From: Synechococcales cyanobacterium M55_K2018_004
Lineage (GTDB): Bacteria; Cyanobacteriota; Cyanobacteriia; Elainellales; Elainellaceae
Reading direction: 5' to 3'
DNA: 64,000 nt
NCBI GenBank assembly: GCA_015295905.1
Contig: DVEB01000303.1
Span: 2,043-66,042 of the forward strand
In this document: in pieces, positions 1 to 64,000 of the stretch
Position numbering within the stretch: the first letter of the stretch is position 1
Layout: every line of letters begins with the position of its first letter
Position numbers and translations under genes: made by a program
The notes under the pieces: model-generated
The model's database searches: none
What the model saw: only the letters and a program-made list of their open reading frames with translations
Told to the model about the DNA's origin: nothing

Positions 1-629
1 AGCGCACCATAACCATTCAACGTGCCTGCAAACACTTCACTGCCAATGGTCTTTTCGACAGGCAGCGATTCTCCGGTAATGGCCGCTTCGTTGAGCGCTG
101 TCTCGCCTTCTACAATCACCCCATCGGTGGGGATGAGTTCCCCCGGTTTCACCCGGATGCGATCGCCCACCTGCACCTCAGACACAGGGACTATCCGCTC
201 CTGGCCATGCAACACCAGCCGCGCCGTATCGGCAGTCAGGCTCATCAGGCCACGAATGCTCCGTTCAGTCCGTTGCATCGCATAGCTCTCCAGCGCACCG
301 CTCACCGCAAAGATCAAGATGAGGATGGCGCCATCCACTATTAAATAGTATTCCCGTCGCCACAGCCCCAGAAAAGCAGCTCCGAGAGCGGCAACAATCA
401 TTAACAGATCAACATCCAGTTCTTTCTCTTTAACCAGAGTTGTCAGACCTTCGCGGGCACTGTCAAATCCACCAATGATATAAGCCGCTGGAAGCAACAG
501 TAGTGCCAGTCCCAACCCGTTGAACTGCAACGCCGCCCAACCAGCGAGAACTAGGAGTCCACACAGAACCGCAGCGATCGCATCGGGATGGTCGTGAACC
601 ACGCGAGAAAACCGGGCAGAGTCGAGCAT
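1..629 (-). CDS. coaT: Heavy-metal translocating P1B-type ATPase, N-terminal part (gene continues past window start); CoaT-like by synteny with coaR
   Basis: Absent from the ORF track because it runs off the window. Reverse-strand ATG at 629-627 gives MLDSARFSRVVHDHPDAIAAVLCGLLVLAGW... Four hydrophobic helices are followed by actuator-domain motifs VGDRIRVKPGELIPTDGVIVEGETALNEAAITGESLPVEK...FAGTLNGYGAL. It is divergent from a CoaR-type regulator. The metal-specificity motif (CPC/SPC) lies outside the window. Confidence 0.75.
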   Translation of the reverse strand, partial: MLDSARFSRVVHDHPDAIAAVLCGLLVLAGWAALQFNGLGLALLLLPAAYIIGGFDSAREGLTTLVKEKELDVDLLMIVAALGAAFLGLWRREYYLIVDGAILILIFAVSGALESYAMQRTERSIRGLMSLTADTARLVLHGQERIVPVSEVQVGDRIRVKPGELIPTDGVIVEGETALNEAAITGESLPVEKTIGSEVFAGTLNGYGA

Positions 630-655
630 CAGCAATCAAAAATAACGATTTCCTC

Positions 656-687
656 AGCCTAAACCTTGACATTGATGTCAAAGTCAA
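656..687 (-). promoter_or_regulatory. Candidate MerR-type promoter for the ATPase gene: -35 TTGACT, 19-20 bp spacer holding a 7-2-7 palindrome, weak -10 TAGGCT
   Basis: Reverse strand reads TTGACT-ttgacatcaatgtcaaggt(t)-TAGGCT about 27 nt upstream of the ATG at 629. TTGACATtgATGTCAA (666-681) is a perfect inverted repeat inside the over-long spacer, which is the hallmark architecture of MerR-family promoters. Confidence 0.4.
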
Positions 688-787
688 GCGAGAAAGTGCG
701 ATAGAGTGGGGGGTAGTTTATTGCTAGTGGGATGAGCAAGGATATTGGCTGCTCTGGGGCACCGAGAAAATTGAAATTCTTGCTGCT

Positions 788-896
788 CCATTACAGATTG
801 CTGGTATTGAACTGCCAGCCTAACGTACCTCTCCGTAGGTGTGGGAGTAGTCAGTGAACCATTACAGATTGCTGGTATTGAACCGCCAGCCTAACG
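788..896 (+). repeat. Two copies of a 38-bp direct repeat (788-825 and 859-896, one mismatch, period 71 bp) in the coaT-coaR intergenic region
   Basis: ccattacagattgctggtattgaac(t/c)gccagcctaacg occurs twice. The second copy ends 3 nt before the coaR ATG at 900. Confidence 0.9.
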
Positions 897-899
897 CCT

Positions 900-2048
900 A
901 TGAAAGCATTGACGATTAAAGAACTGACCACTGTCGTTGGCTCAGGCATTACCCCTCGCATGGTGCGGCACTATCACCAGTTGGGTCTGCTGCCGCAGCC
1001 AGAGCGATCGCCCAGCAATTATCGCCTCTACGGCGAAGCGGACGTGCAACGGCTGAAACGAATTGTGGCCCTGAAGCAGCAGGGCTTTCAGCTTTCTCAT
1101 ATCGCCAAGTTACTGGAAGCCGATACCCAACAAGAGACACCGGAAGCGCTGCTCAGTCAGTTCCAGCGGCAGTATCAATCAGTGATTCAACAGATAGTGC
1201 AGTTGCGACAAACAGCCTCAGCCCTCGAAAGGCTGTTGGGCAGAGACCAGGAATGTCAGGCTACACAAGCGGAGGTTCTTGCCCGCTTAAAACAGCTCGA
1301 GGCCCAGGCTCAGTCACACCTCAGCAGTCTAGAGCACAACGATTTTGCTCACCTCTGGGAGGCGATGGATGCAGACGTTCATGCCCATCCTGAGGCCTTT
1401 CAAGAATCCTTGCGGCGGTTGTTACCAGATTTGAGCGATCGCTCTGAAATTGAAGTAGACCTGCTCTCACACCTGGTATTGGCCTGTGGAGATGTGAGTC
1501 TGGTGTCGTTTGTGCGGCTGAGCCGGGGGACGGTGAGCGGGGAAAAGCATGATGGAGCGATCGCCTCTGGCCGCCATGCACTGAAAGCTGGGTGTCCCAT
1601 CATTACCGATGTCCCAATGGTGGCTGCGGCGCTGGACCAGACCCGGCTTCATCATCTGGGCAGTACAATCACCATCCTCATCGATGACCCCCACATCACC
1701 AGTGCCACGGAGGCAGAGCAAGCATTTTGGCAGCAAAAAACCTGGCAGACTCGAGTTACGGATTGTCTACCGGGTAGCATTTTTGTCATTGGTTATGCCC
1801 CCTCAGTCCTCCTCACAATTTGCGAGGCCGCTCACCAGCATCAAATTCAACCGGCCCTAGTCATTGGGATGCCGATTGGCTTCAGCCATGCCCCAATTGC
1901 CAAACGCAAGTTAATGCAATCCGGAATTCCCCACATCACCATCGAAGGGCCAATCGGGGGTGGGCTACTAGCAGCGACCGCACTCAACTCCCTCGTGGAG
2001 ACCCTCCTTGAAAAACCTAACTGCCATTGTTATCTCACGCTGACCTAG
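900..2048 (+). CDS. coaR: CoaR-type regulator: N-terminal MerR HTH, C-terminal precorrin-8X methylmutase (CbiC/CobH)-like domain, terminal Cys-His-Cys
   Basis: The N-terminus LTIKELTTVVGSGITPRMVRHYHQLGLLPQPERSPSNYRLYGEADVQRLKRIVALKQQGF is MerR-like. The C-terminal half has IITDVPMVAAAL...VIGYAPSVLL...VIGMPIGFSHAPIAKRKL...GPIGGGLLAATALNSL, which is CobH/CbiC-like. The tail is EKPNCHCYLTLT. Domain order, length (382 aa) and divergent ATPase match what is described for Synechocystis CoaR. Confidence 0.8.
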   Translation: MKALTIKELTTVVGSGITPRMVRHYHQLGLLPQPERSPSNYRLYGEADVQRLKRIVALKQQGFQLSHIAKLLEADTQQETPEALLSQFQRQYQSVIQQIVQLRQTASALERLLGRDQECQATQAEVLARLKQLEAQAQSHLSSLEHNDFAHLWEAMDADVHAHPEAFQESLRRLLPDLSDRSEIEVDLLSHLVLACGDVSLVSFVRLSRGTVSGEKHDGAIASGRHALKAGCPIITDVPMVAAALDQTRLHHLGSTITILIDDPHITSATEAEQAFWQQKTWQTRVTDCLPGSIFVIGYAPSVLLTICEAAHQHQIQPALVIGMPIGFSHAPIAKRKLMQSGIPHITIEGPIGGGLLAATALNSLVETLLEKPNCHCYLTLT

Positions 2049-2240
2049 CAAAAGTATCGTAGCAATTTGATATACAGTTGTTCTCTGATTACCGACAGAC
2101 TATTAATCTTCACTGCAAATCCTGGACATTGACAGAGGCTTCTTGGCTTACATCTCTACCGGTCATCCCACCACATCACAACGCTGTCCCTCTGTTAGCT
2201 CAAACCTTGCTACAGTGAGAAGGTCCCGTGATGAATTTTT

Positions 2241-3224
2241 ATGACGATTCTCTGGCTTTTTCTTGCAGTGATACTTGGGCTGGCAGCCCTCTACTTCGTC
2301 AGTGCCCGTCGCTATCAGTCGGGCGATTCAGTGGCGATCGCCTACGACCAGTGGACACAAGATGGCATTCTTGAGTTCTACTGGGGTGAGCATATCCATT
2401 TAGGTCATTACGGTTCGCCTCCCCAAGCTAAGGACTTCCGCACAGCAAAAGTCGATTTTGTGCATGAGATGGTGCGCTGGGGCGAGCTAGACAAACTGCC
2501 GAGAGGGAGCACCGTCCTCGATGTGGGATGTGGCATCGGTGGGAGCAGTCGCATCCTGGCCAAAGATTATGGGTTTCAAGTCACGGGCATCACCATCAGT
2601 CCAGCACAGGTGAAGCGAGCACAGGAATTAACGCCCCCTGAAGTTTCAGCCCAATTTCAGGTGGATGATGCCATGAACCTGTCCTTTCCCGACGCCAGCT
2701 TTGATGTGGTGTGGTGCATCGAGGCGGGACCTCATATGCCCGACAAAGCGATTTTTGCAAAGGAACTGATGCGCGTCCTCAAGCCAGGCGGTATTCTTGT
2801 TGTGGCCGACTGGAACCAACGAGATGCCCGCCAGCACCCCCTCAACCGATGGGAGCGTTGGGTCATGCGCCAGTTGCTAGACCAGTGGGCACATCCCGAA
2901 TTTGCTAGCATTGAGGGCTTTGCCGAACTGCTGGAAGCCACTGGACTGACAGAGGGCGGCATCAAAACCGCGGATTGGACTCAGGAAACCCTACCCTCCT
3001 GGTTAGACTCTATCTGGGAAGGCATCAAACGCCCTAAAGGACTCATCACCTTTGGAGTTACTGGTTTCATTAAATCGCTACGAGAAGTGCCCACGCTTTT
3101 GCTCATGCGTCTAGCATTTGGCACGGGACTTTGTCGGTTTGGGATGTTTCGTGCAGTTCGTAAAGAACTATCTACTTCAGCAATGTCCGATTCCAACTCC
3201 GATTCCAAACCAGTTATTGTTTAA
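2241..3224 (+). CDS. SAM-dependent methyltransferase of the Sll0418 / gamma-tocopherol methyltransferase family (MPBQ/MSBQ methyltransferase-like)
   Basis: N-terminal TM helix, then AYDQWTQDGILEFYWGEHIHLGHYG...VLDVGCGIGGSSRILAKDYGFQVTGITISPAQVKRAQELTPP...LKPGGILVVADWNQRD. As I recall it, this is near-collinear with the Synechocystis Sll0418 sequence. Confidence 0.75.
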   Translation: MTILWLFLAVILGLAALYFVSARRYQSGDSVAIAYDQWTQDGILEFYWGEHIHLGHYGSPPQAKDFRTAKVDFVHEMVRWGELDKLPRGSTVLDVGCGIGGSSRILAKDYGFQVTGITISPAQVKRAQELTPPEVSAQFQVDDAMNLSFPDASFDVVWCIEAGPHMPDKAIFAKELMRVLKPGGILVVADWNQRDARQHPLNRWERWVMRQLLDQWAHPEFASIEGFAELLEATGLTEGGIKTADWTQETLPSWLDSIWEGIKRPKGLITFGVTGFIKSLREVPTLLLMRLAFGTGLCRFGMFRAVRKELSTSAMSDSNSDSKPVIV

Positions 3225-3234
3225 TGCAAAGTAA

Positions 3235-3360
3235 CTAGCGTGAATTCTGGATACGCTGAAACCCTTGCTGTTCTGTGCGCGTCGCGCACGGAACAGCAAG
3301 AATTTTAGGGCACCGCGCCTGGCACGGTGCCCCAAAACCCTTTTAACTAAAACTAACATA
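3235..3360 (+). repeat. Family-1 MITE-like element (L motif, two hairpins, R motif)
   Basis: L motif ctagcgtgaattctggatacgctgaaaccc. Hairpin CTTGCTGTTCtGTGCGCG/CGCGCACgGAACAGCAAG (3264-3300). Hairpin TTTTAGGGCACCG/CGGTGCCCcAAAA (3303-3337). R motif cttttaactaaaactaaca. Related copies lie at 8371-8558, 18801-18921 and 51206-51340. Confidence 0.8.
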
Positions 3361-3365
3361 TTTAT

Positions 3366-3400
3366 CATATTCACATTCATTGGCCATATTCACATTCATT
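3366..3400 (+). repeat. 16-bp perfect direct repeat catattcacattcatt x2 (3366-3381, 3385-3400) abutting the start codon at 3406
   Basis: Read directly from the sequence. The period is 19 bp and a third partial unit (cattcac) follows. Confidence 0.9.
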
Positions 3401-3405
3401 CACCC

Positions 3406-4782
3406 ATGCATCGAGCGATTTCCTTACTCCTGAGCCTGCTTTCCATCACAAGCGGTGTTGCAGTTGTGATGCTGGGAGACGCCCTGTGTCCCACCCAGGC
3501 GCAGGCTGCCGACTTTGGGCAACCAGGGCAGGATGGGTTGGATGGACGACCAGGACGACCAGGACGAGATGGTGGCGATCGCTCCCTACGGGTGGATGGC
3601 TTCGAGCAGCGGCTCGATATGGCAGGTGAAAACGGCACCGCGGGTGAAGATGGGGATAACGGGCGATCGGCGTTTTGTGGCGTACAACCCCGTCAGGTCA
3701 GCCGCAACTTGCAGGCTCCCCATGGAGGGCGGGGCGGCAACGGCGGCAACGGCGGTAATGGTGGCAACGGTGGCGATTTGACCCTCTACTATACCGACCT
3801 CAGCGATCTGCGGCGCATTTATGTCAATGCAGCAGGCGGAGAAGGTGGGCGCGGTGGGCGCGGCGGTTACGGTGGTCGAGGGTGCATTTGCCAGATCCGC
3901 CAGTGGGAGGTGCAAACCTGTAGCGGTGTTCCTGGTAGCCCTAATTATCGCTGCACAGCTCAGCGGTTTGGTTGCACCGATGGCCGCAATGGAGATCCAG
4001 GAGCGCATGGGCGTGATGGCCAACGAGGCAGACTGGGAGTACTTTCTATCGTGAACTCACCGCAACCCCTCGCCCCCGACATGCCATCGCTGAGCGCGGC
4101 GATCGCCAGTTTGGTCAACCGTCCAGTCATGCTCTCTAAAAACCTGTGGGCACTTCGACGCGGGGCGGCGGGTCTGCTGGCTCCCGGTTCCACGATTGCC
4201 GATGAATACCGGGAATTTATCGGACGGTTGGAGGAAAATTTTCAACTCGTCTGGGCAGCGGCGCAATCGCCCCAGGAATTGAGCAATGCTGTGGTGACGC
4301 TGCAACTTCAAGACGACCGCCAGATTACTGTGATGTCTCCAGCGGATGTCTGGTTGAGCGGCACAACTAGCCAGCAGGCAGGGCTCACCACCTACACCGT
4401 TGCCGCAGTGGTGCGGCGTGAAGAAGCAACTCGGCTGGCGATCGCCAGTGTGACCGGACACAGTGCCAACCTGCAAGTGGCGATCGTTGACCTAGCAGGG
4501 CGTTCAGACCTGCTTTCCACCCAGTTTCGCCTGCGGTATCGCGTGGATGAGCCGGGGGGCGATCGCGCCCCCAATTTCCGCACTGTGTTTAACGGCGAAG
4601 TACCAGCTACCCTTGTCTCCCGCGAGTTCAATCGGTTTACAGTCAACGTTGGGCAACTCCCGATCAATAGTCGCTATCTTGCACCTGGAAACACAGTACG
4701 CTTGGAAATGACGGCAGTGCGATCGCTGGGGGGACGCTCTGCAGACCAACAGTTAGAGTGGCGCGGCAGACTTCGACGGTAA
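3406..4782 (+). CDS. Secreted Gly-rich protein with short collagen-like G-X-Y runs, GGN repeats and a Cys-rich knot, plus a roughly 270-aa C-terminal domain of unknown function
   Basis: The start is placed at MHRAISLLLSLLSITSGVAVVMLGDALCPTQAQA (signal peptide). The track's upstream extension from 3265 reads through the repeat element. Motifs: GQPGQDGLDGRPGRPGRDGGD, GGRGGNGGNGGNGGNGG, GGEGGRGGRGGYGGRGCIC, GRNGDPGAHGRDGQRG. Confidence 0.7.
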   Translation: MHRAISLLLSLLSITSGVAVVMLGDALCPTQAQAADFGQPGQDGLDGRPGRPGRDGGDRSLRVDGFEQRLDMAGENGTAGEDGDNGRSAFCGVQPRQVSRNLQAPHGGRGGNGGNGGNGGNGGDLTLYYTDLSDLRRIYVNAAGGEGGRGGRGGYGGRGCICQIRQWEVQTCSGVPGSPNYRCTAQRFGCTDGRNGDPGAHGRDGQRGRLGVLSIVNSPQPLAPDMPSLSAAIASLVNRPVMLSKNLWALRRGAAGLLAPGSTIADEYREFIGRLEENFQLVWAAAQSPQELSNAVVTLQLQDDRQITVMSPADVWLSGTTSQQAGLTTYTVAAVVRREEATRLAIASVTGHSANLQVAIVDLAGRSDLLSTQFRLRYRVDEPGGDRAPNFRTVFNGEVPATLVSREFNRFTVNVGQLPINSRYLAPGNTVRLEMTAVRSLGGRSADQQLEWRGRLRR

Positions 4783-4898
4783 TTAGTGATCATGCAGCAC
4801 AGTGAGCAAGTGGAGAAGACGTAGTGCTGCCCTCACCGGCCTAGCCCCAATCTCAGTGTTACATCTGATAAACAACGGGGAAACTTAAGTCCTAAGGC

Positions 4899-4989
4899 TT
4901 CTGACAGAACTAAAGGTATTCACTTTTTTGTGAGTGGACGGCTCTGCAGCCCACTCACAAAAAAGTCAGTCAAGTTATGCTTGTCAGGA
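4899..4989 (+). repeat. Family-3 MITE-like element with TTCTGAC-type terminal inverted repeats and a 14-bp internal stem
   Basis: Stem TTTTTTGTGAGTGG (4924-4937) / CCACTCACAAAAAA (4951-4964). About 75-80% identical by eye over roughly 70 nt to 18597-18669. Termini are ttctgacag / ttgtcagga. Confidence 0.7.
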
Positions 4990-5018
4990 CCCTAACAGGC
5001 TATGAAGTTCAGGGATAA

Positions 5019-6995
5019 ATGTCGTCCAAAAATCACCTCGCCATGAAGTTGCTAAAGGAATTCCGAGCAATCAGATGTCTCTTGGTGGCCATCGCTTTCA
5101 TTATCTTTTACTACGGTGTTGCAAAGGCTGGCATGTCTCTTGCTCTGCCCATCCCTCCGGGTAACGTCACTCCGGTCTGGCTCCCCTCTCCCCTCGCTTG
5201 GACGGCAATATTCTGGTTTGGCTACTGGCTGACTCCTGCGATCTGGATTGCCGATTTTGTTGTCAGTACTCCTAGTTACTACGAGGCTAGTCAAGACTTG
5301 GGTCGGGCGATCGCTGTCGGTAGTATTATTGCTGTAGGAGCCACTCTAGAAGCAGGTTTAGGCAACGTCTTACTGTGTCGCTTAATCGGAAAGAAGTATC
5401 CCTTCAATTGTTCTATCGACGTCTTTAAGTTTATCTTGATTGCACTAATCAGTGCCGCTTGCAATTCATTCATTGGAGTCACAACTCTGTGTACATTCGG
5501 AATTTCAGATTGGATTGATTTTACTTCTGTTTGGCTGACTTGGTGGATAGGCAATGCCATTACATTGATCATTCTTATGCCAATGTTACTTTCCTGGCAT
5601 CAAATTATCCAATTTCGTCCTCGTAAATGGCAGCTTATCGAGATTTCTCTATTTTTAGCAACGTTATTAAGTATTGGGAAGTTAGCTTTTGGCCTGGGTT
5701 TTCCAGTAGAATACCTGCTAGTACCCTGTCTTGTTTGGGCAGCTTTTCGTTTTGGTCAAATTGGTGCAACAACTGGGATTGTTCTTGTAACAGGGGTAGC
5801 AATTTGGGGGACAGTGCAGGGCCGTGGTTCGTTTATTCGAGAGGATCTGAATGAGTCGCTGATCCTGCTTCAGACCTTCATGGGGGCGATCGCCATCACC
5901 ACCTTAATGATGGTGGCAGTGTTAGAAGAACGTCGTCAGTCAAGGCTTGATCTACTCCATGCCAATGAACAACTAGCGCTGCGGATTGAAGAACGGACAC
6001 AAGCCCTAAATGCACTGCAACACGCCAATGACCAACTTCTGGTGGAAGTGGCGGAGCGGAAGCAAACCGAGGAAACGCTACGGCGCTCGGAAGCACGGTT
6101 GCGCGACAAGACACAGCAGCTAGAGGAAACGCTGCAAGATTTGACCGAAACCCAAGCACAACTGGTACAAACCGAGAAGATGTCGAGCCTGGGTCAGCTT
6201 TTAGCGGGGGTAGCCCATGAAATTAATAACCCAATTAACTTCATCGCAGGCAACCTAGGACATGTGCAGCAATATACGGAAGATCTGCTAGGGTTTGTCA
6301 ATCTCTGCTTGCGGCACAACCCTTCGTCAAATGCTGAAATTCAAGCAGAGGCTGACGCAATTGATCTGGAATTTTTAATGGAGGATATGCCAAAGATCCT
6401 CAATTCCATGAAAATAGGCACCGATCGCATCCAGAAAATTGTTTTGTCATTGCGAAATTTCTCTCGTACTGATAGCAGTGATATCGAAGCAGTGAACCTG
6501 CATGACGGCATCGACAACACCTTATTGATCCTGCAGCATCGTATCAAAGCCACTTCAAATCGACCAGCGATTCGGATTGTGAAACAGTACGGCGATTTAC
6601 CCTTGGTTGAGTGTTTTATCGGGCAGTTAAACCAGGTGTTTATGAATATCCTGGCAAATTCGATTGATGCCCTAGAAAGCAACCTTGCCACCCTAGCAGA
6701 GGAGCCAACAATTACGATTACAACCCAGGTGATGGAAGGCGATCGCGTCCAAATTTGCCTCGCAGACAATGGCCCCGGCATGGATGAGATCACCCATGCC
6801 AGACTATTTGAACCCTTCTATACCACCAAGCCTGTTGGTAAAGGCACTGGTTTAGGGTTATCCATCAGCCACCAGATTATTACCGAGAAACATCATGGTT
6901 CCCTGACCTGTATTTCAGAACCAGGGAAAGGAGCTATGTTTGTGATTGAGCTACCCATCCATCAAACGGCAAAGCAGCCTGTAGCAGTCGGATAG
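5019..6995 (+). CDS. Sensor histidine kinase with N-terminal MASE1 membrane domain, coiled coil, HisKA-like and HATPase_c domains
   Basis: Multi-TM N-terminus with ...FGLGFPVEYLLVPCLVWAAFRFGQ (MASE1-like). H-box EKMSSLGQLLAGVAHEINNPINF. N/G boxes NILANSIDAL, DNGPGM and GKGTGLGLSISHQI. Confidence 0.85.
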   Translation: MSSKNHLAMKLLKEFRAIRCLLVAIAFIIFYYGVAKAGMSLALPIPPGNVTPVWLPSPLAWTAIFWFGYWLTPAIWIADFVVSTPSYYEASQDLGRAIAVGSIIAVGATLEAGLGNVLLCRLIGKKYPFNCSIDVFKFILIALISAACNSFIGVTTLCTFGISDWIDFTSVWLTWWIGNAITLIILMPMLLSWHQIIQFRPRKWQLIEISLFLATLLSIGKLAFGLGFPVEYLLVPCLVWAAFRFGQIGATTGIVLVTGVAIWGTVQGRGSFIREDLNESLILLQTFMGAIAITTLMMVAVLEERRQSRLDLLHANEQLALRIEERTQALNALQHANDQLLVEVAERKQTEETLRRSEARLRDKTQQLEETLQDLTETQAQLVQTEKMSSLGQLLAGVAHEINNPINFIAGNLGHVQQYTEDLLGFVNLCLRHNPSSNAEIQAEADAIDLEFLMEDMPKILNSMKIGTDRIQKIVLSLRNFSRTDSSDIEAVNLHDGIDNTLLILQHRIKATSNRPAIRIVKQYGDLPLVECFIGQLNQVFMNILANSIDALESNLATLAEEPTITITTQVMEGDRVQICLADNGPGMDEITHARLFEPFYTTKPVGKGTGLGLSISHQIITEKHHGSLTCISEPGKGAMFVIELPIHQTAKQPVAVG

Positions 6996-7005
6996 TGGGA
7001 ACGAA

Positions 7006-7050
7006 GATATTTTGCGCGCATGAAGTGTCTCGCAAAATATCCATTTTCAA
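7006..7050 (+). terminator. Putative intrinsic terminator after the kinase gene
   Basis: Perfect 11-bp stem GATATTTTGCG (7006-7016) / CGCAAAATATC (7031-7041) followed by caTTTTc, starting 11 nt after the stop at 6995. Confidence 0.45.
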
Positions 7051-7227
7051 GTCGCTACGTTTTCAAGTCGCTACGATGGCCGTAGCACTGCTCTGGGCGC
7101 TCGTCCATGGCTCAAACAGATCCCTGATCTCATGGTGTTGACTCAGAAATCGGCAGCAGCACTCCAGAGAGTGGTGCTCCAAAACGCTCTGAACCAGAAC
7201 TGACGTTAGATTAGGTGAGCGATCGCC

Positions 7228-8175
7228 TCACCCACTCACAGCCTCGCACCGTTCCTGTGCCGTGACCACTCCCTGGGTCACCTCGAAGGCACAGTGCGCC
7301 AAGTCATAGGTCTGGTCGGGATTGCTATTAAACCGGACTTTGCCCGCTAAAAACTCAATCGAGAGCGGCACAACCTCCATAATGTGGATATTGCAACTGG
7401 GTTGTAGACCGGGTTGCAGCGTCAATTGATGGCCCTGAGGGTCGGTGATGGTGATGCGATCGCTGGAGGTGGCGATCGCACAGACCTGTCCGTCTAGAGA
7501 AAAGCGAAGTGAATTGGAGTCTCCATGAATTCCATGCACATTCGCATGAAAGGCAGTGATTTCTCCAATCGGCGTTTTCACTAGAGTTGGGTGTTTAGGT
7601 TCCACGGATCGAATGGCACCCTGGGGATAAAAGGAGACCCCTGTGCGGATCTCCATGGCACCAATTGGAGTCTCTATGGTGATTGAGTCTTGCGGCCAGA
7701 AGGTTAGACTTTTCAATGCTCCATCTGGATAAAAATAGGCTGCTAGGAGTTTACTCCGCCACTGACCCACGGGGGTCTGAATGTCGATCTCTGTTGCTAG
7801 TTCGTACTCGTTTTCTACCGTCCAGAAGCCAGTAATTTTCCCATTCAACGGAAAGATACGTTTAATCTGTCCGTCTGGATAAAACAGAATTTGCTCTGCG
7901 GGAATCGCCCCAATACTGGTCTGAATAACCTGCTGGTCTTGTAACACAATACTCCGCAAGCTGCCATCGGGGTAGAACGATAAAGACCGACTTTGCTTGC
8001 GTCGTGGGTCTTCTTCATACTGTGGCACTAATGTTCCACAGGGTGTTTGAATTGGATTAGCGACTTCTAGTGTGCAGCTTTCAACGCAGCCATCACTATA
8101 GTATTCCACCCAAACTAGACCTTTTAGCACGCCATACCTTGTCTCTAAAGTATTGATTGTATCTAAGGTGTTCAT
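7228..8175 (-). CDS. Repeat protein with five (I/V)xTPxG...FYPDGxLKS units (MORN-variant/YwqK-like); function unknown
   Basis: Repeating IQTPCG...SFYPDGSLRSI, IQTSIG...LFYPDGQIKRI, IQTPVG...YFYPDGALKSL, IETPIG...SFYPQGAIRSV, VKTPIG...RFSLDGQV. No signal peptide is evident. Confidence 0.7.
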   Translation of the reverse strand: MNTLDTINTLETRYGVLKGLVWVEYYSDGCVESCTLEVANPIQTPCGTLVPQYEEDPRRKQSRSLSFYPDGSLRSIVLQDQQVIQTSIGAIPAEQILFYPDGQIKRIFPLNGKITGFWTVENEYELATEIDIQTPVGQWRSKLLAAYFYPDGALKSLTFWPQDSITIETPIGAMEIRTGVSFYPQGAIRSVEPKHPTLVKTPIGEITAFHANVHGIHGDSNSLRFSLDGQVCAIATSSDRITITDPQGHQLTLQPGLQPSCNIHIMEVVPLSIEFLAGKVRFNSNPDQTYDLAHCAFEVTQGVVTAQERCEAVSG

Positions 8176-8370
8176 AACGCATTTCTCTCCATGAACGCGA
8201 GAGGTTCAATTTGTTTTCAGATCTATTTCAGATTGATGTATGTCTAGTTGATGTATAAACATAATTTTAGAACCTCAACTGCTGTAAATTGGTTCATTGT
8301 AGACAAAAGGAATAGTCAGAGATTAAGAGATCATGTAGAACAATTGCCCCCAATAGTCTGCCAAACCAAC

Positions 8371-8558
8371 TTAGTCTACTAGCGTGAATTTGAGATACGT
8401 TGAACCCCTTGCTTTTCTGCGCGCAGCGCGCAGAAAAGCAAGGGGTTTGGGTCACCGCGTTTGGCGCGGTGACCCAAACCCCCTCTTAAGCAGAGCTGAC
8501 GTTAGTCTCTAATGTGAATTGAAGATACGCTGAAATCCTCTTAATCCAGACTGACATT
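8371..8558 (+). repeat. Two adjacent family-1 elements: a hairpin-loaded copy (8371-8505) and a hairpin-less L+R copy (8503-8558)
   Basis: L motif ttagtctactagcgtgaatttgagatacgttgaacccc. Perfect 19-bp stem CCCCTTGCTTTTCTGCGCG/CGCGCAGAAAAGCAAGGGG (8405-8445). Perfect 18-bp stem GGGGTTTGGGTCACCGCG/CGCGGTGACCCAAACCCC (8442-8482). R motif ctcttaagcagagctgacgtt. Then a second L motif, ttagtctctaatgtgaattgaagatacgctgaaatcc, is directly fused to R motif ctcttaatccagactgacatt. Confidence 0.85.
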
Positions 8559-8699
8559 CTATGACTTTGGCACGATACAGAACCACAGAATCACCCCTCA
8601 TCCCGAAGAAGACCCACGCGATCGCCTGTGCGCTCATTTAGTTACATCCCAGCCTCTCTATCAGTATCGTTTCACGTTCGGGGGGGTTGATGTGTAGCA

Positions 8700-9158
8700 C
8701 TACTCCAATTCAGTCTGCGAAGCCGGAATTTGATTGAGCATCATCCAATAGAAACCAACCTGACGGGTGACATTCAAAAACTGCTGAAAATCTAACGGTT
8801 TCACGATGTAGCTATTGACCCCCAACTCGTAGCACGTCCTGAGATCCTGGTTTTCTGCTGAGGAGGTCATCACCACAACCACCAAGTCACGAGTGTGGCG
8901 ATGACTGCGAATTGCACGTAAAACTTCGATGCCATTAAGTTTAGGCAGTTTGAGATCTAGCAGCACTAGGCGTGGCAGGTCAGAACGTACCGATTCACTG
9001 ACAGCACTGCCAATGTGCAAATAGTCTAGGGCTGCTTCGCCATCCATGACAACATCGATTTGGTTGACGAAGTTATATCCATCCAGAGCAAGTTGAAATA
9101 ATTCGATGTCGTTTGGGTCATCCTCAACTAATAGAATACGAGTGGGGTCTAAATTCAT
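8700..9158 (-). CDS. Single-domain CheY-like response regulator (Rcp-type)
   Basis: ILLVEDDPNDIELF...LVLLDLKLPKLNGIEVLRAIR...VVVMTSS...SYIVKP. It lies 34 nt downstream of the multi-PAS kinase on the same strand. Confidence 0.9.
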   Translation of the reverse strand: MNLDPTRILLVEDDPNDIELFQLALDGYNFVNQIDVVMDGEAALDYLHIGSAVSESVRSDLPRLVLLDLKLPKLNGIEVLRAIRSHRHTRDLVVVVMTSSAENQDLRTCYELGVNSYIVKPLDFQQFLNVTRQVGFYWMMLNQIPASQTELE

Positions 9159-9192
9159 AATTGACTATTCTTAACGCAACAGAGGGGAAAGG

Positions 9193-12100
9193 CTAAAAAA
9201 GCATAGCATCCTTTTCATGAGAGAAATTAAGGTCACTCGTCAACTTGAAGAAAAAGGTCGCTCCTTGGTTAGGTTGGCTCTCTGCCCAGATGATTCCACC
9301 ATGCCGGTGAATAATCCGTTGCACGATCGCGAGTCCAATGCCTGTGCCCTCAAACTCCAGCTGGTTGTGCAGCCGTTGAAACGCACCAAAGAGCTTGTCT
9401 GCATACTCCATTTGAAAGCCAACACCGTTGTCCTTAATCCAAATTGTTCCCTCAGGTGAGCTACCAATTTCGACACGCGGGGTAGGATGGTGCTGGCTAA
9501 ACTTGACTGCATTGCTAATCAAATTGCTAAATACCTGTTGTAACAGCGTTTCATCGCCCTGGACGGTAGGGAGTTCTCCAATCACAAACTCAGTCGCAAG
9601 GGCCGTTTCTGCACTACTTTGGACTAGCGCGATCGCCTCCTCCACAAGTGACCGTAATTGCACTGGAGCATAGTGCATCGGTTTCCGTCCAACCCGAGAC
9701 AGAGTGAGTAATCCATCAATCAACAACCCCATCTTCTGGCTACTGGTTTCGATCACCTGGAGGTAGTGAACCACCTTCGGGTCAGACAGGGCGTGGTGTC
9801 CTTGCAACCGCTGCTGCAAAGCGTTGACAAAGCCATGGATATGGCGTAGAGGTGCTCGCAGATCGTGGGACACCGAGTAGGAAAACGACTCTAACTCTTT
9901 GTTGCTAACTTCGAGCTGGGCTGTGCGTTGTATTAAAGCCTGGCGTGCCAGAACTAGTTCGGTGATATCGCGGGAGGTGCTAATCAAGGCATAGACTGTT
10001 CCATCAGGCCGCCTTAGGGGAATTTTGTAGGTATCGACATGGAGGTGCTGGGAGGCCAACTCACAGTCTTCCTGGATGTGCATTGTTTCCCCAGACTCAA
10101 ATACCTGACGGTTTTGCTCAGCAAAATCGGCGGCAGTTTCGGGCGGGAAGCACTCAAATATAGTCTTGCCCTGGACAGCATAGCGATCGCCCAGCAGAGT
10201 CACACGGGCCAAGCGGTCATTACAGAAGAGGATGCGCATCTCTTCCCGTTCAATGACGTAGATATAGTCTGGGAGGGCATTGATAAAAGTCAGGAGTAGT
10301 GCAGTGCGCTCTTCCACCAAGGCTTCCAGATTTCGATTTTGCTGTTCCAGCGCCTCGTTCAGTTGACGGATTTCCAACTCGGCCTGTTTGCGATCGCTAA
10401 TGTCCTGGCAGATCCCAACCACTCGCTGGATCTGCCCGTTAGCGTCGGTTACTGGAAATGCCCGTTCCCAAATCCAGCGCACGCTGCCATCAGGTTGCAC
10501 TATCCGATATTCCTGGTTCCAGCCTTGATAACGTCGCTGTTGAATGACGGTGAGAACGCGATCGCGGTCTTCTGGGTGCATCGCCTCAAGCAACGACTCT
10601 GGGTTGTCGTAAAGGCTGGCGCAGGTGCGTCCCCAGATCAATTCATAGGCAGGGCTGACGTAGAGAATCTGACTCAACTCAATGTCTGCCATCCAAAAGA
10701 CTTCCCGGATGTTTTCTGCCAGTTGTCGGAAGCGGGCCTCGCTCTCTTGGAGGGCCATGGCTGCCCACTTGCGATCGCTAATGTCTACAATCAAGCTGTC
10801 CCAAACGACATCGCCATTGGGAAGGCGTTGGGGACGGCCCGATGCTTCCAGCCATTTTCGTTTTCCCGAAGGCGTAGTAATGCGCCATTGCCAAGACCAG
10901 GGTTGGAGGGTGCGAGCAGAGGCTAAAACAGATTCATACATGGCTGGGCGGTCTTCATCATCGATTAGCTCCCACAGAATGCGAGCATCTTCAACCACTA
11001 CGTCCGCCTCCACTTCCCACAGGTCGAAGCAACCAGGACTCATGTAGATGACCTGATCAGAACCATCAGGGTGCATTACATAACGAAAAATTGCTCCCGG
11101 TACATTAGCCGCCATGTTGCGAAAGCGCAGTTCACTCTGGCGCAATTCTTCCTCGGTTCGCTTGCGGTCTGTAATATCGATATTGACTCCCAACACTGCC
11201 TCAATTTCACCGTTGTGCCAGATGGGGGCCATGATCTTGGTGTAAGTGCGCCACTCGCCATGCACCCAGTCCGACTCCTCAACTTGCACAACTTCCCCAT
11301 TCCAGACTCGCTGGTCTTGCTCTTGCCAAGCTGCCCGTAACTCTGGTGATAGATTGCTTCTATCGGCAATTTGGTAAAGATTATCCCCCCACCGCAGACG
11401 AGCGAGTGGATTTTGCACAATCACTCTTTCTTCCCGGTCTTTGGCCCACACTTCAAAGGGAAGGTTGTCAACCAACGAGCGAAACAGCGCCTCACTGCGC
11501 GCCAAGGCTATTTCTGCCTGCTTACGCTCAGTAATATCAACATCCACCCCAATAACCTGGATGGGATGGCCCGCCTCATCGTAGAAGACTTTCCCCAGGG
11601 TTGAGAGCCAACGAATGCTCTGGTCTGGCAAGATAATGCGGTAGTCATTGTCTCGCAGGATGCCGGTTCGCATGGCGGCTTCCCAGTCTGCATTCACCGT
11701 GGCACGGTCATCGGGGTGGACTCGCGCTAAAAAGGTGTTGCGATCGCCATCAAACGTGTTGGGAGCAAACCCAAACAAGGCTTCAACCTGAGGGGACCAC
11801 CACTCTGTGTGAGTGCGGAGGTCACTTTCCCAAATCCCCATACTGGCGGCCTCCATCGCCACCTGCAAACGGGTCTGCTGAGCTTTCTCTGCCTGCTTAC
11901 GTTCTGTAATGTCAAGCTGGATGCCAATCATTCCCGCCGGCTCACCGTCTTCGCCATCAATCCTTTCACCAAACGCTGCCAGCCAGCGCACGCTCCCATC
12001 GGGCAATAATACCCGGTATTCCAGATTCAATTCCGTGGCGGCACTGAATGCTTGTGCAAGCTGGGACGCCACTCTCTCGCGATCGCCAGGATGCACCGCC

Positions 12101-12291
12101 TTGAGCCAATTTTCATAGCTTGCTGCGGTAGTCTGTGGGTCATAGCCCAACAACTGACAGTTTTCTTTTGACCAAAACACCTGGTTTGTCACCTTGTCCC
12201 ACCGCCATGTTCCGGCCTTTGTGACTCTGAGGGCAAGGGAGAGAAACGCTTCGCTATCGCCGAGCGAGGTCTTTTCAGAGCAGTGGTTCAT
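9193..12291 (-). CDS. Multi-PAS/PAC sensor histidine kinase (1032 aa)
   Basis: Several repeats of the PAS/PAC signature (e.g. EYRVLLPDGSVRWL, DYRIILPDQSIRWL, EYRIVQPDGSVRWI, each followed by DITERK/DISDRK). H-box FSYSVSHDLRAPLRHI. HATPase motifs NLISNAVKF, DNGVGF and GTGIGLAIVQRI. Confidence 0.9.
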   Translation of the reverse strand: MNHCSEKTSLGDSEAFLSLALRVTKAGTWRWDKVTNQVFWSKENCQLLGYDPQTTAASYENWLKAVHPGDRERVASQLAQAFSAATELNLEYRVLLPDGSVRWLAAFGERIDGEDGEPAGMIGIQLDITERKQAEKAQQTRLQVAMEAASMGIWESDLRTHTEWWSPQVEALFGFAPNTFDGDRNTFLARVHPDDRATVNADWEAAMRTGILRDNDYRIILPDQSIRWLSTLGKVFYDEAGHPIQVIGVDVDITERKQAEIALARSEALFRSLVDNLPFEVWAKDREERVIVQNPLARLRWGDNLYQIADRSNLSPELRAAWQEQDQRVWNGEVVQVEESDWVHGEWRTYTKIMAPIWHNGEIEAVLGVNIDITDRKRTEEELRQSELRFRNMAANVPGAIFRYVMHPDGSDQVIYMSPGCFDLWEVEADVVVEDARILWELIDDEDRPAMYESVLASARTLQPWSWQWRITTPSGKRKWLEASGRPQRLPNGDVVWDSLIVDISDRKWAAMALQESEARFRQLAENIREVFWMADIELSQILYVSPAYELIWGRTCASLYDNPESLLEAMHPEDRDRVLTVIQQRRYQGWNQEYRIVQPDGSVRWIWERAFPVTDANGQIQRVVGICQDISDRKQAELEIRQLNEALEQQNRNLEALVEERTALLLTFINALPDYIYVIEREEMRILFCNDRLARVTLLGDRYAVQGKTIFECFPPETAADFAEQNRQVFESGETMHIQEDCELASQHLHVDTYKIPLRRPDGTVYALISTSRDITELVLARQALIQRTAQLEVSNKELESFSYSVSHDLRAPLRHIHGFVNALQQRLQGHHALSDPKVVHYLQVIETSSQKMGLLIDGLLTLSRVGRKPMHYAPVQLRSLVEEAIALVQSSAETALATEFVIGELPTVQGDETLLQQVFSNLISNAVKFSQHHPTPRVEIGSSPEGTIWIKDNGVGFQMEYADKLFGAFQRLHNQLEFEGTGIGLAIVQRIIHRHGGIIWAESQPNQGATFFFKLTSDLNFSHEKDAMLF

Positions 12292-12914
12292 AGTGCACCA
12301 GTCGTTGTGCTACTCGCATTCTGTTTCTTACCCATCATATTTGCAGAGATTACTGCTTTGAAGGATGAATTTTTAATGAGTTGCATGCGTTCACAGTGCT
12401 GGCGTCGCCTTTGCAAACCTGCTTTTACCTGCAAGTTTTCTCGAGGGCTAAGTTGACAAATCAGTGCGAGCATCTAGCGGTTTACGACCCTCCTTTTATC
12501 TGCAAGTTATTCTCAATAACCTGAGATCGTTATCACCTGATGCACCGCCAGTTTTGACTCCTCCCCTCAGACAGCATGAAGAGCCATTAAACAATTGCAT
12601 GCCAGACTGGCGATCGCACACAGGCAGACGCACGAACTAAGATACGGTCATCAACACCCCCCCAAAAGACACCTAAGCACAGTCTGTCCGAGGGGGCAGC
12701 GAGCAGCGAACACCTGCTCCGTGTCCTCTGTGTCTCCGTGGTGATTTCTAGGTCATTGCTATAAGTCATTTCATCCTCGACATTATTCGTCAAATAATTC
12801 ATCAAAACTCTCAAAATCGTCAGGAGCTTGAGTTTGTAACTTTGGTAACAGGTATTCAAGCAAAAACTGTTAAAGATTTGTAAAATTACACCAGAATCAG
12901 GAAGATTGGTGGTA

Positions 12915-12939
12915 CTTATTGAGAATAGTTCTTAATTAG
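12915..12939. promoter_or_regulatory. Candidate Fur-box-like AT-rich operator just upstream of feoA
   Basis: cttattgagaatagttcttaattag lies 21-45 nt before the feoA ATG. It shares the core TTATTGAGAATA with the 6-3-6 palindrome GTTATTctcAATAAC at 12506-12520 in inverted orientation. Resemblance to the Fur consensus is only loose. Confidence 0.25.
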
Positions 12940-12959
12940 TAGTAGCTCCTGGTGAACCA

Positions 12960-13703
12960 ATGAATGGTAAAAAGAGTAGTAAAAATGAACAGGTGAGTCA
13001 CCAGTTGCAGCAGATTGAGTTTAGTCACTGGCAGGCATTTACCTATTTCAGCGATGCTGCCCCTGGCAACCCCTCCAGTCAGGCTGCGCAGTCTACCTCA
13101 GAACACTCAAAAGGCTTGCCGAGTTCCTCCAAACTTCTTTCCCTCGCTGAGGGCAAAGTGGGCGATCGCCTTTGCATTACTGCCCTGAACTGTGGTGAAG
13201 CCAATCATCGCCTAGTGGGAATAGGATTGATCCCAGGAGCAGTTGTGGAGGTGCTGAGCTGCACCCCAAGTGGCTCAGTCATTGTGGCACTTCAAGACCA
13301 GCGGTTGGGGTTGGGTGCAGAAATGGCACGCCTCATTCAGGTGATTAACACCCAAGAGCCGTTAGGGGTGGGTGCGAATCGAACGACTGCCAGGATAGTA
13401 GCCATGTCAACGTCTTCTGAAGCATCAACAGCTCAAGCAGCAGGTAAATCAACAACCATATCAACAGTTAAATTACGAGATGTGGCGATCGGAGCGACTG
13501 TGCGAGTGCTTGGGTATGAGCCGACCGCCCGTGACTACAAACGCAAACTTTTGGCCATGGGACTCACCCCCGGCACCTCAATCCGCGTCACTCGCCATGC
13601 ACCGATGGGAGACCCTACTGAAATTGAAGTTCGTGGTTTTCAATTAAGTTTACGAAAAATCGAAGCGGATGCGCTGATTGTGGAACCGATTACCGAGGGT
13701 TAG
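12960..13703 (+). CDS. feoA: Tandem-FeoA-domain protein (two FeoA/SH3-like domains after a roughly 60-aa low-complexity N-terminus)
   Basis: Domain 1: GDRLCITALNCGEANHRLVGIGLIPGAVVEVLSCTPSGSVIVALQDQRLGLGAEMARLIQV. Domain 2: ATVRVLGYEPTARDYKRKLLAMGLTPGTSIRVTRHAPMGDPTEIEVRGFQLSLRKIEADALIV. It sits immediately upstream of feoB. Confidence 0.85.
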   Translation: MNGKKSSKNEQVSHQLQQIEFSHWQAFTYFSDAAPGNPSSQAAQSTSEHSKGLPSSSKLLSLAEGKVGDRLCITALNCGEANHRLVGIGLIPGAVVEVLSCTPSGSVIVALQDQRLGLGAEMARLIQVINTQEPLGVGANRTTARIVAMSTSSEASTAQAAGKSTTISTVKLRDVAIGATVRVLGYEPTARDYKRKLLAMGLTPGTSIRVTRHAPMGDPTEIEVRGFQLSLRKIEADALIVEPITEG

Positions 13704-13706
13704 GCC

Positions 13707-16067
13707 ATGACACAGCAGCTTGCAATCAAACCACGCCGGATCGCTCTAGTGGGCAACCCCAACTGCGGTAAAACCACACTGTTTAATGCTCTCACAGGCG
13801 CCAATCAACGAGTCGGAAATTGGCCAGGGGTCACTGTTGAGCGCAAGGAAGGAAGTTATCGTTCCCACGGACAAACAATTACCATCGTGGACCTTCCCGG
13901 TGTTTATTCTGTGGATGCAGACGATACAGCGACGGGGTTAGATGAACTCGTGGCCAGAGATTATCTGCTCTCTGGGGAAGCAGATTTAATTATTAATATC
14001 GTCGATGCATCCAACCTAGAACGGAATCTTTACCTCACTACACAGATCTTAGAAATGGGCGTCCCCATGGTGATTGCCCTCAACATGATGGATCTGGCCC
14101 AACGCCGTGAGATTCGCATTGACCCCCAGCTTCTAGCAGAGCGGTTGGGTTGTGCAGTTGTCCCATTGTGCGCACACACAGGCAAGGGGATCGCTCACCT
14201 CAAGGAAGTGGTTAACCAAGCCCTAGCTCATCCCGCTATCCCTCAAACCTACGTGGCCTATCCCGCCGTGATTGAGGATGCTCTAGCAGATCTCATGCCA
14301 CGGTTAGCGGCGCACGCTCTGGTCAACCCGACCAATCTTCGGTGGGTTGCATTGACCTTGTTGCAGTACGACGATCGTCACATACCAGAGCTAGATCCAG
14401 CAACCCTACAGCGAGTTGTAGAACACCGTCATCGCATCCATCAAATTCTGGCTGAAGACACCGATTTGCTGATCGCAGACAGTCGCTATACCTGGATCCA
14501 TCAACTGATGCAGGGGGTATCAGAGCGAACCAATATTGTTCAACAAACCACCTCTGATCGAATTGATCAGATTGTCCTCAATCGTTGGCTTGGTATTCCC
14601 ATCTTTTTGGTGGTGATGTATCTGATGTTCCTCATTTCCATCAACCTAGGTGGTGCCTTTATCGATTTCTTTGATATTGGAATCGGCACTCTTTTTGTTG
14701 GTGGAACCGCTCATCTCCTAACACAAATGAGTGCACCTGGTTGGCTAATTGGGCTGTTAGCCGATGGCATAGGCGGGGGAATCCAAACGACTGCCACCTT
14801 TATTCCCCAAATTGGGCTGCTATTCATCTTCCTAGCCATTCTTGAAGATTCAGGATACCTAGCCCGCGCAGCCTTTGTGATGGACCGCCTGATGCGCTTT
14901 ATGGGGCTTCCTGGCAAGTCCTTTGTGCCGATGATGGTGAGCTTTGGCTGCAATATTCCTGGAATTATGGCGACTCGAACCCTGGAAAACCGACGCGATC
15001 GCCTCATGACCATCTTGATGAACCCATTTATGTCTTGTGGGGCACGTCTACCAGTTTATGCACTGTTCGTTGCTGCTTTTTTCCCCAGAAATGGTCAGAA
15101 TATCGTATTTCTGCTCTATGTCCTAGGGATTCTCGCTGCCATCTTCACTGGCATGGTTATGAAGCATACATTGTTTCGGGGAGAAGCAGCTCCTTTTATC
15201 ATGGAACTTCCCCCCTACCACATCCCCACCGTTAGAGGCGTGTTGATTCGTGCCTGGGATCGGCTGAAAACGTTCATCAGTCGGGCTGGAAAAATGATTG
15301 TCATTATGGTCGTAATCCTGGGTTTGATCAACTCCGTGGGTGTGGATGGTTCTTTCGGCAAACACAACAGTCAAGACTCGATCCTGAGCGCCTTCAGTCG
15401 CACCATTACGCCTGCCTTCACCCCAATGGGAATCCAGCCGGAAAATTGGCCTGCGACTGTCGGCCTGTTTACCGGCGTATTTGCGAAGGAGGTGATGGTG
15501 GGGACGATGGACTCGCTCTACACACAACTAGCACACCAAAATGCAGAAGCGCATGATGCAGCCGCTGAGGAGTTTGATTTCTGGGGGGGCATCGGAGCAG
15601 CCGTTGCTAGTATTCCAGCAAACTTAGCAGACTTGACCAATCAGGTACTCGACCCAATTGGCCTCAGCATCCTCAACGATACAGCAGACCCGCAGGCCGC
15701 TGCAGAAGCTCAAGCTGTGCACTACACCACCTTTGGTCAGATGGCCTTGCGGTTTGGCAGCACAACGGCGGCGATCGCCTTCCTGCTGTTCGTACTGCTC
15801 TATTTTCCCTGCGTCTCAGCAACGGCTGCGGTCTACCGTGAAACAAACTTAGGCTGGACAGTCTTTGTCGGAGCCTGGACGACTGGACTAGCCTACTGGA
15901 CGGCCACTTTCTATTACCAGTTCATGACGTTAAACCAACACCCGGCAAGTGCGATCGCCTGGTTAATGGGTCTGCTACTGGTGATGGCCGCAACGTTAGG
16001 GGGGTTAAAGTTGGTGAGCGATCGCCAACACCACCGCAAACTGCACTCTGCTAAAGAGATCCATTAG
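13707..16067 (+). CDS. feoB: Ferrous iron transporter FeoB (N-terminal G-domain plus membrane permease)
   Basis: IALVGNPNCGKTTLFNALTG (G1), VDLPGVYS (G3), ALNMMD (G4), followed by a polytopic membrane region. Length is 786 aa. Confidence 0.95.
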   Translation: MTQQLAIKPRRIALVGNPNCGKTTLFNALTGANQRVGNWPGVTVERKEGSYRSHGQTITIVDLPGVYSVDADDTATGLDELVARDYLLSGEADLIINIVDASNLERNLYLTTQILEMGVPMVIALNMMDLAQRREIRIDPQLLAERLGCAVVPLCAHTGKGIAHLKEVVNQALAHPAIPQTYVAYPAVIEDALADLMPRLAAHALVNPTNLRWVALTLLQYDDRHIPELDPATLQRVVEHRHRIHQILAEDTDLLIADSRYTWIHQLMQGVSERTNIVQQTTSDRIDQIVLNRWLGIPIFLVVMYLMFLISINLGGAFIDFFDIGIGTLFVGGTAHLLTQMSAPGWLIGLLADGIGGGIQTTATFIPQIGLLFIFLAILEDSGYLARAAFVMDRLMRFMGLPGKSFVPMMVSFGCNIPGIMATRTLENRRDRLMTILMNPFMSCGARLPVYALFVAAFFPRNGQNIVFLLYVLGILAAIFTGMVMKHTLFRGEAAPFIMELPPYHIPTVRGVLIRAWDRLKTFISRAGKMIVIMVVILGLINSVGVDGSFGKHNSQDSILSAFSRTITPAFTPMGIQPENWPATVGLFTGVFAKEVMVGTMDSLYTQLAHQNAEAHDAAAEEFDFWGGIGAAVASIPANLADLTNQVLDPIGLSILNDTADPQAAAEAQAVHYTTFGQMALRFGSTTAAIAFLLFVLLYFPCVSATAAVYRETNLGWTVFVGAWTTGLAYWTATFYYQFMTLNQHPASAIAWLMGLLLVMAATLGGLKLVSDRQHHRKLHSAKEIH

Positions 16068-16317
16068 AAGGTAGGCCTTAAAGAGTCTAGGGAGGGATTG
16101 CATACCTATCTGTGTTGGGCGATCGCGACCAGCAGACCCGGTCGCTCAGCAGCCCCGCAGGGCAACGTTGACCCCCAACGAGAAACTCTTTGCGAGGGAG
16201 TCTGGGGGATAGCATCCTCCAAAGCTGTTCGGCTGTAGAGCAATTCAACGAAACCTCTAAACCCATAAAAGAACCTCCAAACAAAAACAGACCAATTCAT
16301 CATGAAATTGATTCAGA

Positions 16318-16530
16318 ATGCTACGAGATCTACAGACCTATTTGAAAGAACGTCAACAAGCCTCTCTGCAAGAAATTGTCCAGCAGTTTCATACAGATGC
16401 GGATGCTTTACGGGGGATGCTCAATCAATTGATTCGTAAAGGGCGGGTGCAAAAAACAGAAGGTGCAAAATGTACTCACTGTCGAGACTGTGCTCCCGAA
16501 TCTGTTGAATTTTATGAATGGATTAATTAG
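16318..16530 (+). CDS. feoC: FeoC-like small winged-helix protein with C-terminal Cys cluster
   Basis: MLRDLQTYLKERQQASLQEIVQQFHTDADALRGMLNQLIRKGRV...CTHCRDCAP. Size (70 aa), position after feoB and the Cys motif all fit FeoC. Confidence 0.65.
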   Translation: MLRDLQTYLKERQQASLQEIVQQFHTDADALRGMLNQLIRKGRVQKTEGAKCTHCRDCAPESVEFYEWIN

Positions 16531-16533
16531 GAG

Positions 16534-17076
16534 ATGACCATGCTATCGCCAGCAATGATTAATCGATTAAACGAACAGATCAATCTAGAGCTGTTTTCTT
16601 CTCATTTTTATCTTCAGATGAGTTCCTGGTGTGCCTATAAAGCACTAGACGGTTGCGCAACTTTTTTGCATCAACACGCAGCAGAAGAAATGACTCATAT
16701 GCATCGTTTAATTACCTATCTTCAAGAGACGGGAGCACTCGCAATTATTGGCGGCATGGAAGCTCCACCGAATGAATTCACTTCTCTGCAGGATATGTTT
16801 GAAAAGATCTACGCCCATGAACAGTTCATTACTAGGAAAATCAATGAACTTGTTCACCTTGCAACTCATGAGTCTGACTATTCCACTGTGCAATTTCTAC
16901 AGTGGTATGTCGCAGAACAACACCAGGAAGAGTTTCTGTTCAAGAGTATTCTTGATAAGATGAAACTCATCGGCACAGAGGGGCAGGGGCTGTTCTTCAT
17001 CGATCGGGAAGTTGCCGCCCTTGCTGCGAATCAAGGCAAGGAAACAACCTCAATGTCAATCACCCCCTTGGTTTGA
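16534..17076 (+). CDS. ftn: Non-haem bacterial ferritin (Ftn)
   Basis: Ferroxidase-centre pattern NEQINLELFSSHFYLQMSSW, AAEEMTHMHRL, AHEQ and QWYVAEQHQEE. It starts 4 nt after the feoC stop. An alternative start is Met3 at 16540. Confidence 0.85.
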   Translation: MTMLSPAMINRLNEQINLELFSSHFYLQMSSWCAYKALDGCATFLHQHAAEEMTHMHRLITYLQETGALAIIGGMEAPPNEFTSLQDMFEKIYAHEQFITRKINELVHLATHESDYSTVQFLQWYVAEQHQEEFLFKSILDKMKLIGTEGQGLFFIDREVAALAANQGKETTSMSITPLV

Positions 17077-17110
17077 TTGACCAATCAGGAGGATATTAAC
17101 CCCGGAGGTT

Positions 17111-18538
17111 CTATCCGCTTGGTTGAGCGGAGGCGGCCAGCCCTTGGCGTAGCAAAAATTCTGCCACTATGTCTCCTAGCCCTGGTTCTCCCACCTCAGC
17201 AAACTCATAGTGTACTCGTAAGATTGGTTTATTCACTTCAATGAGAGCCGCCAAGTCAATAGGCGTACCAGAAATAACAATATCCACGTCAGCACGGTTA
17301 ATGGTTTGTCGCAGTGCCTCTAACTGAGCAGCCGAGTAGCCCATCGCTGGCAAAACAGTCCCAATATGGGGATACTGAGCATAGACCGCAGCAATTTCGG
17401 GGACTGCCGCCATCCTGGGATCCACGATCGCCCCTGCACAGGCCTGCGTTGCTGCGACCAAACCAGCACCGTAGGACATGCCACCATGGGTTGTTGTTGG
17501 CCCATCCTCAATCACTAGCACTCGCTTACCTCGCACTGTTTCAGCCTGCTCCAGCGTAATGGGGGAGGCTCCCCTCACCACCGTTGCGTGGGGATTGATC
17601 GATCGCACTGTTTCCATCACTCGTTGCACATCAGCCGCTGCTGCAGCATCAACTTTTGCAATCACTACCACATCTGCCATACGAAGCACGGCTTCACCGG
17701 GGTGATGACTGGTTTCATGCCCTGGCCGCAATGGATCAACCAGTACCACGTGCAGGTCAGGACGCAGGAAAGGGAAGTCATTGTTGCCCCCGTCCCAGAG
17801 AATCAGGTCAGATTCAGCCGCTGCTTGGGTGGCGATCGCCCCATAGTCCACCCCTGCATAGACAACATTACCAACAGCCAAGTGGGGTTCGTATTCCTCT
17901 CGCTCCTCTACCGTGCAGTTCGCGGCAGTCAGGTCAGCCCGCTGGGTGAAGCGCTGGACTCGCGCCCGCTCTAGATCGCCATAGGGCATGGGGTGGCGTA
18001 TCACCGCAGTACGAAGGCCCCATTGTCGTAACAATTTCGACAACCAGCGGGTCACCTGTGACTTACCACAGCCCGTCCGGACGGCTGACACCGCAATCAC
18101 TGGAACAGTTGCTTGGATCATGGTGCGTCTAGGCCCAAGCAGGGCAAAATCTGCCCCTGTGGCCAAGGCTTCTGACGCCAAGTGCATCACCTGGGCATGG
18201 GGCACATCACTGTAGGCAAAGATGACCTGGTTGACTTGGTGCCTGCGACAGAGAGCCTCCAGTTCAGATTCACCGATAATCGGAATACCGTCGGGATAAA
18301 GTGGCCCCGCCAAACTGGGAGGATACCGGCGATCGCTAATCCCCGTAATTTGAGCCGCTGTAAAGGCAACCACTTCGACGCTCGGGTCATTGCGGTAGAC
18401 CTGGTTAAAGTTATGAAAGTCACGTCCGGCAGCCCCCATAATCACCACTCGAGAGCGGGATGGGCTGACAGGAGGCAAAGCAGTGTCGGCAAAACTCATG
18501 GCTTCTCCCTGAAGAGCATTGGAGGAAAGCAGTGTCAA
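17111..18538 (-). CDS. COG2403-type P-loop NTPase (cyclic 2,3-diphosphoglycerate synthetase-like / predicted GTPase family)
   Basis: VVIMGAAGRDFHNFN..., P-loop AVRTGCGKSQVT, ...ILWDGGNNDFPF... The family assignment is from memory of COG2403 members. The physiological function in cyanobacteria is unknown to me. Confidence 0.55.
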   Translation of the reverse strand: MTLLSSNALQGEAMSFADTALPPVSPSRSRVVIMGAAGRDFHNFNQVYRNDPSVEVVAFTAAQITGISDRRYPPSLAGPLYPDGIPIIGESELEALCRRHQVNQVIFAYSDVPHAQVMHLASEALATGADFALLGPRRTMIQATVPVIAVSAVRTGCGKSQVTRWLSKLLRQWGLRTAVIRHPMPYGDLERARVQRFTQRADLTAANCTVEEREEYEPHLAVGNVVYAGVDYGAIATQAAAESDLILWDGGNNDFPFLRPDLHVVLVDPLRPGHETSHHPGEAVLRMADVVVIAKVDAAAAADVQRVMETVRSINPHATVVRGASPITLEQAETVRGKRVLVIEDGPTTTHGGMSYGAGLVAATQACAGAIVDPRMAAVPEIAAVYAQYPHIGTVLPAMGYSAAQLEALRQTINRADVDIVISGTPIDLAALIEVNKPILRVHYEFAEVGEPGLGDIVAEFLLRQGLAASAQPSG

Positions 18539-18561
18539 ACAAAATTCATACTCAGACGAAA

Positions 18562-18669
18562 GATTCTGAAAAAATTAGAGCTATTAACTTTTTTATGAGT
18601 GAACCTTTATGAGTGGACTGTTCTGCCGTCCCCTGACAAAAAGTTGATCACGTTATTGTCGTCAGAATC
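18562..18669 (+). repeat. Family-3 MITE-like element with perfect 8-bp terminal inverted repeats GATTCTGA / TCAGAATC
   Basis: The core tttatgagtggactgttctgccgtcccctgacaaaaagttgatcacgttattgtcgtcagaatcc aligns with 4927-4989. An internal partial duplication is present (ttttttatgagtgaac + ctttatgagtggac). Confidence 0.7.
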
Positions 18670-18800
18670 CTCAGCAATGCCCAGCAGGATGTAGAGGCAT
18701 GGCCTGGGGACAATTGATCGGGACATTAAACTCGGGACATTAAACATTGTGCTACAAGTGGAGCCTATGCTAAAGGCACACTTGACAGTAATGCTAAAAA

Positions 18801-18921
18801 GACGTTAATCAGGTTCAGGGAGTTTTGGGGCATCGCACCGGGCGCAGTGCCCCAAAACCCTTGATATTCCCCGCACGACAGCCACGAAACATCAAGGGTT
18901 TCAGCGTATCCCGAATTCACG
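18801..18921 (-). repeat. Family-1 MITE-like element, inverted orientation
   Basis: gggtttcagcgtatcccgaattcacg (18896-18921) is the reverse complement of the L motif. Hairpins are GTTTTGGGGCA...TGCCCCAAAAC (18822-18858) and CCCTTGAT...ATCAAGGG (18858-18898). Confidence 0.75.
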
Positions 18922-19340
18922 TAAAAAAGTAATCCTGAAAAAATTTTGTGCTGATACTGGAGTCAAAACCTGTAGACCTACAATTAGGATAAGCGATCGC
19001 CCCTGCAGCCGCTCATCCTGGTTCACGAAACTCAATTTGCCCAAGACTGCCCACGTCTAACTAGCACGATTTCCTACGGCAATACGAATTTGATTGCATT
19101 GATTGAACTCAATTTGCCTCAGGCCGTCCAAATCTAACTAGCATGGGCTTAACGAGAGAAACGCTTGATAACTACTCAGCCTGCCCACTCTATAGGAAGC
19201 AAGCTATACCCTTGCCTCTGACTCTCCTGTTCCCAAGTTTGGGAGCAAGGGCTGGGGGATGAGAGTGGCTCGGCGCTCAGAGCAAAGCCTGAGTCGTGAC
19301 AATTCTTGTTTTATTTCCAGAAAAAGCGAGGGAACAAGCA

Positions 19341-19823
19341 ATGAGTGAAAGAATTGATAAGTTTTGTGATGACTTGAAGGCTCGTTTAAATGGTATTGAG
19401 AGTCAAGTTGAGCAAGTTAAGCAACAGCTTTTAACGGTATCGAAAGACGCAGAGAGTACCGTGAGAGCAAAGCTCGATGATGCCAAAACTACCCTAGATG
19501 CCAAAAAGCAAGAATTCATCGAGATGAAAGAAAAGCTAGCCAAAGGGCTAGAGAGTAAAAAAGCAGAGATCCAAGCGCAAGTTGCCGAATGGAAAGAAAA
19601 GCGAGACCAGCAGAAACTGCTGAAGCATGCCGATGAGGCAGAAGACTACGCCTTGACCGCGATCGCATTTGCGGCAGCAGCAGCAGAAGAGGCTCGGGTT
19701 GCTGTTTTGGAGGCGATCGCAGCCCGCAAAGCAGCAGATAGTGTCACGATCACGGCCACTGAAGTTACTGTCGAAGATACTTCCAGCACCGCTGAAACCT
19801 CCAATAGTCCTGCCTCTGCCTGA
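19341..19823 (+). CDS. Coiled-coil protein of unknown function
   Basis: Start chosen at MSERIDKF... (ATG 19341, with GAGG about 10 nt upstream) rather than the GTG at 19296. The sequence is Lys/Glu/Ala-rich with heptad character throughout and has no recognisable catalytic motif. Confidence 0.6.
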   Translation: MSERIDKFCDDLKARLNGIESQVEQVKQQLLTVSKDAESTVRAKLDDAKTTLDAKKQEFIEMKEKLAKGLESKKAEIQAQVAEWKEKRDQQKLLKHADEAEDYALTAIAFAAAAAEEARVAVLEAIAARKAADSVTITATEVTVEDTSSTAETSNSPASA

Positions 19824-19898
19824 TATAGCAAACAGAAATATGCTCCTGCCAGCTTTGCGTCATTCACCCGTGGACTCAATCAGTTCGTTAGCGAACAC

Positions 19899-20288
19899 AT
19901 GACCGATCTGCACTTAAAGAACACCATTACTCAATTAGAAGCGCGGACTGAACAATTATTACAGCAGTTCAAACAAGAGATGATGCCGGAACTGACGACT
20001 ATTGCCATGCAAGAAGCAGCCTGGGAGAAAAAACGGCTAACCAGTGGGTTGATGATGCTCTCCATTGGTGGGGGGCTAATGGCTATGGTTGGCCTGCTCT
20101 CCCATGCAATTTTGCTGCCGCACAGGAATTTGAATCATAAATTCTGCTCCTTGGTTCGGAGACGAGACACATATCAGTTTGCCTCGGTGCTTTTCTGTAA
20201 TAATTTGATGGCTGATGGACATGCCAATTCCCGTCCCTTTCCCCATGGGTTTGGTGGTGAAGAAGGGATCAAAAATTCGCGATTGTAA
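19899..20288 (+). CDS. Possible small coiled-coil plus single-TM protein whose 3' third overlaps the convergent kinase gene
   Basis: MTDLHLKNTITQLEARTEQLLQQFKQEMMPELT...LTSGLMMLSIGGGLMAMVGLLSHAILL looks protein-like. The frame has no stop until 20288, which is 213 nt inside the opposite-strand CDS. Confidence 0.3.
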   Translation: MTDLHLKNTITQLEARTEQLLQQFKQEMMPELTTIAMQEAAWEKKRLTSGLMMLSIGGGLMAMVGLLSHAILLPHRNLNHKFCSLVRRRDTYQFASVLFCNNLMADGHANSRPFPHGFGGEEGIKNSRL

Positions 20289-21413
20289 GTCTAGGGGAAT
20301 GCCGGGGCCGTTATCAGCGATCGCAATTTGTATCCACTCATCATCAATCATTGTCGTCCGAATCGTGATCTGACCAAGGTGCTGCTGACGCTCTTGAGCA
20401 CTGCAATGGGTGTGTAGTTCTTCTAGTGCATCGATCGCATTGGCCAGAATATTCATAAAAACCTGGTTCATTGATCCAGCATGGCATTCCACCAAGGGAA
20501 GTTGGCCATAGTCTCGGATGACCTGAATTTCTGGATATTCAGGCTTACCTTTGAGGCGGTGTTGCAGAATCAACAATGTACTATCAAGGCCTTCGTGGAT
20601 ATCGACAATGCTGTAGCCTGCCTCATCTGACCGAGAAAAGTTCCGCAGCGATCGCACAATTTCGTAGATCCGCTGAGTCCCAACTTTCATAGACGCGAGA
20701 GTCTTGGGTAGATCGTCCTGAATGAAGTCAAGATCCAGATCAGCCGCAGCTTGCTGCAACTCTGGTGCAGCATTGGCCCGGTGCCGCTGAAACAACTCGA
20801 CAAACGACAGGAGATCTGTGGCGTATCCCTGCACATGGGTGAGATTACCATGAATAAAATTAACGGGATTGTTAATCTCATGGGCCACCCCCGCTACTAG
20901 CTGACCCAGGGTTGCCAGTTTCTCAGATTGCACGATCTGCATCTGAGATTGCTGTAACTGGAGCAGCGTCTCTTTTAGCTCAGTAGTGCGTTGCTCAACC
21001 TGCTGCTCTAGAGTTTGGCTGAAGTGGCGCAGTTTCAGTTGAGTCGTCACACGGGCTAACAGTTCAGCCGTCTGAAAGGGTTTAGTAATGTAATCGACAG
21101 CGCCTAAGGTAAAGCCTCTCACCTTATCGGTTGTGTCAGACAGAGCAGTCATAAAGATGACAGGAATGTCGTCTGTAGTCGCTGATGCTTTAAGCTGGCG
21201 ACAAGTCTCAAAGCCATCAATCCCTGGCATCATCACATCCAACAAAATCAGGTCAGGCTGGCTGAGGTTGGCCTGTTTGATCGCCCGTTCGCCATCAGTG
21301 GCGATCGCCACTTCATACCCCGCATCACTCAACACCTCTGCAACCACCTCTAAATTCGCAGGCGTGTCATCCACCACCAAAATCAACGGTACATGCTTCA
21401 TCACCAACCTCAC
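20076..21413 (-). CDS. Hybrid response-regulator / histidine kinase (N-terminal REC, then HisKA-like and HATPase_c)
   Basis: REC: [18 protein letters not shown]...[21 protein letters not shown]...IFMTAL. H-box [23 protein letters not shown]. ATPase: DNGPGI and [14 protein letters not shown]. Its ATG abuts the stop of the upstream kinase (21413/21414). Confidence 0.9.
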   Translation of the reverse strand: [445 protein letters not shown]

Positions 21414-23996
21414 TTAGACACACGGCACGACGTTATTCAACCACTGCTGGATCAGTGTTTCTAATTGCTCAACTTGAAATCCCTGACTCAATTCCACAAG
21501 TTCTTGAACAAGGGGCCTGTACTGAGGGTTTTGTTGTTGTAGCGCGATCGCCATCTCCTGTAACTTCTTTAATCTTCCCTGTTGTGCCAACTGCAGGAAC
21601 AGTTGTAGGTCTTCCTTAGGGGGGAGGGTCAGGGCAGTGATTGTTGTCGTGTGATGAGACTGACCCCTAGAAGCGATCTGAGACTGCACCTCCGTCACAC
21701 TTTGAGACTGGTAGATCCAGGTAATTTGCAAGTGATTGCGGATCATCTGGAACAGGTCATCAGCCTGAACTGGTTTTGCCAGAAAATCGTCTCCCCCCGC
21801 TTCCAGACTTTGCTGCTGATCCATCGTAGATACTGATGCAGAAGACACAATCGTAGGAATTGATTGAAGCTGTTCAGACTGACGAATTTTTTGCAGGAAC
21901 TGATATCCATCCATCACAGGCATAAGAACATCGGTGATGATCAGATCAGGCCTGATCTGCATCGCTTTATTCAATCCATCCTGTCCATCCTCTGCTTCAA
22001 TCACTGAAAAGCCTAGCGGTTCTAATAAGTTGACGACCACTGAGCGGTTTTCCCACTTATCATCTACCACTAAAATCGTCTGACGCTTACCTTGATATCC
22101 AATCACTTGCTCTCCGGTCACACGACTACTGTGTATTTGCCATTCTGTAGAAATTGGCAGATCTACATCAAAGAAAAAGGCGCTTCCGACGCCAGGTTGA
22201 CTCTGGACGTGAATCTTGCTACCCATCAGTACTGCTATGCTTTGACTGATTGCCAACCCTAACCCCGTTCCCTCCGAATTCCGCTTTGCGTCGCTGACCT
22301 GCTCAAACGGCTGAAAGATCTTTTCTAATACGTCAGCACTCATGCCGATGCCTGTGTCTTCAATATGAAAACGCAAACGGGTTGTTTGGAATTCAGCCGC
22401 AGTTTCTCGATCACAGGCCACTTCCTGCCTGGGCACCAAAGTGGTGGATGGAGATGGTCTGACCTTGATTACCTTAAAGATTACTGTCCCCTGCTCTGTA
22501 AACTTGACTGCATTGCCCAAAAGATTAATCAAGACTTGTCGCAGTCGTTTCTCATCCACCTCAACCATTTCAGGCAGATCTGCATCTGGGAGATAGACAA
22601 ACTCGATACCCTTCTGACTGGCGCGAATCTCCAAAATTTCAGCAATGCCCTGCAATAGCCCAGGTAGATGGACAGCATGAGGATCTAGCTCCATGCGCTG
22701 GGCTTCAATTTTAGAGATATCCAATACGTCATTAATCAGCGTTAACAGATGGGAGCCACACTGGTAAATGATGTCTACGCCTTTGCGTTCCTTCTCACCC
22801 CAACTCTGGGAGCGACTGAGGATCTGAGCATAACCCAGAATCCCATTGAGGGGAGTCCGCAATTCATGGCTCATATTCGCCAAAAACTCACTCTTGGCAC
22901 GACTGGCAACTTCAGCCATCTCTTTTGATTGCTTCAAAGCAGCGGTCCGTTCTTCAACTTTGAGTTCTAGCTCTTCGTTCACTCGCTCGAGTCGAGCCTT
23001 AACTTGTTCGCGTTCAATAATGACGGCGGAGAGAATCAGTGTCGTCACTGTGACCGTCCCAATAAATGCCTGCAACAGCAGTAAGGTTTCATTTAAGGTG
23101 TTGCGGTTAAAAGAGCTAGTACCACGAATGGCCCCAGCGATCGCCAGTGCGGCTACAAAGAAAAGGGCGATTGCAATATATCGCTGCGGAGCACGAAAGG
23201 CAGCCCAAACCAACAGCGGAATCAGCAGATATTCCACCGGGTAGCCAAAGCCGAAGGCCACCATCCCCACTGCCACTAGCAAGACAGTCCAGATGCCAAT
23301 TTCTACCATTGGTCGCAGCGATTGGGGGGCTGCGGGCCGTTGATCCAGCGGGGGGGGTGGCTGAGTTGCATGGCCTCGGTGAAACCAATCTTCCGCCCAA
23401 ATGATTAGGAGGGGGGCGACCACCAATACGCCAATCGCATCCCCCAACCAGAAGGTTAACCAGCTATTGAGGTAGTCCTCTCTGGGAATGAACCCACACA
23501 AGTACATGGTGGTTGCCCCGAACGTAGGACTCACCATGCAACTCAACAGTTCAATGCCGCTAAATTTCGCCACTTTGGGCGCACTGGTAAAAATTTGCTG
23601 CACACCAATCCAGCGCTGGATTAGAGCAGCCCCAACCACAGCTTGCAGGACGGAACCTGTGGCAATCCCCAACCCCGAGGCGATCGCCATAGACAAAATG
23701 CCTGTGTTTGCCCACAGTGGCCATGCCGCCGCGACAAACGCCCCTAACCAAATGCCCCACCAGACGCGATATCCTGTCAACAAAATTGCCGCCAGCGCAA
23801 TTCCAGACGGAGGATAGACGGGGGTAATAAATCCCGGTGGAATAGCAAGGTATTGCCCTAGTTTGGCCGTCCCATAATAAATCAATGCAAGAGCGAAGAT
23901 GAGTAAAAGTAGATTGGTTTTCCGGGAAGAGGGTTGCGAATCCATACAATGGGATGACTCCAGGAATTGAAGGAACCGATCTTCATAGTTAGTCAT
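21414..23996 (-). CDS. MASE1-domain hybrid sensor histidine kinase with C-terminal REC and a helical tail
   Basis: MASE1-like membrane N-terminus ([21 protein letters not shown]). H-box [18 protein letters not shown]. ATPase: [16 protein letters not shown] and [15 protein letters not shown]: [14 protein letters not shown]...[21 protein letters not shown]. Confidence 0.9.
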
Positions 23997-24154
23997 AATT
24001 TGCCCAAACTGAGCGATGATTTCGCTATGTCAATCCCCAGAATTTGCAGCGCGATCGCTCAAGCATTGATCCACAAGCTTGAGGGTAGTGCTAACAGGAG
24101 CACAATCGAGTTCAGTCCCTATTTCCTCAATTGGTGACGTTCTACGCAGGCTGC

Positions 24155-24256
24155 TATAGCGCTACACCCATAGGGTAGAACAAAGCGTTTTGTGGGAATC
24201 CCCACTGTGCGGGAATTCCCACAAAACGCCCTTTACGTCATGAGCGCGTAGTGCCC
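24155..24256 (+). repeat. Family-2 MITE-like element
   Basis: tatagcgctacacccatagggtagaacaaagcGTTTTGTGGGAATcCCCactgtgcGGGAATTCCCACAAAACgccctttacgtcatgagcgcgtagtgcc. A second copy lies at 59925-60025, with similar ends and a central stem of about 15 bp. Confidence 0.8.
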
Positions 24257-24713
24257 TTTTTTGGGGCAACGCACTTGACATTGGCAGCTAGGGAGATGGT
24301 TTATTTTTCTCCGATCTCGCCTATTTTGAGTGGTGGATGGGCGATCGCTTTTTAACTGTCCGAAAGCTCACCACACTGCTGTCGGTAGCGTTCTCAAAGG
24401 ATCTCTGCATCTTCTGCCCTCTGACGCTCAGCCTCTGCTCTCTGACGCCCAGCCTCTGCGCGGTGTTGCTCCATCAGCGGTTTGGCAAGATGGCATTGTG
24501 AACAAACCATTTCTGCTTACACTAGTGTTGCGAACACTCAATTTAGTCATGCAGCATTTAGCAATGCAGGGGAATGGCAGTTGATGTGAAGCATCATTAT
24601 GCAATCGCCTTCAGTCAACAACTCTCCTCCCTTGGCTCCCTACAGTGATTCCTGTTTTAGGGAGATAGCCTTTGCGAGATGTTATAGGGTATTGCGTTCT
24701 CCAGGATGATTCG

Positions 24714-25916
24714 ATGAAGATTCTACATATTTGTGCGCTCGGAATTACTGCCAAAGGGCTGCTTAAGCCCCAAATTGATTATTTTCTGGCGCACCAACAC
24801 GATGTGCACATTGCTTGCTCCCCTGGATCAGAGGTCGAAACACTACGACAGCAAGGATACACTGTCCATGCCATACCAATTGAGCGTCGCATTGTCTCTA
24901 GCACCAATCTAGCCAGCGTCTTTCGCCTAGCAAAGCTGATGCGTGATCAGCAGTATGACATCATTCATGTCCATACGCCCATCGCTTCAGCCCTCGGTCG
25001 CCTTGCCGCCAAGTTAGCACATGCAAATGCCGTAGTCTATACTTCCCATGGGTTGCCCTTTCACGATCGCTCCTCTTTTCTAGAGTTTCGTCTATACGCA
25101 GCCGTAGAGAAGTTTTGCGGACTATTTACTGATTTATTTCTGTCACAAAATCACGAAGACTGCGAGACTGCCAAACGGCTAGGTCTCTGTCCCCCTGAAA
25201 AGATTGCATACTTGGGCAACGGCATTGATGTCGAAAGGTTTCATCGCGATCGCCTCGACCCAGCCCACCAGAACCAGTTGCGTCAGTCCCTTCAGATTCC
25301 ACCAAGCGCCAGTCTTATTATTGGTACGATTGGGCGGCTAACTTACAAGAAAGGGAGTGGATATCTGGTGGAAGCGGCAGCAAAACTACTGCCTGATTTT
25401 CCCCATCTCCATGTTGTGATCATTGGTGGTCAGGTAAGTGGTGACCCAGAACCTTTCCAAGTTCAATTGTTGCAAAGGATTCAAGAACTTGGCTTGGCGA
25501 ACCATGTTACCTTAACAGGCTATCGAGATGACATACCCGAACTCCTAGGACTATTAGACGTCTTCACATTACCTACCTTTACCCACGAAGGCTTGCCTCG
25601 TTCGATTCTGGAAGCCATGGGGATGGAGCTACCTGTTGTTGCGACTGATATTCGCGGGTGCCGAGAGGCAGTAGTTCATGGGCAAACAGGCTTAATTGTG
25701 CCGCCTCAGGATAGCGATCGTCTGGCCGACGCCCTAGGTCAGTTACTTGCGGATAGCAACTTGCGACGCGCCTATGGCAAGGCTGGTCGTCAACGGCTTG
25801 AGGCAGAGTATGATGAACGGTTTGTCTTCCGACGGTTGTCAGATTTCTATCAACAACTTTTGCAACCATCGGAAAGTCATACCCGTGTCGTTGGATCCGC
25901 CCTACAGCGTTCCTAA
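24714..25916 (+). CDS. GT4-family (GT-B) glycosyltransferase
   Basis: Start chosen at MKILHICALG (24714). E-x7-E region EGLPRSILEAMGMELPVVATDIRGCREAV, and GTIGRLTYKKG. Confidence 0.85.
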   Translation: MKILHICALGITAKGLLKPQIDYFLAHQHDVHIACSPGSEVETLRQQGYTVHAIPIERRIVSSTNLASVFRLAKLMRDQQYDIIHVHTPIASALGRLAAKLAHANAVVYTSHGLPFHDRSSFLEFRLYAAVEKFCGLFTDLFLSQNHEDCETAKRLGLCPPEKIAYLGNGIDVERFHRDRLDPAHQNQLRQSLQIPPSASLIIGTIGRLTYKKGSGYLVEAAAKLLPDFPHLHVVIIGGQVSGDPEPFQVQLLQRIQELGLANHVTLTGYRDDIPELLGLLDVFTLPTFTHEGLPRSILEAMGMELPVVATDIRGCREAVVHGQTGLIVPPQDSDRLADALGQLLADSNLRRAYGKAGRQRLEAEYDERFVFRRLSDFYQQLLQPSESHTRVVGSALQRS

Positions 25917-25972
25917 GACAGTTGCATCCCCCCAGGTAAGCTACGTATCCACCCTGCTAATTTGGTTAACAT

Positions 25973-26015
25973 CTTTTGAGTGCGAAACACCCAGAATGAG
26001 CTTCGCACTCAAAAG
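25973..26015 (+). terminator. Perfect 14-bp hairpin 57 nt after the glycosyltransferase stop (possible terminator; resembles the family-3 core stem)
   Basis: CTTTTGAGTGCGAA (25973-25986) / TTCGCACTCAAAAG (26002-26015). There is no 3' U-tract beyond the stem, so the terminator role is uncertain. Confidence 0.35.
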
Positions 26016-26590
26016 GTATTAAAGACGCTATAAAGATCACTTTATCTGCAATCAAGTTTTTATAGAGATTGCATGTTGTAGCTGTCATTTGTGTGATTGC
26101 AGCAAGGCTGGTTTCTCAAAAGATTTTGCGATTAATTTTGTGCATTTTGGCAAGACAGCTATAGCCAGGCAACTGTATGCTTGAACGTAATGGGTTGCAA
26201 AAGATTTGTTCTGCTTATTTTTCTCAGTTGCTTTGTGTTGATTGGAATGATTTGTTTTCACTCTATTCTTATGTCAGACTCCTATGTCAGACTGACTCTT
26301 TACATTGAATGAGTCTTTGGACTGGAAATCATCTTCAGTGGCTTCATGTTATTTTTTGCAGTGGCAAATTAGCTCCATCCCAGTTTCCTTTTCTAAACTT
26401 GAGGGATATGCATCTACTCATTATTACAAACATATAGCCACTTATTATCGCAGTCAGCATAAGGATGACTTCAAGTTAATTTTTCTGGATTGGAGCCTTG
26501 AATTCTTAGCTTCTCTGTTGATTCAGATTTCTTGCAAGGCTTGTTTCTTGCTTTCTCGTTTCACTGTTTGCCAGCTTCAAGTTTGGACTT

Positions 26591-27244
26591 ATGAGTAGGC
26601 TCATGCAAAGACTAATTAAAGCGATCGCTGATCGGCTGTTTGCGGCAATTCTTCTCCTAATTTTTTCTCCTGTCATTTTGGTCGTGGCGATCGCAGTCTA
26701 CTACACGATGGGGGGCCCTGTATTTTTTACGCAACCTCGTCCAGGTAAAGATGGCCGCGTGTTTCAGTTCTACAAGTTTCGCTCTATGACAAATGAGCGC
26801 GACGCTAAGGGTAACTTGCTGCCAGATGAAAAGCGTATGACGGCCCTGGGATATTGGTTGCGTCAAACCAGCCTAGACGAATTACCCCAGTTATGGAATG
26901 TGCTCAAAGGGGACATGAGTTTTGTCGGACCTCGCCCCTTGCTGGTGGAATATCTGGACTACTACACCCCAGAGCAAGCAACCCGTCACAATGTGAAACC
27001 GGGAATTACTGGCTGGGCACAGACCAACGGGCGTCATAGTTTATCCTGGTCGGAGAAGCTAGCGCTGGATGTCTGGTACGTTAACCACTGGTCACTGGCG
27101 CTAGATCTGAAAATTTTGTTTAGGACAGTTGTCAAGGTGCTGAAGCGCGAAGGCATCGGCATAGCAGGTTGTAATGAAGAGTCTGAACGACAAATTGCTG
27201 CGATCAAGCGGGCCAAACAATTGGCTGCAGTACGCGATCGTTAG
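26591..27244 (+). CDS. Small monotopic phosphoglycosyl transferase (PglC/EpsL/WbaP-C-terminal type; Bac_transf) that would initiate repeat-unit assembly
   Basis: One N-terminal hydrophobic helix, then [24 protein letters not shown]...[23 protein letters not shown]...KPGITGWAQ. Confidence 0.9.
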
Positions 27245-27315
27245 TTGCTCTGCAGACTAGAAGATTCTGCTCTTCTTCACTGGCCACCGCTGCTCAAAGG
27301 AGTCAATATCCCTAC

Positions 27316-28416
27316 ATGAAGATTCAGGTGATTGATGCATCGAACCCCCTCTGGTCTGAGACCTTGGAGGAGACGCTGAGCCATGATTTTTATCATCTGC
27401 CAGACTATGCTGCATTAGAAGCTAGGTGGATAAAGGCTGTGCCAGAGGCTATTCGCATAGAACAAGGCGATCGCCTCTTTTTCCTACCCTACCTGTTGCG
27501 TCAGTGCAGTCCCTTGTTTGCAGAATCGCCCAGCGATGTCTTCGATGTCGTATCCCCCTACGGCTACCCAGGGGTGCTGATAAATGATGCAGCGGCCCAG
27601 GACGCAGAATTTCTCAACCAGTGTATGCAAGCCCTGCTCCAATTTTTTCGCGATCGCCACATTTGTTCGGCGTTTGTGCGGCTGCACCCTATCCTAAATC
27701 AGCAGTTCGCTGACCAGTACGAGGGTGAGGGATGCTCCTTCCACTCGGAGACTGTTTCTGTCGATTTAACCCTGCCTGCGGAGGAAATCTGGCGACAGAC
27801 GCGACCAGAACATCGCAACAAAATTAATAAGTGCAAGCGAGCGGGTTTTCAGGCGCAGGTCGTCCCTGTGGAAACTGGTCTGAAGTCCTTCACGGAGATC
27901 TATGCCGAGACCATGGATCGGGTAGGGGCATCCCAGTTTTACTACTTTGATGACGAGTATTTCCTGCAACTGGCGCAGGCATTGGGCGATCACCTTCACA
28001 TTTGCCAAGTCGAGTTGGACGGACAAGTTGCCTGTGCCGGGCTGTTCACAGAATGTTCGGGAATTGTGCAGTATCACCTGGGCGGCACCCGGAATACATT
28101 CCTAAAGCAGTCCCCCATGACCCTACTATTTGACTTTGTGCGTTCCTGGGCAAAGGAGCGTGGCAATACATCCTTCCACCTAGGTGGCGGGGTGGGAGGT
28201 GCCCAGGACAGCTTAATGCACTTCAAGACGGGGTTTTCTCACCAGCGGCAACGCTTGTTCCTCCTGCGGTTGGTCGTTGATTCGTCCATCTACCAATCTC
28301 TAGTGGAGCTGCGTGCCAAGGCGCTGAACACCTCCGCAGAGCAACTGCTAGACTCAACCTTTTTCCCTGCCTACCGTTCTCTTGATACAGAGGTGAGCAA
28401 AGCAACATGCAACTAA
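27316..28416 (+). CDS. FemAB-fold (tandem GNAT-like) acyl/aminoacyl-transferase, paralogue 1
   Basis: 366 aa, collinear with the 359-aa product of 32597-33676 (roughly half of the positions identical by eye). Shared blocks are FFLPYLLR, FDVVSPxGYxG, ICSAFxRLHPIxNQ, IVQYHLxGT, WAKERGN, HLGGGVGGAxDSLxHFKxGF and FFPAYRS. Size and context match FemAB-related proteins found in exopolysaccharide loci. Confidence 0.6.
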   Translation: MKIQVIDASNPLWSETLEETLSHDFYHLPDYAALEARWIKAVPEAIRIEQGDRLFFLPYLLRQCSPLFAESPSDVFDVVSPYGYPGVLINDAAAQDAEFLNQCMQALLQFFRDRHICSAFVRLHPILNQQFADQYEGEGCSFHSETVSVDLTLPAEEIWRQTRPEHRNKINKCKRAGFQAQVVPVETGLKSFTEIYAETMDRVGASQFYYFDDEYFLQLAQALGDHLHICQVELDGQVACAGLFTECSGIVQYHLGGTRNTFLKQSPMTLLFDFVRSWAKERGNTSFHLGGGVGGAQDSLMHFKTGFSHQRQRLFLLRLVVDSSIYQSLVELRAKALNTSAEQLLDSTFFPAYRSLDTEVSKATCN

Positions 28417-29942
28417 CTGCTATCGGGCACGCTGGTCTTCAGGTGAAAACAGACCAAGCGACTGTGTTGATTGATCCCTGGTTTTCACCGGAGGGGGCTT
28501 TTCTCGCCTCGTGGTTCCAGTATCCTGACAACCACCATCTCTTGCAGGAAGATATCCTGGAGCCAACTGCCATCGTGATTTCTCACGAGCACCTTGATCA
28601 CCTGGATCCATGGTTTCTTGCCCAGGTTCCTAAGCATATTCCCGTTGTGATTCCAGCCTACCCATCCCCAGTGCTGCGCAACAAAATTTTGAAGGCGGGC
28701 CACCGTCCCATCGTAGAGGCTTTGGCATGGAACTCGGTGAAGCTGGCAGATGATCTGGAAGTCTTCTTTGTGTCTGAAGAGTCGCCGATGAACCACGATG
28801 CTGCCATTGTAGTCATCGCCGATGGCAAAACGCTGGTTAACCTGAATGACGCACGCCTTTCACCGTCTCAGTTGCGCAGCATTCGCACAAAGATTGGCGG
28901 CACTGTAGATGTCGTTACATTGCAAGGAGCAGGAGCCTCGTGGTATCCCATGTGCTACGAGTATTCAGCAGCACAGAAACAGGACTTATCTCGCCGCAAA
29001 CGTCTGGCTAAACTAAACTACGTCGCTCGAGTCATCCGAATCTTAGAACCGATTACAGCAGTTCCCTTTGCTGGCCCCCCTTGTTTCCTTGATCCAGAAC
29101 TGGCCCAGTTTAACCGTGAAATGGAGGATGGCATCTTTCCTGATCCTGTTCAGGTAGCAGACTGGCTAGCAACCCAGAGAATTGTGCAGACGACAGTCTT
29201 ACTACCAGGCGATCGCTGGGATACAGTCAGTCAGAGCAAACAGGCTGATCCCACCTGGAGCAACTTCTCATTTGGCGATCGCACTGCTTACCTGGAGGCC
29301 TACGCTCAGCGCCGCGCCGCTGCCATTGCAGCTGTGTTCGATCGCTACCCAGAACCCACTGAGTCCCTCTGGGAAGCGTTTCGAGCCTATTTTCAACGGC
29401 TGCTGAAAATGAGTGCATACTTTAACGAAAAGATTGGTATGCGCGTCGGATTCGATATCGTTGGGCCGGGTGGCGGTCAGTGGACCGTTGATTTTAGACC
29501 TGGATTTGAAGACGTCTATCCGTACATAAGTGAGTGTAACTATCAATACCGCTTTGCATCGCGCTGGTTGCCGCCACTCCTAAGCGGGGAACTGCCCTGG
29601 GAAGATTTCTTCCTCTCCCTGCGATTTCAGGCGTCTCGCTCTCCCGACGTGTATAACGACCATTTGTTGGGAATCTTAAAGTTTGCCAGCATCGATGCGC
29701 TGGAAGCCGTTGAACAATACGAAAAATCTCTCGATGCTCGCGAACAAATGACCGTCCATTCTGAAGGGAAGAATTATCGTGTCCAGCGCCGCTGTCCCCA
29801 TGCAGGGGTAGACCTGCTAGAAGCTGGTGAAGTTTTGCCAGGGGGCATTCTCCGCTGCTTGGGACACCATTACGAATTCGACCTCGAAAGTGGCAAATGC
29901 ACCACTGGTAACTGCTCTGCGCTGAAAACTCAACGTCTCTAA
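28407..29942 (+). CDS. CMAH/NamH-like metallo-beta-lactamase-fold oxygenase with a C-terminal Rieske [2Fe-2S] domain
   Basis: MBL-type HxHxDH: ISHEHLDHLD. Several blocks are collinear with animal CMP-Neu5Ac hydroxylase as I recall it (detailed in findings). Rieske ligands CPH-x18-CLGH sit at residues 463-487 (nt 29793-29867). The start overlaps the upstream stop (ATGCAACTAA). Confidence 0.55.
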   Translation: MQLTAIGHAGLQVKTDQATVLIDPWFSPEGAFLASWFQYPDNHHLLQEDILEPTAIVISHEHLDHLDPWFLAQVPKHIPVVIPAYPSPVLRNKILKAGHRPIVEALAWNSVKLADDLEVFFVSEESPMNHDAAIVVIADGKTLVNLNDARLSPSQLRSIRTKIGGTVDVVTLQGAGASWYPMCYEYSAAQKQDLSRRKRLAKLNYVARVIRILEPITAVPFAGPPCFLDPELAQFNREMEDGIFPDPVQVADWLATQRIVQTTVLLPGDRWDTVSQSKQADPTWSNFSFGDRTAYLEAYAQRRAAAIAAVFDRYPEPTESLWEAFRAYFQRLLKMSAYFNEKIGMRVGFDIVGPGGGQWTVDFRPGFEDVYPYISECNYQYRFASRWLPPLLSGELPWEDFFLSLRFQASRSPDVYNDHLLGILKFASIDALEAVEQYEKSLDAREQMTVHSEGKNYRVQRRCPHAGVDLLEAGEVLPGGILRCLGHHYEFDLESGKCTTGNCSALKTQRL

Positions 29943-29950
29943 CTGCTGTT

Positions 29951-30676
29951 ATGTCTCCAAGTTCATCTCCCTCGCTTTCCGCCAATCCATCTCCCTGTAA
30001 GCCGTTTACCGATCTCAAGGCGATCGTCTTTGACCTAGACGACACGCTGTTTCCCGAGCACCAGTTTGTGTACAGCGGCTTTCATGCCGTGAGCGACTGG
30101 ATGCGAGACCATTACAACACTGCCAATTTTTTTGACGTCACTTGGCGATTGTTTCTCGAAGGCAAGCGCGGCACCATTTTTGACCAGGCATTAGCGGAGC
30201 TTCAAATTCCCTTTGATGCCGCTCTGATCCGCCAGCTAGTCCAGGTCTACCACAACCACACACCAAAACTGACTCTCCATGAAGATGCTCGCTGGGCTTT
30301 GGAGTATTTCCGATCTCAGAAGAAATTGGGATTAATCACCAATGGCTTTGTGACAACTCAGCAAAATAAAGTCAGAGCCTTGGGCATCGAGTCCTATTTT
30401 GATTTCATCCTGTATTGCGGTACACTGGAGCGAACCGATTGGAAACCTAGTCCAGTTCCTTACCAAAAATGGATGGAAGCGGTGGACTGTGAGGGAGAGA
30501 GCTGTGTCTACGTAGGAGACCACCCTCAAAAAGACTTTGTGGGTGCCCGACACTGGAACTGGAAGACAATTCGCATCTGTCGGGAAGATGGGGAGTATGG
30601 CAAGATGGTGGCGGACGTTGATGATGATGCGGATCTGAGTATCACGTCACTCTATGAACTGCAAAACATTTGCTAA
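29951..30676 (+). CDS. HAD-superfamily hydrolase/phosphatase
   Basis: Motif I IVFDLDDTLF (DxDxT), motif II GLITNG, motifs III/IV K...VYVGDHPQKDF. Confidence 0.8.
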   Translation: MSPSSSPSLSANPSPCKPFTDLKAIVFDLDDTLFPEHQFVYSGFHAVSDWMRDHYNTANFFDVTWRLFLEGKRGTIFDQALAELQIPFDAALIRQLVQVYHNHTPKLTLHEDARWALEYFRSQKKLGLITNGFVTTQQNKVRALGIESYFDFILYCGTLERTDWKPSPVPYQKWMEAVDCEGESCVYVGDHPQKDFVGARHWNWKTIRICREDGEYGKMVADVDDDADLSITSLYELQNIC

Positions 30677-30683
30677 GGGTGCT

Positions 30684-31814
30684 ATGCAAAAGCCAATTCT
30701 TCTCTCGCCCCCCCACTTGGGTGATGACGAACTGAAGTTTGTTCATGAAGCCTTTGCAGCCAACTGGATTGCTCCGGTTGGCCCGCATGTCGATGCCTTC
30801 GAGGCGGAGTTTTGTGAGCGAGTTGGCTGCGGTCATGCGGCAGCCGTTAGTTCTGGGACGGCAGCACTGCACCTAGCGCTTCGGTTGGTCGGTATTGAAG
30901 CAGGCGATGAGGTGCTGTGTTCCACGCTGACGTTTATTGCCACTGCCAATCCCATCACCTACCTGGGGGCTAAGCCCGTCTTTGTGGATAGCGATCGCCA
31001 CTCCTGGAACATGGATCCCCACCTGTTGCAGGAAGCTCTGGAAGCACGCGCTCGTCAGGGAAAATTGCCCAAAGCCGTTGTGCTAGTCCACCTTTATGGG
31101 CAAAGTGCTGACATTGAACCGATTTTGAAAGCCTGTGAAACCTACGACATTCCCCTGGTTGAAGATGCAGCCGAGGCCCTAGGAGCAACCTACCAAGGAC
31201 GGTCACCCGGAACTTGGGGGCGCGTGGGAATCTACTCCTTCAATGGCAACAAAATTATCACCACCTCCGGCGGTGGTATGCTTGTCTCCGATGATAGCGA
31301 GCTGGTCGCTAAAGCACGCTTTCTAGCAACCCAAGCCCGCGACCCTGCTCCCCATTATCAGCACTCTGAAGTGGGCTATAACTATCGGCTCAGTAATGTG
31401 CTGGCGGGCATTGGTCGGGGACAACTGCGGGTTTTGAGCGATCGCATCGCTGCCCGACGACGGAATTTTGAAATTTACCACCAAGCCCTCAGCACCATAC
31501 CAGGGATTGAGTTTATGCCAGAGGCAGCCTACGGCACCGCAACCCGCTGGCTTACCTGCCTGACTATTGACCCGACCGCATTTGGCAAAGACCGGGAAGA
31601 GGTGCGTCTGGCCCTAGCAGAACAGCAAATCGAGGCACGTCCAGCCTGGAAACCCCTGCACTTGCAACCCGTTTTTGCCGATTGCGACTGTGTTGGTGGC
31701 GCCGTCTCAGAGGATATCTTCAAACGGGGATTGTGTTTACCGTCTGGCTCCAGCATGACAGATGACGACCTGCAACGTGTGATTGAAGCCATTGTCGCTG
31801 TTCATCGCCGTTAA
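30684..31814 (+). CDS. DegT/DnrJ/EryC1/StrS-family PLP-dependent sugar aminotransferase (PglE/EpsN-like)
   Basis: Start chosen at MQKPILLSPPHLGDDELKFVHEAFAANWIAPVGPHVDAFE (ATG 30684, 8 nt after the HAD stop). Also GTAALHLAL, SFNGNKIITTSGGGML (Schiff-base Lys region) and YNYRLSNVLAGIGRGQL. Confidence 0.85.
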   Translation: MQKPILLSPPHLGDDELKFVHEAFAANWIAPVGPHVDAFEAEFCERVGCGHAAAVSSGTAALHLALRLVGIEAGDEVLCSTLTFIATANPITYLGAKPVFVDSDRHSWNMDPHLLQEALEARARQGKLPKAVVLVHLYGQSADIEPILKACETYDIPLVEDAAEALGATYQGRSPGTWGRVGIYSFNGNKIITTSGGGMLVSDDSELVAKARFLATQARDPAPHYQHSEVGYNYRLSNVLAGIGRGQLRVLSDRIAARRRNFEIYHQALSTIPGIEFMPEAAYGTATRWLTCLTIDPTAFGKDREEVRLALAEQQIEARPAWKPLHLQPVFADCDCVGGAVSEDIFKRGLCLPSGSSMTDDDLQRVIEAIVAVHRR

Positions 31815-31912
31815 CTGAAACTTGTGCTTTTCACATGGTGCAGGTTGCAATGGCACAATACGCTACCGTAGTCTGTATCTAACTCAGAGCGCAGACGAAG
31901 TTGAGGGACTGC

Positions 31913-32512
31913 ATGAAACTCTATTTTGGCCGCAAGCTAAGGCTGCGTTGGCAACACCTTGCTCTCTTGGTGGGGACGGGTTCGCTGATCCTCACTAGTT
32001 TGATTACGCTACGCCTGCTAATGGCCAGTTTTCAGGCTCCCACGCCCCAGGCCCTCCTTGTGCTAGAAGGCAGCCCCGACCGTGTGCGGTTTGCAGCTAG
32101 CTTTGCCAGCAGTCACCCCAATCTCTCTATTGTTGTGTCAGGCAACCCAAGCGCCTTGGAGCGGAATCAGAGGTTTTTTCAAGAGGCCAATGTTTCGGCT
32201 CAACGGGTCGAGTATGATTTCTGTGCAACCGATACAGTCTCAAACTTTACCTGTACTGTAGATTGGTTTACAAATCGCGGCATTCATCATGTCTACTTAA
32301 CAACCTCAGATCATCATATGCAGCGATCGCGCACCATCGCTTTTCTGGTCTTTGGTAGTCGTGGCATTCTCACCACCCCACTGGCAGTACCTTCCGAAGG
32401 AAGAGAGCAAGAATCGTCGCTAGAGACCCTACGAGATGTGTTGCGCTCTGTTGTTTGGTTAGCCACGGGTTGGTCAAGCGCAAATTTGAACCCTGAACTC
32501 TGGGTTAATTAA
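31913..32512 (+). CDS. DUF218 / YdcF (ElyC/SanA-like) family protein with N-terminal TM helix
   Basis: LLVLEGSPDRVRFAA...IVVSG...DTVSNFTCTVDW...HVYLTTSDHHMQRS is the characteristic DUF218 pattern. The alternative TTG start is at 31901. Confidence 0.65.
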   Translation: MKLYFGRKLRLRWQHLALLVGTGSLILTSLITLRLLMASFQAPTPQALLVLEGSPDRVRFAASFASSHPNLSIVVSGNPSALERNQRFFQEANVSAQRVEYDFCATDTVSNFTCTVDWFTNRGIHHVYLTTSDHHMQRSRTIAFLVFGSRGILTTPLAVPSEGREQESSLETLRDVLRSVVWLATGWSSANLNPELWVN

Positions 32513-32596
32513 AAACCCGTGCAAAATTGCTGCGAGTTTTGCTGAATTTGACGAATCAAACTTCGTGCCAGTATTTGATTAGTATCATCAGCAATA

Positions 32597-33676
32597 TCAA
32601 ACTCTTAGCGGAGAACGATATGCAGGGAAGAAATTTGTCTCCACTAGTTGTTCAACCGACGTCCGCAACCCTTGCGCGTGTAGCTCAACTAGGCGGCGGT
32701 ACTCTTGAGGGTTTGTGATCAGCCGCAAGACTGGCAGTCGGCAGGTTAGAGGCGAAAAACCAGCCTTAAAGTGGAAAAGGCTATCTTTCGCTCCACCCAC
32801 ACCACCACCCAAGTGCATTACCTTATTACCCCGCTCCTTTGCCCAAAAACGAACATAGTCGTTGAGCAAAACACTGGGAGACTGCCTTACAAACTCAGTC
32901 TTTGTCCCACTTAAATGGTATTGAACAATTCCACAGCATTCCGTGTATAAAGCAACGCAAATCACCTGACCTTCGAGTTCAACAACACCCAAATGCAGAT
33001 GTTCACCTAACTCTTCTGCCAATTGATAGAAATAATCGTGGCCAAAGTAAAATGATTTTGCTGCTCCTACCCGATCCATGGTCTCCTCATAGATCGAGTT
33101 AAATACGTCAACATACCCTAGGAGGGATTGCATTTTTGTGACGTAGCCTTCCCGTTTTCGTTTTTTAATGACCTCGCGAAACCCGTGTCTAATTTGCTTT
33201 TGCATCTCTGTTTCAGAGGGCGTTAAGTCAATCATCACAGTTTCCACATTAGCAGTGCAAGCTTCTGAACTATAGATTTCATGGAACCCTTGATTAATAA
33301 TGGGATGAAGCCGCAGAAACGCAGAACAGATACGGCGATCGCCGAAGAACTGAATGATCTGCTCCATCGCCGCTGATATAAACTCTGGTTGCTCTAGAGC
33401 TGCCTGATTAAGCAGAATGCCAGCATAACCATTGGGAGATACTACATCAAACAGATCAGGAATTGCTTCGCCATCTGCCACATCATTGCAGTGTCGCAAT
33501 AGGTAAGGAAGAAAAAATATACAATCTCCTTCCTCCAGCAAAATTGCCTCCGGCGTAGCACCGCACCTCTTAGCTTCCAATGATACATACTGTGGCAAGT
33601 GGAAAATGTCATGACGCAGGGTTCGCACAGTTTCTACCCACAGCGGGTGAGCCGGTTCAAGAACTTGAAGCTTCAT
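32597..33676 (-). CDS. FemAB-fold acyl/aminoacyl-transferase, paralogue 2 (inverted relative to paralogue 1)
   Basis: See 27316-28416. MKLQVLEPAHPLWVETV...FFLPYLLRHC...IVQYHLSGT...HLGGGVGGAKDSLFHFKAGF...FFPAYRS. Confidence 0.6.
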   Translation of the reverse strand: MKLQVLEPAHPLWVETVRTLRHDIFHLPQYVSLEAKRCGATPEAILLEEGDCIFFLPYLLRHCNDVADGEAIPDLFDVVSPNGYAGILLNQAALEQPEFISAAMEQIIQFFGDRRICSAFLRLHPIINQGFHEIYSSEACTANVETVMIDLTPSETEMQKQIRHGFREVIKKRKREGYVTKMQSLLGYVDVFNSIYEETMDRVGAAKSFYFGHDYFYQLAEELGEHLHLGVVELEGQVICVALYTECCGIVQYHLSGTKTEFVRQSPSVLLNDYVRFWAKERGNKVMHLGGGVGGAKDSLFHFKAGFSPLTCRLPVLRLITNPQEYRRLVELHAQGLRTSVEQLVETNFFPAYRSPLRV

Positions 33677-33873
33677 GGTTTATTCCAGTACTGTTACAGC
33701 ATACGAGATCAGTGAACGGGATCCTGCACAGGATGTATGTACTCCTAACTAATCACCCTTGACCAACTGAGGCTTTTAGTTTGCTGCTGAACCTTCATAG
33801 ACATCAATTGTCGAATATCCGCACTTTTTCCCGTTCACTCTATAATACCGACTCCGTCGGTTATTGAGTCGGC

Positions 33874-33922
33874 TTGTTGTGGTGTAAAACGTGCGCTGCG
33901 CGCACGTTTTACACCACAACAA
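33874..33922. terminator. Perfect 23-bp stem / 3-nt loop hairpin downstream of the ATP-grasp gene
   Basis: TTGTTGTGGTGTAAAACGTGCGC tgc GCGCACGTTTTACACCACAACAA, 38 nt below the stop at 33960. There is no flanking U-tract, so it may be a REP/MITE-type hairpin rather than a classical terminator. Confidence 0.35.
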
Positions 33923-33959
33923 ACTGCTTACTTTACAGACGAATTCTGTATAAGACCGA

Positions 33960-35000
33960 TCAAATCTGGCTCAAGAAATCTCCACGATAAGAAAAGTCTC
34001 CTCGTTGAGCAGCGCTTTTAGCATCAATGGGGAAATACATTTCCTCCCAAAAGCGCAAGCAGATGCCCTCCTTCACAGTAGGCGGAGATAACCTTTCCCC
34101 TAGGACGAAATGGCGTACTGCCATTTCTGGCTCATTCAAACCAAACTGAGCACGCACACAAGTCGCACTGCTAAAGCGAGGATTCACTTCAAACACCTTG
34201 GGTCCATCTGGAGTTAGGCGCATTTGCACATTGGCTGGACCAAGCATCCCCAATGCGGCAGCAGCCTGAATTGCAGTTTTACATACCTCCGGATGTTGAA
34301 CACTTTCCATGCGATAACTTAAGCCCGCCATCAAACTACGCTTGAGTGATAGTGCTCCTGCAACATGACCATCGGTTTGGAAGAATAACCCAACAGTATA
34401 TTCTTGGTCATCCGGTAGCAACCGCTCCTGCATCACCGGATCGCGTAGATAGTTTCGGAAGAAATTGAATTCTTCATCATTATGAACCATCACGACACCT
34501 CGACTGCCAGAACTACAGCGGGCTTTCAGCAAGAAAGGATAGGAATGCTTTTGACGAAACGCTTCCAATTGTTCAGGGTCGGTCGGCAACGCTGTGTCAG
34601 GCACAGGTACACCAGCGGCGTGTAAGGCTTTATATGTCAACCACTTATCTAGTCCAACAAGAACACTGCTCGGGTTGAGGGGAGCGATCGCTCCAGAGCG
34701 CTGTTCAAACTCTGCCTTCCGCTCAGCTACCATGACTAGATCCCCTTCCCACCCTGACATGACAATCGCCGCATTCTCTTTGCGACAAACTTCGATCAGT
34801 GCCTCAAAATAAGGCTCTTTATTCTCCCCTCTAGCAGAAGGCAATAGATAGCCTTGATCCAACCGAAATAAGCCGACAGAGAGAGGTTCGGAATCCGTTC
34901 CAACAATTCTAATCGGCAGTTGAGAAGCCCGTAACGCCTTGGCAATTCCAAGTCCAACAGTAGACCCAGCACCGGTAACTACGACAGTGATTTGTTGCAT
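33960..35000 (-). CDS. ATP-grasp ligase (carbamoyl-phosphate-synthase-L-like / PylC-like)
   Basis: N-terminal Rossmann-like VVVTGAGSTVGLGIAKAL. The ATP-grasp core is KWLTYKALHAAGVPVP...YPFLLKARCSSGSRGV...QERLLP...EYTVGLF...NVQMRL...VFEVNPRFS. Confidence 0.75.
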   Translation of the reverse strand: MQQITVVVTGAGSTVGLGIAKALRASQLPIRIVGTDSEPLSVGLFRLDQGYLLPSARGENKEPYFEALIEVCRKENAAIVMSGWEGDLVMVAERKAEFEQRSGAIAPLNPSSVLVGLDKWLTYKALHAAGVPVPDTALPTDPEQLEAFRQKHSYPFLLKARCSSGSRGVVMVHNDEEFNFFRNYLRDPVMQERLLPDDQEYTVGLFFQTDGHVAGALSLKRSLMAGLSYRMESVQHPEVCKTAIQAAAALGMLGPANVQMRLTPDGPKVFEVNPRFSSATCVRAQFGLNEPEMAVRHFVLGERLSPPTVKEGICLRFWEEMYFPIDAKSAAQRGDFSYRGDFLSQI

Positions 35001-35010
35001 ACTTGATAGA

Positions 35011-35073
35011 GTTTAGAGTGTAAGGTTTAAAGGTTAGGGTTTAGAGTTTAGGGTTTAAGGGGTAGGGGTTTCA
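35011..35073 (+). repeat. Nine tandem degenerate heptamers (consensus GTTTARG), STRR-like; four G-tracts form a potential G-quadruplex at 35037-35068
   Basis: gtttaga gtgtaag gtttaaa ggttagg gtttaga gtttagg gtttaag gggtagg ggtttca, read directly from the sequence. It lies in the spacer between the dehydrogenase stop and the ATP-grasp start. Confidence 0.85.
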
Positions 35074-35203
35074 GTTCTAGACGTGCACCTCGCACCCAAT
35101 ACGTTTCACCCAACTACTACACCCCCTTCGCATGGCAAATTGCTGCATGCTGGACTTCCGATACTTCATTGCATCCGGGTGTACCGATGTCCTAACGCGG
35201 ATT

Positions 35204-36484
35204 CTATAGGCTCCAGTAGTGAAGATTTGACGGCAGTGTTTTGGGATCTAGAACAGATTTCACATCCATAACCACTCCTCTCGCATGCACAGGACTCAGA
35301 AGGGTTTCCTGAGGCATATCTAGGTAGAAGCGATGGTTGACTGCCAGGATCAGCGCATCTAGATTGTGCAGGTCATTCCAACTCACTAGTTGGATACCGT
35401 ATTCTTTCTCAGCCTCCTTCTCATCTGCTAATGGATCATGAACAAACACCTGAACACCAAATTGCTGCAACTCCTGCACAATATCGGGGACACGACTATT
35501 GCGAAGATCGGGAACGTTTTCCTTAAAGGTCAATCCTAGAATTCCTACCCGTGCCCCTCGAATCGGTTGATCAGCTTTAACCAACAGCTTGACTAGGCGT
35601 TGCGCCAAATAAATCCCCATGTTGTCATTGATCCGACGCCCCGCAAGAATGACTTCAGGATGGTGACCAACCTCTTCCGCCTTTGCGGTTAAGTAATAGG
35701 GATCAACGCCGATACAGTGTCCACCTACCAGCCCTGGAGTAAAGGGCAGAAAGTTCCACTTGGTCCTTGCAGCCGCCAAAACGTCGTGAGTGCGGATGTT
35801 GAGTCGGTCACAAATCAAGGCCAGTTCATTCATCAGCGCAATGTTCACATCTCGCTGGGTGTTCTCAATTGCCTTGGCAGCTTCTGCAACTTTGATGGAA
35901 GGGGCACGGTGAACCCCAACATCAATAATAGCGCCATAGACACTAGCAACTCGTTCCAGAGTGTCTTGATCTTCTCCGGCAACGACTTTGACAATTCTTT
36001 CCAGAGTGTGGGCCTTGTCACCCGGATTAATACGCTCGGGGGAATATCCTAACTTAAAGTCAATACCCTGCTCTAAGCCAGAGACCCGCGCTAGGATAGG
36101 ACCGCAGAATTCCTCTGTGACTCCAGGATAAACGGTTGACTCATAGACCACGACAGAACCGGGGCGTAGAACTTTGCCAACCAATTCGGATGCTTTGGCT
36201 AGTAAGGTCAAATCTGGACGATGACTACGATCGATAGGAGTCGGTACAGCTACCACGAAGAAGTTCGCATCAACCAAGTCAGATAGATCGTAGGTCACCC
36301 TTAATCTAGAATTTAGTAATTCGTCGCTGGTCACTTCGCCAGTATGATCGATACCCTGTCGCAGGCTCTCGACCCGCTGAACACTGATGTCAAATCCGAT
36401 TGTGTTGGGGAACTTGCGGGCAAAGGCAATTGCCACAGGTAAGCCAACGTAGCCAAGACCAATCACTGCAATTTGTTCATTCAT
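35204..36484 (-). CDS. Nucleotide-sugar 6-dehydrogenase (TviB/WbpO/CapL-like, UDP-HexNAc to UDP-HexNAc-uronic acid type)
   Basis: IAVIGLGYVGLPVAIAFA (NAD fold), catalytic-Cys region GLVGGHCIGVDPYYL, and GLTFKENVPDLRNSRV. Confidence 0.85.
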   Translation of the reverse strand: MNEQIAVIGLGYVGLPVAIAFARKFPNTIGFDISVQRVESLRQGIDHTGEVTSDELLNSRLRVTYDLSDLVDANFFVVAVPTPIDRSHRPDLTLLAKASELVGKVLRPGSVVVYESTVYPGVTEEFCGPILARVSGLEQGIDFKLGYSPERINPGDKAHTLERIVKVVAGEDQDTLERVASVYGAIIDVGVHRAPSIKVAEAAKAIENTQRDVNIALMNELALICDRLNIRTHDVLAAARTKWNFLPFTPGLVGGHCIGVDPYYLTAKAEEVGHHPEVILAGRRINDNMGIYLAQRLVKLLVKADQPIRGARVGILGLTFKENVPDLRNSRVPDIVQELQQFGVQVFVHDPLADEKEAEKEYGIQLVSWNDLHNLDALILAVNHRFYLDMPQETLLSPVHARGVVMDVKSVLDPKTLPSNLHYWSL

Positions 36485-36790
36485 GACCAGTTCAAGAAAT
36501 TTCCATTACAAGTTATTCCGATAGCTATCCAGTTGATGTTTAGCTGCTCCGTACAGCTTAAGTAGATCAGAGCATGATGATTAACGAATGGGTTACCAAA
36601 CCGATGATTCTTCTGTCTTCAGGTTCCTGGAGAAAACCTTCTAATCTATACTCCTGTTTCAGGAATAGAGCTTTTTTATTCAGATGTATACAAAAGTTTT
36701 CTAATAACCAACTTAAAGAAAATCACGAATTTGATCTCGCCATTTTGCCACTCCTTTCAAGTCGCCTGATTGGCGTTGTGTAATCCAGAT

Positions 36791-36835
36791 ATGATTTTTG
36801 GGGGGATGCGCTCCGCGCATCCCCCCAAAAATCAT
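36791..36835. terminator. Perfect 21-bp stem / 3-nt loop hairpin between the GT gene stop and the dehydrogenase start
   Basis: ATGATTTTTGGGGGGATGCGC tcc GCGCATCCCCCCAAAAATCAT. It has the same GCGC-loop-GCGC design as the hairpins at 33874 and 8405. Confidence 0.35.
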
Positions 36836-36911
36836 TGACCAAATCATCAATACTGCTTGATTTCCTGAGCCTACTATTGAACAACGAAGTTCTATTTCTG
36901 GCGCATGGCAA

Positions 36912-38213
36912 CTATGCAGACAGACCTGGCTTTTGGATCAATGTTCGCTCAGACAACAGGGAACGGTAAACTTCCATTACACCAGCAACATAGGCATCTG
37001 TGGAGAAGTATCGCTCTACTCGTTCGCGGCCTGCCCTGCCCATTTGCTGGCGCAACTCTGGGTTGGCAAGCAGCTTTTCTAAGGCATCTGCCAAGGCGAT
37101 AGGGTCGGAGGGTGGCACCACAAAGCCATTTACTCCTTGTTCAATTTGCTCTGGTACGCCTGCGATCGCTGTACCTACAACTGGCAAGCCAAAGTACATC
37201 GCCTCTAGATGCGTAGTTGGAAATCCCTCATTACCCCGCACCTCAACCACCCGATCGCCATAATCAAGGCACTCTTTGCGAACAGAAGGGAGTACCTCAA
37301 TATCTGCCAACTTATAATAGGGGAATGGGTTAGACTGCCAACCTGTAAAGATGACATTCTGAATTCCTAGTTCGTGTTGCCTCTGTTTTAACCAGTCAGC
37401 ATGATCTTGATATTCTTGGGGCATATCGCCAACACAGATAAATACAGCCAGATCACCCCAACCACGTCGATTTAGTTCGGCGATCGCATTCAACAGATGA
37501 TGGTGCCCCTTAAAGGGAACAACAGAAGCAAAACAAGCAACTATTAATTTTCCCTGTGCTTTGAGGTCTTCTAGCCAGGAAATCGACTGCCCCAGATCAG
37601 TCACTTTCTGAATTCCGTTGTAGACGGTAACTGCCTTTATCCTTGCTGCCGGACTCAGACTAGACTGGATGGATGAACACACAGTAATAATCTGATCTGA
37701 AAACTTTTCAAAGATAGCTTGCACAATCCCTCCAAAGGGAGGTTCGCCATGCATATGTCCAACTATTGGGCGTCTCAGTAAACGAGCAGCTGCACCAATC
37801 AACAGCATTCCCCTAGAGGTATCAACATGTACAATGTCTGGTTGCCAATTCAGGATGAGCTGCATACATTGCAAAGTGTAAGGCAGTAATTCAGTGGCAG
37901 CAACCCAAATTCGCTTGGCGGCAGACCAACGTAACATGGCTTTGCCAAACTGATTCAGGGAAGGTCCCGGGGGCAAAACTCGAACGTCAATTCCGGCATC
38001 TCTAAAAGCTTGAGCTGCTCTTCCTTCACCAGCCAGCACAACTAATGGCATCACAGTTTCAGGCAAATGCTTTACCAGTTCAAGTAAAACACGATTTGCA
38101 CCAGCCATACGCTGGTAGTAAGAAACATAGTAGAGCACGCGCATCGGAGAGCCAGAAGCAATTGCAGAATTCAACCGACTTTCTTCGGCTTGAGTATCAA
38201 GTGAGTAGATCAT
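36912..38213 (-). CDS. GT4-family glycosyltransferase
   Basis: EGFPTTHLEAMYFGLPVVGTAIAGVPEQI (E-x7-E). The true start may be MRVLYYVS at 38144. Confidence 0.85.
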   Translation of the reverse strand: MIYSLDTQAEESRLNSAIASGSPMRVLYYVSYYQRMAGANRVLLELVKHLPETVMPLVVLAGEGRAAQAFRDAGIDVRVLPPGPSLNQFGKAMLRWSAAKRIWVAATELLPYTLQCMQLILNWQPDIVHVDTSRGMLLIGAAARLLRRPIVGHMHGEPPFGGIVQAIFEKFSDQIITVCSSIQSSLSPAARIKAVTVYNGIQKVTDLGQSISWLEDLKAQGKLIVACFASVVPFKGHHHLLNAIAELNRRGWGDLAVFICVGDMPQEYQDHADWLKQRQHELGIQNVIFTGWQSNPFPYYKLADIEVLPSVRKECLDYGDRVVEVRGNEGFPTTHLEAMYFGLPVVGTAIAGVPEQIEQGVNGFVVPPSDPIALADALEKLLANPELRQQMGRAGRERVERYFSTDAYVAGVMEVYRSLLSERTLIQKPGLSA

Positions 38214-38355
38214 ACAAACACTTTAGAGAACTTTTGTATTACAGGCGCGTGAGATGTAGTCAGGTGCTGAACTCGATATCAATCAGAAATGAAGCTGCAT
38301 CAAGCAATCTCGTGAAACGAGAGACTAAAGCTTTTGATTCTATACAACTTCCAGC

Positions 38356-39573
38356 TCAATTACTGTAGGAAGCACTATACTCAGCCTTGGATCCAAAAAA
38401 CTGCTGAAACAAATTGGCATAGGAAGCGGCGATGGTCTCTGCATGAAAGTCCTGCGATCGCACCTGTCCATTACGAGATAGGTCTTGCTGCAATCCTGGA
38501 TCAGTCAGTACCCGCAAGATAGATTGGGCGAGAGCATCAGCATTGGCTGGAGGCACTAGCAAGCCGCTCACTCCATCCTCGATAATTTCTCCTGGGCCGT
38601 AGGGACAATCAGTAGCAACCACTGGGGTTCCACATGCCATTGCCTCAACGACCACATTACCAAACCCCTCATACAGGGACGACAACACGAACACATCTGC
38701 TGCTGCCATGTATTGATAAGGGTTTTTCTGAAATCCCACTAGGCGTACACAATCTGTTAGTCCGAGTTGTTGAATCTGTGCTTCTAAGGCTAGACGCTCG
38801 GAACCCTCACCCACAATCCACAAATGAGCAGGAATAGAATTTCGTATCTGTCGCATTGCAGTCAACAGATAGGGAAATCCTTTTTGTGGGTGTAGTCGTC
38901 CGCAAGCGACGATCAATGGTTCATCCTGGGGAGGTTGTGTTTCAAACAAGAGTTCCTTGGCCCCGTTTACCACCTTGCTGTCTACACCTGCATTGTAAAT
39001 GACTTCAATGAGATTCCCAACCTCAGGTATGACCTCCTTCAAATCTATTGCAACACCATGAGACAGGGCAATAATCCTATCTGCCTGGGGATATAACGCT
39101 TTCATCTGAGATCGTACAAATAGATGAAGGGGGTGATAACGGCGGCTGTACAGAGCAGACACGTTATTCTGCACACCAAGTAGCAGTTTAGGAGGATGAG
39201 ATAAATTACGACAGGCCCACATAGCAACTAAGTTGGCATGATCCTGAAAAGCACAAAGAATATCAGGTTGCTCCGTCTGGACGAGTTGACGTAGGGGAGC
39301 GATCGCTCGTAGTATTCGCAGGGTACTGGAGCGAATACCCGAAGGATTCAAGGCATGAACTGTAACATCCTCTGCTAGCGAGGCCTCATAAGTTCCCCCC
39401 GTTTGAGCTAGGGCAACTGATAAACGAAATTGCTTGCGATCCAGATGGTTCAGGAGGCGCAGCAAATGCATTTCAGCTCCACCGTTGCCTAGGGAGGGGG
39501 TAAAGAAGAGGACATGAATTCTCCTCTCTGACTCGCCATGAGTGATTTGATTCATATAGTTCTGGTTATACAT
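38356..39573 (-). CDS. GT4-family glycosyltransferase
   Basis: IHVLFFTPSLGNGGAEMHLLRL... and EGFGNVVVEAMACGTPVVATDCPYGPGEII. It overlaps the upstream methyltransferase gene by 8 nt. Confidence 0.85.
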   Translation of the reverse strand: MYNQNYMNQITHGESERRIHVLFFTPSLGNGGAEMHLLRLLNHLDRKQFRLSVALAQTGGTYEASLAEDVTVHALNPSGIRSSTLRILRAIAPLRQLVQTEQPDILCAFQDHANLVAMWACRNLSHPPKLLLGVQNNVSALYSRRYHPLHLFVRSQMKALYPQADRIIALSHGVAIDLKEVIPEVGNLIEVIYNAGVDSKVVNGAKELLFETQPPQDEPLIVACGRLHPQKGFPYLLTAMRQIRNSIPAHLWIVGEGSERLALEAQIQQLGLTDCVRLVGFQKNPYQYMAAADVFVLSSLYEGFGNVVVEAMACGTPVVATDCPYGPGEIIEDGVSGLLVPPANADALAQSILRVLTDPGLQQDLSRNGQVRSQDFHAETIAASYANLFQQFFGSKAEYSASYSN

Positions 39574-40426
39574 AAGGTTTCTGCGCCATCACACAAAAGT
39601 TACCATCTTGCCCTAACCGATACACTAAAGAGACGATTAGATGGCCTACAGCTTTTTTCAAATTACGAACGGGGGAATGAGAACGCATATTTCGGTCTTC
39701 AAGCCAGTCAATCTGTTCAAAACCAGTGTTTTGAAGTAAGGTAGCGAATGTTGAATGACTAAAAAACTGAATATGATCTGGCGTATATAGCAAAGCACCT
39801 GCCAGACGAGGAAACGCTTTGACTACTTTAAAGGTGAATTGGGAAACTTTGGGAGTTTTGATCAACAAATACCCACCTGGTCGTAGCAATTGAAATGCTT
39901 GATGAATGAAGGCTGAAGGCTGAGGGAGGTGCTCAACAACATCCCACATGGTAATCAAATCAAAGCAATCACGTGTTTGCAAATTGGTTAATGCCATTAC
40001 CTCAGCATGAAGCCCTCGCTGCTGACAATGAGCAACAGCCGCCGCTGAAATATCGATGCCCAATGCTGAATAGCCAGCTTCTGTTGCTGCTTCTAAAAAA
40101 TCTCCATTGCCACACCCTACATCTAGAACCTTTGCTGGTGGAGCAACACGTGGAATTAGATTTTTGATAATTTCCCGACGAATAGCATCCTGAAAATATG
40201 GATCAGGACGAAATCCAACATAGCTATCATCATACTGCTCTGAAAGCGCTTCTGATGATAGAGATGTCGTATCCATAAAGCGATGATCACAATTATTACA
40301 ACGATAAACTGGCCGCGTCCCAAATCGAAAAAGCTGGGGCCACCACTTAGAAAAATCTATGGAAAGAATAGAATCAAGATTTTCGGAGTAACAAATAGGA
40401 CATGACGAAGCAAAAGTTCTTTCCAT
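39566..40426 (-). CDS. Class I SAM-dependent methyltransferase with N-terminal Cys4 zinc ribbon
   Basis: CPICYS...CNNCDH, motif I VLDVGCGNGDFL, and LRPGGYLLIKTP. Confidence 0.8.
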   Translation of the reverse strand: MERTFASSCPICYSENLDSILSIDFSKWWPQLFRFGTRPVYRCNNCDHRFMDTTSLSSEALSEQYDDSYVGFRPDPYFQDAIRREIIKNLIPRVAPPAKVLDVGCGNGDFLEAATEAGYSALGIDISAAAVAHCQQRGLHAEVMALTNLQTRDCFDLITMWDVVEHLPQPSAFIHQAFQLLRPGGYLLIKTPKVSQFTFKVVKAFPRLAGALLYTPDHIQFFSHSTFATLLQNTGFEQIDWLEDRNMRSHSPVRNLKKAVGHLIVSLVYRLGQDGNFCVMAQKPYV

Positions 40427-40588
40427 GCAAAAGCAACCTCCAATAAAGAATTAAGCCAATTAGAGAGACATCTGTAGTGTTACAAAAATGCTCTCGACAG
40501 AAATGCCACTTTGCCAGTGTACGCCAGGGATAATGTCTTGCTTTGCATTGCTTCTTCAAGGAGCTTGACGTTGCTCCCTCAACTTGGC

Positions 40589-41599
40589 TTAAACCTTGTA
40601 GTAGGCACGATACCAACTGACAAACCGTTCAATGCCGACTTCGATCGCAGTACTGGGTCGAAACCCCACATCCCTGGCCAGATCATCCACATCCGCATAG
40701 GTAGTCGGCACATCACCCGGTTGCATGGGCAAGAGGTTCTTCTCGGCTTTTTTGCCTAGGCAGGACTCCAGTATCTCAATAAAGTGCATCAACTCTACTG
40801 GGTTATTGTTACCAATGTTGTAGATCTTATAAGGAGCTTTGCTGCTAGCTGGGTCGGGGGCATCGCCAGACCAATTGGGGTTTCCCTGGGGAATATGGTC
40901 AATCACCCGCACGACGCCTTCCACAATGTCGTCAATATAGGTAAAATCTCGTTGCATTTTACCGTAATTAAACACGTCGATCGGTTGCCCCGACAAAATC
41001 GCTTTGGTAAACAAAAACAGTGACATATCTGGCCGTCCCCAGGGGCCATAGACCGTAAAAAATCGCAGTCCTGTGGTGGGCAATCCGTACAGATGGCTGT
41101 AGGTATGTGCCATCAGTTCATTGGCCTTTTTGGTGGCGGCATAAAGGCTAACCGGGTGGTCTACGTTGTGGTGGGTCGAGAACGGCATTCTGGTATTTGC
41201 GCCATACACCGAGCTGGAGGAGGCAAACACTAGGTGCTTCACACCAGAATGACGACAGCCTTCCAGAATATTGACAAAGCCGACCAGATTGCTGTCCACG
41301 TAGGCATGGGGGTTTTTCAGCGAGTAGCGGACTCCCGCCTGGGCGGCCAAGTTAACTACCTTGTCAAATTGTTGCTCAGCAAAGAGTTGGGCGATCGCAT
41401 CCCGATCCTGCAAATCGAGTCGATAGAATTGAAACCGCTCTTGGTCTTGGAGCTTGGCCAGACGGCTCTGTTTCAGGGAAACATCGTAGTAATCATTTAA
41501 GTTATCCAATCCGATTACCTGATCGCCTCTGGTTAAAAGCCGCTGGCAGAGGTGAAATCCGATAAATCCAGCAGCGCCAGTCACTAAGATTTTGCTCAT
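40589..41599 (-). CDS. NAD-dependent SDR epimerase, UDP-glucuronate 4-epimerase-like
   Basis: [32 protein letters not shown], catalytic YAATKKANE. Confidence 0.8.
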
Positions 41600-41717
41600 A
41601 GGAATTCTATCAGCTCCAATAACGAACGGTGGTTGGCGAAAAATTGGGGGCCAGAACAGACTTCACATCCATTAATGTACCCACTTTTGAAATCTAATCT
41701 CACTCCTGGTTGTGGGC

Positions 41718-43229
41718 CTAAACGACCTGCGATCGCCCCTGCTTTCCTGGTCTGAAAGCGATCGCTCCAATCAGGTAGAGAAATATCAGAAACGGCACAA
41801 ACGTGATCAGCCAGGCAACAACAGCATCTCCCGATGGACCAGAAAACTGGAACAGTGTAACGACATAAAGAACAGTCGCTGCGGCTTCATGTGCGTACTT
41901 ACGAAAACTTTCAGTCAGCCAGCGATAGAAAAAGCCGAACAGGAAGTATGCCAGCGGAACTCCCACGATGCCAAAGTTCCAGTAAGCTTCTCCAATGACT
42001 CCAGCAGGCATACCGGCAGTCGTATTAAAAAATGTTTCTCCTACCCGTCCTCCCAGCAGTCCTGGCTTCTCTGGCCATAGCCCCCTAGGGATTGGCAATG
42101 TCAGAACAGCCAAGTAGGAACTGCCACGCAGGTAATCCACCTCATCGGGCACAAGCGCCAGAATGGGAAATACGCCATCCACAACGCCACTGCGTTCCGT
42201 AACTTCGGTCAAGCCCGTCGTCAGAGCAGACTCATCCCCTGATGACGCTCCAGTTAGCGCAGTCCAATCCACTTCGCCGCTGAAGGTGCTGGCTCTAAAA
42301 TTGCCCAAGATACCAAGTATTAACAGTCCTACCAGCATCACCGCCGCAACTCTTACCACAGAAATTTTCTGTTCTCGCAGCAGCCACACTAGTAATCCCA
42401 TGGCCATGAAATAAACGATGGTAGAACGAGAACCAGAACCAAAGAAATTGCAGAGAGTAGAAATTCCAGCAGCTCCCCAAAAAACAGGATTAAGGTGCAC
42501 CTTGCGATCCATTGCCAACCAAAACAGACAGGCGATCAGACCGAATTGGATAAAAAATAGCCAATAGGAATCACCCGCAAGTTCTAAGCGGCGGCCTCTC
42601 CCCCAAGAGAGAATATGGGAAACCAACCCACCCTGGGTCTGCATATAGGCAAGAAACACCATCGTCGAAAAGGTAACCGCCAACAAGACCTTCGGCATGA
42701 GTTGACGTGGAAGTTGAAATGCAATTTTAGGAGTCCCCCAAGTTGGACTCAACCAAAACCCCAGATAACAGGCAAGCAGCCCTAATGCCCGCAGCAATAA
42801 TTCATAAACAACGAGATGATTGAGATTATCTGGGCTCCAACCGGGTAGCGCCAGATGCCACTGAAGGCCGTTAGTGTATATCTCAGAGCGCCGGAAATGA
42901 TAGATCAGCGTAATAAAAATATTGAAAACTAATGGATGAAACCAACCATAGGAGGGCTGGTAAAAGATTACAGGCACCAACAACAGTACAAAATTCAGGG
43001 TCAGAGCCAGAAAGATCAGTCCCGCCTCGGCGTTCGAGGAAGAGTTAGGCAATTCCTGAGCACCTATCCAAACTAGATAAGCGACCAAGACGCCCACAAT
43101 CAAAACTCGATGGAATGGAGTCATGGACACAAAGGGAGACGTGACCTTCTCAGAGGTCTGAACCTTTCTGTCTGAGGCGAGATTGATGCTGTTCACGGCG
43201 TTCACCTGTTCAAGACAATACGGATGCAA
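41718..43229 (-). CDS. wzy: Polytopic membrane protein, Wzy-type oligosaccharide repeat-unit polymerase
   Basis: It has at least 10 hydrophobic segments with a large loop, no other family motif, and sits inside a Wzx/Wzc/Wza locus. Wzy proteins are poorly conserved, so the call is contextual. Confidence 0.6.
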   Translation of the reverse strand: MHPYCLEQVNAVNSINLASDRKVQTSEKVTSPFVSMTPFHRVLIVGVLVAYLVWIGAQELPNSSSNAEAGLIFLALTLNFVLLLVPVIFYQPSYGWFHPLVFNIFITLIYHFRRSEIYTNGLQWHLALPGWSPDNLNHLVVYELLLRALGLLACYLGFWLSPTWGTPKIAFQLPRQLMPKVLLAVTFSTMVFLAYMQTQGGLVSHILSWGRGRRLELAGDSYWLFFIQFGLIACLFWLAMDRKVHLNPVFWGAAGISTLCNFFGSGSRSTIVYFMAMGLLVWLLREQKISVVRVAAVMLVGLLILGILGNFRASTFSGEVDWTALTGASSGDESALTTGLTEVTERSGVVDGVFPILALVPDEVDYLRGSSYLAVLTLPIPRGLWPEKPGLLGGRVGETFFNTTAGMPAGVIGEAYWNFGIVGVPLAYFLFGFFYRWLTESFRKYAHEAAATVLYVVTLFQFSGPSGDAVVAWLITFVPFLIFLYLIGAIAFRPGKQGRSQVV

Positions 43230-43234
43230 AGGAA

Positions 43235-44536
43235 CTATGAGGAAGGAGATCGATTCACAGTCTGACTGCTAATCACAGAAGGTTGGGGGAATGCAGAAAC
43301 TATTTCTGGCTCTTGACTGCTATCTTTTGCCGCTTGACTCCTACTCTGGCGGGTCGCTAGGGACGCGTAGAACATCTCATACTGCTGAATAATGTGTTCT
43401 GGCTGAAACAAGGCTCTGGCAGCAACTGCACCGTTTTCCCCCAGCGATCGCCGTAGCTCAGGCTGTTCAAATAGAACCTGAATTACCTCAGCCATCGCTG
43501 GGTAGTCAGCTTGAGGAACTACCCGCCCACAGGTGTGTCCTTCCAGAATCTCTCTGGCGGAACAGACCTCAAACGAAACAACTGGCGTACCGCAGGCCAA
43601 GCTTTCGATCATACAGCGCGCCAACCCTTCTTGATTAGAGGCAATGGTCACCAAATCAACTGCCTTATACCAATCAGAAACTGCTGAGGTATATCCAACA
43701 AAGACAATCGTCTGCTCTAGGTTCAAGCGCTGCACTGCTTCTCCACAGCGTTTTGCGTACTCATTCTTGTCTGGCTCAAAGTCACCAACAAAGTAGATTT
43801 TGAGATTGGGAATGACTTGCTTCAGACGTGGAACCAATTGCTCAATCACTTCAAGCTGAGCTTTGCACTCTCTAAAGGTAGCAATATATCCGATTGCGAA
43901 GGTATCCGGGCTGATACCCAATCGTTGACGAATAGTATCCTGTTCTGGTGCAGATACCGGATGCAGTGTGTTGCCATTCACAATGCTATAGATACAACCC
44001 AGGTTCGCTTGTCGCTCTGGTGGGATCGCCAGTTGCTCAATAAAGGTCTGACGCATCTCCTGGGACAGGACAAGCTGGCGATCGCTAAGCCGGAAATACA
44101 TCTGCCAGTTCCAACCATAGGACTCATGCGCAGCCTTGGTGCCTCGAATATTAAACACTACCTTCGCGCCTGCCAGTTTTGCACCAAATCCTGTATGCCA
44201 CAGGGCCGTTGGATCATTGCAATGTACTACTGGGCTACCAGTTGAACGCACCAGTTGATACATTCGCCAGTTAGTTTCAAACAGAGAACACAACCGTTGT
44301 AATTTAGCTTTGAAACTGGCTCGATAGAAGGAGCTACACATATTGTAGGGAATTTGCCACAGCCTTACCTCAGCTCCAGACTTTTGCCAACGCTGATTGA
44401 TTGGTGTTTCAACCTGGGTCACTACAACTGGCGCCAGTCGTTGGCCATGCTCAATGATCTGGCTAATACTTTCCACTCCACCATTGGCGAGGTTTCCAGT
44501 TTGAAATACAACGAAAATTATCTTGAGAGAATTCAT
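43235..44536 (-). CDS. GT4-family glycosyltransferase
   Basis: Start chosen at MNSLKIIFVVFQTGNLANGGVES (ATG 44536), which avoids overlap with the upstream gene. EGLARCMIESLACGTPVVSFEVCSAREIL. Confidence 0.8.
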   Translation of the reverse strand: MNSLKIIFVVFQTGNLANGGVESISQIIEHGQRLAPVVVTQVETPINQRWQKSGAEVRLWQIPYNMCSSFYRASFKAKLQRLCSLFETNWRMYQLVRSTGSPVVHCNDPTALWHTGFGAKLAGAKVVFNIRGTKAAHESYGWNWQMYFRLSDRQLVLSQEMRQTFIEQLAIPPERQANLGCIYSIVNGNTLHPVSAPEQDTIRQRLGISPDTFAIGYIATFRECKAQLEVIEQLVPRLKQVIPNLKIYFVGDFEPDKNEYAKRCGEAVQRLNLEQTIVFVGYTSAVSDWYKAVDLVTIASNQEGLARCMIESLACGTPVVSFEVCSAREILEGHTCGRVVPQADYPAMAEVIQVLFEQPELRRSLGENGAVAARALFQPEHIIQQYEMFYASLATRQSRSQAAKDSSQEPEIVSAFPQPSVISSQTVNRSPSS

Positions 44537-44570
44537 GGCTAAAAACGTGCTGGAGTAACAAAGCATAGGT

Positions 44571-45566
44571 TTAGAGAGCACCCTTGTAGAGCTGAATCAA
44601 CTCCCGGTCAGAGAGTACCTGATCACTCTTTTTACCAATGAAGTAGTAAGCTGAAGCAGCGTCAAAGGTTCCAGGTTTATTCAACAGCCAATAATCGAAA
44701 TATTTCAAATAAAAAGCAGTGAATCGCACGAAAAGTTCAATCAACAATCGCGCCAATTTTGATTGCGTGAAGCTCAACAGAAAATATCTATAGGACCAGG
44801 CCAAAGCCATTCCTGGTCCACACACTGCTCCGCTTTCAATTTCTTCAAACTTTCTAAATAGTCGCCGGTGGCCCAAGTGAGTGAACCGAGTAAAGTCGTA
44901 TCGCCCTCCATGTACCTGCTGCATGAATGGTGTCTCAGCATAAACCAATCCCTCCGGTTTCAACACCCGATGGATTTCTTCACAGCATCGCCAAGGATCG
45001 ACAATGTGCTCAAGGACGGCCTGAATCACAACACCATCTAAGGAGTTGCTGGCAAAAGGCAAGCTATGGGCATCACAAATCAGCGAGGTGCGCGGGCCAA
45101 AAGAAATATCGCTTTCAATAAACTCAATCGTTTCATACTGCAGGAGAACTTCCAAGCCATCACCAAGAACACTGCCACCAATGACTAAGACGTTTGGTCG
45201 TTCTGAGGAAGAGAACAACAATTGGGCAAACTGTTCATAGTTTTTTTGGCTCTTAAGATTTTTCCCGATGTCCGGCAGAAATCGTTTCAAGATTTGTTTC
45301 ACTTTACTTCTGCTTGGATCGGAATTAATTTCACGGTAGGTACTACGTTGCTTGACAAAATCCTCAATGGAAAATATGCTAGCCCTCTCATCAATTAAGA
45401 CAGGAATGCCATGAACGACCGGGAATTGGGAATGGCATTTAGCACCAACACAACGATAGGTATCGCCACTGACTTCCAATGGATTTCTACAGACAGGACA
45501 GCGCAATAGTTTTTGTGTACTGGTAGATAGCTTGATAGTGGACTGTTGCTCAATCTTAGTTTGCAT
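44571..45566 (-). CDS. Class I SAM-dependent methyltransferase with N-terminal Trm112-like zinc ribbon
   Basis: LLRCPVCRNPLEVSGDTYRCVGAKCHSQFPVVHGIPVL, VLVIGGSVLGDG, LKPEGLVYAETP. Confidence 0.75.
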   Translation of the reverse strand: MQTKIEQQSTIKLSTSTQKLLRCPVCRNPLEVSGDTYRCVGAKCHSQFPVVHGIPVLIDERASIFSIEDFVKQRSTYREINSDPSRSKVKQILKRFLPDIGKNLKSQKNYEQFAQLLFSSSERPNVLVIGGSVLGDGLEVLLQYETIEFIESDISFGPRTSLICDAHSLPFASNSLDGVVIQAVLEHIVDPWRCCEEIHRVLKPEGLVYAETPFMQQVHGGRYDFTRFTHLGHRRLFRKFEEIESGAVCGPGMALAWSYRYFLLSFTQSKLARLLIELFVRFTAFYLKYFDYWLLNKPGTFDAASAYYFIGKKSDQVLSDRELIQLYKGAL

Positions 45567-45787
45567 AGTGTACCTGTCAGCAAATCCCTAAATTAATTTT
45601 GGTCATCGAACGGGTATTAGCAGTGCGCTCGTCATACGAAACGCACTTTCTCTGATTCACGAAGTGAAAAATAGGAGCAACACAATCTTCTACTCCCCAT
45701 TCAAACAGACAAGAACCAATCTCCCTAAGTTAAGACAAGGATATGTTTCTAAAAAATAGCAGAGACATACCAGCAATAGTAACATCT

Positions 45788-47032
45788 TTATACCTTAGTC
45801 CCGATCATCATCGACAATCGTTTTGTGAGCATTTCCAATCTATTAGCCAATTTTGTCCGAAGTAGATTGAATTTGTGCGTGAAAGAATATTCTTGCAGAG
45901 TACGTCTCAATTTAATCAGCAGCAGATAAGCCAATATTGAACGCAGACTTTTTCTATAAGCCACAACATGATAAAGCTCTCTCTTATGAGACGTCCAATC
46001 GAATTTGTAGGGTTCGTCTCCCTTGAGTAAATCATACTCACTCATATTGCGATTAAAAGCATCTTCAATACTTTTTACCAGTAATGCCTTTCCAGGAAAA
46101 AGATGCTTGTACTCTGAAACATACGCAGTGCTGTAATCATAAATTTTGTTGTTATAAACAAAATTTATGATGTAGGCAATGGGTTCTTGATTCAGCTTCA
46201 ACAACCAGAGATCAAGCCAATTATTTCCAGAAAATTTTTCCATAAATTCCAAATAAAATCCACTGGCATCAGACTCAGCCAAGCGACAGCACCCTACTTC
46301 GGCTTTCCAACTCTGCTTTTCAATATTTCGCATAATGTCAAAATGCTCTGACGTGGAGACAGGTTCATGAATAATCTGAAATTGCCCGAACTTCTCTAAC
46401 TTACTTCCTGCTCTACGGATATCATTTCTAAATTTTCTAGATTTACTCGATAGATAATCATTCCAAGTAGTGTTGATAGCTACATAGGGTGCTACGGTTG
46501 CTACAATCTCGTCAGATTTCATATCAAGGCATGCCATCACCAAGCTCATAGTTGCGAAATTGGGAGAGTCTGCAGGAAAGTCCTGTAAGCATATCAAATC
46601 CCAGTATTTTCTTGAGTCACAAATATACTTAAAAATGAGGTACAAGGACTCTTGGTTTCTTTTGGTGACGATGAAGTCCAGATAATCTGAGCGGCCAGTG
46701 CCAATAAACTGTAACACTCGAAATAGTCTCCTTCTGACAAGCATCAGTGGTGCGATCGCAATAGTCTGATCCTGTTCCCTGACAAGTAAGACAAAAAGTT
46801 CACTATCACCACTGAGATGATTCCACCAGCTTGATAGCCACTCAAAGGTCAAAAATGGACTGTCGGAGCCACTTCTGCGGAGGGTCTCATTCCACTGCTC
46901 CTGCATGGGTAAAAGATCAAAGAAATTATCTATCTTTGTGATAGATAACCCACTGTTGAGAACGATTTCAGTAGATTTTTGAAACACTTGAGTTCGCATG
47001 GTACCCCAGTAGTGAAATTGAATACGCTTCAC
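45788..47032 (-). CDS. CelD/BcsL-like GNAT (Acetyltransf_6, FemAB-related fold) acyltransferase
   Basis: SPFLTFEWLSSWWNHLSGDSELFVLLV...IAIAPLML...EYDLLKGDEPYKFDW, characteristic of the CelD-like family. An alternative start is at 46999. Confidence 0.6.
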   Translation of the reverse strand: MKRIQFHYWGTMRTQVFQKSTEIVLNSGLSITKIDNFFDLLPMQEQWNETLRRSGSDSPFLTFEWLSSWWNHLSGDSELFVLLVREQDQTIAIAPLMLVRRRLFRVLQFIGTGRSDYLDFIVTKRNQESLYLIFKYICDSRKYWDLICLQDFPADSPNFATMSLVMACLDMKSDEIVATVAPYVAINTTWNDYLSSKSRKFRNDIRRAGSKLEKFGQFQIIHEPVSTSEHFDIMRNIEKQSWKAEVGCCRLAESDASGFYLEFMEKFSGNNWLDLWLLKLNQEPIAYIINFVYNNKIYDYSTAYVSEYKHLFPGKALLVKSIEDAFNRNMSEYDLLKGDEPYKFDWTSHKRELYHVVAYRKSLRSILAYLLLIKLRRTLQEYSFTHKFNLLRTKLANRLEMLTKRLSMMIGTKV

Positions 47033-47192
47033 AAGGCTATCAAACTACACAACGCTATCGAACTAGTAGAATAAGCAAAACAGAATATGTCCATCGCTTC
47101 TGTTCTCAAGTAATGGGTGCATCACACGTTGCCCATCCTACGAATATGGCTTGATTCTGCATGCTTTCACAGCACCAAAATAATGGATTGGT

Positions 47193-48536
47193 CTAACGAA
47201 TAAATTCTTGGATAACTTTTGGCAGTCGGATAGGAAGTAACAATGCTTTTGTCATACGGACTGCATTTTCCCTGGTTACTGGAATGACTAGATAGAAGAG
47301 ATAGCCACCAATGGCATAGGAAATAATCGTGGCGATCGCTGCACCCATGCCTCCATAAAGAGGAATTAGCAGTAAATTCAACAATATGTTTGATACTAAA
47401 CCCGCAAGGCGAGAGTAAAGATTGAACTTCTGTAGTCCTTCATTAACAATCCAGTGGCTCTGCGCTGCACCAAGGAACGAAAACAACGCACTACAGATAT
47501 GCACGATTAAGATTGGAATTGCAGCCTGATACGCTTTGCCGTACAGGATTGTAATCACGAGACTTGCAGAGGGAATCATCACCAGGATTAAACCATATGC
47601 CATTAAACTAATCAGGTCATAATATTTCTGTAGACGCCGATCGTACACTGCTTTACCCAGATCTCTAGACTGAATGATCATCGGGTATAGGGATGAGGAG
47701 ACAATACTTTCCAAGAACCACCAAGACTCTGATAACGTCGCTGCACTGGAATAAATTCCAACCGCTTCTTTGCCGACCATATTCCCTAGCATGACCCGGT
47801 CAATATTGATGTATATCAAGACTGTTGTAGAAGACAGTACCAGTGGAAAAGATTCTCGAATAAAGTATTGAATTTTCTTCCAATTTGTTCGCCAATTCAG
47901 GACACTTTGGCGACTTTTTTGGTAGTAAAAAATTAATCCAAAACTATACAACAGAGTTTCCAGAACTAGCACAATCGTCAAGGCGACAACTGATGCACCA
48001 GAGAGAATCAGATAGCACTTGAGTACTGTACTGAAGATAAACGCAACATTCTCAGCCAATACCTTAAACTTGGACTCTACCCGCGCTTCGAACCAGCTTT
48101 CGATCGGCTGCAGCGAATTAAAGATAAACTTTAGTGCCACAATGGCAACTAGAAGATGAACCAAGAAATCTTCTGGAGAGACAACAAAGATCAAGGTGAT
48201 AGAGGCGATCGCCGCAATTGCCCCACCCACTAACTGCAATGTAAACGCCGTTCCCAGGATGACATTACTCGATTCAGGCTGACGCACTAGATCCCGCGTC
48301 ACAATTGGAGCCATCTGAATCGTAGACAGGGGTAGAAAAAAGCTGGAAAAGGCTAGTGCATATTGCAAAATGCCAAACTCTTTTGGTCCTAGATAACGAG
48401 CAACCCAGGTGCTCACCAGCAGACTGATCAGAATGCGAAAAATCCGACCGATAAATAGCCAACCAGTATTGCCAATAATCTTGCGATGTTCCGAGTTCAG
48501 TCTGTTGCTGAGTCTAGTTAGCATCCGCTTCACCAC
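47193..48536 (-). CDS. wzx: Wzx-type flippase (MOP/PST superfamily polysaccharide biosynthesis protein)
   Basis: GNTGWLFIGRIFRILISLLVSTWVARYLGPKEFGILQYALAF, followed by about 12 TM segments. Confidence 0.8.
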   Translation of the reverse strand: MVKRMLTRLSNRLNSEHRKIIGNTGWLFIGRIFRILISLLVSTWVARYLGPKEFGILQYALAFSSFFLPLSTIQMAPIVTRDLVRQPESSNVILGTAFTLQLVGGAIAAIASITLIFVVSPEDFLVHLLVAIVALKFIFNSLQPIESWFEARVESKFKVLAENVAFIFSTVLKCYLILSGASVVALTIVLVLETLLYSFGLIFYYQKSRQSVLNWRTNWKKIQYFIRESFPLVLSSTTVLIYINIDRVMLGNMVGKEAVGIYSSAATLSESWWFLESIVSSSLYPMIIQSRDLGKAVYDRRLQKYYDLISLMAYGLILVMIPSASLVITILYGKAYQAAIPILIVHICSALFSFLGAAQSHWIVNEGLQKFNLYSRLAGLVSNILLNLLLIPLYGGMGAAIATIISYAIGGYLFYLVIPVTRENAVRMTKALLLPIRLPKVIQEFIR

Positions 48537-48590
48537 TGTGAAATATGCACCGAGTTAATTCTGTCAAACAACGCTACCTTTGCTTTGGCC

Positions 48591-48642
48591 AACTGCTTAA
48601 TATCAGCGGCTTGCTAAACTGCTTAATATCAGCGGTTTGCTA
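48591..48642 (+). repeat. 26-bp tandem duplication upstream of wzx
   Basis: aactgcttaatatcagcgg(c/t)ttgcta x2, 55-106 nt upstream of the wzx start codon. Confidence 0.9.
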
Positions 48643-49022
48643 AAAGGAGGAGTCACTGTAGAATTTCATTATCCCAACCTAGAGATATAGGCACCGATTG
48701 ACTAGGACTCCAGATGTCCACTACTGGGCAGAAACGAGTGACATTTCAACTCTTTTCCCCAATCAAGAGCCAGCCTTCAAACCAGGCATCCTTCGCAGGC
48801 TCCCTCCCTTCCCCTTTGATCCACTAGGTAGATGTCACTCTGCCTCATCCTTCATCCCCGTGCTCCTACACCGGGAGAAGAGAAACCAAAGCAGTGATTG
48901 ACTCAGTTTGGTTATCCCCTGCCAGTGATAGGAGAGGGAGCAAGAGCAGACCCTTTAGAGACCAGACTATGACTTGTATCTACTCAGTTAGATAAACGAC
49001 AGCTATACAAACTGTAGCAAGG

Positions 49023-50657
49023 CTATCCAATCAGAGATTGCCATTTTGCCTGGTTATAGCGACTCCTTGGAAGGGTGGTTGCTGGCCGCCGACCAATGAC
49101 CCATGGCCGATTGCGAATTTGAAACTGTGGCTTCGGAATCACCGTTTTGCCATCCAGGACAACGAAGCCCTGACTGCGATTGAGGGTATGCAATCCGTGA
49201 CTGGAGGAAGGCAACAAGTCTGGTGTCAGTGTTTGAATGACTGTTTCCTCGTATTGATCCGGCGTGAGGCGTGTCACTTCACACAACACAACGCTACCAC
49301 CATAGCCCTTGGAGCAATCCTGGGCAGGACGGAGCAAGCGCCCCTGATGGTAAAACAGTTTTCCAGCAGGGCGGGCAGAGCGAGCATCTGATTTGACTGG
49401 ATTCATCGGATGGGGCACCCACGGACCTTTGAAATGGTCAGCGTAGAAGATTGCCAGTTCATCCCAGGATGACGCACCGCATTCTGCAATATTAGTAAAC
49501 ATCCACCAGCGGTCCTCATGAAAATGCAAGGTAGCATCCACGGCACAGAGGTTATCCAGTAGGACTGTATCAAGTTCCCACTGGTCTGGAAAGTGGGTTG
49601 CCCTGTATAGTTCAACGGTGCGGTTTTGAGACGTTTCCGGAATCATGTAAATCTCGCCATCTGCCTCAAACACAAAAGGATAGGATAGATGGTACGGGCG
49701 TTCCAAAACCACACGGGGATTGGTAAAGGCTTTACCATCCCACTGCAAACAAGAAATGATTCCCTTTTTGTTTGGATCAGTGTAGCGGTACTCCTCCACA
49801 AACAGCACGAGCTGCCCTCTGTGTTCAAACAAAAATGGATCGGCATAGAAGCGATCGCTCCCTGTCGGCACAACCTGATAGGCAGGTTCAGCCGCTGCCA
49901 GGGTTGCTGCCTTGGTTCCAGAAGTCATTTGCCAAAAAGCGACATACCAGTAGTCATCCCGCAGAAATCTGCGTCGCACCATGTCGATCACTCTATTGCC
50001 ATACAACCGTCCCAGGGCAAACAGGCGCGATGTATCTGGGGGTGGAGTAGTTGGTGCCGGTAACGGTTGAGCCAAGCTTCTGCCATACAACAGATGGTCT
50101 ACTGCCCGCAGGAACAGGGAAATTAGCCTAGCAAAGCAACTTTCCAGCGCTTGCAATAGCAAAGACCTGTCCGGGATAGCGACTAGGGAACTGGTCAGAA
50201 TTGTGTCGTCCTGCTGGGTCACTGCTAAAAATGGCACTGTGGAGGGGGATAGGATGGCTTGGATCAGTCCTTCTTCCTCTGGGCTAGTGTGGTAGAGCGG
50301 GCACAACACTGGGCAGGACGGAGGATATGTTGCAAAATCCAACGCTTGCTGGCTCAGGTTTAAAATCAAGTCAACCGACAGGTCTGTGAGCAGTTCATGT
50401 CCGGCGATCGCCTTGACACTGGCAAGCTTACTGCATCGTTGGGCAAGGACAGGGGGTTGACACAAAAATACAGATTTTTCTAGCTTCTTAGCAGCGATCG
50501 TTAAGTTATCACGGCTTCCATCGCGGGCATGGCGATGGGTAATCCAGATAATTTCCACAGGAAAGCGTTCCTGTAATAACTGCGCCAACCGATACACCCA
50601 GAACCGAATAGATGGGCGGCTGACCAACAGGGCGATTTTGTAGACCGGTTTCTGCAT
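49023..50657 (-). CDS. Two-domain protein: N-terminal formyltransferase-like/Rossmann-like region plus C-terminal beta-propeller-like domain of the 'glucosamine inositolphosphorylceramide transferase N-terminal-like' family; function unknown
   Basis: The C-terminal half has FYADPFLFEHRGQLVLFVEEY...ERPYHLSYPFVFEADGEIYMIPETS...ELYRATHFPDQWE...DATLHFHEDRWWMFTN...GPWVPHPMNPV...RPAG, recalled as typical of this family in bacterial EPS/O-antigen loci. Confidence 0.4.
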   Translation of the reverse strand: MQKPVYKIALLVSRPSIRFWVYRLAQLLQERFPVEIIWITHRHARDGSRDNLTIAAKKLEKSVFLCQPPVLAQRCSKLASVKAIAGHELLTDLSVDLILNLSQQALDFATYPPSCPVLCPLYHTSPEEEGLIQAILSPSTVPFLAVTQQDDTILTSSLVAIPDRSLLLQALESCFARLISLFLRAVDHLLYGRSLAQPLPAPTTPPPDTSRLFALGRLYGNRVIDMVRRRFLRDDYWYVAFWQMTSGTKAATLAAAEPAYQVVPTGSDRFYADPFLFEHRGQLVLFVEEYRYTDPNKKGIISCLQWDGKAFTNPRVVLERPYHLSYPFVFEADGEIYMIPETSQNRTVELYRATHFPDQWELDTVLLDNLCAVDATLHFHEDRWWMFTNIAECGASSWDELAIFYADHFKGPWVPHPMNPVKSDARSARPAGKLFYHQGRLLRPAQDCSKGYGGSVVLCEVTRLTPDQYEETVIQTLTPDLLPSSSHGLHTLNRSQGFVVLDGKTVIPKPQFQIRNRPWVIGRRPATTLPRSRYNQAKWQSLIG

Positions 50658-51205
50658 AAACTATGACGACTGTATTCTGATGAATTCTCAATAGCGGGCT
50701 ATACAACCACATGCAGATAGAGGATAAAGACCACGATGCCCATGGTTGCTGAATGACGTGGTTTAGGTCAGTTTTATTGCTGCTAAACCACCCGCACCCT
50801 CGACAAATAGCAGTGGATATCTTGGCAACAAGTTCACATCAGGATCAAAAATTAACCGAAGGACGATTAAAGTAACTGTTGGCAGACAATGAAGCAGCGG
50901 TTTAGATTTGTGAGCACAATGATTGCTTCAGCAATGCAAAGAATACAAATCCAAATCAACGTCTGTAGAATGCACACACCGCTCTTCAATCAGCCTAATA
51001 CCATTTCTGCATGAAGCAGCATACAGCCCAAGAGTCTAAAAAGCCTATAGTAAAAGGCTTACAGTCATCAAGGGTTTTATGCAGCTTTACAACAAACTGG
51101 TCTAAGCATCCTAGATTTTGGAGATATAATTCCAGATTGTAGAAGCCTAACGGTGCAATGCATTAAATTAATCGTCTACCTTATCCTCTCTTTAAATTTG
51201 CATCA

Positions 51206-51340
51206 CTTAAAATTAATGTCAGTTCGGGTTAAGAGGTTTTTTGGGGGTTGCACACAGCGTGATACCCCAAAACCCTGGATGATGTTCTGTGTGCGTCACG
51301 CAGGGAACATCCAGGGTTTTGGGGTATGCTGACTTCACGG
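51206..51340 (-). repeat. Family-1 MITE-like element, inverted orientation, degenerate
   Basis: cttaaaattaatgtcagttcgggttaagagg is the reverse complement of the R motif. Two imperfect hairpins follow (51235-51274, 51272-51315). gggttttggggtatgctgacttcacgg is the reverse complement of a diverged L motif. Confidence 0.65.
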
Positions 51341-51463
51341 GGAAATTAAGAATTAGCTGGATGATCTGCTGAGAGCATTCAACCTTTGCAGAAATATAGC
51401 GCTATACTGCATTGCCCACCCTGCGGGCAGCAAGGTGGGCAAGCTGAGTCGTTACCTGCAGAC

Positions 51464-53632
51464 TCAAGACCGCACTGAAGCAGGAGGTCTGTAAGAGGTA
51501 TGGTTCAGTTCGTAGGAACGCATGAAATAGTAGTAGCTATCAGGTTCATTGCTCTGTACGACTCCATTGATCACCTGCCCTAGAACATTCTGACCAGACT
51601 GTTCTAACCGCTCTTTCGCAATGGTTGCACTACCTGCATCTACCACACCAGGACGAGTCACCAAAACCATACCATCGGCCATCTTGCCCAAGATCAAGAC
51701 ATCAGCCGCAACATTAATTGATGGCGTGTCAATGATCACGAAATCGTAATCGGCAGAGAACTGCTCAATCAGCGAGGACATGCGCTTAGAGTCAAGCAGA
51801 ACTGCGGGGTTAGGAGGCACAACACCAGAGGTCAATAAGTGCAGGTTAGGCACAATCTCTTTTACAACCGTTTGCGGATCAAGTTGCTCCACAATCACAT
51901 TGCTCAACCCAGAATCATTAATCTGCCCCCATACATGGTGCTGGCGGCCACAACGCATATCAGCGTCGAGCAGCAGAACCCTATGCCCGATTTGTGCCAG
52001 AGCCATTGCCAAATTAGCAGAGACAACCGTTTTCCCTTCACTCGGAACTGAACTAGTGACCACAATCGTTCTGAGGGCATGATCGGAGCTGAGGAACTTC
52101 AGGTTGGCCTGCAACATTCGGTAAGCTTCACTGATGGGTGAAGTCGGCTGGTCTCGCACAATCACTTCAGAAGCATTGTCAGATGCTGCAGACCAGAAAG
52201 GTAGCCGACCTGTGCCTTGGTAGGAGGGAATCACCCCTAGTAACGTGAGACCAAAGGTGTCTCGTGCCTGCTGCACAGTCCGAATCGATTTGTCACGCGA
52301 CTCTAACAACAGGGCTGTGGCGATCGCCAGGAACAAGCCAATGATGCCACCCATCGCCAAGTGAGACGTGGGTCGGGGGGCAACTGGACTATCCAACAGG
52401 TCGGCTTGTTGCAGCACGCGCACATTGCCCACATTTTGATTCTCGGCTACGCGCACTTCGTGGAACCGAGTTAACAGCAAAGAATAGGTGGAGTTTGCCG
52501 CAGCCAGCCGACGCTCCAGTTCTCGCTGTTCCTGTTCGAGTCGAGGCAGGGTACGGATGCGTTGCTGGTAGGCTGCCTGGGCTGCTGCCAGCGTTCGCAG
52601 TTCACTAGACAACCCCTGCCGTCTCACTTCGGCTAAGAGTTGATCGCGCACCAAGGAGGTGCGGGTATCTCCCAGTTGCAAGTTGCGCCCCGTCTGGACT
52701 GATTTTCCCTCTAAAGCCTGGGTAATGCGCTGCTGCAACAGACGCTCCAGATTACTTCTCCGCTGTAACAGAGCCTGAATGGTGGGGTGTTCATCCAGAA
52801 AACGAACTCGCTCCACTGCCAACTGAGCATCCACTTCCTGCAAGCTCGTTAGGACTGTTTGCACGCCAGTCGATTGGCTCAGAGCCGTCATCGTCAGGGA
52901 TTCCTGAGGAGACATTTGCAATTGCTGAGCAAAGGCACGCGCCTGGGAGTTGACATTCGCGAGTTCTGAGTTGGCCGCTGCAATTCGCCGTCTCAAATCC
53001 TCCAGAGAAGCCACCGCCGAGCGAGACTCTTCTTCTAGAACTGCAACTTGGTTGCGTTCCTTAAATGCTCTTAGGGCAGCTTCAGACTGTCGCACGCTTG
53101 CCTCTGCCTCGGGCAGTTGACGCTCAATAAACTCGCGGGCAGCCACCACCTCGGTTCGGTTCTCACGCAGATGGTGCTCCAGGTAGACCTGCATCAGAGT
53201 ATCAACAGCCTCACGAGCGATCGCCGGATCGGGGTGGCGATAGGAAACTTCTAACAAATCAGTTCCTCGCGGATTGTTAAGCCTCAGGTTCCGCAAAAAC
53301 CCGGTTACTGAAATTGGCTCTCCATCTCGGCCTTGCATCCCCATTCGCCGGATTGTCTCCTCAATGATAGGAACCGAACGAATGACTGCCATCTCAGTCG
53401 TCATCGGGTTGTTATCCGAAATCAGCGGAGTCATGACTCCGCGTTCATCTCCCCCAACCCCTGTCAGGGAGACGGCTAGATCCTCACCTGTAAAGCGCAA
53501 CTTGCCTTCTGCTTGGTAGACAGGCTTTTGCGTCACCAACGTCATAGACGTCAACGCTAAGGACACGGATAAAACACCGACCGTAGGTAACCAACGTCGC
53601 TTCAAAACGAGCCAATACTGTTGCAGTTCCAT
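51464..53632 (-). CDS. wzc: Wzc-type polysaccharide co-polymerase / BY-tyrosine autokinase
   Basis: N-terminal Wzz/GumC region with two TM helices and a long coiled coil. Kinase domain IVVTSSVPSEGKTVVSANLAMALAQ (Walker A) and VLLLDADMR (Walker A'). Tyr-containing tail SYYYFMRSYELNHTSY. Confidence 0.9.
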   Translation of the reverse strand: MELQQYWLVLKRRWLPTVGVLSVSLALTSMTLVTQKPVYQAEGKLRFTGEDLAVSLTGVGGDERGVMTPLISDNNPMTTEMAVIRSVPIIEETIRRMGMQGRDGEPISVTGFLRNLRLNNPRGTDLLEVSYRHPDPAIAREAVDTLMQVYLEHHLRENRTEVVAAREFIERQLPEAEASVRQSEAALRAFKERNQVAVLEEESRSAVASLEDLRRRIAAANSELANVNSQARAFAQQLQMSPQESLTMTALSQSTGVQTVLTSLQEVDAQLAVERVRFLDEHPTIQALLQRRSNLERLLQQRITQALEGKSVQTGRNLQLGDTRTSLVRDQLLAEVRRQGLSSELRTLAAAQAAYQQRIRTLPRLEQEQRELERRLAAANSTYSLLLTRFHEVRVAENQNVGNVRVLQQADLLDSPVAPRPTSHLAMGGIIGLFLAIATALLLESRDKSIRTVQQARDTFGLTLLGVIPSYQGTGRLPFWSAASDNASEVIVRDQPTSPISEAYRMLQANLKFLSSDHALRTIVVTSSVPSEGKTVVSANLAMALAQIGHRVLLLDADMRCGRQHHVWGQINDSGLSNVIVEQLDPQTVVKEIVPNLHLLTSGVVPPNPAVLLDSKRMSSLIEQFSADYDFVIIDTPSINVAADVLILGKMADGMVLVTRPGVVDAGSATIAKERLEQSGQNVLGQVINGVVQSNEPDSYYYFMRSYELNHTSYRPPASVRS

Positions 53633-54084
53633 GTCGTCTTCTGTATTTCAGGAATCTGAAAACGGCTAAAAGGACTATCCAAACGAACTCAGAGAATAGG
53701 TAGATGCAAGTAAACAACCTCCGATGCCCCTGCTACATTTCTCTCGGAGGAAAGCGAAACGGAATCGGGGGTGTAGCCCCACAAACGTTGCTCACACGCA
53801 CATCTGAGTGATGCAGGTCAATCGTATCTTTATTTCTGATAAGGGATTGATCTTCATAATCGTCATAGGGTCTTTACAAAAGCATTAACAAGTTGGTTAT
53901 GAACAATACTTAGTCAATGATCTACATGGGAATGTGAGCCAAACGCATGGAACGTAGTCCTTCCGGAAATATCACCCCTAAAATCCCCTTCAGATCCCCA
54001 AAAGAGTACCCATCACTGGCGTCAGTATAGCCAAAATCTAATGAGAAATGTCTGCCATTATGCCAGAGGTAGTCTACTAAGTCT

Positions 54085-54126
54085 CTCAGTAGTTCAGTGA
54101 CGGATATCCGCCACTGAACTATTGAG
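54085..54126. repeat. 42-bp near-perfect palindrome (2 mismatches in 21 bp arms) between wza and wzc
   Basis: CTCAgTAGTTCAGTGaCGGAT|ATCCGcCACTGAACTAtTGAG. Confidence 0.85.
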
Positions 54127-54301
54127 ACTTTAACGGTTTCTGAAGAAGCAAAGACCTTGCCAACAATGATTCAGGACTTGCGTAAACATAGCATTCCCTT
54201 GACGCGTTATGGCTACCGCTTAACACATCCTACTGCGAGTGCATCAGTTCATTGCACACCAAGGGGCGTTATTGCCCGTGTTTGGACAGAACACTACCCA
54301 C

Positions 54302-55447
54302 TTAATCAAACAGACGGAAAATGGGGAAAATTCTTCCTAAAGTACCAAACACAGAATCAACCACATCGCCGAAACTGGTGATACCCGACCGTCCCACAAG
54401 GATGACATCGTTCTCTCGTAGGGGTGGATTGGTTTGCTCGTTCACCGCACTGGCTAGGTTGACCTCAATCCTTCGCTGGCTCACAGTACCATCTGGGTTC
54501 AATCGCACCAATTGCACAGAACCAGTGCGGGCACGCCGTTGATTAAAACCACCTGCGGCTAGGATTGCCTGGTTCAGCGGAGTGTTGGGTGGCACTTCTA
54601 CGGCTCCAGGGGTGACGACCTCGCCCACCACATTAACTCGCATACTCGTCGGGGCAATGCTCGCGGTCGCAAGCTGAGTGACTTCAGCAGGTGTGACGTC
54701 AGCATCGACAGGAACAAAAATGCTATCTCCGTCCCTGAGCGTAATATCTTGCGTCAGGTCCCCTTCCCCAATCAGCTTCCAAAAATTCAAGGTAATGACT
54801 TGGTCTTCCCCTGAGCGTTGGGGCCGTCGCACTTGGATTGCACCGACATCAGCAGACTGAACAATTCCTCCTGCAAGCTGAATGGCACGGCTCACCGTAG
54901 GCCATTGGGGTTCCACACCCGACGTACCCGCTTCACGAGTTAAGACAACATCGTAGGAGCCAGGCCGTCTTACTTGGCCGGCAACACTCACTCTGAGGGG
55001 GCGAGCCGTCAGTAAATTAACCGTCACGATGGGATTTCGTAAGTAGCGGCGATAGGCAAGGGTAATGGCTTCTGCGGCCTGGCGCAGTGTCAGTCCTTTG
55101 ACCGGTAGGTTTCCCACCAAGGGCAGATTCAGAGAGCCGTCTACCATGACCTGACGCTCACCTGTATATTCTGGTACGTTAAAGATATCAATATTGATGC
55201 GATCGCCCGCTCCCAGCGTGTAAAAGTCTGGTGTCGCCGTAATTTCAGGTTCACTGGAACGAAGCATGGGAGTAGCAGTTTGGGTGGGAGTGCTCTGCTG
55301 CTCTGCTACGCTCGGTGTTAATTGCTGTGTTAATTGCTGTGCAAACGCAGGTGAGGCGGTCGTCAAAGTCATGCCAGTGGATAGTATCAGACCTCCTGCG
55401 ATCTGAACCACGGAAAACCTAGATTGGGTGAGGTTGGAAGACACCAT
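54302..55447 (-). CDS. wza: Wza-type polysaccharide export protein (Poly_export + SLBB domains)
   Basis: Signal/anchor region, then YTLGAGDRINIDIF...VMVDGSLNLPLVGNLPVKGLTLRQAAEAI...YLRNPIVTVNL, and later SLBB-like repeats (GAVEVPPNTPLNQAILAAGG). Confidence 0.9.
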   Translation of the reverse strand: MVSSNLTQSRFSVVQIAGGLILSTGMTLTTASPAFAQQLTQQLTPSVAEQQSTPTQTATPMLRSSEPEITATPDFYTLGAGDRINIDIFNVPEYTGERQVMVDGSLNLPLVGNLPVKGLTLRQAAEAITLAYRRYLRNPIVTVNLLTARPLRVSVAGQVRRPGSYDVVLTREAGTSGVEPQWPTVSRAIQLAGGIVQSADVGAIQVRRPQRSGEDQVITLNFWKLIGEGDLTQDITLRDGDSIFVPVDADVTPAEVTQLATASIAPTSMRVNVVGEVVTPGAVEVPPNTPLNQAILAAGGFNQRRARTGSVQLVRLNPDGTVSQRRIEVNLASAVNEQTNPPLRENDVILVGRSGITSFGDVVDSVFGTLGRIFPIFRLFD

Positions 55448-55652
55448 AGGACATTAACTGGTAGGTAGGACACAAAAATAACAAGCTATCTGACCCATGC
55501 TCCACACTTGAGGGTTCTAACCAGTGTTAACAACGAGATTCGAGTACCCACTAGCGTATCAAAACGGTCGGGAGCTTCCTTTGCCATCTTGCCAACTGGT
55601 TGAGGGTCAGAGCTTGCTGCGCCACAAGCTCCACCCTCATGGTTTAAGCCCA

Positions 55653-55700
55653 TCGTTGGATCAATCGTTGGATCATTGGTTGGATCATAGTCGGATCACG
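55653..55700. repeat. Four tandem 12-bp units each containing GATC, in the capD-wza spacer
   Basis: tcgttggatcaa tcgttggatcat tggttggatcat agtcggatcacg. GATC sits at 55659, 55671, 55683 and 55694, giving spacings of 12, 12 and 11 bp. Confidence 0.9.
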
Positions 55701-55711
55701 GTCTCGCTGCA

Positions 55712-57748
55712 TCAGACTACAGTTGGGGTTGCATCGGCATGCCCGTTATACTCCTTATTGATCTGATTAGAGAACCTCTTCACCTTCACGGTTTCCTGCT
55801 TACCTTGAGATCGCATCGCTCGAATAGGACTCGCTGCCGTTGCCCCCAGAGGCGAATAACCAGGCACAATCTGCTTTAGCAAACAAACAATCGACTCGAC
55901 ATCGTTATTTAAGGCGGCTTCCCACAGCGCGTTCACAGTGGCGTTGAGCTGAGGCGGCACGAAACCACTAGCATTTGCCACAATGAAGAGCTTTTCATTC
56001 TGAGTTCGTTCATACTGCTCGCCTGGAATGAAAAGTTCTTCATAGAGCTTTTCTCCAGGTCGCAATCCAGTGAAGACAATATTAATGTCTTTGCCAACTT
56101 CATAGCCTGACAGACGAATCATTTCTCTAGCCAAGTCAGCAATTTTCACTGGCTGACCCATATCCAGCATGAAGACCTCTCCCCCTTTCCCCAAGGTCGC
56201 TGCCTGGAGCACCAGTTGCACCGCTTCCGGGATTGTCATGAAGTAACGGGTAATCTCTGGGTGAGTTACGGTAACCGGCCCCCCCTCAGCAATCTGCTGC
56301 TTAAAGGTAGGAACAACACTCCCCCGGCTGCCTAGCACATTGCCAAACCGCACAACGACGTAAGGTTTTTGCAACTTTTTAGCAGCTTGCAGCACGAGCA
56401 TTTCTGCTACCCGCTTGCTGGCCCCCATCACGTTGGTGGGATTAACAGCCTTATCGGTAGAAATCATCACAAAATGCTCGACATTATATTCTTGAGCCAG
56501 CACGAGCAGGTTTTTCGTACCATGCACATTATTCGTAATGGCTTCTGGCGCATTCTGCTCCATCATGGGAACGTGCTTGTGAGCAGCGGCGTGAAAAATA
56601 ACCTGCGGCTCAAACTGTCGAAATGCATAATGAAGCCGGGAAAGGGTACGGATGTCAGCCACAAACGTGGAAATCCGAGGTAGAGGGCCCGCTGTCTCAC
56701 CGTCCTCGGCAAGATTTTGCAGCATCTTTTGCAGTTCCAGCTGAATGTTAAACATGGAGTTTTCGCCATGTCCCAGTAGCAGAATCTCCGCCGGACGACA
56801 GCGCAAAATCTGGCGGCACAGTTCACTACCAATCGATCCGCCTGACCCAGTGATGAGGACACGCTTGCCTCTGAGGAACCTGTAGACTCGCTGGAAGTCC
56901 ATCTGGATCGGCTCTCGCCGAAGCAAGTCTTCGACTTGAACATCACGCATCTTTGTAAGACTAATCTTGCCATTCAAAATTTCAGCAAGGCCAGGGAGAG
57001 TGCTCGTTGGAACCCCAGTTTGCTGACAAATTTCAAGAATGTCGCGGATAACAGATCCTGGTGCAGAGGGCATCGCAATCACGATGCGACGAATCCGTAG
57101 CGATCGCACTGCTTGCAAGATCTGATGACGATTGCCCACCACTGGAATGCCGCGAATCTGCAAGTTGAGCTTGGCGGGATCATCATCAATAAACGCAACG
57201 GGGTGATAGCCGTGGGAAGCATTGTGCTGCATCTCCTGCACCAGTGAAACACCAGCATTGCCTGCACCAACTACCAGCACTCGTTCGCGACGAAAAAGCT
57301 GTCTACGCCATCGTTGGTGAGACTCTGCCCAGCGGAGGCTGAAGCGTGCCCCGCCAATTAGTAGAGCACTCAGCAACCCATCCAGCAGCGCCAGCGATCG
57401 CGGTAACTCATGCACAGGTAAGGATTGTGAGCGATACAGCGCAAAGAAGACCAAAGTCTGCAAAACAATGGTTGCCAGCATCCAAGCCCCAATCTGTTGC
57501 AGTTCTTCCACGCTGGCATGACGCCAGCACCGCCGGTAAAAACCGGACAGATAGGACAAAAGCAGTTTCAGGATGGCAAACACTGGCGTGATCCAGAGCA
57601 AGCCTAGTCCGTATTGTTCCCAATCGATGGCACCATCCAGTCGAATGGTCATTGCCAAAAATGGGGTAATCAGAAAAATGAGCGTATCGATGACAAAAAA
57701 GTAGCGATTCCTAATTTTCGTCAACCCCTTGAACGTCTTCAAAATCAT
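55712..57748 (-). CDS. Membrane-anchored PglF/CapD/WbpM-type UDP-HexNAc 4,6-dehydratase
   Basis: Start chosen at MILKTFKGLTKIRNRYFFV (ATG 57748). Four N-terminal TM helices, VLVVGAGNAG, VLITGSGGSIGSEL, and STDKAVNPTNVMGASKRVAE, typical of this family. Confidence 0.9.
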   Translation of the reverse strand: MILKTFKGLTKIRNRYFFVIDTLIFLITPFLAMTIRLDGAIDWEQYGLGLLWITPVFAILKLLLSYLSGFYRRCWRHASVEELQQIGAWMLATIVLQTLVFFALYRSQSLPVHELPRSLALLDGLLSALLIGGARFSLRWAESHQRWRRQLFRRERVLVVGAGNAGVSLVQEMQHNASHGYHPVAFIDDDPAKLNLQIRGIPVVGNRHQILQAVRSLRIRRIVIAMPSAPGSVIRDILEICQQTGVPTSTLPGLAEILNGKISLTKMRDVQVEDLLRREPIQMDFQRVYRFLRGKRVLITGSGGSIGSELCRQILRCRPAEILLLGHGENSMFNIQLELQKMLQNLAEDGETAGPLPRISTFVADIRTLSRLHYAFRQFEPQVIFHAAAHKHVPMMEQNAPEAITNNVHGTKNLLVLAQEYNVEHFVMISTDKAVNPTNVMGASKRVAEMLVLQAAKKLQKPYVVVRFGNVLGSRGSVVPTFKQQIAEGGPVTVTHPEITRYFMTIPEAVQLVLQAATLGKGGEVFMLDMGQPVKIADLAREMIRLSGYEVGKDINIVFTGLRPGEKLYEELFIPGEQYERTQNEKLFIVANASGFVPPQLNATVNALWEAALNNDVESIVCLLKQIVPGYSPLGATAASPIRAMRSQGKQETVKVKRFSNQINKEYNGHADATPTVV

Positions 57749-59013
57749 TGACTCGTAGTCCTCAAAAAACTTATCGATGCTTGAGTAGATGCAGCAATGT
57801 AGAGCCCCGTTGACCAAGAGAGACAGCCCGCCCTAAGCAGCGCTTCAATCCTGGGAAAATGTCTTCACCCTGAAACGTTATCCTGATGCGCTCACATTGC
57901 AAGCATTGATGAACCAACTGAGCTGTCAGGTGAGTCTATCTCTTTAGACAGAGACTGTTAGACAGAAAATGTTCACCACACAGTCCTCTCTGCAGGGATA
58001 CCACCTCGTGTTGCTCCGATGTCCACAGGTTATTTTTAATGTCTAAACATTGGTGATGCTTGACGCGCTATCTTCTTTGTACTGCTAGAAATCTTTCTCA
58101 GAACGCCAATTTGCCTGATTTTAGTCAATTTGCTCAATTTTGGACAATCTAATTTCCTAATTTTCAAAGAATTCAGATCTCCACACTTCAACAAAATGTT
58201 GAATTAAATTTTAATTTTCTTGAACTGAATCGTTGTAACGGTACTACGATTGCTCTGGCAATTGCATGGAACACGCTTAATAAAGTTGTTGAGTCAGTGG
58301 GATGAGCAGCATACAGCATGCTCATCCCTCCTATGCTCGACTAATGGGCACGCTGTACGCTGCCCATCCTCAGGGGTGTGGTTTGATTCCGTATATTTTC
58401 ATAGGGCCGAGGTAATAGGTTCAAAACTCCTGAAGTGCAATACTGAAGTGCATCAGGGAAACTCTTCTGGCAGCGTTGTTCGTGCCGCCGTTGATCATAG
58501 CCTATCATGCGTATCGTCTATCGGCACTTGAGATGATACTGACGCAAAGTAGCGGTGTAACGCTTATATTTCCAGGGATTCAGTGCATCGCAGCCGCACT
58601 TGGCGGTCAACATTTTTACAGTTGCTTTAATTACTGAGAATTTAAAGCCGCGGCACCAGCCATCCCTCTTTGTGAATCTTTCATGAATTCCAGTTAAACC
58701 AAGGCCAGTGTCACTGCCCTCTTGTGTCTTATCTAAAATTGCTCAAAGGCTTAGCCTGCATACTCTACAGCACTTGCATCAAAAAGCGGCTTTTGTATAG
58801 TCAATGTAAAGCTATGCTGTATCCGGATCATTAGTCCGATTATTTTTTCCCAGAGTAATTACTGAGGCCACTTTGAAGTTTCAATAAAGCCCCTAAGCGA
58901 GACGTTGACGCGCTTTGAGCAGATCTTTAGCATCGGAACCATAAGCATTTACCCACCAACAAATGGGGTAAAAAAATTAAGGATTCAGTTCATATATTTG
59001 GAGGAGGTTTGTG

Positions 59014-59325
59014 ATGCACTCATCTGTGAAAAGTACCCTAGGCTCCGTTTCAAGCGCTCTGGCCGAGAAGTTTGCAACTCGCAACAGTCTTGAGCAAGGC
59101 ATCAGTCCTGAACAACTTGATCAGATTATTGATGCTATTGTTCGCGGGAAGTATTCCTGGGCCTGTGTGCTGATGCTGCGTTTTGTTGGGTACAACCCAA
59201 TGCACTATATTCCATACCGGACTTACTGCCGTTTGGTGAAGGAGCACAAGCAGCAGGATCAGCAGTCGTCAAGCGCAACCGTCGTCCCCTTTCGCAAAGG
59301 GCAGAGAGTGCAGGATGCGGATTAA
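59014..59325 (+). CDS. HetP-family protein
   Basis: QLDQIIDAIVRGKYSWACVLMLRFVGYNPMHYIPYRTYCRLVKE matches the conserved HetP core (..AGKYSWACVL.LRF.GYNP..YIPYRTY.RL..) as I recall it from Anabaena HetP and its paralogues. GGAGGAGG lies 8 nt upstream of the ATG at 59014. Confidence 0.75.
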   Translation: MHSSVKSTLGSVSSALAEKFATRNSLEQGISPEQLDQIIDAIVRGKYSWACVLMLRFVGYNPMHYIPYRTYCRLVKEHKQQDQQSSSATVVPFRKGQRVQDAD

Positions 59326-59766
59326 TCGCATCTTCTTGTAAGCTAGCTGAGTGAGTTGTAGTGATGAGTCGGATTTCAGGTTCCTCCTATATCATTTTTG
59401 ATATCTTTCAAGAGGTATGATTTCCTTTCTCACTCGGTGCAGAGTTCACTGTCTCAAGATGTTGCTGAATCGTTCAGTATTGCTAGTCAATTGAGTTTCT
59501 TTTTCAATGACTCATACATCTATGCAGCTATACCAATTCATATGCCTCCTATGTATTGGTATAGGTTGTTACAAGTCACTAATACAACGTTAGCAATGAT
59601 CCTGATACTTCTTGAGCAGGTTATTTGAATCAGTTTCCAGTGAAACAGTTCATCATCCCTTATTCATCATCTCTTGCACAGGACTGTATCCAGTATTCGC
59701 AGTTTCAGCACTGATTTCCTTTGCGGTTAATCAATAGTTAGAGTGAGTCTGTCACCTGTACGTAGG

Positions 59767-59876
59767 GGTACTCCGCTTGAAGTTGAGTACGAAGCCTGAA
59801 AGATAAAGCAGCAAAAGCACTGGCAAACCTGCGCTTTCAGGGTACTCCGCTTGAAGTTGAGTATGAAGCCTGAAAG
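59767..59876 (+). repeat. 36-bp direct repeat x2 (59767-59802, 59841-59876; one mismatch; period 74 bp)
   Basis: ggtactccgcttgaagttgagta(c/t)gaagcctgaaag. Each unit contains the GTACTC/GAGTAC stem. The second unit is additionally closed by CTTTCAGG/CCTGAAAG. Confidence 0.9.
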
Positions 59877-59924
59877 GCGTTTTCATTTTGATTACAAATC
59901 ATTTAGTCTGTGTGTAATTCCTTG

Positions 59925-60025
59925 TATAGCGCTACACGTATAGGTTAGGGCGACGTTTTTTGTGGGAAACCCCACCGTGCAGGGTTTCCCACAAAACGCG
60001 TTTTACATCATGAGTGCATAGCGCC
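59925..60025 (+). repeat. Family-2 MITE-like element (second copy)
   Basis: tatagcgctacacgtataggttagggcgacGTTTTtTGTGGGAAAcCCCaccgtgcaGGGTTTCCCACAAAACgcgttttacatcatgagtgcatagcgcc. It is collinear with 24155-24256. Confidence 0.8.
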
Positions 60026-60157
60026 GTAATCCAAAGCAGCTCTTCCTAAGTTGGTGTGGCAGTGGCGATCGCATAATGCCCTCCATTAGCTTTGCAACTC
60101 ACTTAAGTAATCGGATGATACCAACTTAACCAGGAGATGGTGAGGGGAAGCAATTGT

Positions 60158-60691
60158 TCAAACACCAAACCCTGGATTTTGGCACCGGATACCACGCGTT
60201 GGCATCTCTTCAAACCGCTCTCGTTGCCAGTTGGCTCGCCATGCCCGCCTGATCTGAGTGGAGTATTCACTATTTTGATAGCGGGCGATCGCAACAATTC
60301 GAGCATCTGCTCTGCGATTCAGTTCGCACCAGCCTTGGGCTAAATCAAAGTTTTGAGGAATGGCAGGCAACAGCAGCACGTCCCTGACTTCCCAGGAAGC
60401 TCTGCCCTGAGCATCTCTGTCAATCAGGCGCTCTAGCCAGAGCATTCTTTGATTGCCTCGTTGCACAACAGAGACTCCATACTCTGTTCCCCTCTGGGGG
60501 GTGAGCATCCATCCCCCTAAACTAGTCAATCCACGCGGTAGATCTCGATATCGCAAGCCAATGTATGTTCTTCCAGCTTGAGCAATAACGTGGTCAGTTT
60601 GAGCAACAGTTCGGCTGGTCAGAGCTTCTACAGAAGCAGGATGAATCGCTAATAGCCATGGGGACAGTGTCAGTAGGATCAAATCTTTCAT
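60158..60691 (-). CDS. Secreted hypothetical protein (signal peptide, no recognisable domain)
   Basis: MKDLILLTLSPWLLAIHPASVEA is signal-peptide-like. The remainder has normal composition and is the only long ORF in the interval. Confidence 0.55.
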   Translation of the reverse strand: MKDLILLTLSPWLLAIHPASVEALTSRTVAQTDHVIAQAGRTYIGLRYRDLPRGLTSLGGWMLTPQRGTEYGVSVVQRGNQRMLWLERLIDRDAQGRASWEVRDVLLLPAIPQNFDLAQGWCELNRRADARIVAIARYQNSEYSTQIRRAWRANWQRERFEEMPTRGIRCQNPGFGV

Positions 60692-60758
60692 CTGTTGCTC
60701 ATGGATGACTCATGGATGACTCATTAATAGCTCATTCGCGTAGGGTAGTTCTAAACTT

Positions 60759-60809
60759 GTCATGATTGGGTGGGTTACAGGCTGCGCCCGCAACCCACCC
60801 AATCATGAC
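60759..60809. terminator. 18-bp perfect stem / 15-nt loop hairpin 29 nt downstream of the CoADR-rhodanese stop
   Basis: GTCATGATTGGGTGGGTT (60759-60776) / AACCCACCCAATCATGAC (60792-60809). Confidence 0.4.
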
Positions 60810-60837
60810 TCGCGTACCACTAGCCGCGTAGATGTCT

Positions 60838-62526
60838 CTACTTTACCCGATCCGCCACCCTTTGATGCCCAGTCGCTGCAACTGCTTCATAGGTTTTAAA
60901 CCCTCCACTGAGATTGGCTGCATCAAAACCATGTTGACGCAGCACGCGAGTGGCGTAGTATGCCCGTTGCCCAACCTGGCAGTAGACCCAAATTTCTTGG
61001 TCGGGGTTCAATTCCTTGAGGCGATCGCGCAGTTCAGACAAGGGGATATTCACCGCACCATCGAGGTGCCCAGTTTCAAACTCACTGACATTGCGAACAT
61101 CTAGCAAGAGTTGCCCATTACGTTCTGCCAGTTGTTCCCAATGGACTAACGGCGCATCGTCTCTGAGTGCATTTGCGGCGATCATCCCAGCCATATTCAC
61201 CGGATCTTTTGCTGCTCCAAACTGCGGTGCATAGCAGAGTTCTGCTTCTTCTAAATCAAACACCGTTGCTCCCATTTGCAATGCCATGGCAATCACATCA
61301 ATGCGTTTTTCGACGCCGGCCTCACCAACAGCCTGAGCCCCAAGAATCCGGCCATCGTCTAGTGAAAACAGCAGTTTTAGATCAATTGGCTTTGCATTGG
61401 GATAGTAACCGACATGGTGCCCCGGATGGAGGTATACTTTACCGTAGTTCCAACCAAAGCGTTGCAGCGTTTTTTCGTTGGCGCCGGTGGTGGCGATCGC
61501 CAGACCAAATACGCCGCAGACCGACGTTCCCTGCACGCCTCGAAACTGGCTCGATCGCCCACAAATCACATCTGCTGCAATCCGTCCCTGCCGATTGGCG
61601 GGGCCTGCCAAAGGAATCACTCGGTATTCTCCTGTGACGAAATCCTTGACTTCAACCACGTCCCCCACTGCCCAAATGTTTGGGTCACTGGTCTGCATCT
61701 GGTCATTCACGCGAATACCACCGCGATCGCCAATTTCCAGGCCTGCTGCCTGTGCCAGCGTGATTTCCGGACGCACCCCAATCGCTAAAATTACCAACTC
61801 CGCAGGATAGGCTTGGCCCGATTGCGTCTTCACCACCAGACCGCCCGTTTCAGCGGGGACAAAGCCAGCAACGCTGTCGTTTAAGCACAAATTGACATGG
61901 TGCGATCGCAGGCGTTCGTGCACCGAAGCCACCATCTCCGGGTCAAGCGGAGCCATCACCTGATCACTCGCTTCAACTAACGTGACGGTAATCCCTCGTT
62001 TCACTAGGTTCTCAGTCATTTCGAGGCCAATAAAGCCACCCCCCACCACCACTGCTTGTTTCACTTGGTGCGTGTCAATCCATTGCCGAATTCGACGGCT
62101 ATCGGGGATCGTTCGCAGGGCAAAAATTCCTGGCAGGTCAATTCCTGGTAGGGGAGGACGGATGGGGGCTGCTCCTGGAGCCAGTACTAAGGCATCGTAA
62201 GCCTCTTGATAGAGTTCACCCGTGCGACGATTTTTAACAGTAATTTCCGAGGAGGCTCGATTAATCGCAACGACTTCATTTTCCAACCGTACATCAATAT
62301 TGAAGCGTTGACGAAACAGATCAGCATCTGCGACTAGCAGCTTTTGTTCATCCGTGATGACATCACCCACATAGTAGGGAAGGCCACAGTTGGCAAAGGA
62401 GACATAAGGACCGCGCTCAAAAATAATAATTTCCATCGCTTCCGATAAACGTCGTGCCCGCGCCGCGCAGGAGGCGCCACCTGCAACCCCGCCAACAATG
62501 AGCAAACGTTTTTTTCCTGAAGTCAT
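60838..62526 (-). CDS. CoA-disulfide/persulfide reductase-type FAD oxidoreductase fused to a C-terminal rhodanese domain
   Basis: LLIVGGVAGGASCAARARR (FAD), redox Cys SFANCGLPYYV, second Rossmann VVVGGGFIGLEM, and rhodanese active-site loop VYCQVGQRAYYATRVL. Confidence 0.85.
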   Translation of the reverse strand: MTSGKKRLLIVGGVAGGASCAARARRLSEAMEIIIFERGPYVSFANCGLPYYVGDVITDEQKLLVADADLFRQRFNIDVRLENEVVAINRASSEITVKNRRTGELYQEAYDALVLAPGAAPIRPPLPGIDLPGIFALRTIPDSRRIRQWIDTHQVKQAVVVGGGFIGLEMTENLVKRGITVTLVEASDQVMAPLDPEMVASVHERLRSHHVNLCLNDSVAGFVPAETGGLVVKTQSGQAYPAELVILAIGVRPEITLAQAAGLEIGDRGGIRVNDQMQTSDPNIWAVGDVVEVKDFVTGEYRVIPLAGPANRQGRIAADVICGRSSQFRGVQGTSVCGVFGLAIATTGANEKTLQRFGWNYGKVYLHPGHHVGYYPNAKPIDLKLLFSLDDGRILGAQAVGEAGVEKRIDVIAMALQMGATVFDLEEAELCYAPQFGAAKDPVNMAGMIAANALRDDAPLVHWEQLAERNGQLLLDVRNVSEFETGHLDGAVNIPLSELRDRLKELNPDQEIWVYCQVGQRAYYATRVLRQHGFDAANLSGGFKTYEAVAATGHQRVADRVK

Positions 62527-62587
62527 AGGCGATTTCCTTCAATCTCCAAACGCAAATCAGTATGCGGAGCACTATCAAGTCAGTCAA

Positions 62588-63424
62588 TTAGCGTCTCACA
62601 GCCACCGCAGGAGTCGGTTTTTGTGAAGGATTGGGCTGAAAACTCTGACGATTTTGGATGAGCACAAACGTTGCTACAGCCAAGAGGAAATATCCAAAGG
62701 CTTTCTGCAGTTTTTGCGCCGAGACATAGCGCGCAAGGTAGGCACCCGGAATTGTCCCTAGGCTGGCGGCAAAGATAAACGAAATCATTAGATGCCAGTC
62801 CAGCGAGACATGCCCAAGATAGCCTAAAAATCCAGTGATCGAGTTTGCGATAATGATCAATAAAGAAGTGCCGATCGCTTGCTTCATCGGCACCTTGGCC
62901 AGCAACACCAAGGCGGGAACAATTGCAAACCCTCCCCCGACGCCGACTAGTCCGGTCAACATCCCCACTAGCAACCCTTCAGTCAGTAGCCACAACCAGC
63001 AATATCGACAAATGGGTTTGGGATACAGCGCCAGGGGATCGTCTCGTTGGCTGGGTCTAGAACTGCGATAAATCATGAAGCCCGCCGCTAGCACCATCAC
63101 GACTGCAAACAGCATCATCTGGAAGGCTTCTGTGACCACAGGGAGGGTGGCAATCTTAGCACCCGTGAAGGTGCCTAGCATGGTGGCTACCCCAAACACA
63201 ACGGCCGTTTTTAGATTGACATTGCCTGCTTTCCAATGAGGGATCAACCCTAGCAAACTGACAACTCCCACAATCACCAGGGTCATAGCGATCGCCGATT
63301 TGGGCGGCACTCCCATGACATACACTAGCACCGGCAACGCCAACACCGACCCACCGCCCCCCATTAGCCCCAGGCTCAGACCAATTCCCGCGGCTAGCAC
63401 CAACCCAATAATCCAACTAGTCAT
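62588..63424 (-). CDS. TauE/SafE (TSUP) family sulfite/anion exporter
   Basis: Eight or so TM segments with duplicated GxGGGxxxxPxL-type motifs (GLMGGGGSVLALPVLV, GLVGVGGGFAIVPALV). Confidence 0.8.
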   Translation of the reverse strand: MTSWIIGLVLAAGIGLSLGLMGGGGSVLALPVLVYVMGVPPKSAIAMTLVIVGVVSLLGLIPHWKAGNVNLKTAVVFGVATMLGTFTGAKIATLPVVTEAFQMMLFAVVMVLAAGFMIYRSSRPSQRDDPLALYPKPICRYCWLWLLTEGLLVGMLTGLVGVGGGFAIVPALVLLAKVPMKQAIGTSLLIIIANSITGFLGYLGHVSLDWHLMISFIFAASLGTIPGAYLARYVSAQKLQKAFGYFLLAVATFVLIQNRQSFQPNPSQKPTPAVAVRR

Positions 63425-63444
63425 CTTTCACCTCAAGTGAGACG

Positions 63445-63777
63445 CTATCGTTCTGTTGGCAGGCCTGCCTGCTTCCAGGCGATAATTCCACCACTTAGGT
63501 GAGCAACCTGCGAAAACCCCGCGTTGAGCAACTTTTGAGCAGCGATCGCTGAGCGAGCTGCTGAGTGACAATACAAAACCAACTGTTTGCCCTGAGGTTG
63601 AGGAATTTTACGCGGATCAAACCGAGAGAGGGGCACAAGCATTGCCCCTGGAATATGCTCTGCCGAAAATTCCGCAGGCTCTCGCACATCGATGAGGATT
63701 ACGGCATTTTGCGCTAGCCCCTGCTTTAGGGTCTGAGCATCAATGGCATGGACTTGCCCTTGGCCAAATTGCAACAT
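63445..63777 (-). CDS. Single-domain rhodanese-like sulfurtransferase
   Basis: LIDVREPAEFSAEHIPGAMLVPL and active-site loop LYCHSAARS, followed by GGIIAWKQAGLP. Confidence 0.85.
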   Translation of the reverse strand: MLQFGQGQVHAIDAQTLKQGLAQNAVILIDVREPAEFSAEHIPGAMLVPLSRFDPRKIPQPQGKQLVLYCHSAARSAIAAQKLLNAGFSQVAHLSGGIIAWKQAGLPTER

Positions 63778-63828
63778 GGAATATGTCCTGTACGTTTTGT
63801 TCTGTACGTTTAATCGTGACTCAAGCCA

Positions 63829-63868
63829 TAAAAATGCAGGTTGCTTTCTCTAGAATTGCAACCTGCAT
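63829..63868 (-). terminator. Rho-independent terminator after the DUF2892 gene
   Basis: On the reverse strand, 8 nt after the stop: ATGCAGGTTGC-13 nt loop-GCAACCTGCAT followed by TTTTT. Confidence 0.6.
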
Positions 63869-63875
63869 GATGAGA

Positions 63876-64000
63876 CTAGGGACGGGAAAAATCACACCGC
63901 TGGTTATAGGGTAATTTTGCTAGCAACATTCCCAATACGCAGGTATCGGTAATCCCCGAAAACACTAGACCGGCCCCCACTGCTCCACTAAGTAGGAGAA
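63876..64000 (-). CDS. DUF2892 (YgaP C-terminal-like) small membrane protein, 3' part only (gene starts beyond window end)
   Basis: The reverse-strand frame gives ...LLLSGAVGAGLVFSGITDTCVLGMLLAKLPYNQRCDFSRP*, the G-rich TM hairpin with a conserved Cys typical of DUF2892. It is absent from the ORF track because it is truncated by the window edge. Confidence 0.5.
   Translation of the reverse strand, partial: LLLSGAVGAGLVFSGITDTCVLGMLLAKLPYNQRCDFSRP

Follow-up and report, generated by a model that had tools for sequence, protein, structure and literature searches.

What sugar is built by a cyanobacterial exopolysaccharide (EPS) locus that carries bacillosamine-type genes without the enzyme that usually acetylates their product? 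The question is raised by the window (the whole stretch of DNA analysed, 64,000 nucleotides), in which a single Wzx/Wzy-type EPS locus occupies 24.7–57.8 kb. Because these genes are accompanied by Fem-type transferases, by a NamH-like hydroxylase and by an ATP-grasp ligase that is paired with a phosphatase, the side chain of the sugar is probably amino-acid- or peptide-like. Our preferred reading (probability of about 0.55) is that the cassette makes the sugar with which the EPS is initiated, a bacillosamine-type 2,4-diamino-2,4,6-trideoxyhexose whose 4-amine would carry an amino-acid- or peptide-like acyl group rather than acetyl, with donors, acceptors and a reaction order that we infer. The genes named in the original prediction were all found, at the same coordinates or a few codons away, with strong family matches.

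The plus-strand operon opens with a GT4 glycosyltransferase (24672–25916, Pfam Glycos_transf_1, E-value = 2e-36). In 11 related loci (L004, L011, L052, L092 and L098 among them) an orthologue with 57–67% identity lies directly 5' of the phosphoglycosyl transferase (PGT), a conserved pairing by gene order. The PGT itself (26591–27244, plus strand, Bac_transf, E-value = 3e-67) is a small monotopic, PglC-like enzyme with the DE dyad (LDELPQ) and a GPRPL motif, and in the PDB it is matched best by the diNAcBac-1-P transferase PglC (8e37, E-value = 1.5e-63; WbaP, 131 bits). The DegT-family PLP aminotransferase (30654–31814, plus strand, DegT_DnrJ_EryC1, E-value = 9e-102) is PglE/LegC-like, with Campylobacter jejuni PglE as its best PDB match (1o61/4ztc, E-value about 1e-94) and 392 bits against the LegC-family model TIGR04181, under the cut-off of 420. 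Similarly, the membrane-anchored CapD/PglF-type UDP-GlcNAc 4,6-dehydratase (55712–57817, minus strand, Polysacc_synt_2, E-value = 3e-118, plus CoA_binding_3) best matched C. jejuni PglF (WlaL, 5bju, E-value = 6e-85), and CapD adjoins the module in four related loci (L049, L085, L159 and L169). In this way, the predicted PglF/PglE/PglC-like triad was confirmed, the top solved-structure match of each enzyme being the corresponding C. jejuni Pgl enzyme.

The original prediction had also seen no left-handed beta-helix (PglD/EpsM-type) acetyltransferase in 33 kb and had proposed an HMM search for hexapeptide-repeat acetyltransferases. The absence extends over the whole 64-kb window: Hexapep and PglD_N domains gave no matches in any ORF of at least 100 aa, a scan for hexapeptide runs found none, and the intergenic gaps hold only ORFs of up to 104 aa, without Pfam matches. 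When three LbH/PglD sequences taken from related loci were searched against the window by tblastn, only a PglD_N-like Rossmann piece inside CapD was matched. In other genomes PglD can be present. The slot of Fem1 is taken by PglD in Calothrix NIES-2098 and Dolichospermum, where the NamH-like gene, DegT and Wzc follow directly. A PglD-PhyH-Fem triad is conserved in a clade of soil metagenomes, and PglD and Fem also occur together in L095, L101 and L043. The view of Fem as a simple replacement for PglD therefore does not hold, and the coexistence suggests that the amine acted on by Fem may differ from that of PglD.

Fem1 (27316–28416, plus strand) and Fem2 (32597–33676, minus strand) are paralogues with 54% identity over their full length, and both exceed the Pfam cut-offs for Acetyltransf_6 and FemAB (35.5 and 37.5 bits for FemAB, cut-off 24). 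A pair of Fem genes is likewise found in each of 13 related loci. Both FemAB-fold proteins of the original prediction are thus real, but the locus holds a third Acetyltransf_6 (CelD/Fem-superfamily) protein (45788–47032, minus strand, PF13480, E-value = 7.5e-24), which showed no detectable BLASTP similarity to Fem1, is unrelated in sequence to Fem1 and Fem2, and is the sole further acyltransferase candidate there. The AF2 model of Fem1 (pLDDT 91.4) is a FemX-type double GNAT, and a Foldseek search of the PDB returned aminoacyl-tRNA-dependent transferases at all ranks from 1 to 24 (FemX, FemA, Sba18/Sbb17 and MprF/aaPGS), including a Sba18/Sbb17 structure with the amino sugar streptothrisamine bound. 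The Fem1 family profile matched FemX (E-value = 7e-8) and aligned the invariant F303-K304 with F304-K305 of FemX, Y253 with Y254, and the basic helix 164–175 with FemX residues 168–180; Fem2 retains the FK, Y and basic-helix motifs. The NCBIfam Fem equivalogs scored far under their cut-offs (35.6 against 260 and 30.5 against 500), which points to a remote branch of the Fem family, possibly with another donor. No dedicated tRNA gene was found in the window, a point against the preferred reading.

These features bear on an alternative in which Fem1 and Fem2 are acyl-CoA- or acyl-ACP-dependent N-acyltransferases in the role of PglD, giving diNAcBac or a simple N-acyl analogue that the NamH-like enzyme would convert to the N-glycolyl form. 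Pfam Acetyltransf_6 (GNAT) matches are as strong as the FemAB matches, NCBI names the homologues 'GNAT family N-acetyltransferase', an N-acetyl substrate is required by a NamH-type hydroxylase, and PglD and Fem share the slot 5' of hydroxylase-DegT in different genomes, as expected for functional equivalents. However, acetyl-CoA tandem GNATs fitted the Fem1 model poorly (TM 0.3–0.45) where the 24 top matches all use aminoacyl-tRNA, and the catalytic Lys/Phe/Tyr and the basic helix of FemX are kept, while the acetyl-CoA pyrophosphate-binding loop (Q/RxxGxG/A) is not present in either GNAT half of Fem1. Furthermore, the conserved PglD-PhyH-Fem triad argues for non-redundant roles, and tandem Fem paralogues are common, like those of stepwise Fem systems. 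We consider this alternative unlikely, at roughly one chance in five. Judged from the model and the profile alignment, Fem1 looks like a genuine FemX-type aminoacyl-tRNA-dependent transferase and not like an ordinary acetyl-CoA GNAT.

To determine the linkage of these genes, 27 Fem loci with flanks of at least 4 kb were compared. The PGT lies beside Fem in 26 of the 27, and DegT is present in 25, with orthologues 71–80% identical placed after Fem or the NamH-like gene, so that the PGT-Fem-DegT(-Wzc) arrangement is tightly conserved (25–26/27 loci). Anaeromyxobacter repeats the whole set (PHP, PGT, ATP-grasp, DegT, Fem-like and CapD). The DUF218 protein (31901–32512, DUF218, E-value = 9e-8), which closes the plus-strand operon and for which no PDB relative was found in a search, has a counterpart at this place in L120 alone (50% identity, on a shorter contig) and in 0/27 of the well-flanked Fem loci; by this comparison it does not belong to the conserved module. 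The seven genes that had been proposed as one block thus split into a PGT-Fem-DegT core, ATP-grasp with phosphatase, and an optional hydroxylase, with DUF218 outside the core. In gene content, the PGT-DegT interval is a hot spot across genomes, in which PglD, Fem, ATP-grasp with phosphatase, PhyH dioxygenase and hydroxylase are mixed, which would vary the N-acyl decoration.

The ATP-grasp ligase (33960–35000, minus strand, NF009402, 278.7 bits, cut-off 218) and Fem2 are the final genes of a convergent minus-strand operon, just 3' of a TviB/WbpO-like UDP-GlcNAc 6-dehydrogenase (35204–36484, minus strand, TIGR03026, 382 bits; 466 bits with the TviB model, under its cut-off). The AF2 model of the ligase (pLDDT 93.6) has 2pn1, PurK, PylC and biotin carboxylase as fold neighbours; PurK, PylC and biotin carboxylase are uninformative on substrate. 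The HAD-family phosphatase (29951–30676, plus strand, HAD_2, E-value = 3e-22) has the nucleophile motif DLDDT at residues 28–32, and its orthologues (51–61% identity) adjoin ATP-grasp in L052, L087, L099, L106 and P0272. Among loci of at least 10 kb, a phosphatase is present in 8/8 with a window-type ATP-grasp and in 2/98 without it (P-value = 1.5e-10, Fisher test). The phosphatase beside ATP-grasp orthologues is of the HAD, PHP or metallophosphatase type, three unrelated folds, and the metallophosphatase of Caenispirillum forms a fusion with a PglD-type domain.

Another explanation is that the ligase and the HAD phosphatase amidate the carboxylate of the GlcNAcA or GalNAcA produced by the neighbouring TviB-like dehydrogenase with a phosphorylated amine (ethanolamine-P or serinol-P) and then dephosphorylate it, the 4-amino sugar being untouched and DegT perhaps making serinol-P like Cj1437. 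The ligase gene lies immediately 3' of the dehydrogenase, the C. jejuni HS:2 system consists of exactly such an ATP-dependent amidoligase, a HAD phosphatase and a DegT-type transaminase, and a phosphorylated amine explains the phosphatase pairing as well as a phosphorylated acid does. Across loci, however, the TviB-like dehydrogenase and ATP-grasp do not co-vary: in the fetched flanks (about 5–10 kb) ATP-grasp occurs without TviB in L007, L022, L052, L088 and L169, and TviB without ATP-grasp in L011, L092, L093 and L103. ATP-grasp instead tracks PGT, Fem and DegT; its place in Pontibacter and Anaeromyxobacter is between DegT/PGT genes, and the visible flanks lack uronic-acid genes. DegT, moreover, is nearest to PglE, and is 71–80% identical in loci without any ATP-grasp or phosphatase. 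Amidation of a uronic acid is accordingly improbable, somewhat more so than the acyl-CoA alternative, and the dehydrogenase probably supplies a separate uronic-acid residue, outside the tailoring module.

The oxygenase (28407–29942, plus strand) contains Pfam Lactamase_B_2, SCP2_Rv3818 and Rieske domains with intact metal motifs (HEHLDH, and CPH-x18-CLGH as CxH-x18-CxxH). The domain order of animal CMAH is the reverse of that of NamH. The MBL and Rieske domains of the predicted CMAH-like enzyme are present, but they are ordered as in NamH, with MBL N-terminal and Rieske C-terminal (PMC10050696). Mycobacterial NamH (Rv3818), a UDP-MurNAc hydroxylase, has the same MBL/UlaG, SCP2_Rv3818, Rieske order and both metal motifs; it differs in that the window oxygenase is embedded in a polysaccharide operon beside PGT and DegT, where the substrate is likely a UDP-HexNAc of the EPS pathway. 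The enzyme might still be a genuine NamH, acting on UDP-MurNAc of peptidoglycan or on UDP-GlcNAc in general, and be placed in the EPS operon by linkage only. It is 62–64% identical to actinobacterial proteins in non-polysaccharide contexts, including a copy at a Pup-proteasome locus (62%) that is probably a true UDP-MurNAc hydroxylase, and its homologues carry the JGI orthology name 'UDP-MurNAc hydroxylase'. It is also missing from most Fem-DegT loci, so that the pathway can do without this enzyme. Against this, its start codon overlaps the stop codon of Fem1 and the HAD gene begins 8 bp after it, so that it is translationally coupled in the operon; Nostocales keep it between acyltransferase and DegT; it adjoins PGT in Gemmatimonadota, Acidobacteriota, Actinomycetota and one delta-proteobacterial MAG; and N-glycolyl muramic acid is not known from cyanobacteria. 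A genuine NamH placed in the operon by linkage only is therefore very improbable.

In the preferred reading, an amino-acylated initiating sugar, CapD/PglF would carry out the first step, dehydration of UDP-GlcNAc, and the PglE-like DegT would aminate C4 to give UDP-4-amino-4,6-dideoxy-HexNAc, activity and product being predicted from the enzyme families. Fem1 would then pass an aminoacyl group from aminoacyl-tRNA to the 4-amine, as its fold, conserved catalytic residues and fixed place between PGT and DegT suggest. The new alpha-amine may be lengthened by Fem2, by the ATP-grasp ligase or by both; Fem2 would make a second aminoacyl transfer or take a different acceptor. Because ATP-grasp is strictly paired with a phosphatase of varying fold, the ligase may form the amide with a phosphorylated acid (of the phosphoserine, phosphothreonine or phosphohomoserine type, or phosphoglycerate), from which the HAD phosphatase would strip the phosphate. 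The NamH-architecture oxygenase would hydroxylate an N-acetyl group of the UDP-sugar, most likely the 2-N-acetyl common to all variants, to N-glycolyl, and the PglC-like PGT would load the finished sugar-1-phosphate onto undecaprenyl phosphate. In that case the sugar would have a side chain, amino-acid- or peptide-like, of a kind as yet uncharacterised. The proposal that the 4-amino group is unusually acylated and then modified agrees with the FemX-type character of Fem1 and the absence of PglD from the window, whereas the donor and acceptor chemistry is what we infer.

Among the papers of the library searched, none ties Fem enzymes to bacillosamine or cyanobacterial EPS, in line with the predicted lack of a characterised precedent in cyanobacteria, although partial precedents exist outside them (PglB2 and Orf11/Sba18). 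The top NCBIfam match of Fem1 and Fem2 is TIGR03019, a FemAB-family XrtA/PEP-CTERM protein and thus another Fem-superfamily member of an EPS locus; membership was rejected (35.6 and 25.6 bits, far under the 260-bit cut-off), and the window showed no PEP-CTERM/XrtA system. FemX, FemA, FemB and MurM and the antibiotic enzymes Orf11/Sba18/Sbb17, VlmA, PacB and DhpH share the double-GNAT fold, catalytic Lys/Phe, Tyr and basic helix with the window Fem proteins, and streptothricin Orf11/Sba18 aminoacylates an amino sugar from aminoacyl-tRNA (PDB 9wqy). They differ in identity (only 12–18%) and in their peptidoglycan or antibiotic-cluster setting, while the window Fem proteins belong to an EPS locus with DegT and PGT. 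In the C. jejuni HS:2 capsule, the ATP-dependent amidoligase Cj1438C uses a phosphorylated substrate and the HAD phosphatase Cj1435 acts next (PMC11800397), a pairing whose logic the window pair may share by analogy; there, however, a phosphorylated amine is joined to the carboxylate of polymer-bound glucuronate, whereas the window ligase tracks amino-sugar and not uronic-acid genes. The C. jejuni Pgl (PglF, PglE, PglD, PglC) and Bacillus subtilis EpsC-N-M-L pathways follow the same logic of a UDP-GlcNAc-derived initiating sugar, but the window has no PglD/EpsM, and Fem, ATP-grasp, phosphatase and hydroxylase genes are inserted among those of the pathway. Neisseria meningitidis PglB2, a PGT-ATP-grasp fusion, makes 4-glyceramido-2-acetamido-trideoxyhexose (GATDH), so that an ATP-grasp takes the place of the N4-acetyltransferase in a bacillosamine-type pathway and yields a non-acetyl 4-N-acyl group (PMC11130364, PMC6959607). 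By analogy the window ligase could do likewise, although it is a separate protein, always paired with a phosphatase and accompanied by Fem-type transferases.

The interval 24672-57817, as delimited from the ORFs of the window, is a single Wzx/Wzy-type exopolysaccharide (EPS) locus made up of two convergent operons. The plus-strand operon contains, in order, a GT4 gene (24672-25916), the PglC-like phosphoglycosyl transferase PGT (26591-27244), the FemAB-fold protein Fem1 (27316-28416), an MBL-SCP2_Rv3818-Rieske protein (the oxygenase, 28407-29942), the phosphatase HAD (29951-30676), the PglE-like aminotransferase DegT (30654-31814) and, at its end, DUF218 (31901-32512). Spacing within this operon is tight, with the oxygenase start overlapping the Fem1 stop and DegT overlapping the HAD gene. 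The minus-strand operon ends with a TviB-like UDP-GlcNAc 6-dehydrogenase (35204-36484), an ATP-grasp ligase (33960-35000) and Fem2 (32597-33676), while a third Acetyltransf_6 protein (45788-47032), CapD/PglF (55712-57817), three GT4s, two methyltransferases, an epimerase, Wzy, Wzx, a GINT1_N protein, Wzc and Wza are encoded farther upstream on the same strand. The genes that the original prediction packed around the aminotransferase are thus real, but the ATP-grasp and Fem2 genes sit in the opposite operon; the predicted gene inventory was also borne out, except that the third Acetyltransf_6 protein had been missed. This member of the CelD/Fem superfamily (E = 7.5e-24) could not be related to Fem1 by BLASTP and is the sole other candidate acyltransferase in the locus.

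Several further features were detected in the window. The GINT1_N match (the N-terminal domain of glucosamine inositolphosphorylceramide transferase 1, E = 4e-45) lies in a 544-aa protein (49023-50657, minus strand) and is unusual for a bacterial EPS locus. Directly upstream of the locus (20076-23996, minus strand), a response-regulator/histidine-kinase gene stands with a MASE1 hybrid histidine kinase, and the same pair flanks a PglD-oxygenase-DegT-Wzc block in Calothrix NIES-2098 (locus L084, 16257-20040), which suggests that a regulatory link has been conserved. The strongest terminator-like site of a promoter/terminator scan, which over the window gave signal no higher than shuffled controls, was an almost perfect hairpin (stem of 20 bp, 24184-24230) in the gap that separates the kinase gene from the first glycosyltransferase. 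The window holds no tRNA genes or Rfam elements, and no pointer to a dedicated donor tRNA. Outside the locus, a MerR HTH is fused to a CbiC (precorrin-8X methylmutase) domain (900-2048, plus strand), and a 505-aa ORF (3265-4782, plus strand) has no Pfam match.

The three bacillosamine-type steps proposed for the locus proved well founded, since the top solved-structure matches are C. jejuni PglF, PglE and PglC and the catalytic motifs are unbroken. CapD/PglF matched Polysacc_synt_2 (E = 3e-118) and, in the PDB, PglF (5bju, E = 6e-85). DegT (Pfam E = 9e-102) matched PglE best (1o61/4ztc, E about 1e-94) and carries the PLP lysine motif SFNGNK. The best match of PGT was the diNAcBac-1-P transferase PglC (8e37/8g1n, E = 1.5e-63), compared with just 131 bits for WbaP, and both the DE dyad and the PRP motif are present. 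The predicted lack of a PglD-type left-handed beta-helix acetyltransferase was upheld over 64 kb: Pfam gave no Hexapep or PglD_N match among the main ORFs and small intergenic ORFs of the 64-kb window, tblastn against it with three such beta-helix proteins of related loci (PglD from Calothrix and Dolichospermum among them) was negative, and a hexapeptide regex/repeat scan of it found no match. Two other roles of DegT were considered. Its score is near that of the LegC family, and legionaminic acid as the product was rejected because the locus lacks a NeuB-type synthase and a CMP-transferase and has a PglC-type PGT. A Cj1437-like serinol-phosphate transaminase was rejected because DegT is PglE-like and is conserved in loci where the ATP-grasp or phosphatase is missing.

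To compare gene content, the window proteins were mapped onto two sets of 80 loci, one drawn from genomes with the oxygenase as anchor and the other from metagenomes with Fem1 as anchor, and onto several annotated contexts. A Fem of 46% or higher identity with 4 kb or more of sequence to each side was available in 27 loci; PGT occurred in 26 of these, DegT, at 71-80% identity, in 25, and Wzc in 21, usually in the order GT4-PGT-[variable]-Fem-(oxygenase)-DegT-Wzc. The seven genes are therefore not a single co-conserved block; across the compared loci the cassette is modular. DUF218 is outside the core (0/27, with one found in a short contig, L120), and the oxygenase is optional, being missing from most Fem-anchored loci. 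The variable slot is occupied by PglD in Calothrix (L084) and Dolichospermum (L014), by a PhyH dioxygenase and Fem in L004, L009 and L054, by two Fem genes in 13 loci, by ATP-grasp, Fem and HAD in the window, Elainella (L052) and Egbenema (L087), by ATP-grasp, PHP and Fem in Aetokthonos (L007), Chlorogloeopsis (L088) and L094, and by ATP-grasp and a metallophosphatase with Fem missing in Pontibacter (L022). Beyond the cyanobacteria, Anaeromyxobacter diazotrophicus shows PHP-PGT-ATP-grasp, DegT-GT4 and Fem-like-CapD-Wzc arrangements (identities to the window: DegT 58%, PGT 49%, ATP-grasp 43%, Fem 29%). PhyH is a frequent partner of Fem (11/27 cyanobacterial-type loci). In a soil-metagenome clade (L132, L133, L139, L147 and L151; high GC, with many overlapping ORFs), a PglD-PhyH-Fem triad is conserved downstream of GT4 genes (e.g., L133, 8524-11065), and no DegT was detected near it. 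PglD and Fem can therefore act together, which is a caveat to the idea that one replaces the other. In Amazonocrinis nigriterrae scaffold12 (L005 and L006), the GT4-PGT-Fem-oxygenase-DegT-Wzc block occurs twice, inverted, with the oxygenase copies ~27 kb apart; given the same synteny and identities, the arrangement reflects either an inverted duplication of large size or an artefact of assembly.

Fem1 and Fem2, which share 54% identity, are paralogues within a family with more than 2000 detectable members, for the most part cyanobacterial. Both exceed the Pfam FemAB cut-off of 24 bits (35.5 and 37.5 bits) and fall far under those of NCBIfam equivalogs (FemX, 30.5 versus 500; pepcterm_femAB, 35.6 versus 260), so they represent a distant Fem subfamily. 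Single-sequence PDB searches with either protein gave no matches, and FemX was reached solely by the family profile (E = 7e-8) and by fold search. The AlphaFold2 model of Fem1 (36-sequence input, mean pLDDT 91.4) has a double-GNAT fold nearest FemX/FemA (Foldseek 7z6a, W. viridescens FemX, E = 1e-15, TM 0.68/0.74). Ranks 1-24 against the PDB are all aminoacyl-tRNA-dependent transferases, comprising W. viridescens FemX, S. aureus FemA and FemX, MprF/aaPGS and Sba18/Sbb17 in complex with the amino sugar streptothrisamine. The invariant F303-K304 of Fem1 aligns with the catalytic F304-K305 of FemX and Y253 with Y254 (W. viridescens numbering), its basic helix 164-175 (PEHRNKINKCKRAG) aligns with FemX 168-180 (KTKSKIKRPFRDG), and Fem2 retains the FK pair and the Tyr. 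If Fem were instead an acyl-CoA N-acyltransferase, it would be the equivalent of the PglD that the window lacks. Acetyl-CoA-dependent tandem GNATs, however, rank lower against the Fem1 model (TM just 0.3-0.45), and, judged by sequence and model secondary structure, both GNAT halves of Fem1 lack an acetyl-CoA loop (Q/RxxGxG/A) following strand 4, so that we regard this alternative as unlikely. Fold, FK/Tyr/helix residues and the missing loop, as read from sequence and model, favour aminoacyl-tRNA over acetyl-CoA as the putative donor.

The oxygenase had been called CMAH-like; the Rieske/MBL protein is real, but its domain order is that of NamH. Pfam places an MBL/UlaG domain at the N-terminus, then SCP2_Rv3818 (29.5 bits, cut-off 28.2) and a C-terminal Rieske domain, and NamH has an N-terminal MBL/UlaG and a C-terminal Rieske domain (PMC10050696). 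The motifs HEHLDH (residue 60) and CPH-x18-CLGH (residue 463) are invariant in 20 homologues. Homologues 55-71% identical occur in Cyanobacteria, Gemmatimonadota, Actinomycetota, Bacteroidota and others, and in many lineages they adjoin PGT and/or DegT, which suggests that the substrate is a UDP-HexNAc of the EPS pathway. One homologue, in an Actinomycetota MAG (L086, 10001-11545, 62% identical), is surrounded by Pup-ligase/proteasome genes, lacks sugar genes in its vicinity and probably acts as a genuine UDP-MurNAc hydroxylase; such identity across phyla also suggests that the oxygenase has recently been transferred horizontally. That the window protein is itself a peptidoglycan NamH, tied to the locus by position alone, would agree with its architecture, but the recurrent PGT/DegT context in several phyla makes this very improbable. 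Because the oxygenase accompanies PglD, Fem and ATP-grasp-like loci alike and is >60% identical to a likely NamH, its target would be the shared 2-N-acetyl group, converted to N-glycolyl.

The ATP-grasp protein matched Pfam ATP-grasp_3 and exceeded the cut-off of NF009402, and its AlphaFold2 model (pLDDT 93.6) has generic Foldseek neighbours (2pn1, PurK, PylC and biotin carboxylases) that are uninformative on substrate; PDB searches with HAD and DUF218 were uninformative too. For each of the 12 window-type ATP-grasp genes, a phosphatase lies no more than 5 kb away: six, the window's included, are of the HAD type, four are PHP and two are metallophosphatases. Among loci of at least 10 kb, eight had both genes, none had the ATP-grasp only, two had the phosphatase only and 96 had neither (Fisher P-value = 1.5e-10, the loci being phylogenetically non-independent), and both loci with the phosphatase only carry a more distant ATP-grasp beside the HAD. 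The three unrelated phosphatase folds, unlike the kin-linked loci, represent independent usage. In Caenispirillum salinarum AK4 (L170, 9041-10279), a metallophosphatase directly after the ATP-grasp orthologue is fused to PglD_N and a hexapeptide acetyltransferase domain, which suggests that the ligase product bears a phosphate and a free amine; this locus also has two DegT genes and a WbqC protein. Public gene calls in L001 and L002 (11209-11784) start HAD 50 codons further downstream, which loses the DxDxT motif, located at residues 28-32 in the long ORF, and thus the 241-aa form (window 29951-30676) is the plausible protein. Amidation of a uronic acid by ATP-grasp and HAD would fit the order of events in C. 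jejuni, where Cj1438C/Cj1435 ligate a phosphorylated substrate and then dephosphorylate it (PMC11800397), the same logic as the window pair. However, the C. jejuni pair acts in uronic-acid amidation, whereas the presence of the window-type ATP-grasp is uncorrelated across loci with that of the TviB/UDP-GlcNAc dehydrogenase, which argues against this role, and we consider it improbable.

From the observed gene content, family and fold assignments, conserved catalytic residues and linkage statistics, we infer a pathway, including its substrates, donors and step order, to which we give a probability of about 0.55. CapD/PglF and DegT would produce a UDP-4-amino-4,6-dideoxy-HexNAc, and Fem1 would transfer an aminoacyl group from aminoacyl-tRNA onto the 4-amine. 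The chain may then be extended by Fem2 and/or the ATP-grasp, the latter using a phosphorylated acid whose phosphate HAD would strip. The NamH-like enzyme would form the 2-N-glycolyl group, and PGT would begin the repeat unit on undecaprenyl phosphate.

More broadly, we tentatively propose, at clearly less than even odds, that Fem transferases are widespread decorators of polysaccharide sugars, building peptide-like 4-N chains, and that the NamH-like enzyme makes an N-glycolyl hexosamine. Such a role would extend to thousands of Fem homologues in most cyanobacterial orders, Myxococcota and soil bacteria. The chains would be short, non-ribosomal and peptide-like, attached to a bacillosamine-type sugar through its 4-amine and built with a second Fem, the ATP-grasp/phosphatase pair (which would deliver a phospho-amino or phospho-hydroxy acid), PhyH dioxygenases and PglD caps. 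To date, aminoacyl-tRNA-dependent Fem enzymes have been known only for the bridges of peptidoglycan, for lipid aminoacylation and for a small number of antibiotics; if the proposal is true, Fem chemistry reaches past cell walls, lipids and antibiotics, and aminoacyl-tRNA from translation feeds EPS decoration not just in cyanobacteria but in several further phyla. Many O-antigens contain amino-acid-acylated diamino sugars, the making of which would then be accounted for. The genes that add acyl groups are little known, as stated for nonulosonic acids (PMC5378307). N-glycolylated EPS sugars would be predicted as well, and the NamH-like product would be the first N-glycolyl hexosamine besides muramic and sialic acids; according to the same 2017 paper, N-glycolyl on bacterial nonulosonic acids had not been described to its authors' knowledge (PMC5378307). 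As a general rule, the window-type ATP-grasp family would take a phosphorylated substrate and require a phosphatase, and the hypervariable slot between PGT and DegT would be a toolbox for glyco-engineering of the reducing-end sugar. The interest of the module lies in its wide distribution, in sharp biochemical predictions that are cheap to test and in the connection between aminoacyl-tRNA and polysaccharides.

In the literature searched, no paper was found tying Fem enzymes to bacillosamine-type sugars or cyanobacterial EPS, or N-glycolyl to bacillosamine. The view that the pathway lacks a characterised precedent in cyanobacteria is in line with this search, and partial precedents exist elsewhere. 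The framework of the window cassette is the known bacillosamine-type pathway. FemAB-family proteins are annotated in PEP-CTERM EPS loci (TIGR03019), where they are uncharacterised. Neisseria PglB2, the producer of GATDH, a 4-glyceramido-2-acetamido-trideoxyhexose, is a precedent for an ATP-grasp that substitutes for the acetyltransferase (PMC11130364, PMC6959607), and Orf11/Sba18 of streptothricin-type antibiotics is one for Fem-type aminoacylation of an amino sugar (PMC12945691).

Follow-up and report, generated by a model that had tools for sequence, protein, structure and literature searches.

A NamH-type Rieske hydroxylase in a cyanobacterial surface-polysaccharide cluster that probably decorates a rare amino sugar

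Background

What does a metallo-beta-lactamase (MBL)-fold protein with a Rieske domain do in a cyanobacterial polysaccharide locus? The question is raised by a 511-aa ORF (28407..29942, plus strand) in a 64,000-nucleotide stretch of DNA from Synechococcales cyanobacterium M55_K2018_004, here called the window. An initial annotation, made from the sequence alone, compared the product to animal CMP-Neu5Ac hydroxylase (CMAH) and mycobacterial NamH, presented its C-terminal Rieske domain as permuted, and predicted an N-glycolylated or otherwise hydroxy-acylated amino sugar in the exopolysaccharide (EPS). According to the literature, the sole characterised chemistry of the CMAH/NamH family is the conversion of N-acetyl to N-glycolyl, the domain order of NamH is MBL and then Rieske, and NamH is known only from certain aerobic actinomycetes. 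Streptomyces is absent among the actinomycetes with a NamH-linked NOD2 response.

Results

The hydroxylase gene, identified from its ORF, Pfam domains, homologues and an AF2 model (pLDDT 88, pTM 0.87), is real and strongly conserved. It has 689 database homologues, the best 120 of which are full length and 59-71% identical, so it is not a chance ORF; the NCBI name is 'MBL fold metallo-hydrolase'. Pfam places an MBL fold first (Lactamase_B_2, aa 19-176, E 3e-8), followed on the plus strand by an SCP2_Rv3818-like domain (PF25451, aa 323-438, 29373..29720, E 9e-7), whose score of 29.5 bits is just over the 28.2 cut-off, and a C-terminal Rieske [2Fe-2S] domain (PF00355, aa 451-503, 29757..29915, E 7e-7). 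The Rieske part matches PDB 1z01 and the BphF Rieske ferredoxin 2e4p by sequence. A classical Rieske oxygenase alpha subunit was rejected as an identification, since the catalytic part has the MBL fold and these matches are confined to the Rieske domain.

CMAH sequences were fetched from the database, with a mouse sequence 96% identical to a database entry as the search seed. In BLASTP against squirrel CMAH, residues 1-421 of the window protein aligned to CMAH 139-556 (22% identity, E 4e-15) and residues 433-500, the Rieske part, to CMAH 26-93 (E 0.003). Profile-profile alignment with hhalign covered 392 columns (probability 98.6%, E 1.1e-15). In both analyses the SCP2-like region was collinear with the CMAH C-terminus, and all five sequence blocks quoted in the initial annotation as evidence of a collinear MBL region were recovered in the alignments. 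Its assignment of the protein to the CMAH/NamH family, as a Rieske plus MBL-fold protein, is genuine, with the metal-ligand sets intact. CMAH proper was rejected, as the window protein lacks an N-terminal Rieske domain ahead of the MBL domain.

The complete Rieske ligand set (C463-P-H465-x18-C484-L-G-H487) lies exactly where it had been placed, at nt 29793-29867. It is invariant in 24/24 close homologues and, among 109 full-length proteins each representing a 50%-identity cluster, is kept in 107-108, a pattern that points to strong purifying selection. Within the MBL fold, the putative metal ligands comprise an HxHxDH motif (H60-E-H62-L-D64-H65; 28584..28601, plus strand) together with the conserved residues D131, D148 and D229. 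H60, H62, D64, H65, D131 and D148 are invariant in alignment A1, occur in 95-99% of the 109 bacterial sequences and have their counterparts in H197, H199, D201, H202, D272 and D289 of 11 CMAH sequences. The proposed check of iron-ligand conservation by alignment came out in favour of the family assignment, with Rieske and HxHxDH/Asp residues kept in the 24 close relatives, the 109 distant ones and CMAH. In MBL motifs 3 and 5, Asp (D131, D229) takes the place of the canonical His, and the resulting carboxylate-rich set would be typical of iron oxygenases rather than Zn hydrolases.

The order of the domains is not new, because NamH itself is arranged as MBL-SCP2-Rieske. Pfam found this order in the syntenic Tsukamurella NamH orthologue and in a Nocardia homologue, which together with the literature contradicts the earlier statement that the Rieske domain of NamH is N-terminal; the supposedly permuted layout departs only from animal CMAH. 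A survey of its frequency, also suggested earlier, found it in over 100 clusters formed at 50% identity and in practically every full-length bacterial relative recovered. Nor is the link to NamH new as annotation, since JGI pipelines automatically name the closest homologues 'UDP-MurNAc hydroxylase'. This name spans clades just 25-35% identical to one another, including a Streptomyces group.

End to end, the window protein aligned with the syntenic Tsukamurella NamH at 32% identity (BLASTP, E 2e-68), and its alignment with the Nocardia homologue was likewise end to end. PF25451 scored 149-163 bits in the Tsukamurella and Nocardia NamH proteins versus 29.5 in the window protein. In a neighbour-joining (NJ) tree without bootstrap values, two clades, A and B, were set apart from the NamH clade, and the window protein fell outside the clade of Tsukamurella, Nocardia and Geodermatophilus. 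On these sequence comparisons, its subfamily is separate from true NamH. The Tsukamurella orthologue is flanked by acyltransferase/HAD/glf and serS, in the glf-glfT2...serS cell-wall region. We rejected NamH proper both by orthology, on the identity, tree placement and PF25451 scores given here, and by genomic setting, the window gene lying in an operon of PglC-like, FemAB-like, hydroxylase, HAD and PglE-like genes.

That operon is tight, with junctions of -10, +8 and -23 nt from the FemAB-like gene on, and all its genes are on the plus strand. It begins with a PglC-like small monotopic phosphoglycosyl transferase, an initiating enzyme (26591..27244; Pfam Bac_transf, E 3e-67), which matches C. 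concisus PglC (8e37, N,N'-diacetylbacillosaminyl-1-phosphate transferase) at E 1.5e-63 and keeps the GxLLP loop and 3/5 aromatic-box residues, with F154 changed to L. The FemAB/Acetyltransf_6-family (GNAT-fold) transferase (27316..28416; PF13480, E 4e-9; PF02388, E 7e-9) matched NCBIfam pepcterm_femAB under the cut-off, and a sequence search returned no solved relative; it is a candidate N4-acyl or aminoacyl transferase in PglD's stead. Its stop is overlapped by the hydroxylase ATG over 10 nt (ATGCAACTAA), in agreement with the translational coupling described in the initial annotation. The distance of 740 nt given there to the aminotransferase needs correction: the gap is 711 nt and is occupied by an HAD-family hydrolase gene that went unmentioned (29951..30676; HAD_2, E 3e-22; TIGR02253 under cut-off). 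This gene starts 8 nt past the hydroxylase stop, shares a 23-nt overlap with the aminotransferase start and is conserved only in an Elainella locus (L023). The PglE-like sugar C4 aminotransferase of the DegT family (30654..31814; Pfam DegT, E 9e-102) scored 392.6 bits against the LegC-family model TIGR04181 (cut-off 420), and its closest relatives of solved structure are 1o61 and 4ztc (E 9e-95), which we take to be C. jejuni PglE. A DUF218 protein (31901..32512; E 9e-8) is encoded by the final gene of the plus-strand run. The hydroxylase operon contains neither a reductase gene nor a ferredoxin gene.

Pfam and NCBIfam scans of the neighbours confirmed an amino-sugar polysaccharide locus as the setting of the hydroxylase. 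The rest of this Wzx/Wzy-type cluster (24672..55447) encodes Wzy (41718-43229), Wzx (47193-48536), Wzc (51464-53632) and Wza (54302-55447), GT4 glycosyltransferases, methyltransferases, an epimerase and, on the minus strand, a FemAB-like, ATP-grasp and TviB-like module (32597-36484). A PglF/CapD-like membrane UDP-GlcNAc 4,6-dehydratase (55712..57817, minus strand; Polysacc_synt_2, E 3e-118, plus CoA_binding_3) is the first step of a bacillosamine-type pathway, and PglF-, PglE- and PglC-like genes are all encoded in the window cluster. A search for a PglD/LbH acetyltransferase found no Hexapep/PglD_N ORF of at least 150 aa in the cluster, which has three Acetyltransf_6/FemAB-like genes.

Elsewhere, the subfamily occurs repeatedly in bacillosamine-type modules of Wzx/Wzy clusters in cyanobacteria, Gemmatimonadota, Actinomycetota and others, where it is surrounded by PglF, PglE, PglD or FemAB-like, and PglC genes. 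One metagenome contig (L084) carries the hydroxylase with a DUF218 gene immediately after it, then GT4 and a full PglC, PglD, PglE, PglF set; a Gemmatimonadaceae locus reads PglF, GT4, unknown, DegT, PglC, hydroxylase, and a Dolichospermum locus reads KAS III, PglD-like, hydroxylase, PglE, Wzc. In Nostocales loci, a PglE-like gene whose product is 76-80% identical lies immediately downstream of the hydroxylase. The N4-acyl donor enzymes vary by locus (FemAB-like, PglD-like or an ACP/KAS III module): PglD-like genes lie near the hydroxylase in L084 and L006, and a FemAB-like gene directly precedes it in at least nine loci, including L001-L005, L074 and L086/L087, some of them in another lineage. 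Counting only loci flanked by 5 kb or more on each side, 13/24 in clade A and 29/35 in clade B have a PglC-like gene no further than 10 kb away. In clade B, where PglC is adjacent, most loci lack PglE and PglF, so a bacillosamine-type sugar may not be made in every case. Roughly half of the loci in clade A have no glycan genes within 10 kb, for example L081 and L083, whose proteins are 61-64% identical to the window protein; the L083 copy is inside a Pup-proteasome locus. In Elainella L023, the nearest relative by synteny, the hydroxylase copy is truncated and has no Rieske domain, so the modification would be dispensable there.

Among solved proteins, the best structure and sequence neighbours of the hydroxylase are the hydrolases NAPE-PLD 4qn9, 3rpc and UlaG 2wym. 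The PDB search found no CMAH or NamH structure, and the structure search for this reason gave generic MBL folds. Foldseek with the AF2 model also matched its MBL part to the MBL-fold di-iron hydroxylases CmlA/FrsH (4jo0, 8a90) at E about 2e-9.

Discussion

The best explanation, which we hold to be reasonably probable, is that the window gene encodes a NamH-type monooxygenase hydroxylating an N-acyl group in a bacillosamine-type EPS pathway. What is established here is the family, the order of the domains, the conserved ligands and the gene context; we infer the substrate, the position of attack, its UDP- or lipid-linked form and the electron donor. Most likely, the enzyme hydroxylates an N-acetyl group on a UDP-2-acetamido-4-amino-2,4,6-trideoxyhexose intermediate in an O2-dependent reaction, which would yield an N-glycolyl sugar. 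The chemical prediction of the initial annotation is thus plausible, and the gene context narrows its amino sugar to one from the bacillosamine pathway.

As a member of the CMAH/NamH superfamily with a NamH-type layout, the enzyme would be a soluble monooxygenase that depends on O2. If it works like NamH and CMAH, its Rieske cluster would receive electrons from a ferredoxin or reductase of the cell and hand them on to a non-heme iron centre, with the HxHxDH and Asp residues of the MBL fold as ligands. O2 would be activated at this iron, leading to hydroxylation of the N-acetyl methyl carbon. In the proposed pathway, the PglF-like dehydratase and PglE-like aminotransferase would convert UDP-GlcNAc to the 4-amino intermediate, and the coupled FemAB/GNAT-like enzyme would acylate N4 as a PglD substitute. 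The hydroxylase would then modify an N-acyl group, the C2 N-acetyl being the most parsimonious target as it is common to all contexts. Finally, the PglC-like transferase would transfer the sugar to undecaprenyl phosphate, making it the first residue in an exopolysaccharide produced by the Wzx/Wzy route.

It is possible, if rather unlikely, that the same class of enzyme acts on the N4 acyl or aminoacyl group or another sugar C-H, giving a hydroxy-acyl rather than a 2-N-glycolyl product, perhaps on an Und-PP-linked sugar. Such a target would suit the translational coupling to the FemAB-like gene, the conservation of that adjacency across loci, and the Dolichospermum arrangement, in which the gene immediately before the hydroxylase encodes a PglD-like acyltransferase supplied by an ACP/KAS III/SDR module. 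It would also suit the CmlA-type enzymes among the structural matches, which beta-hydroxylate tethered aminoacyl groups, and the SCP2-like domain, a lipid-binding fold. However, NamH and CMAH, which act on soluble nucleotide sugars, have this domain as well, and the only chemistry characterised in the family is on N-acetyl. Orthologues at 59-65% identity are found alongside three kinds of N4-acyltransferase, or without any that could be recognised, which argues for a common substrate feature.

We consider it very unlikely that the protein is a functional NamH, hydroxylating UDP-MurNAc for peptidoglycan N-glycolylation from an incidental position in the cluster. The low identity and separate clade speak against this, as do the packing of the gene with PglC- and PglE-like genes, its overlap with the FemAB-like gene, and the recurrence of the PglC, PglE, PglF and PglD association across phyla, whereas the identical domain order, the full-length alignment with the syntenic NamH and the actinobacterial members (58-64% identical) without glycan context would be consistent with it. 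The KO-style JGI name on the closest homologues points the same way but is indiscriminate, and the literature's confinement of NamH to certain actinomycetes weighs against it. The chance that the protein is a hydrolytic MBL enzyme, such as a glycan-directed esterase, phosphodiesterase or deacylase, with the Rieske domain as a redox sensor or relic, appears slight in the extreme. HxHxDH is a classical hydrolase motif and the nearest solved neighbours are hydrolases, but these are just the nearest folds on offer in the PDB; the homology to CMAH/NamH oxygenases is far stronger, the Rieske ligands appear to be held by selection, and the His to Asp changes in motifs 3 and 5 suggest an iron site.

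Returning to NamH-type N-acyl hydroxylation, the enzyme probably decorates a rare amino sugar, because its gene sits in a cyanobacterial surface-polysaccharide cluster, and is probably not structurally new. The novelty is the genomic context of the hydroxylase, not its domain order. The searched literature contained no N-glycolyl sugar from a cyanobacterial EPS, as the initial annotation had surmised, and no report of an N-glycolylated or hydroxy-acylated 2,4-diamino-2,4,6-trideoxyhexose in bacterial polysaccharides. We tentatively suggest a cross-phylum NamH-like subfamily dedicated to PglC-initiated bacillosamine-type glycans and making such sugars. If true, NamH-type N-glycolylation would be a widespread form of glycan tailoring rather than peculiar to actinomycete peptidoglycan.

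Comparison with known systems

The window protein resembles NamH (UDP-N-acetylmuramic acid hydroxylase, Rv3818/MSMEG_6412, Mycobacteriales) in its three-domain order, length (511 vs 511-529 aa), whole-protein collinearity and HxHxDH, Asp and Rieske ligands, and presumably also in converting N-acetyl to N-glycolyl on a sugar derived from UDP-GlcNAc. It differs in an SCP2 domain that matches the Rv3818 model weakly, in its Wzx/Wzy cluster with PglC, PglE and PglF in a cyanobacterial host, and in a predicted substrate from the bacillosamine pathway instead of UDP-MurNAc. With CMAH it shares homologous MBL and C-terminal SCP2-like regions, a Rieske domain, the H, H, D, H, D, D residues and an R-x-P-D-x-Y motif, but the Rieske domain is N-terminal in CMAH (aa 21-88) and C-terminal here. 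CMAH is found in deuterostomes, where its electron donor is cytochrome b5 and its substrate a CMP-nonulosonate.

In classical Rieske non-heme iron oxygenases, such as KshA and the alpha subunit of naphthalene dioxygenase, a Rieske [2Fe-2S] cluster likewise feeds a non-heme iron in the same polypeptide. These enzymes have an N-terminal Rieske domain and a helix-grip catalytic fold with a 2-His-1-carboxylate triad, whereas the catalytic domain here is an MBL fold. CmlA/FrsH share the MBL-fold catalytic domain and O2 activation, but have no Rieske domain, a different accessory domain and carrier-protein-tethered amino acid substrates; TM-scores are about 0.35 and no sequence relationship is detectable. 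The window cluster resembles the PglF-PglE-PglD-PglC pathway to UDP-diNAcBac of Campylobacter and Neisseria in its PglF-, PglE- and PglC-like proteins, and differs from it in having a FemAB/GNAT-like gene instead of PglD and in the insertion of the hydroxylase and HAD genes.

Results

Gene structure and conservation of the predicted hydroxylase

The hydroxylase gene (28407..29942, + strand) encodes a product of 511 aa. Its ATG and the TAA of the FemAB-like ORF that precedes it (27316..28416) lie in a 10-nt overlap (ATGCAACTAA), confirming the overlap of the two genes that was noted in the initial annotation. Pfam comparisons delineated a metallo-beta-lactamase (MBL) domain (Lactamase_B_2; aa 19-176, E 3e-8), a "Rv3818-like, SCP2-like domain" (PF25451; aa 323-438, E 9e-7) and a Rieske domain (aa 451-503, E 7e-7), with the Rieske ligands C463-P-H465-x18-C484-L-G-H487 located at nt 29793-29867, as first annotated. 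A search of 5.8 billion proteins returned 689 homologues, of which the best 120 were 510-530 aa in length, were 59-71% identical to the window protein over 100% of its length and carried the same three Pfam domains. These homologues are automatically named "UDP-MurNAc hydroxylase" by JGI and "MBL fold metallo-hydrolase" or "Rieske 2Fe-2S domain-containing protein" by NCBI. An alignment of 24 close homologues had a mean column identity of 67%, with the HxHxDH motif (H60, H62, D64 and H65), D131, N147-D148, D229 and the four Rieske ligands invariant; judged from this conservation, the gene is clearly under selection. Loss of the Rieske ligands had been proposed as a test of the assignment to the CMAH/NamH family (animal CMP-Neu5Ac hydroxylase and mycobacterial UDP-MurNAc hydroxylase, respectively). 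All 24 close homologues retain these ligands, as do 107-108 of the 109 representatives.

NamH orthologues and domain order

NamH sequences were obtained by tblastn against a plasmid collection, in which pieces of Mycobacteriales chromosomes are mis-filed. The Tsukamurella tyrosinosolvens gene (529 aa) is flanked on one side by glfT2, glf, a HAD hydrolase and an acyltransferase, and on the other by serS and pheA. We take this glfT2 to serS region to be the Rv3808c-Rv3838c neighbourhood of Rv3818 on the H37Rv map, and the gene is therefore regarded as a syntenic NamH orthologue; a Nocardia farcinica protein is 76% identical to it. The source records, NZ_LN868939.1 (N. farcinica, 2.66 Mb) and NZ_LR134454.1 (T. 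tyrosinosolvens), carry the core chromosomal genes glf, glfT2, serS and pheA along with the NamH orthologue and are evidently chromosome fragments filed as plasmids, a caveat for users of the collection. A Pilimelia protein (P0165, "putative Rieske 2Fe-2S iron-sulfur protein") was rejected as a NamH proxy, as it belongs to a small Streptomyces-type clade with a context resembling a biosynthetic gene cluster (BGC), and a search seeded with it returned no Mycobacterium sequence.

[quoted passage not shown] The window protein aligned with Tsukamurella NamH from residue 1 to 511 (32% identity, E 2e-68). A profile search of 1.84 billion cluster representatives yielded 3,742 relatives, 319 of them at E<1e-30, and nearly all full-length proteins among the best 150 were collinear from residue 1 to ~505. 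The order MBL, SCP2, Rieske is thus the standard bacterial (NamH) layout, which rules out a rare permuted variant and removes the novelty that the initial annotation had seen in a permuted Rieske domain. CMAH alone differs from this order.

Comparison with CMAH and the metal site

A mouse CMAH sequence, 96% identical to an Apodemus entry, was used as the search seed and returned more than 100 named CMAHs. In BLASTP, residues 1-421 of the window protein aligned with residues 139-556 of squirrel CMAH (22% identity, E 4e-15), and its Rieske part (433-500) aligned separately with CMAH 26-93 (E 0.003). Profile-profile comparison of the window-family and CMAH alignments gave a probability of 98.6% (E 1.1e-15, 392 columns). 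A significant profile match to the CMAH/NamH family was therefore found, and every sequence block that had been set against CMAH at the outset was present in these alignments. An earlier survey of CMAH had also recorded BLAST matches in cyanobacteria and other prokaryotes.

When 109 bacterial sequences were aligned together with 11 CMAHs, the residues common to both were H8, D23-P-W25, W36, S59-H60-x-H62-x-D64-H65, D131, D148, G176, P181, A222-G223, W398 and R411, and D229 of the window protein aligned with the invariant H368 of CMAH. We infer from the sequence that this carboxylate-rich ligand set would suit the iron site of an oxygenase better than the zinc site of a hydrolase. A Foldseek search of the PDB with an AF2 model returned generic MBL folds alone (NAPE-PLD, UlaG, isothiocyanate hydrolase, CmlA and RNase J), because no solved structure of CMAH or NamH is in the PDB, and these matches do not distinguish an oxygenase from a hydrolase.

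Subfamilies and Rieske-less relatives

In a rough neighbor-joining tree constructed without bootstrapping, the NamH group comprised Tsukamurella, Nocardia, Geodermatophilus (47% identical to NamH) and Sulfobacillus (43%). The window protein fell outside this clade, in two related groups: clade A, 50-71% identical to the window protein, from Nostocales, Gemmatimonadaceae and Actinomycetota/Acidimicrobiia MAGs, and clade B, 40-46% identical, from Kribbella, Nocardioides, Terrabacter, Intrasporangium, Nonomuraea, Pedococcus and others. The window protein is a new member of a known family and, in effect, of a distinct subfamily. The Geodermatophilus member of the NamH clade adjoins genes for GlmS, a UDP-sugar dehydrogenase, a GT2, a polysaccharide deacetylase and LytR. 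In a distant clade, a homologue from Streptomyces sp. NBC_01007 (CP108696.1, 993192-1012820; 34% identity to the window protein) shows translational coupling with genes for a methyltransferase and a 2OG-Fe(II) oxygenase, in a cluster that also contains a radical SAM protein, two APH phosphotransferases, an epimerase and an aldo-keto reductase. The neighbourhood has the appearance of a small-molecule BGC and not of a locus for cell-wall or polysaccharide synthesis.

Some relatives lack the Rieske domain. The copy from an Elainella sp. MAG (locus L023, 9986-11329), a 448-aa ORF in a locus syntenic with the window, ends after the SCP2-like domain with a degenerate R-x-P-D-x-Y motif and is probably a decaying orthologue. 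A group from Nitrospirae MAGs (L075, 677-2044; L077, 5284-6651; L078, 1510-2868; L079, 9989-11356) encodes proteins of 453-456 aa, 36-37% identical, that likewise stop after the SCP2-like domain and consistently lack the Rieske domain; the L075 gene is followed by an lpxD-like hexapeptide ORF. The Rieske-less copies show that the modification is dispensable in some lineages, and their loss of the domain leaves the assignment of the window protein standing.

The operon and its wider cluster

The hydroxylase gene lies in a tightly packed operon on the + strand. A PglC-like phosphoglycosyl transferase (PGT) gene (26591-27244) precedes the FemAB-like gene by 71 nt; the hydroxylase gene is followed after 8 nt by a HAD gene (29951-30676), which overlaps a PglE-like DegT aminotransferase gene (30654-31814) by 23 nt, with a DUF218 gene (31901-32512) downstream. 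The DegT protein matched the solved PglE-type aminotransferases 1o61/4ztc (E 9e-95). The PGT matched C. concisus PglC ("N,N'-diacetylbacillosaminyl-1-phosphate transferase", 8e37) at E 1.5e-63, versus 2e-37 for WbaP. It retains the GxLLP loop and three of the five aromatic-box residues characteristic of diNAcBac-specific PGTs; F154 of the box is replaced by L. The wider cluster (24.6-57.8 kb) contains GT4s, methyltransferases, Wzy, Wzx, Wzc, Wza and a PglF/CapD-type 4,6-dehydratase; no PglD-type LbH acetyltransferase was found within it.

Other features of the window were also observed. The segment 32597-36484 (-) is a second tailoring module, encoding a TviB-like UDP-GlcNAc C6 dehydrogenase, a FemAB-like paralogue and an ATP-grasp ligase that scored above cut-off for NCBIfam PRK12767.1-1. 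Taken with an epimerase gene (40589-41599), this module suggests that the same polysaccharide contains a HexNAc uronic acid amidated with an amino acid. Within this exopolysaccharide (EPS) cluster also lies a gene (49023-50657, -) for a 544-aa protein that strongly matches the N-terminal domain of eukaryotic glucosamine inositolphosphorylceramide transferase 1 (GINT1_N; E 4e-45). Elsewhere, at 900-2048 (+), a MerR-type HTH is fused to a CbiC (precorrin-8X methylmutase) domain and may be a corrinoid-responsive regulator.

Recurrence of the glycan context

Comparable contexts recur in other genomes. In Nostocales, the order is GT4, PglC, (ATP-grasp), FemAB, hydroxylase, PglE, and in Dolichospermum a multidomain acyl-activating/ACP protein, an SDR, an acyl ligase, KAS III and a PglD-like protein precede the hydroxylase, PglE and Wzc. 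A Gemmatimonadaceae locus has Wzc and Wza, then overlapping genes for PglF, GT4, an unknown protein, DegT, PglC and the hydroxylase; a metagenomic contig has hydroxylase, DUF218, GT4, PglC, PglD, PglE and PglF; and another lineage has PhyH, PglC, PhyH, an unknown protein, a FemAB-like protein and the hydroxylase. In clade B actinomycetes, the hydroxylase gene is convergent with genes for PglC, an unknown protein, Wzx, Wzy_C, APH and GT4. Among loci flanked on each side by 5 kb or more of sequence, 13/24 in clade A and 29/35 in clade B had a PglC-like gene within 10 kb of the hydroxylase. The chance expectation is roughly estimated at a few percent at most, because genomes usually have just a handful of PglC-like genes.

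Several actinobacterial clade A members (L081, L083 and L012-L018, from Actinomycetota/Acidimicrobiia MAGs), 55-64% identical to the cyanobacterial enzyme, have no nearby glycan genes, and one (L083) lies within a Pup-proteasome locus. This level of identity across phyla points to horizontal transfer. Loci of the Kribbella and Nocardioides type share a conserved gene for an APH-family phosphotransferase at a distance of ~4.4 kb from the hydroxylase (L045, 15917-17038, with equivalents in about 29 clade B loci). The M. tuberculosis gene adjoining namH (Rv3817) likewise encodes an APH-type phosphotransferase, which may be coincidence or the mark of a conserved partner.

Discussion

From the family and architecture of the hydroxylase, its conserved ligands, the organization of its operon and the recurrence of its gene context, we propose the following route. 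PglF-like and PglE-like enzymes would produce a UDP-2-acetamido-4-amino-2,4,6-trideoxyhexose derivative, on which an N-acyl methyl group would be hydroxylated. A ferredoxin or reductase of the host, neither of which is encoded near the hydroxylase, would pass electrons to the Rieske cluster, and O2 would be activated at the MBL-fold iron site. PglC would load the sugar onto undecaprenyl phosphate, and this transfer could follow or precede hydroxylation.

Orthologues that are 59-65% identical co-occur with FemAB-like, PglD-like or unrecognised N4-acyltransferases, and the most parsimonious common target is the C2 N-acetyl group, derived from UDP-GlcNAc as in MurNAc. Hydroxylation of an N4-acyl group is the main rival. 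The HAD gene was considered as a sign of a phosphoglycolate-derived glycolyl donor and was set aside, being conserved in the window and Elainella only. That the window protein is a true peptidoglycan NamH, as the automated JGI name of its homologues would have it, is a weak alternative, since it belongs to a separate clade, sits in a polysaccharide operon and comes from a cyanobacterium. Weaker still is a hydrolase, the function implied by the NCBI name: the Rieske ligands are conserved, and homology to the two oxygenases, CMAH and NamH, is much stronger than to any hydrolase.

Neither the enzyme family nor its layout or likely chemistry is new. In the literature searched, we found no description of NamH-like genes in glycan clusters, of an N-glycolylated bacillosamine-type sugar or of an N-glycolyl sugar in cyanobacterial EPS, and searches on N-glycolyl sugars in O-antigens, bacillosamine derivatives and nonulosonic acids, and on Rieske proteins beside phosphoglycosyl transferases, returned nothing on this enzyme family. 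For bacterial N-glycolyl sugars other than muramyl ones, they gave a single hint, the tentative N-glycolyl legionaminic acid of Tannerella forsythia UB4. The window offers a concrete, testable prediction on the first sugar of a cyanobacterial exopolysaccharide and on the hydroxylase substrate.

N-glycolyl groups have potent immunological effects: Neu5Gc acts as a xeno-antigen, and N-glycolyl-MDP activates NOD2 more strongly than its N-acetyl counterpart does. To our knowledge, the sole characterised bacterial source of such groups is NamH acting on peptidoglycan. NamH has been described as limited to certain aerobic actinomycetes. If the subfamily hydroxylates sugars of the bacillosamine pathway, it would define a new step in the tailoring of rare amino sugars in bacteria, correct the blanket automated annotation of hundreds of proteins as "UDP-MurNAc hydroxylase" or "MBL fold metallo-hydrolase", and provide soluble homologues from bacteria with which the structure and mechanism of the catalytic centre of CMAH and NamH could be studied.
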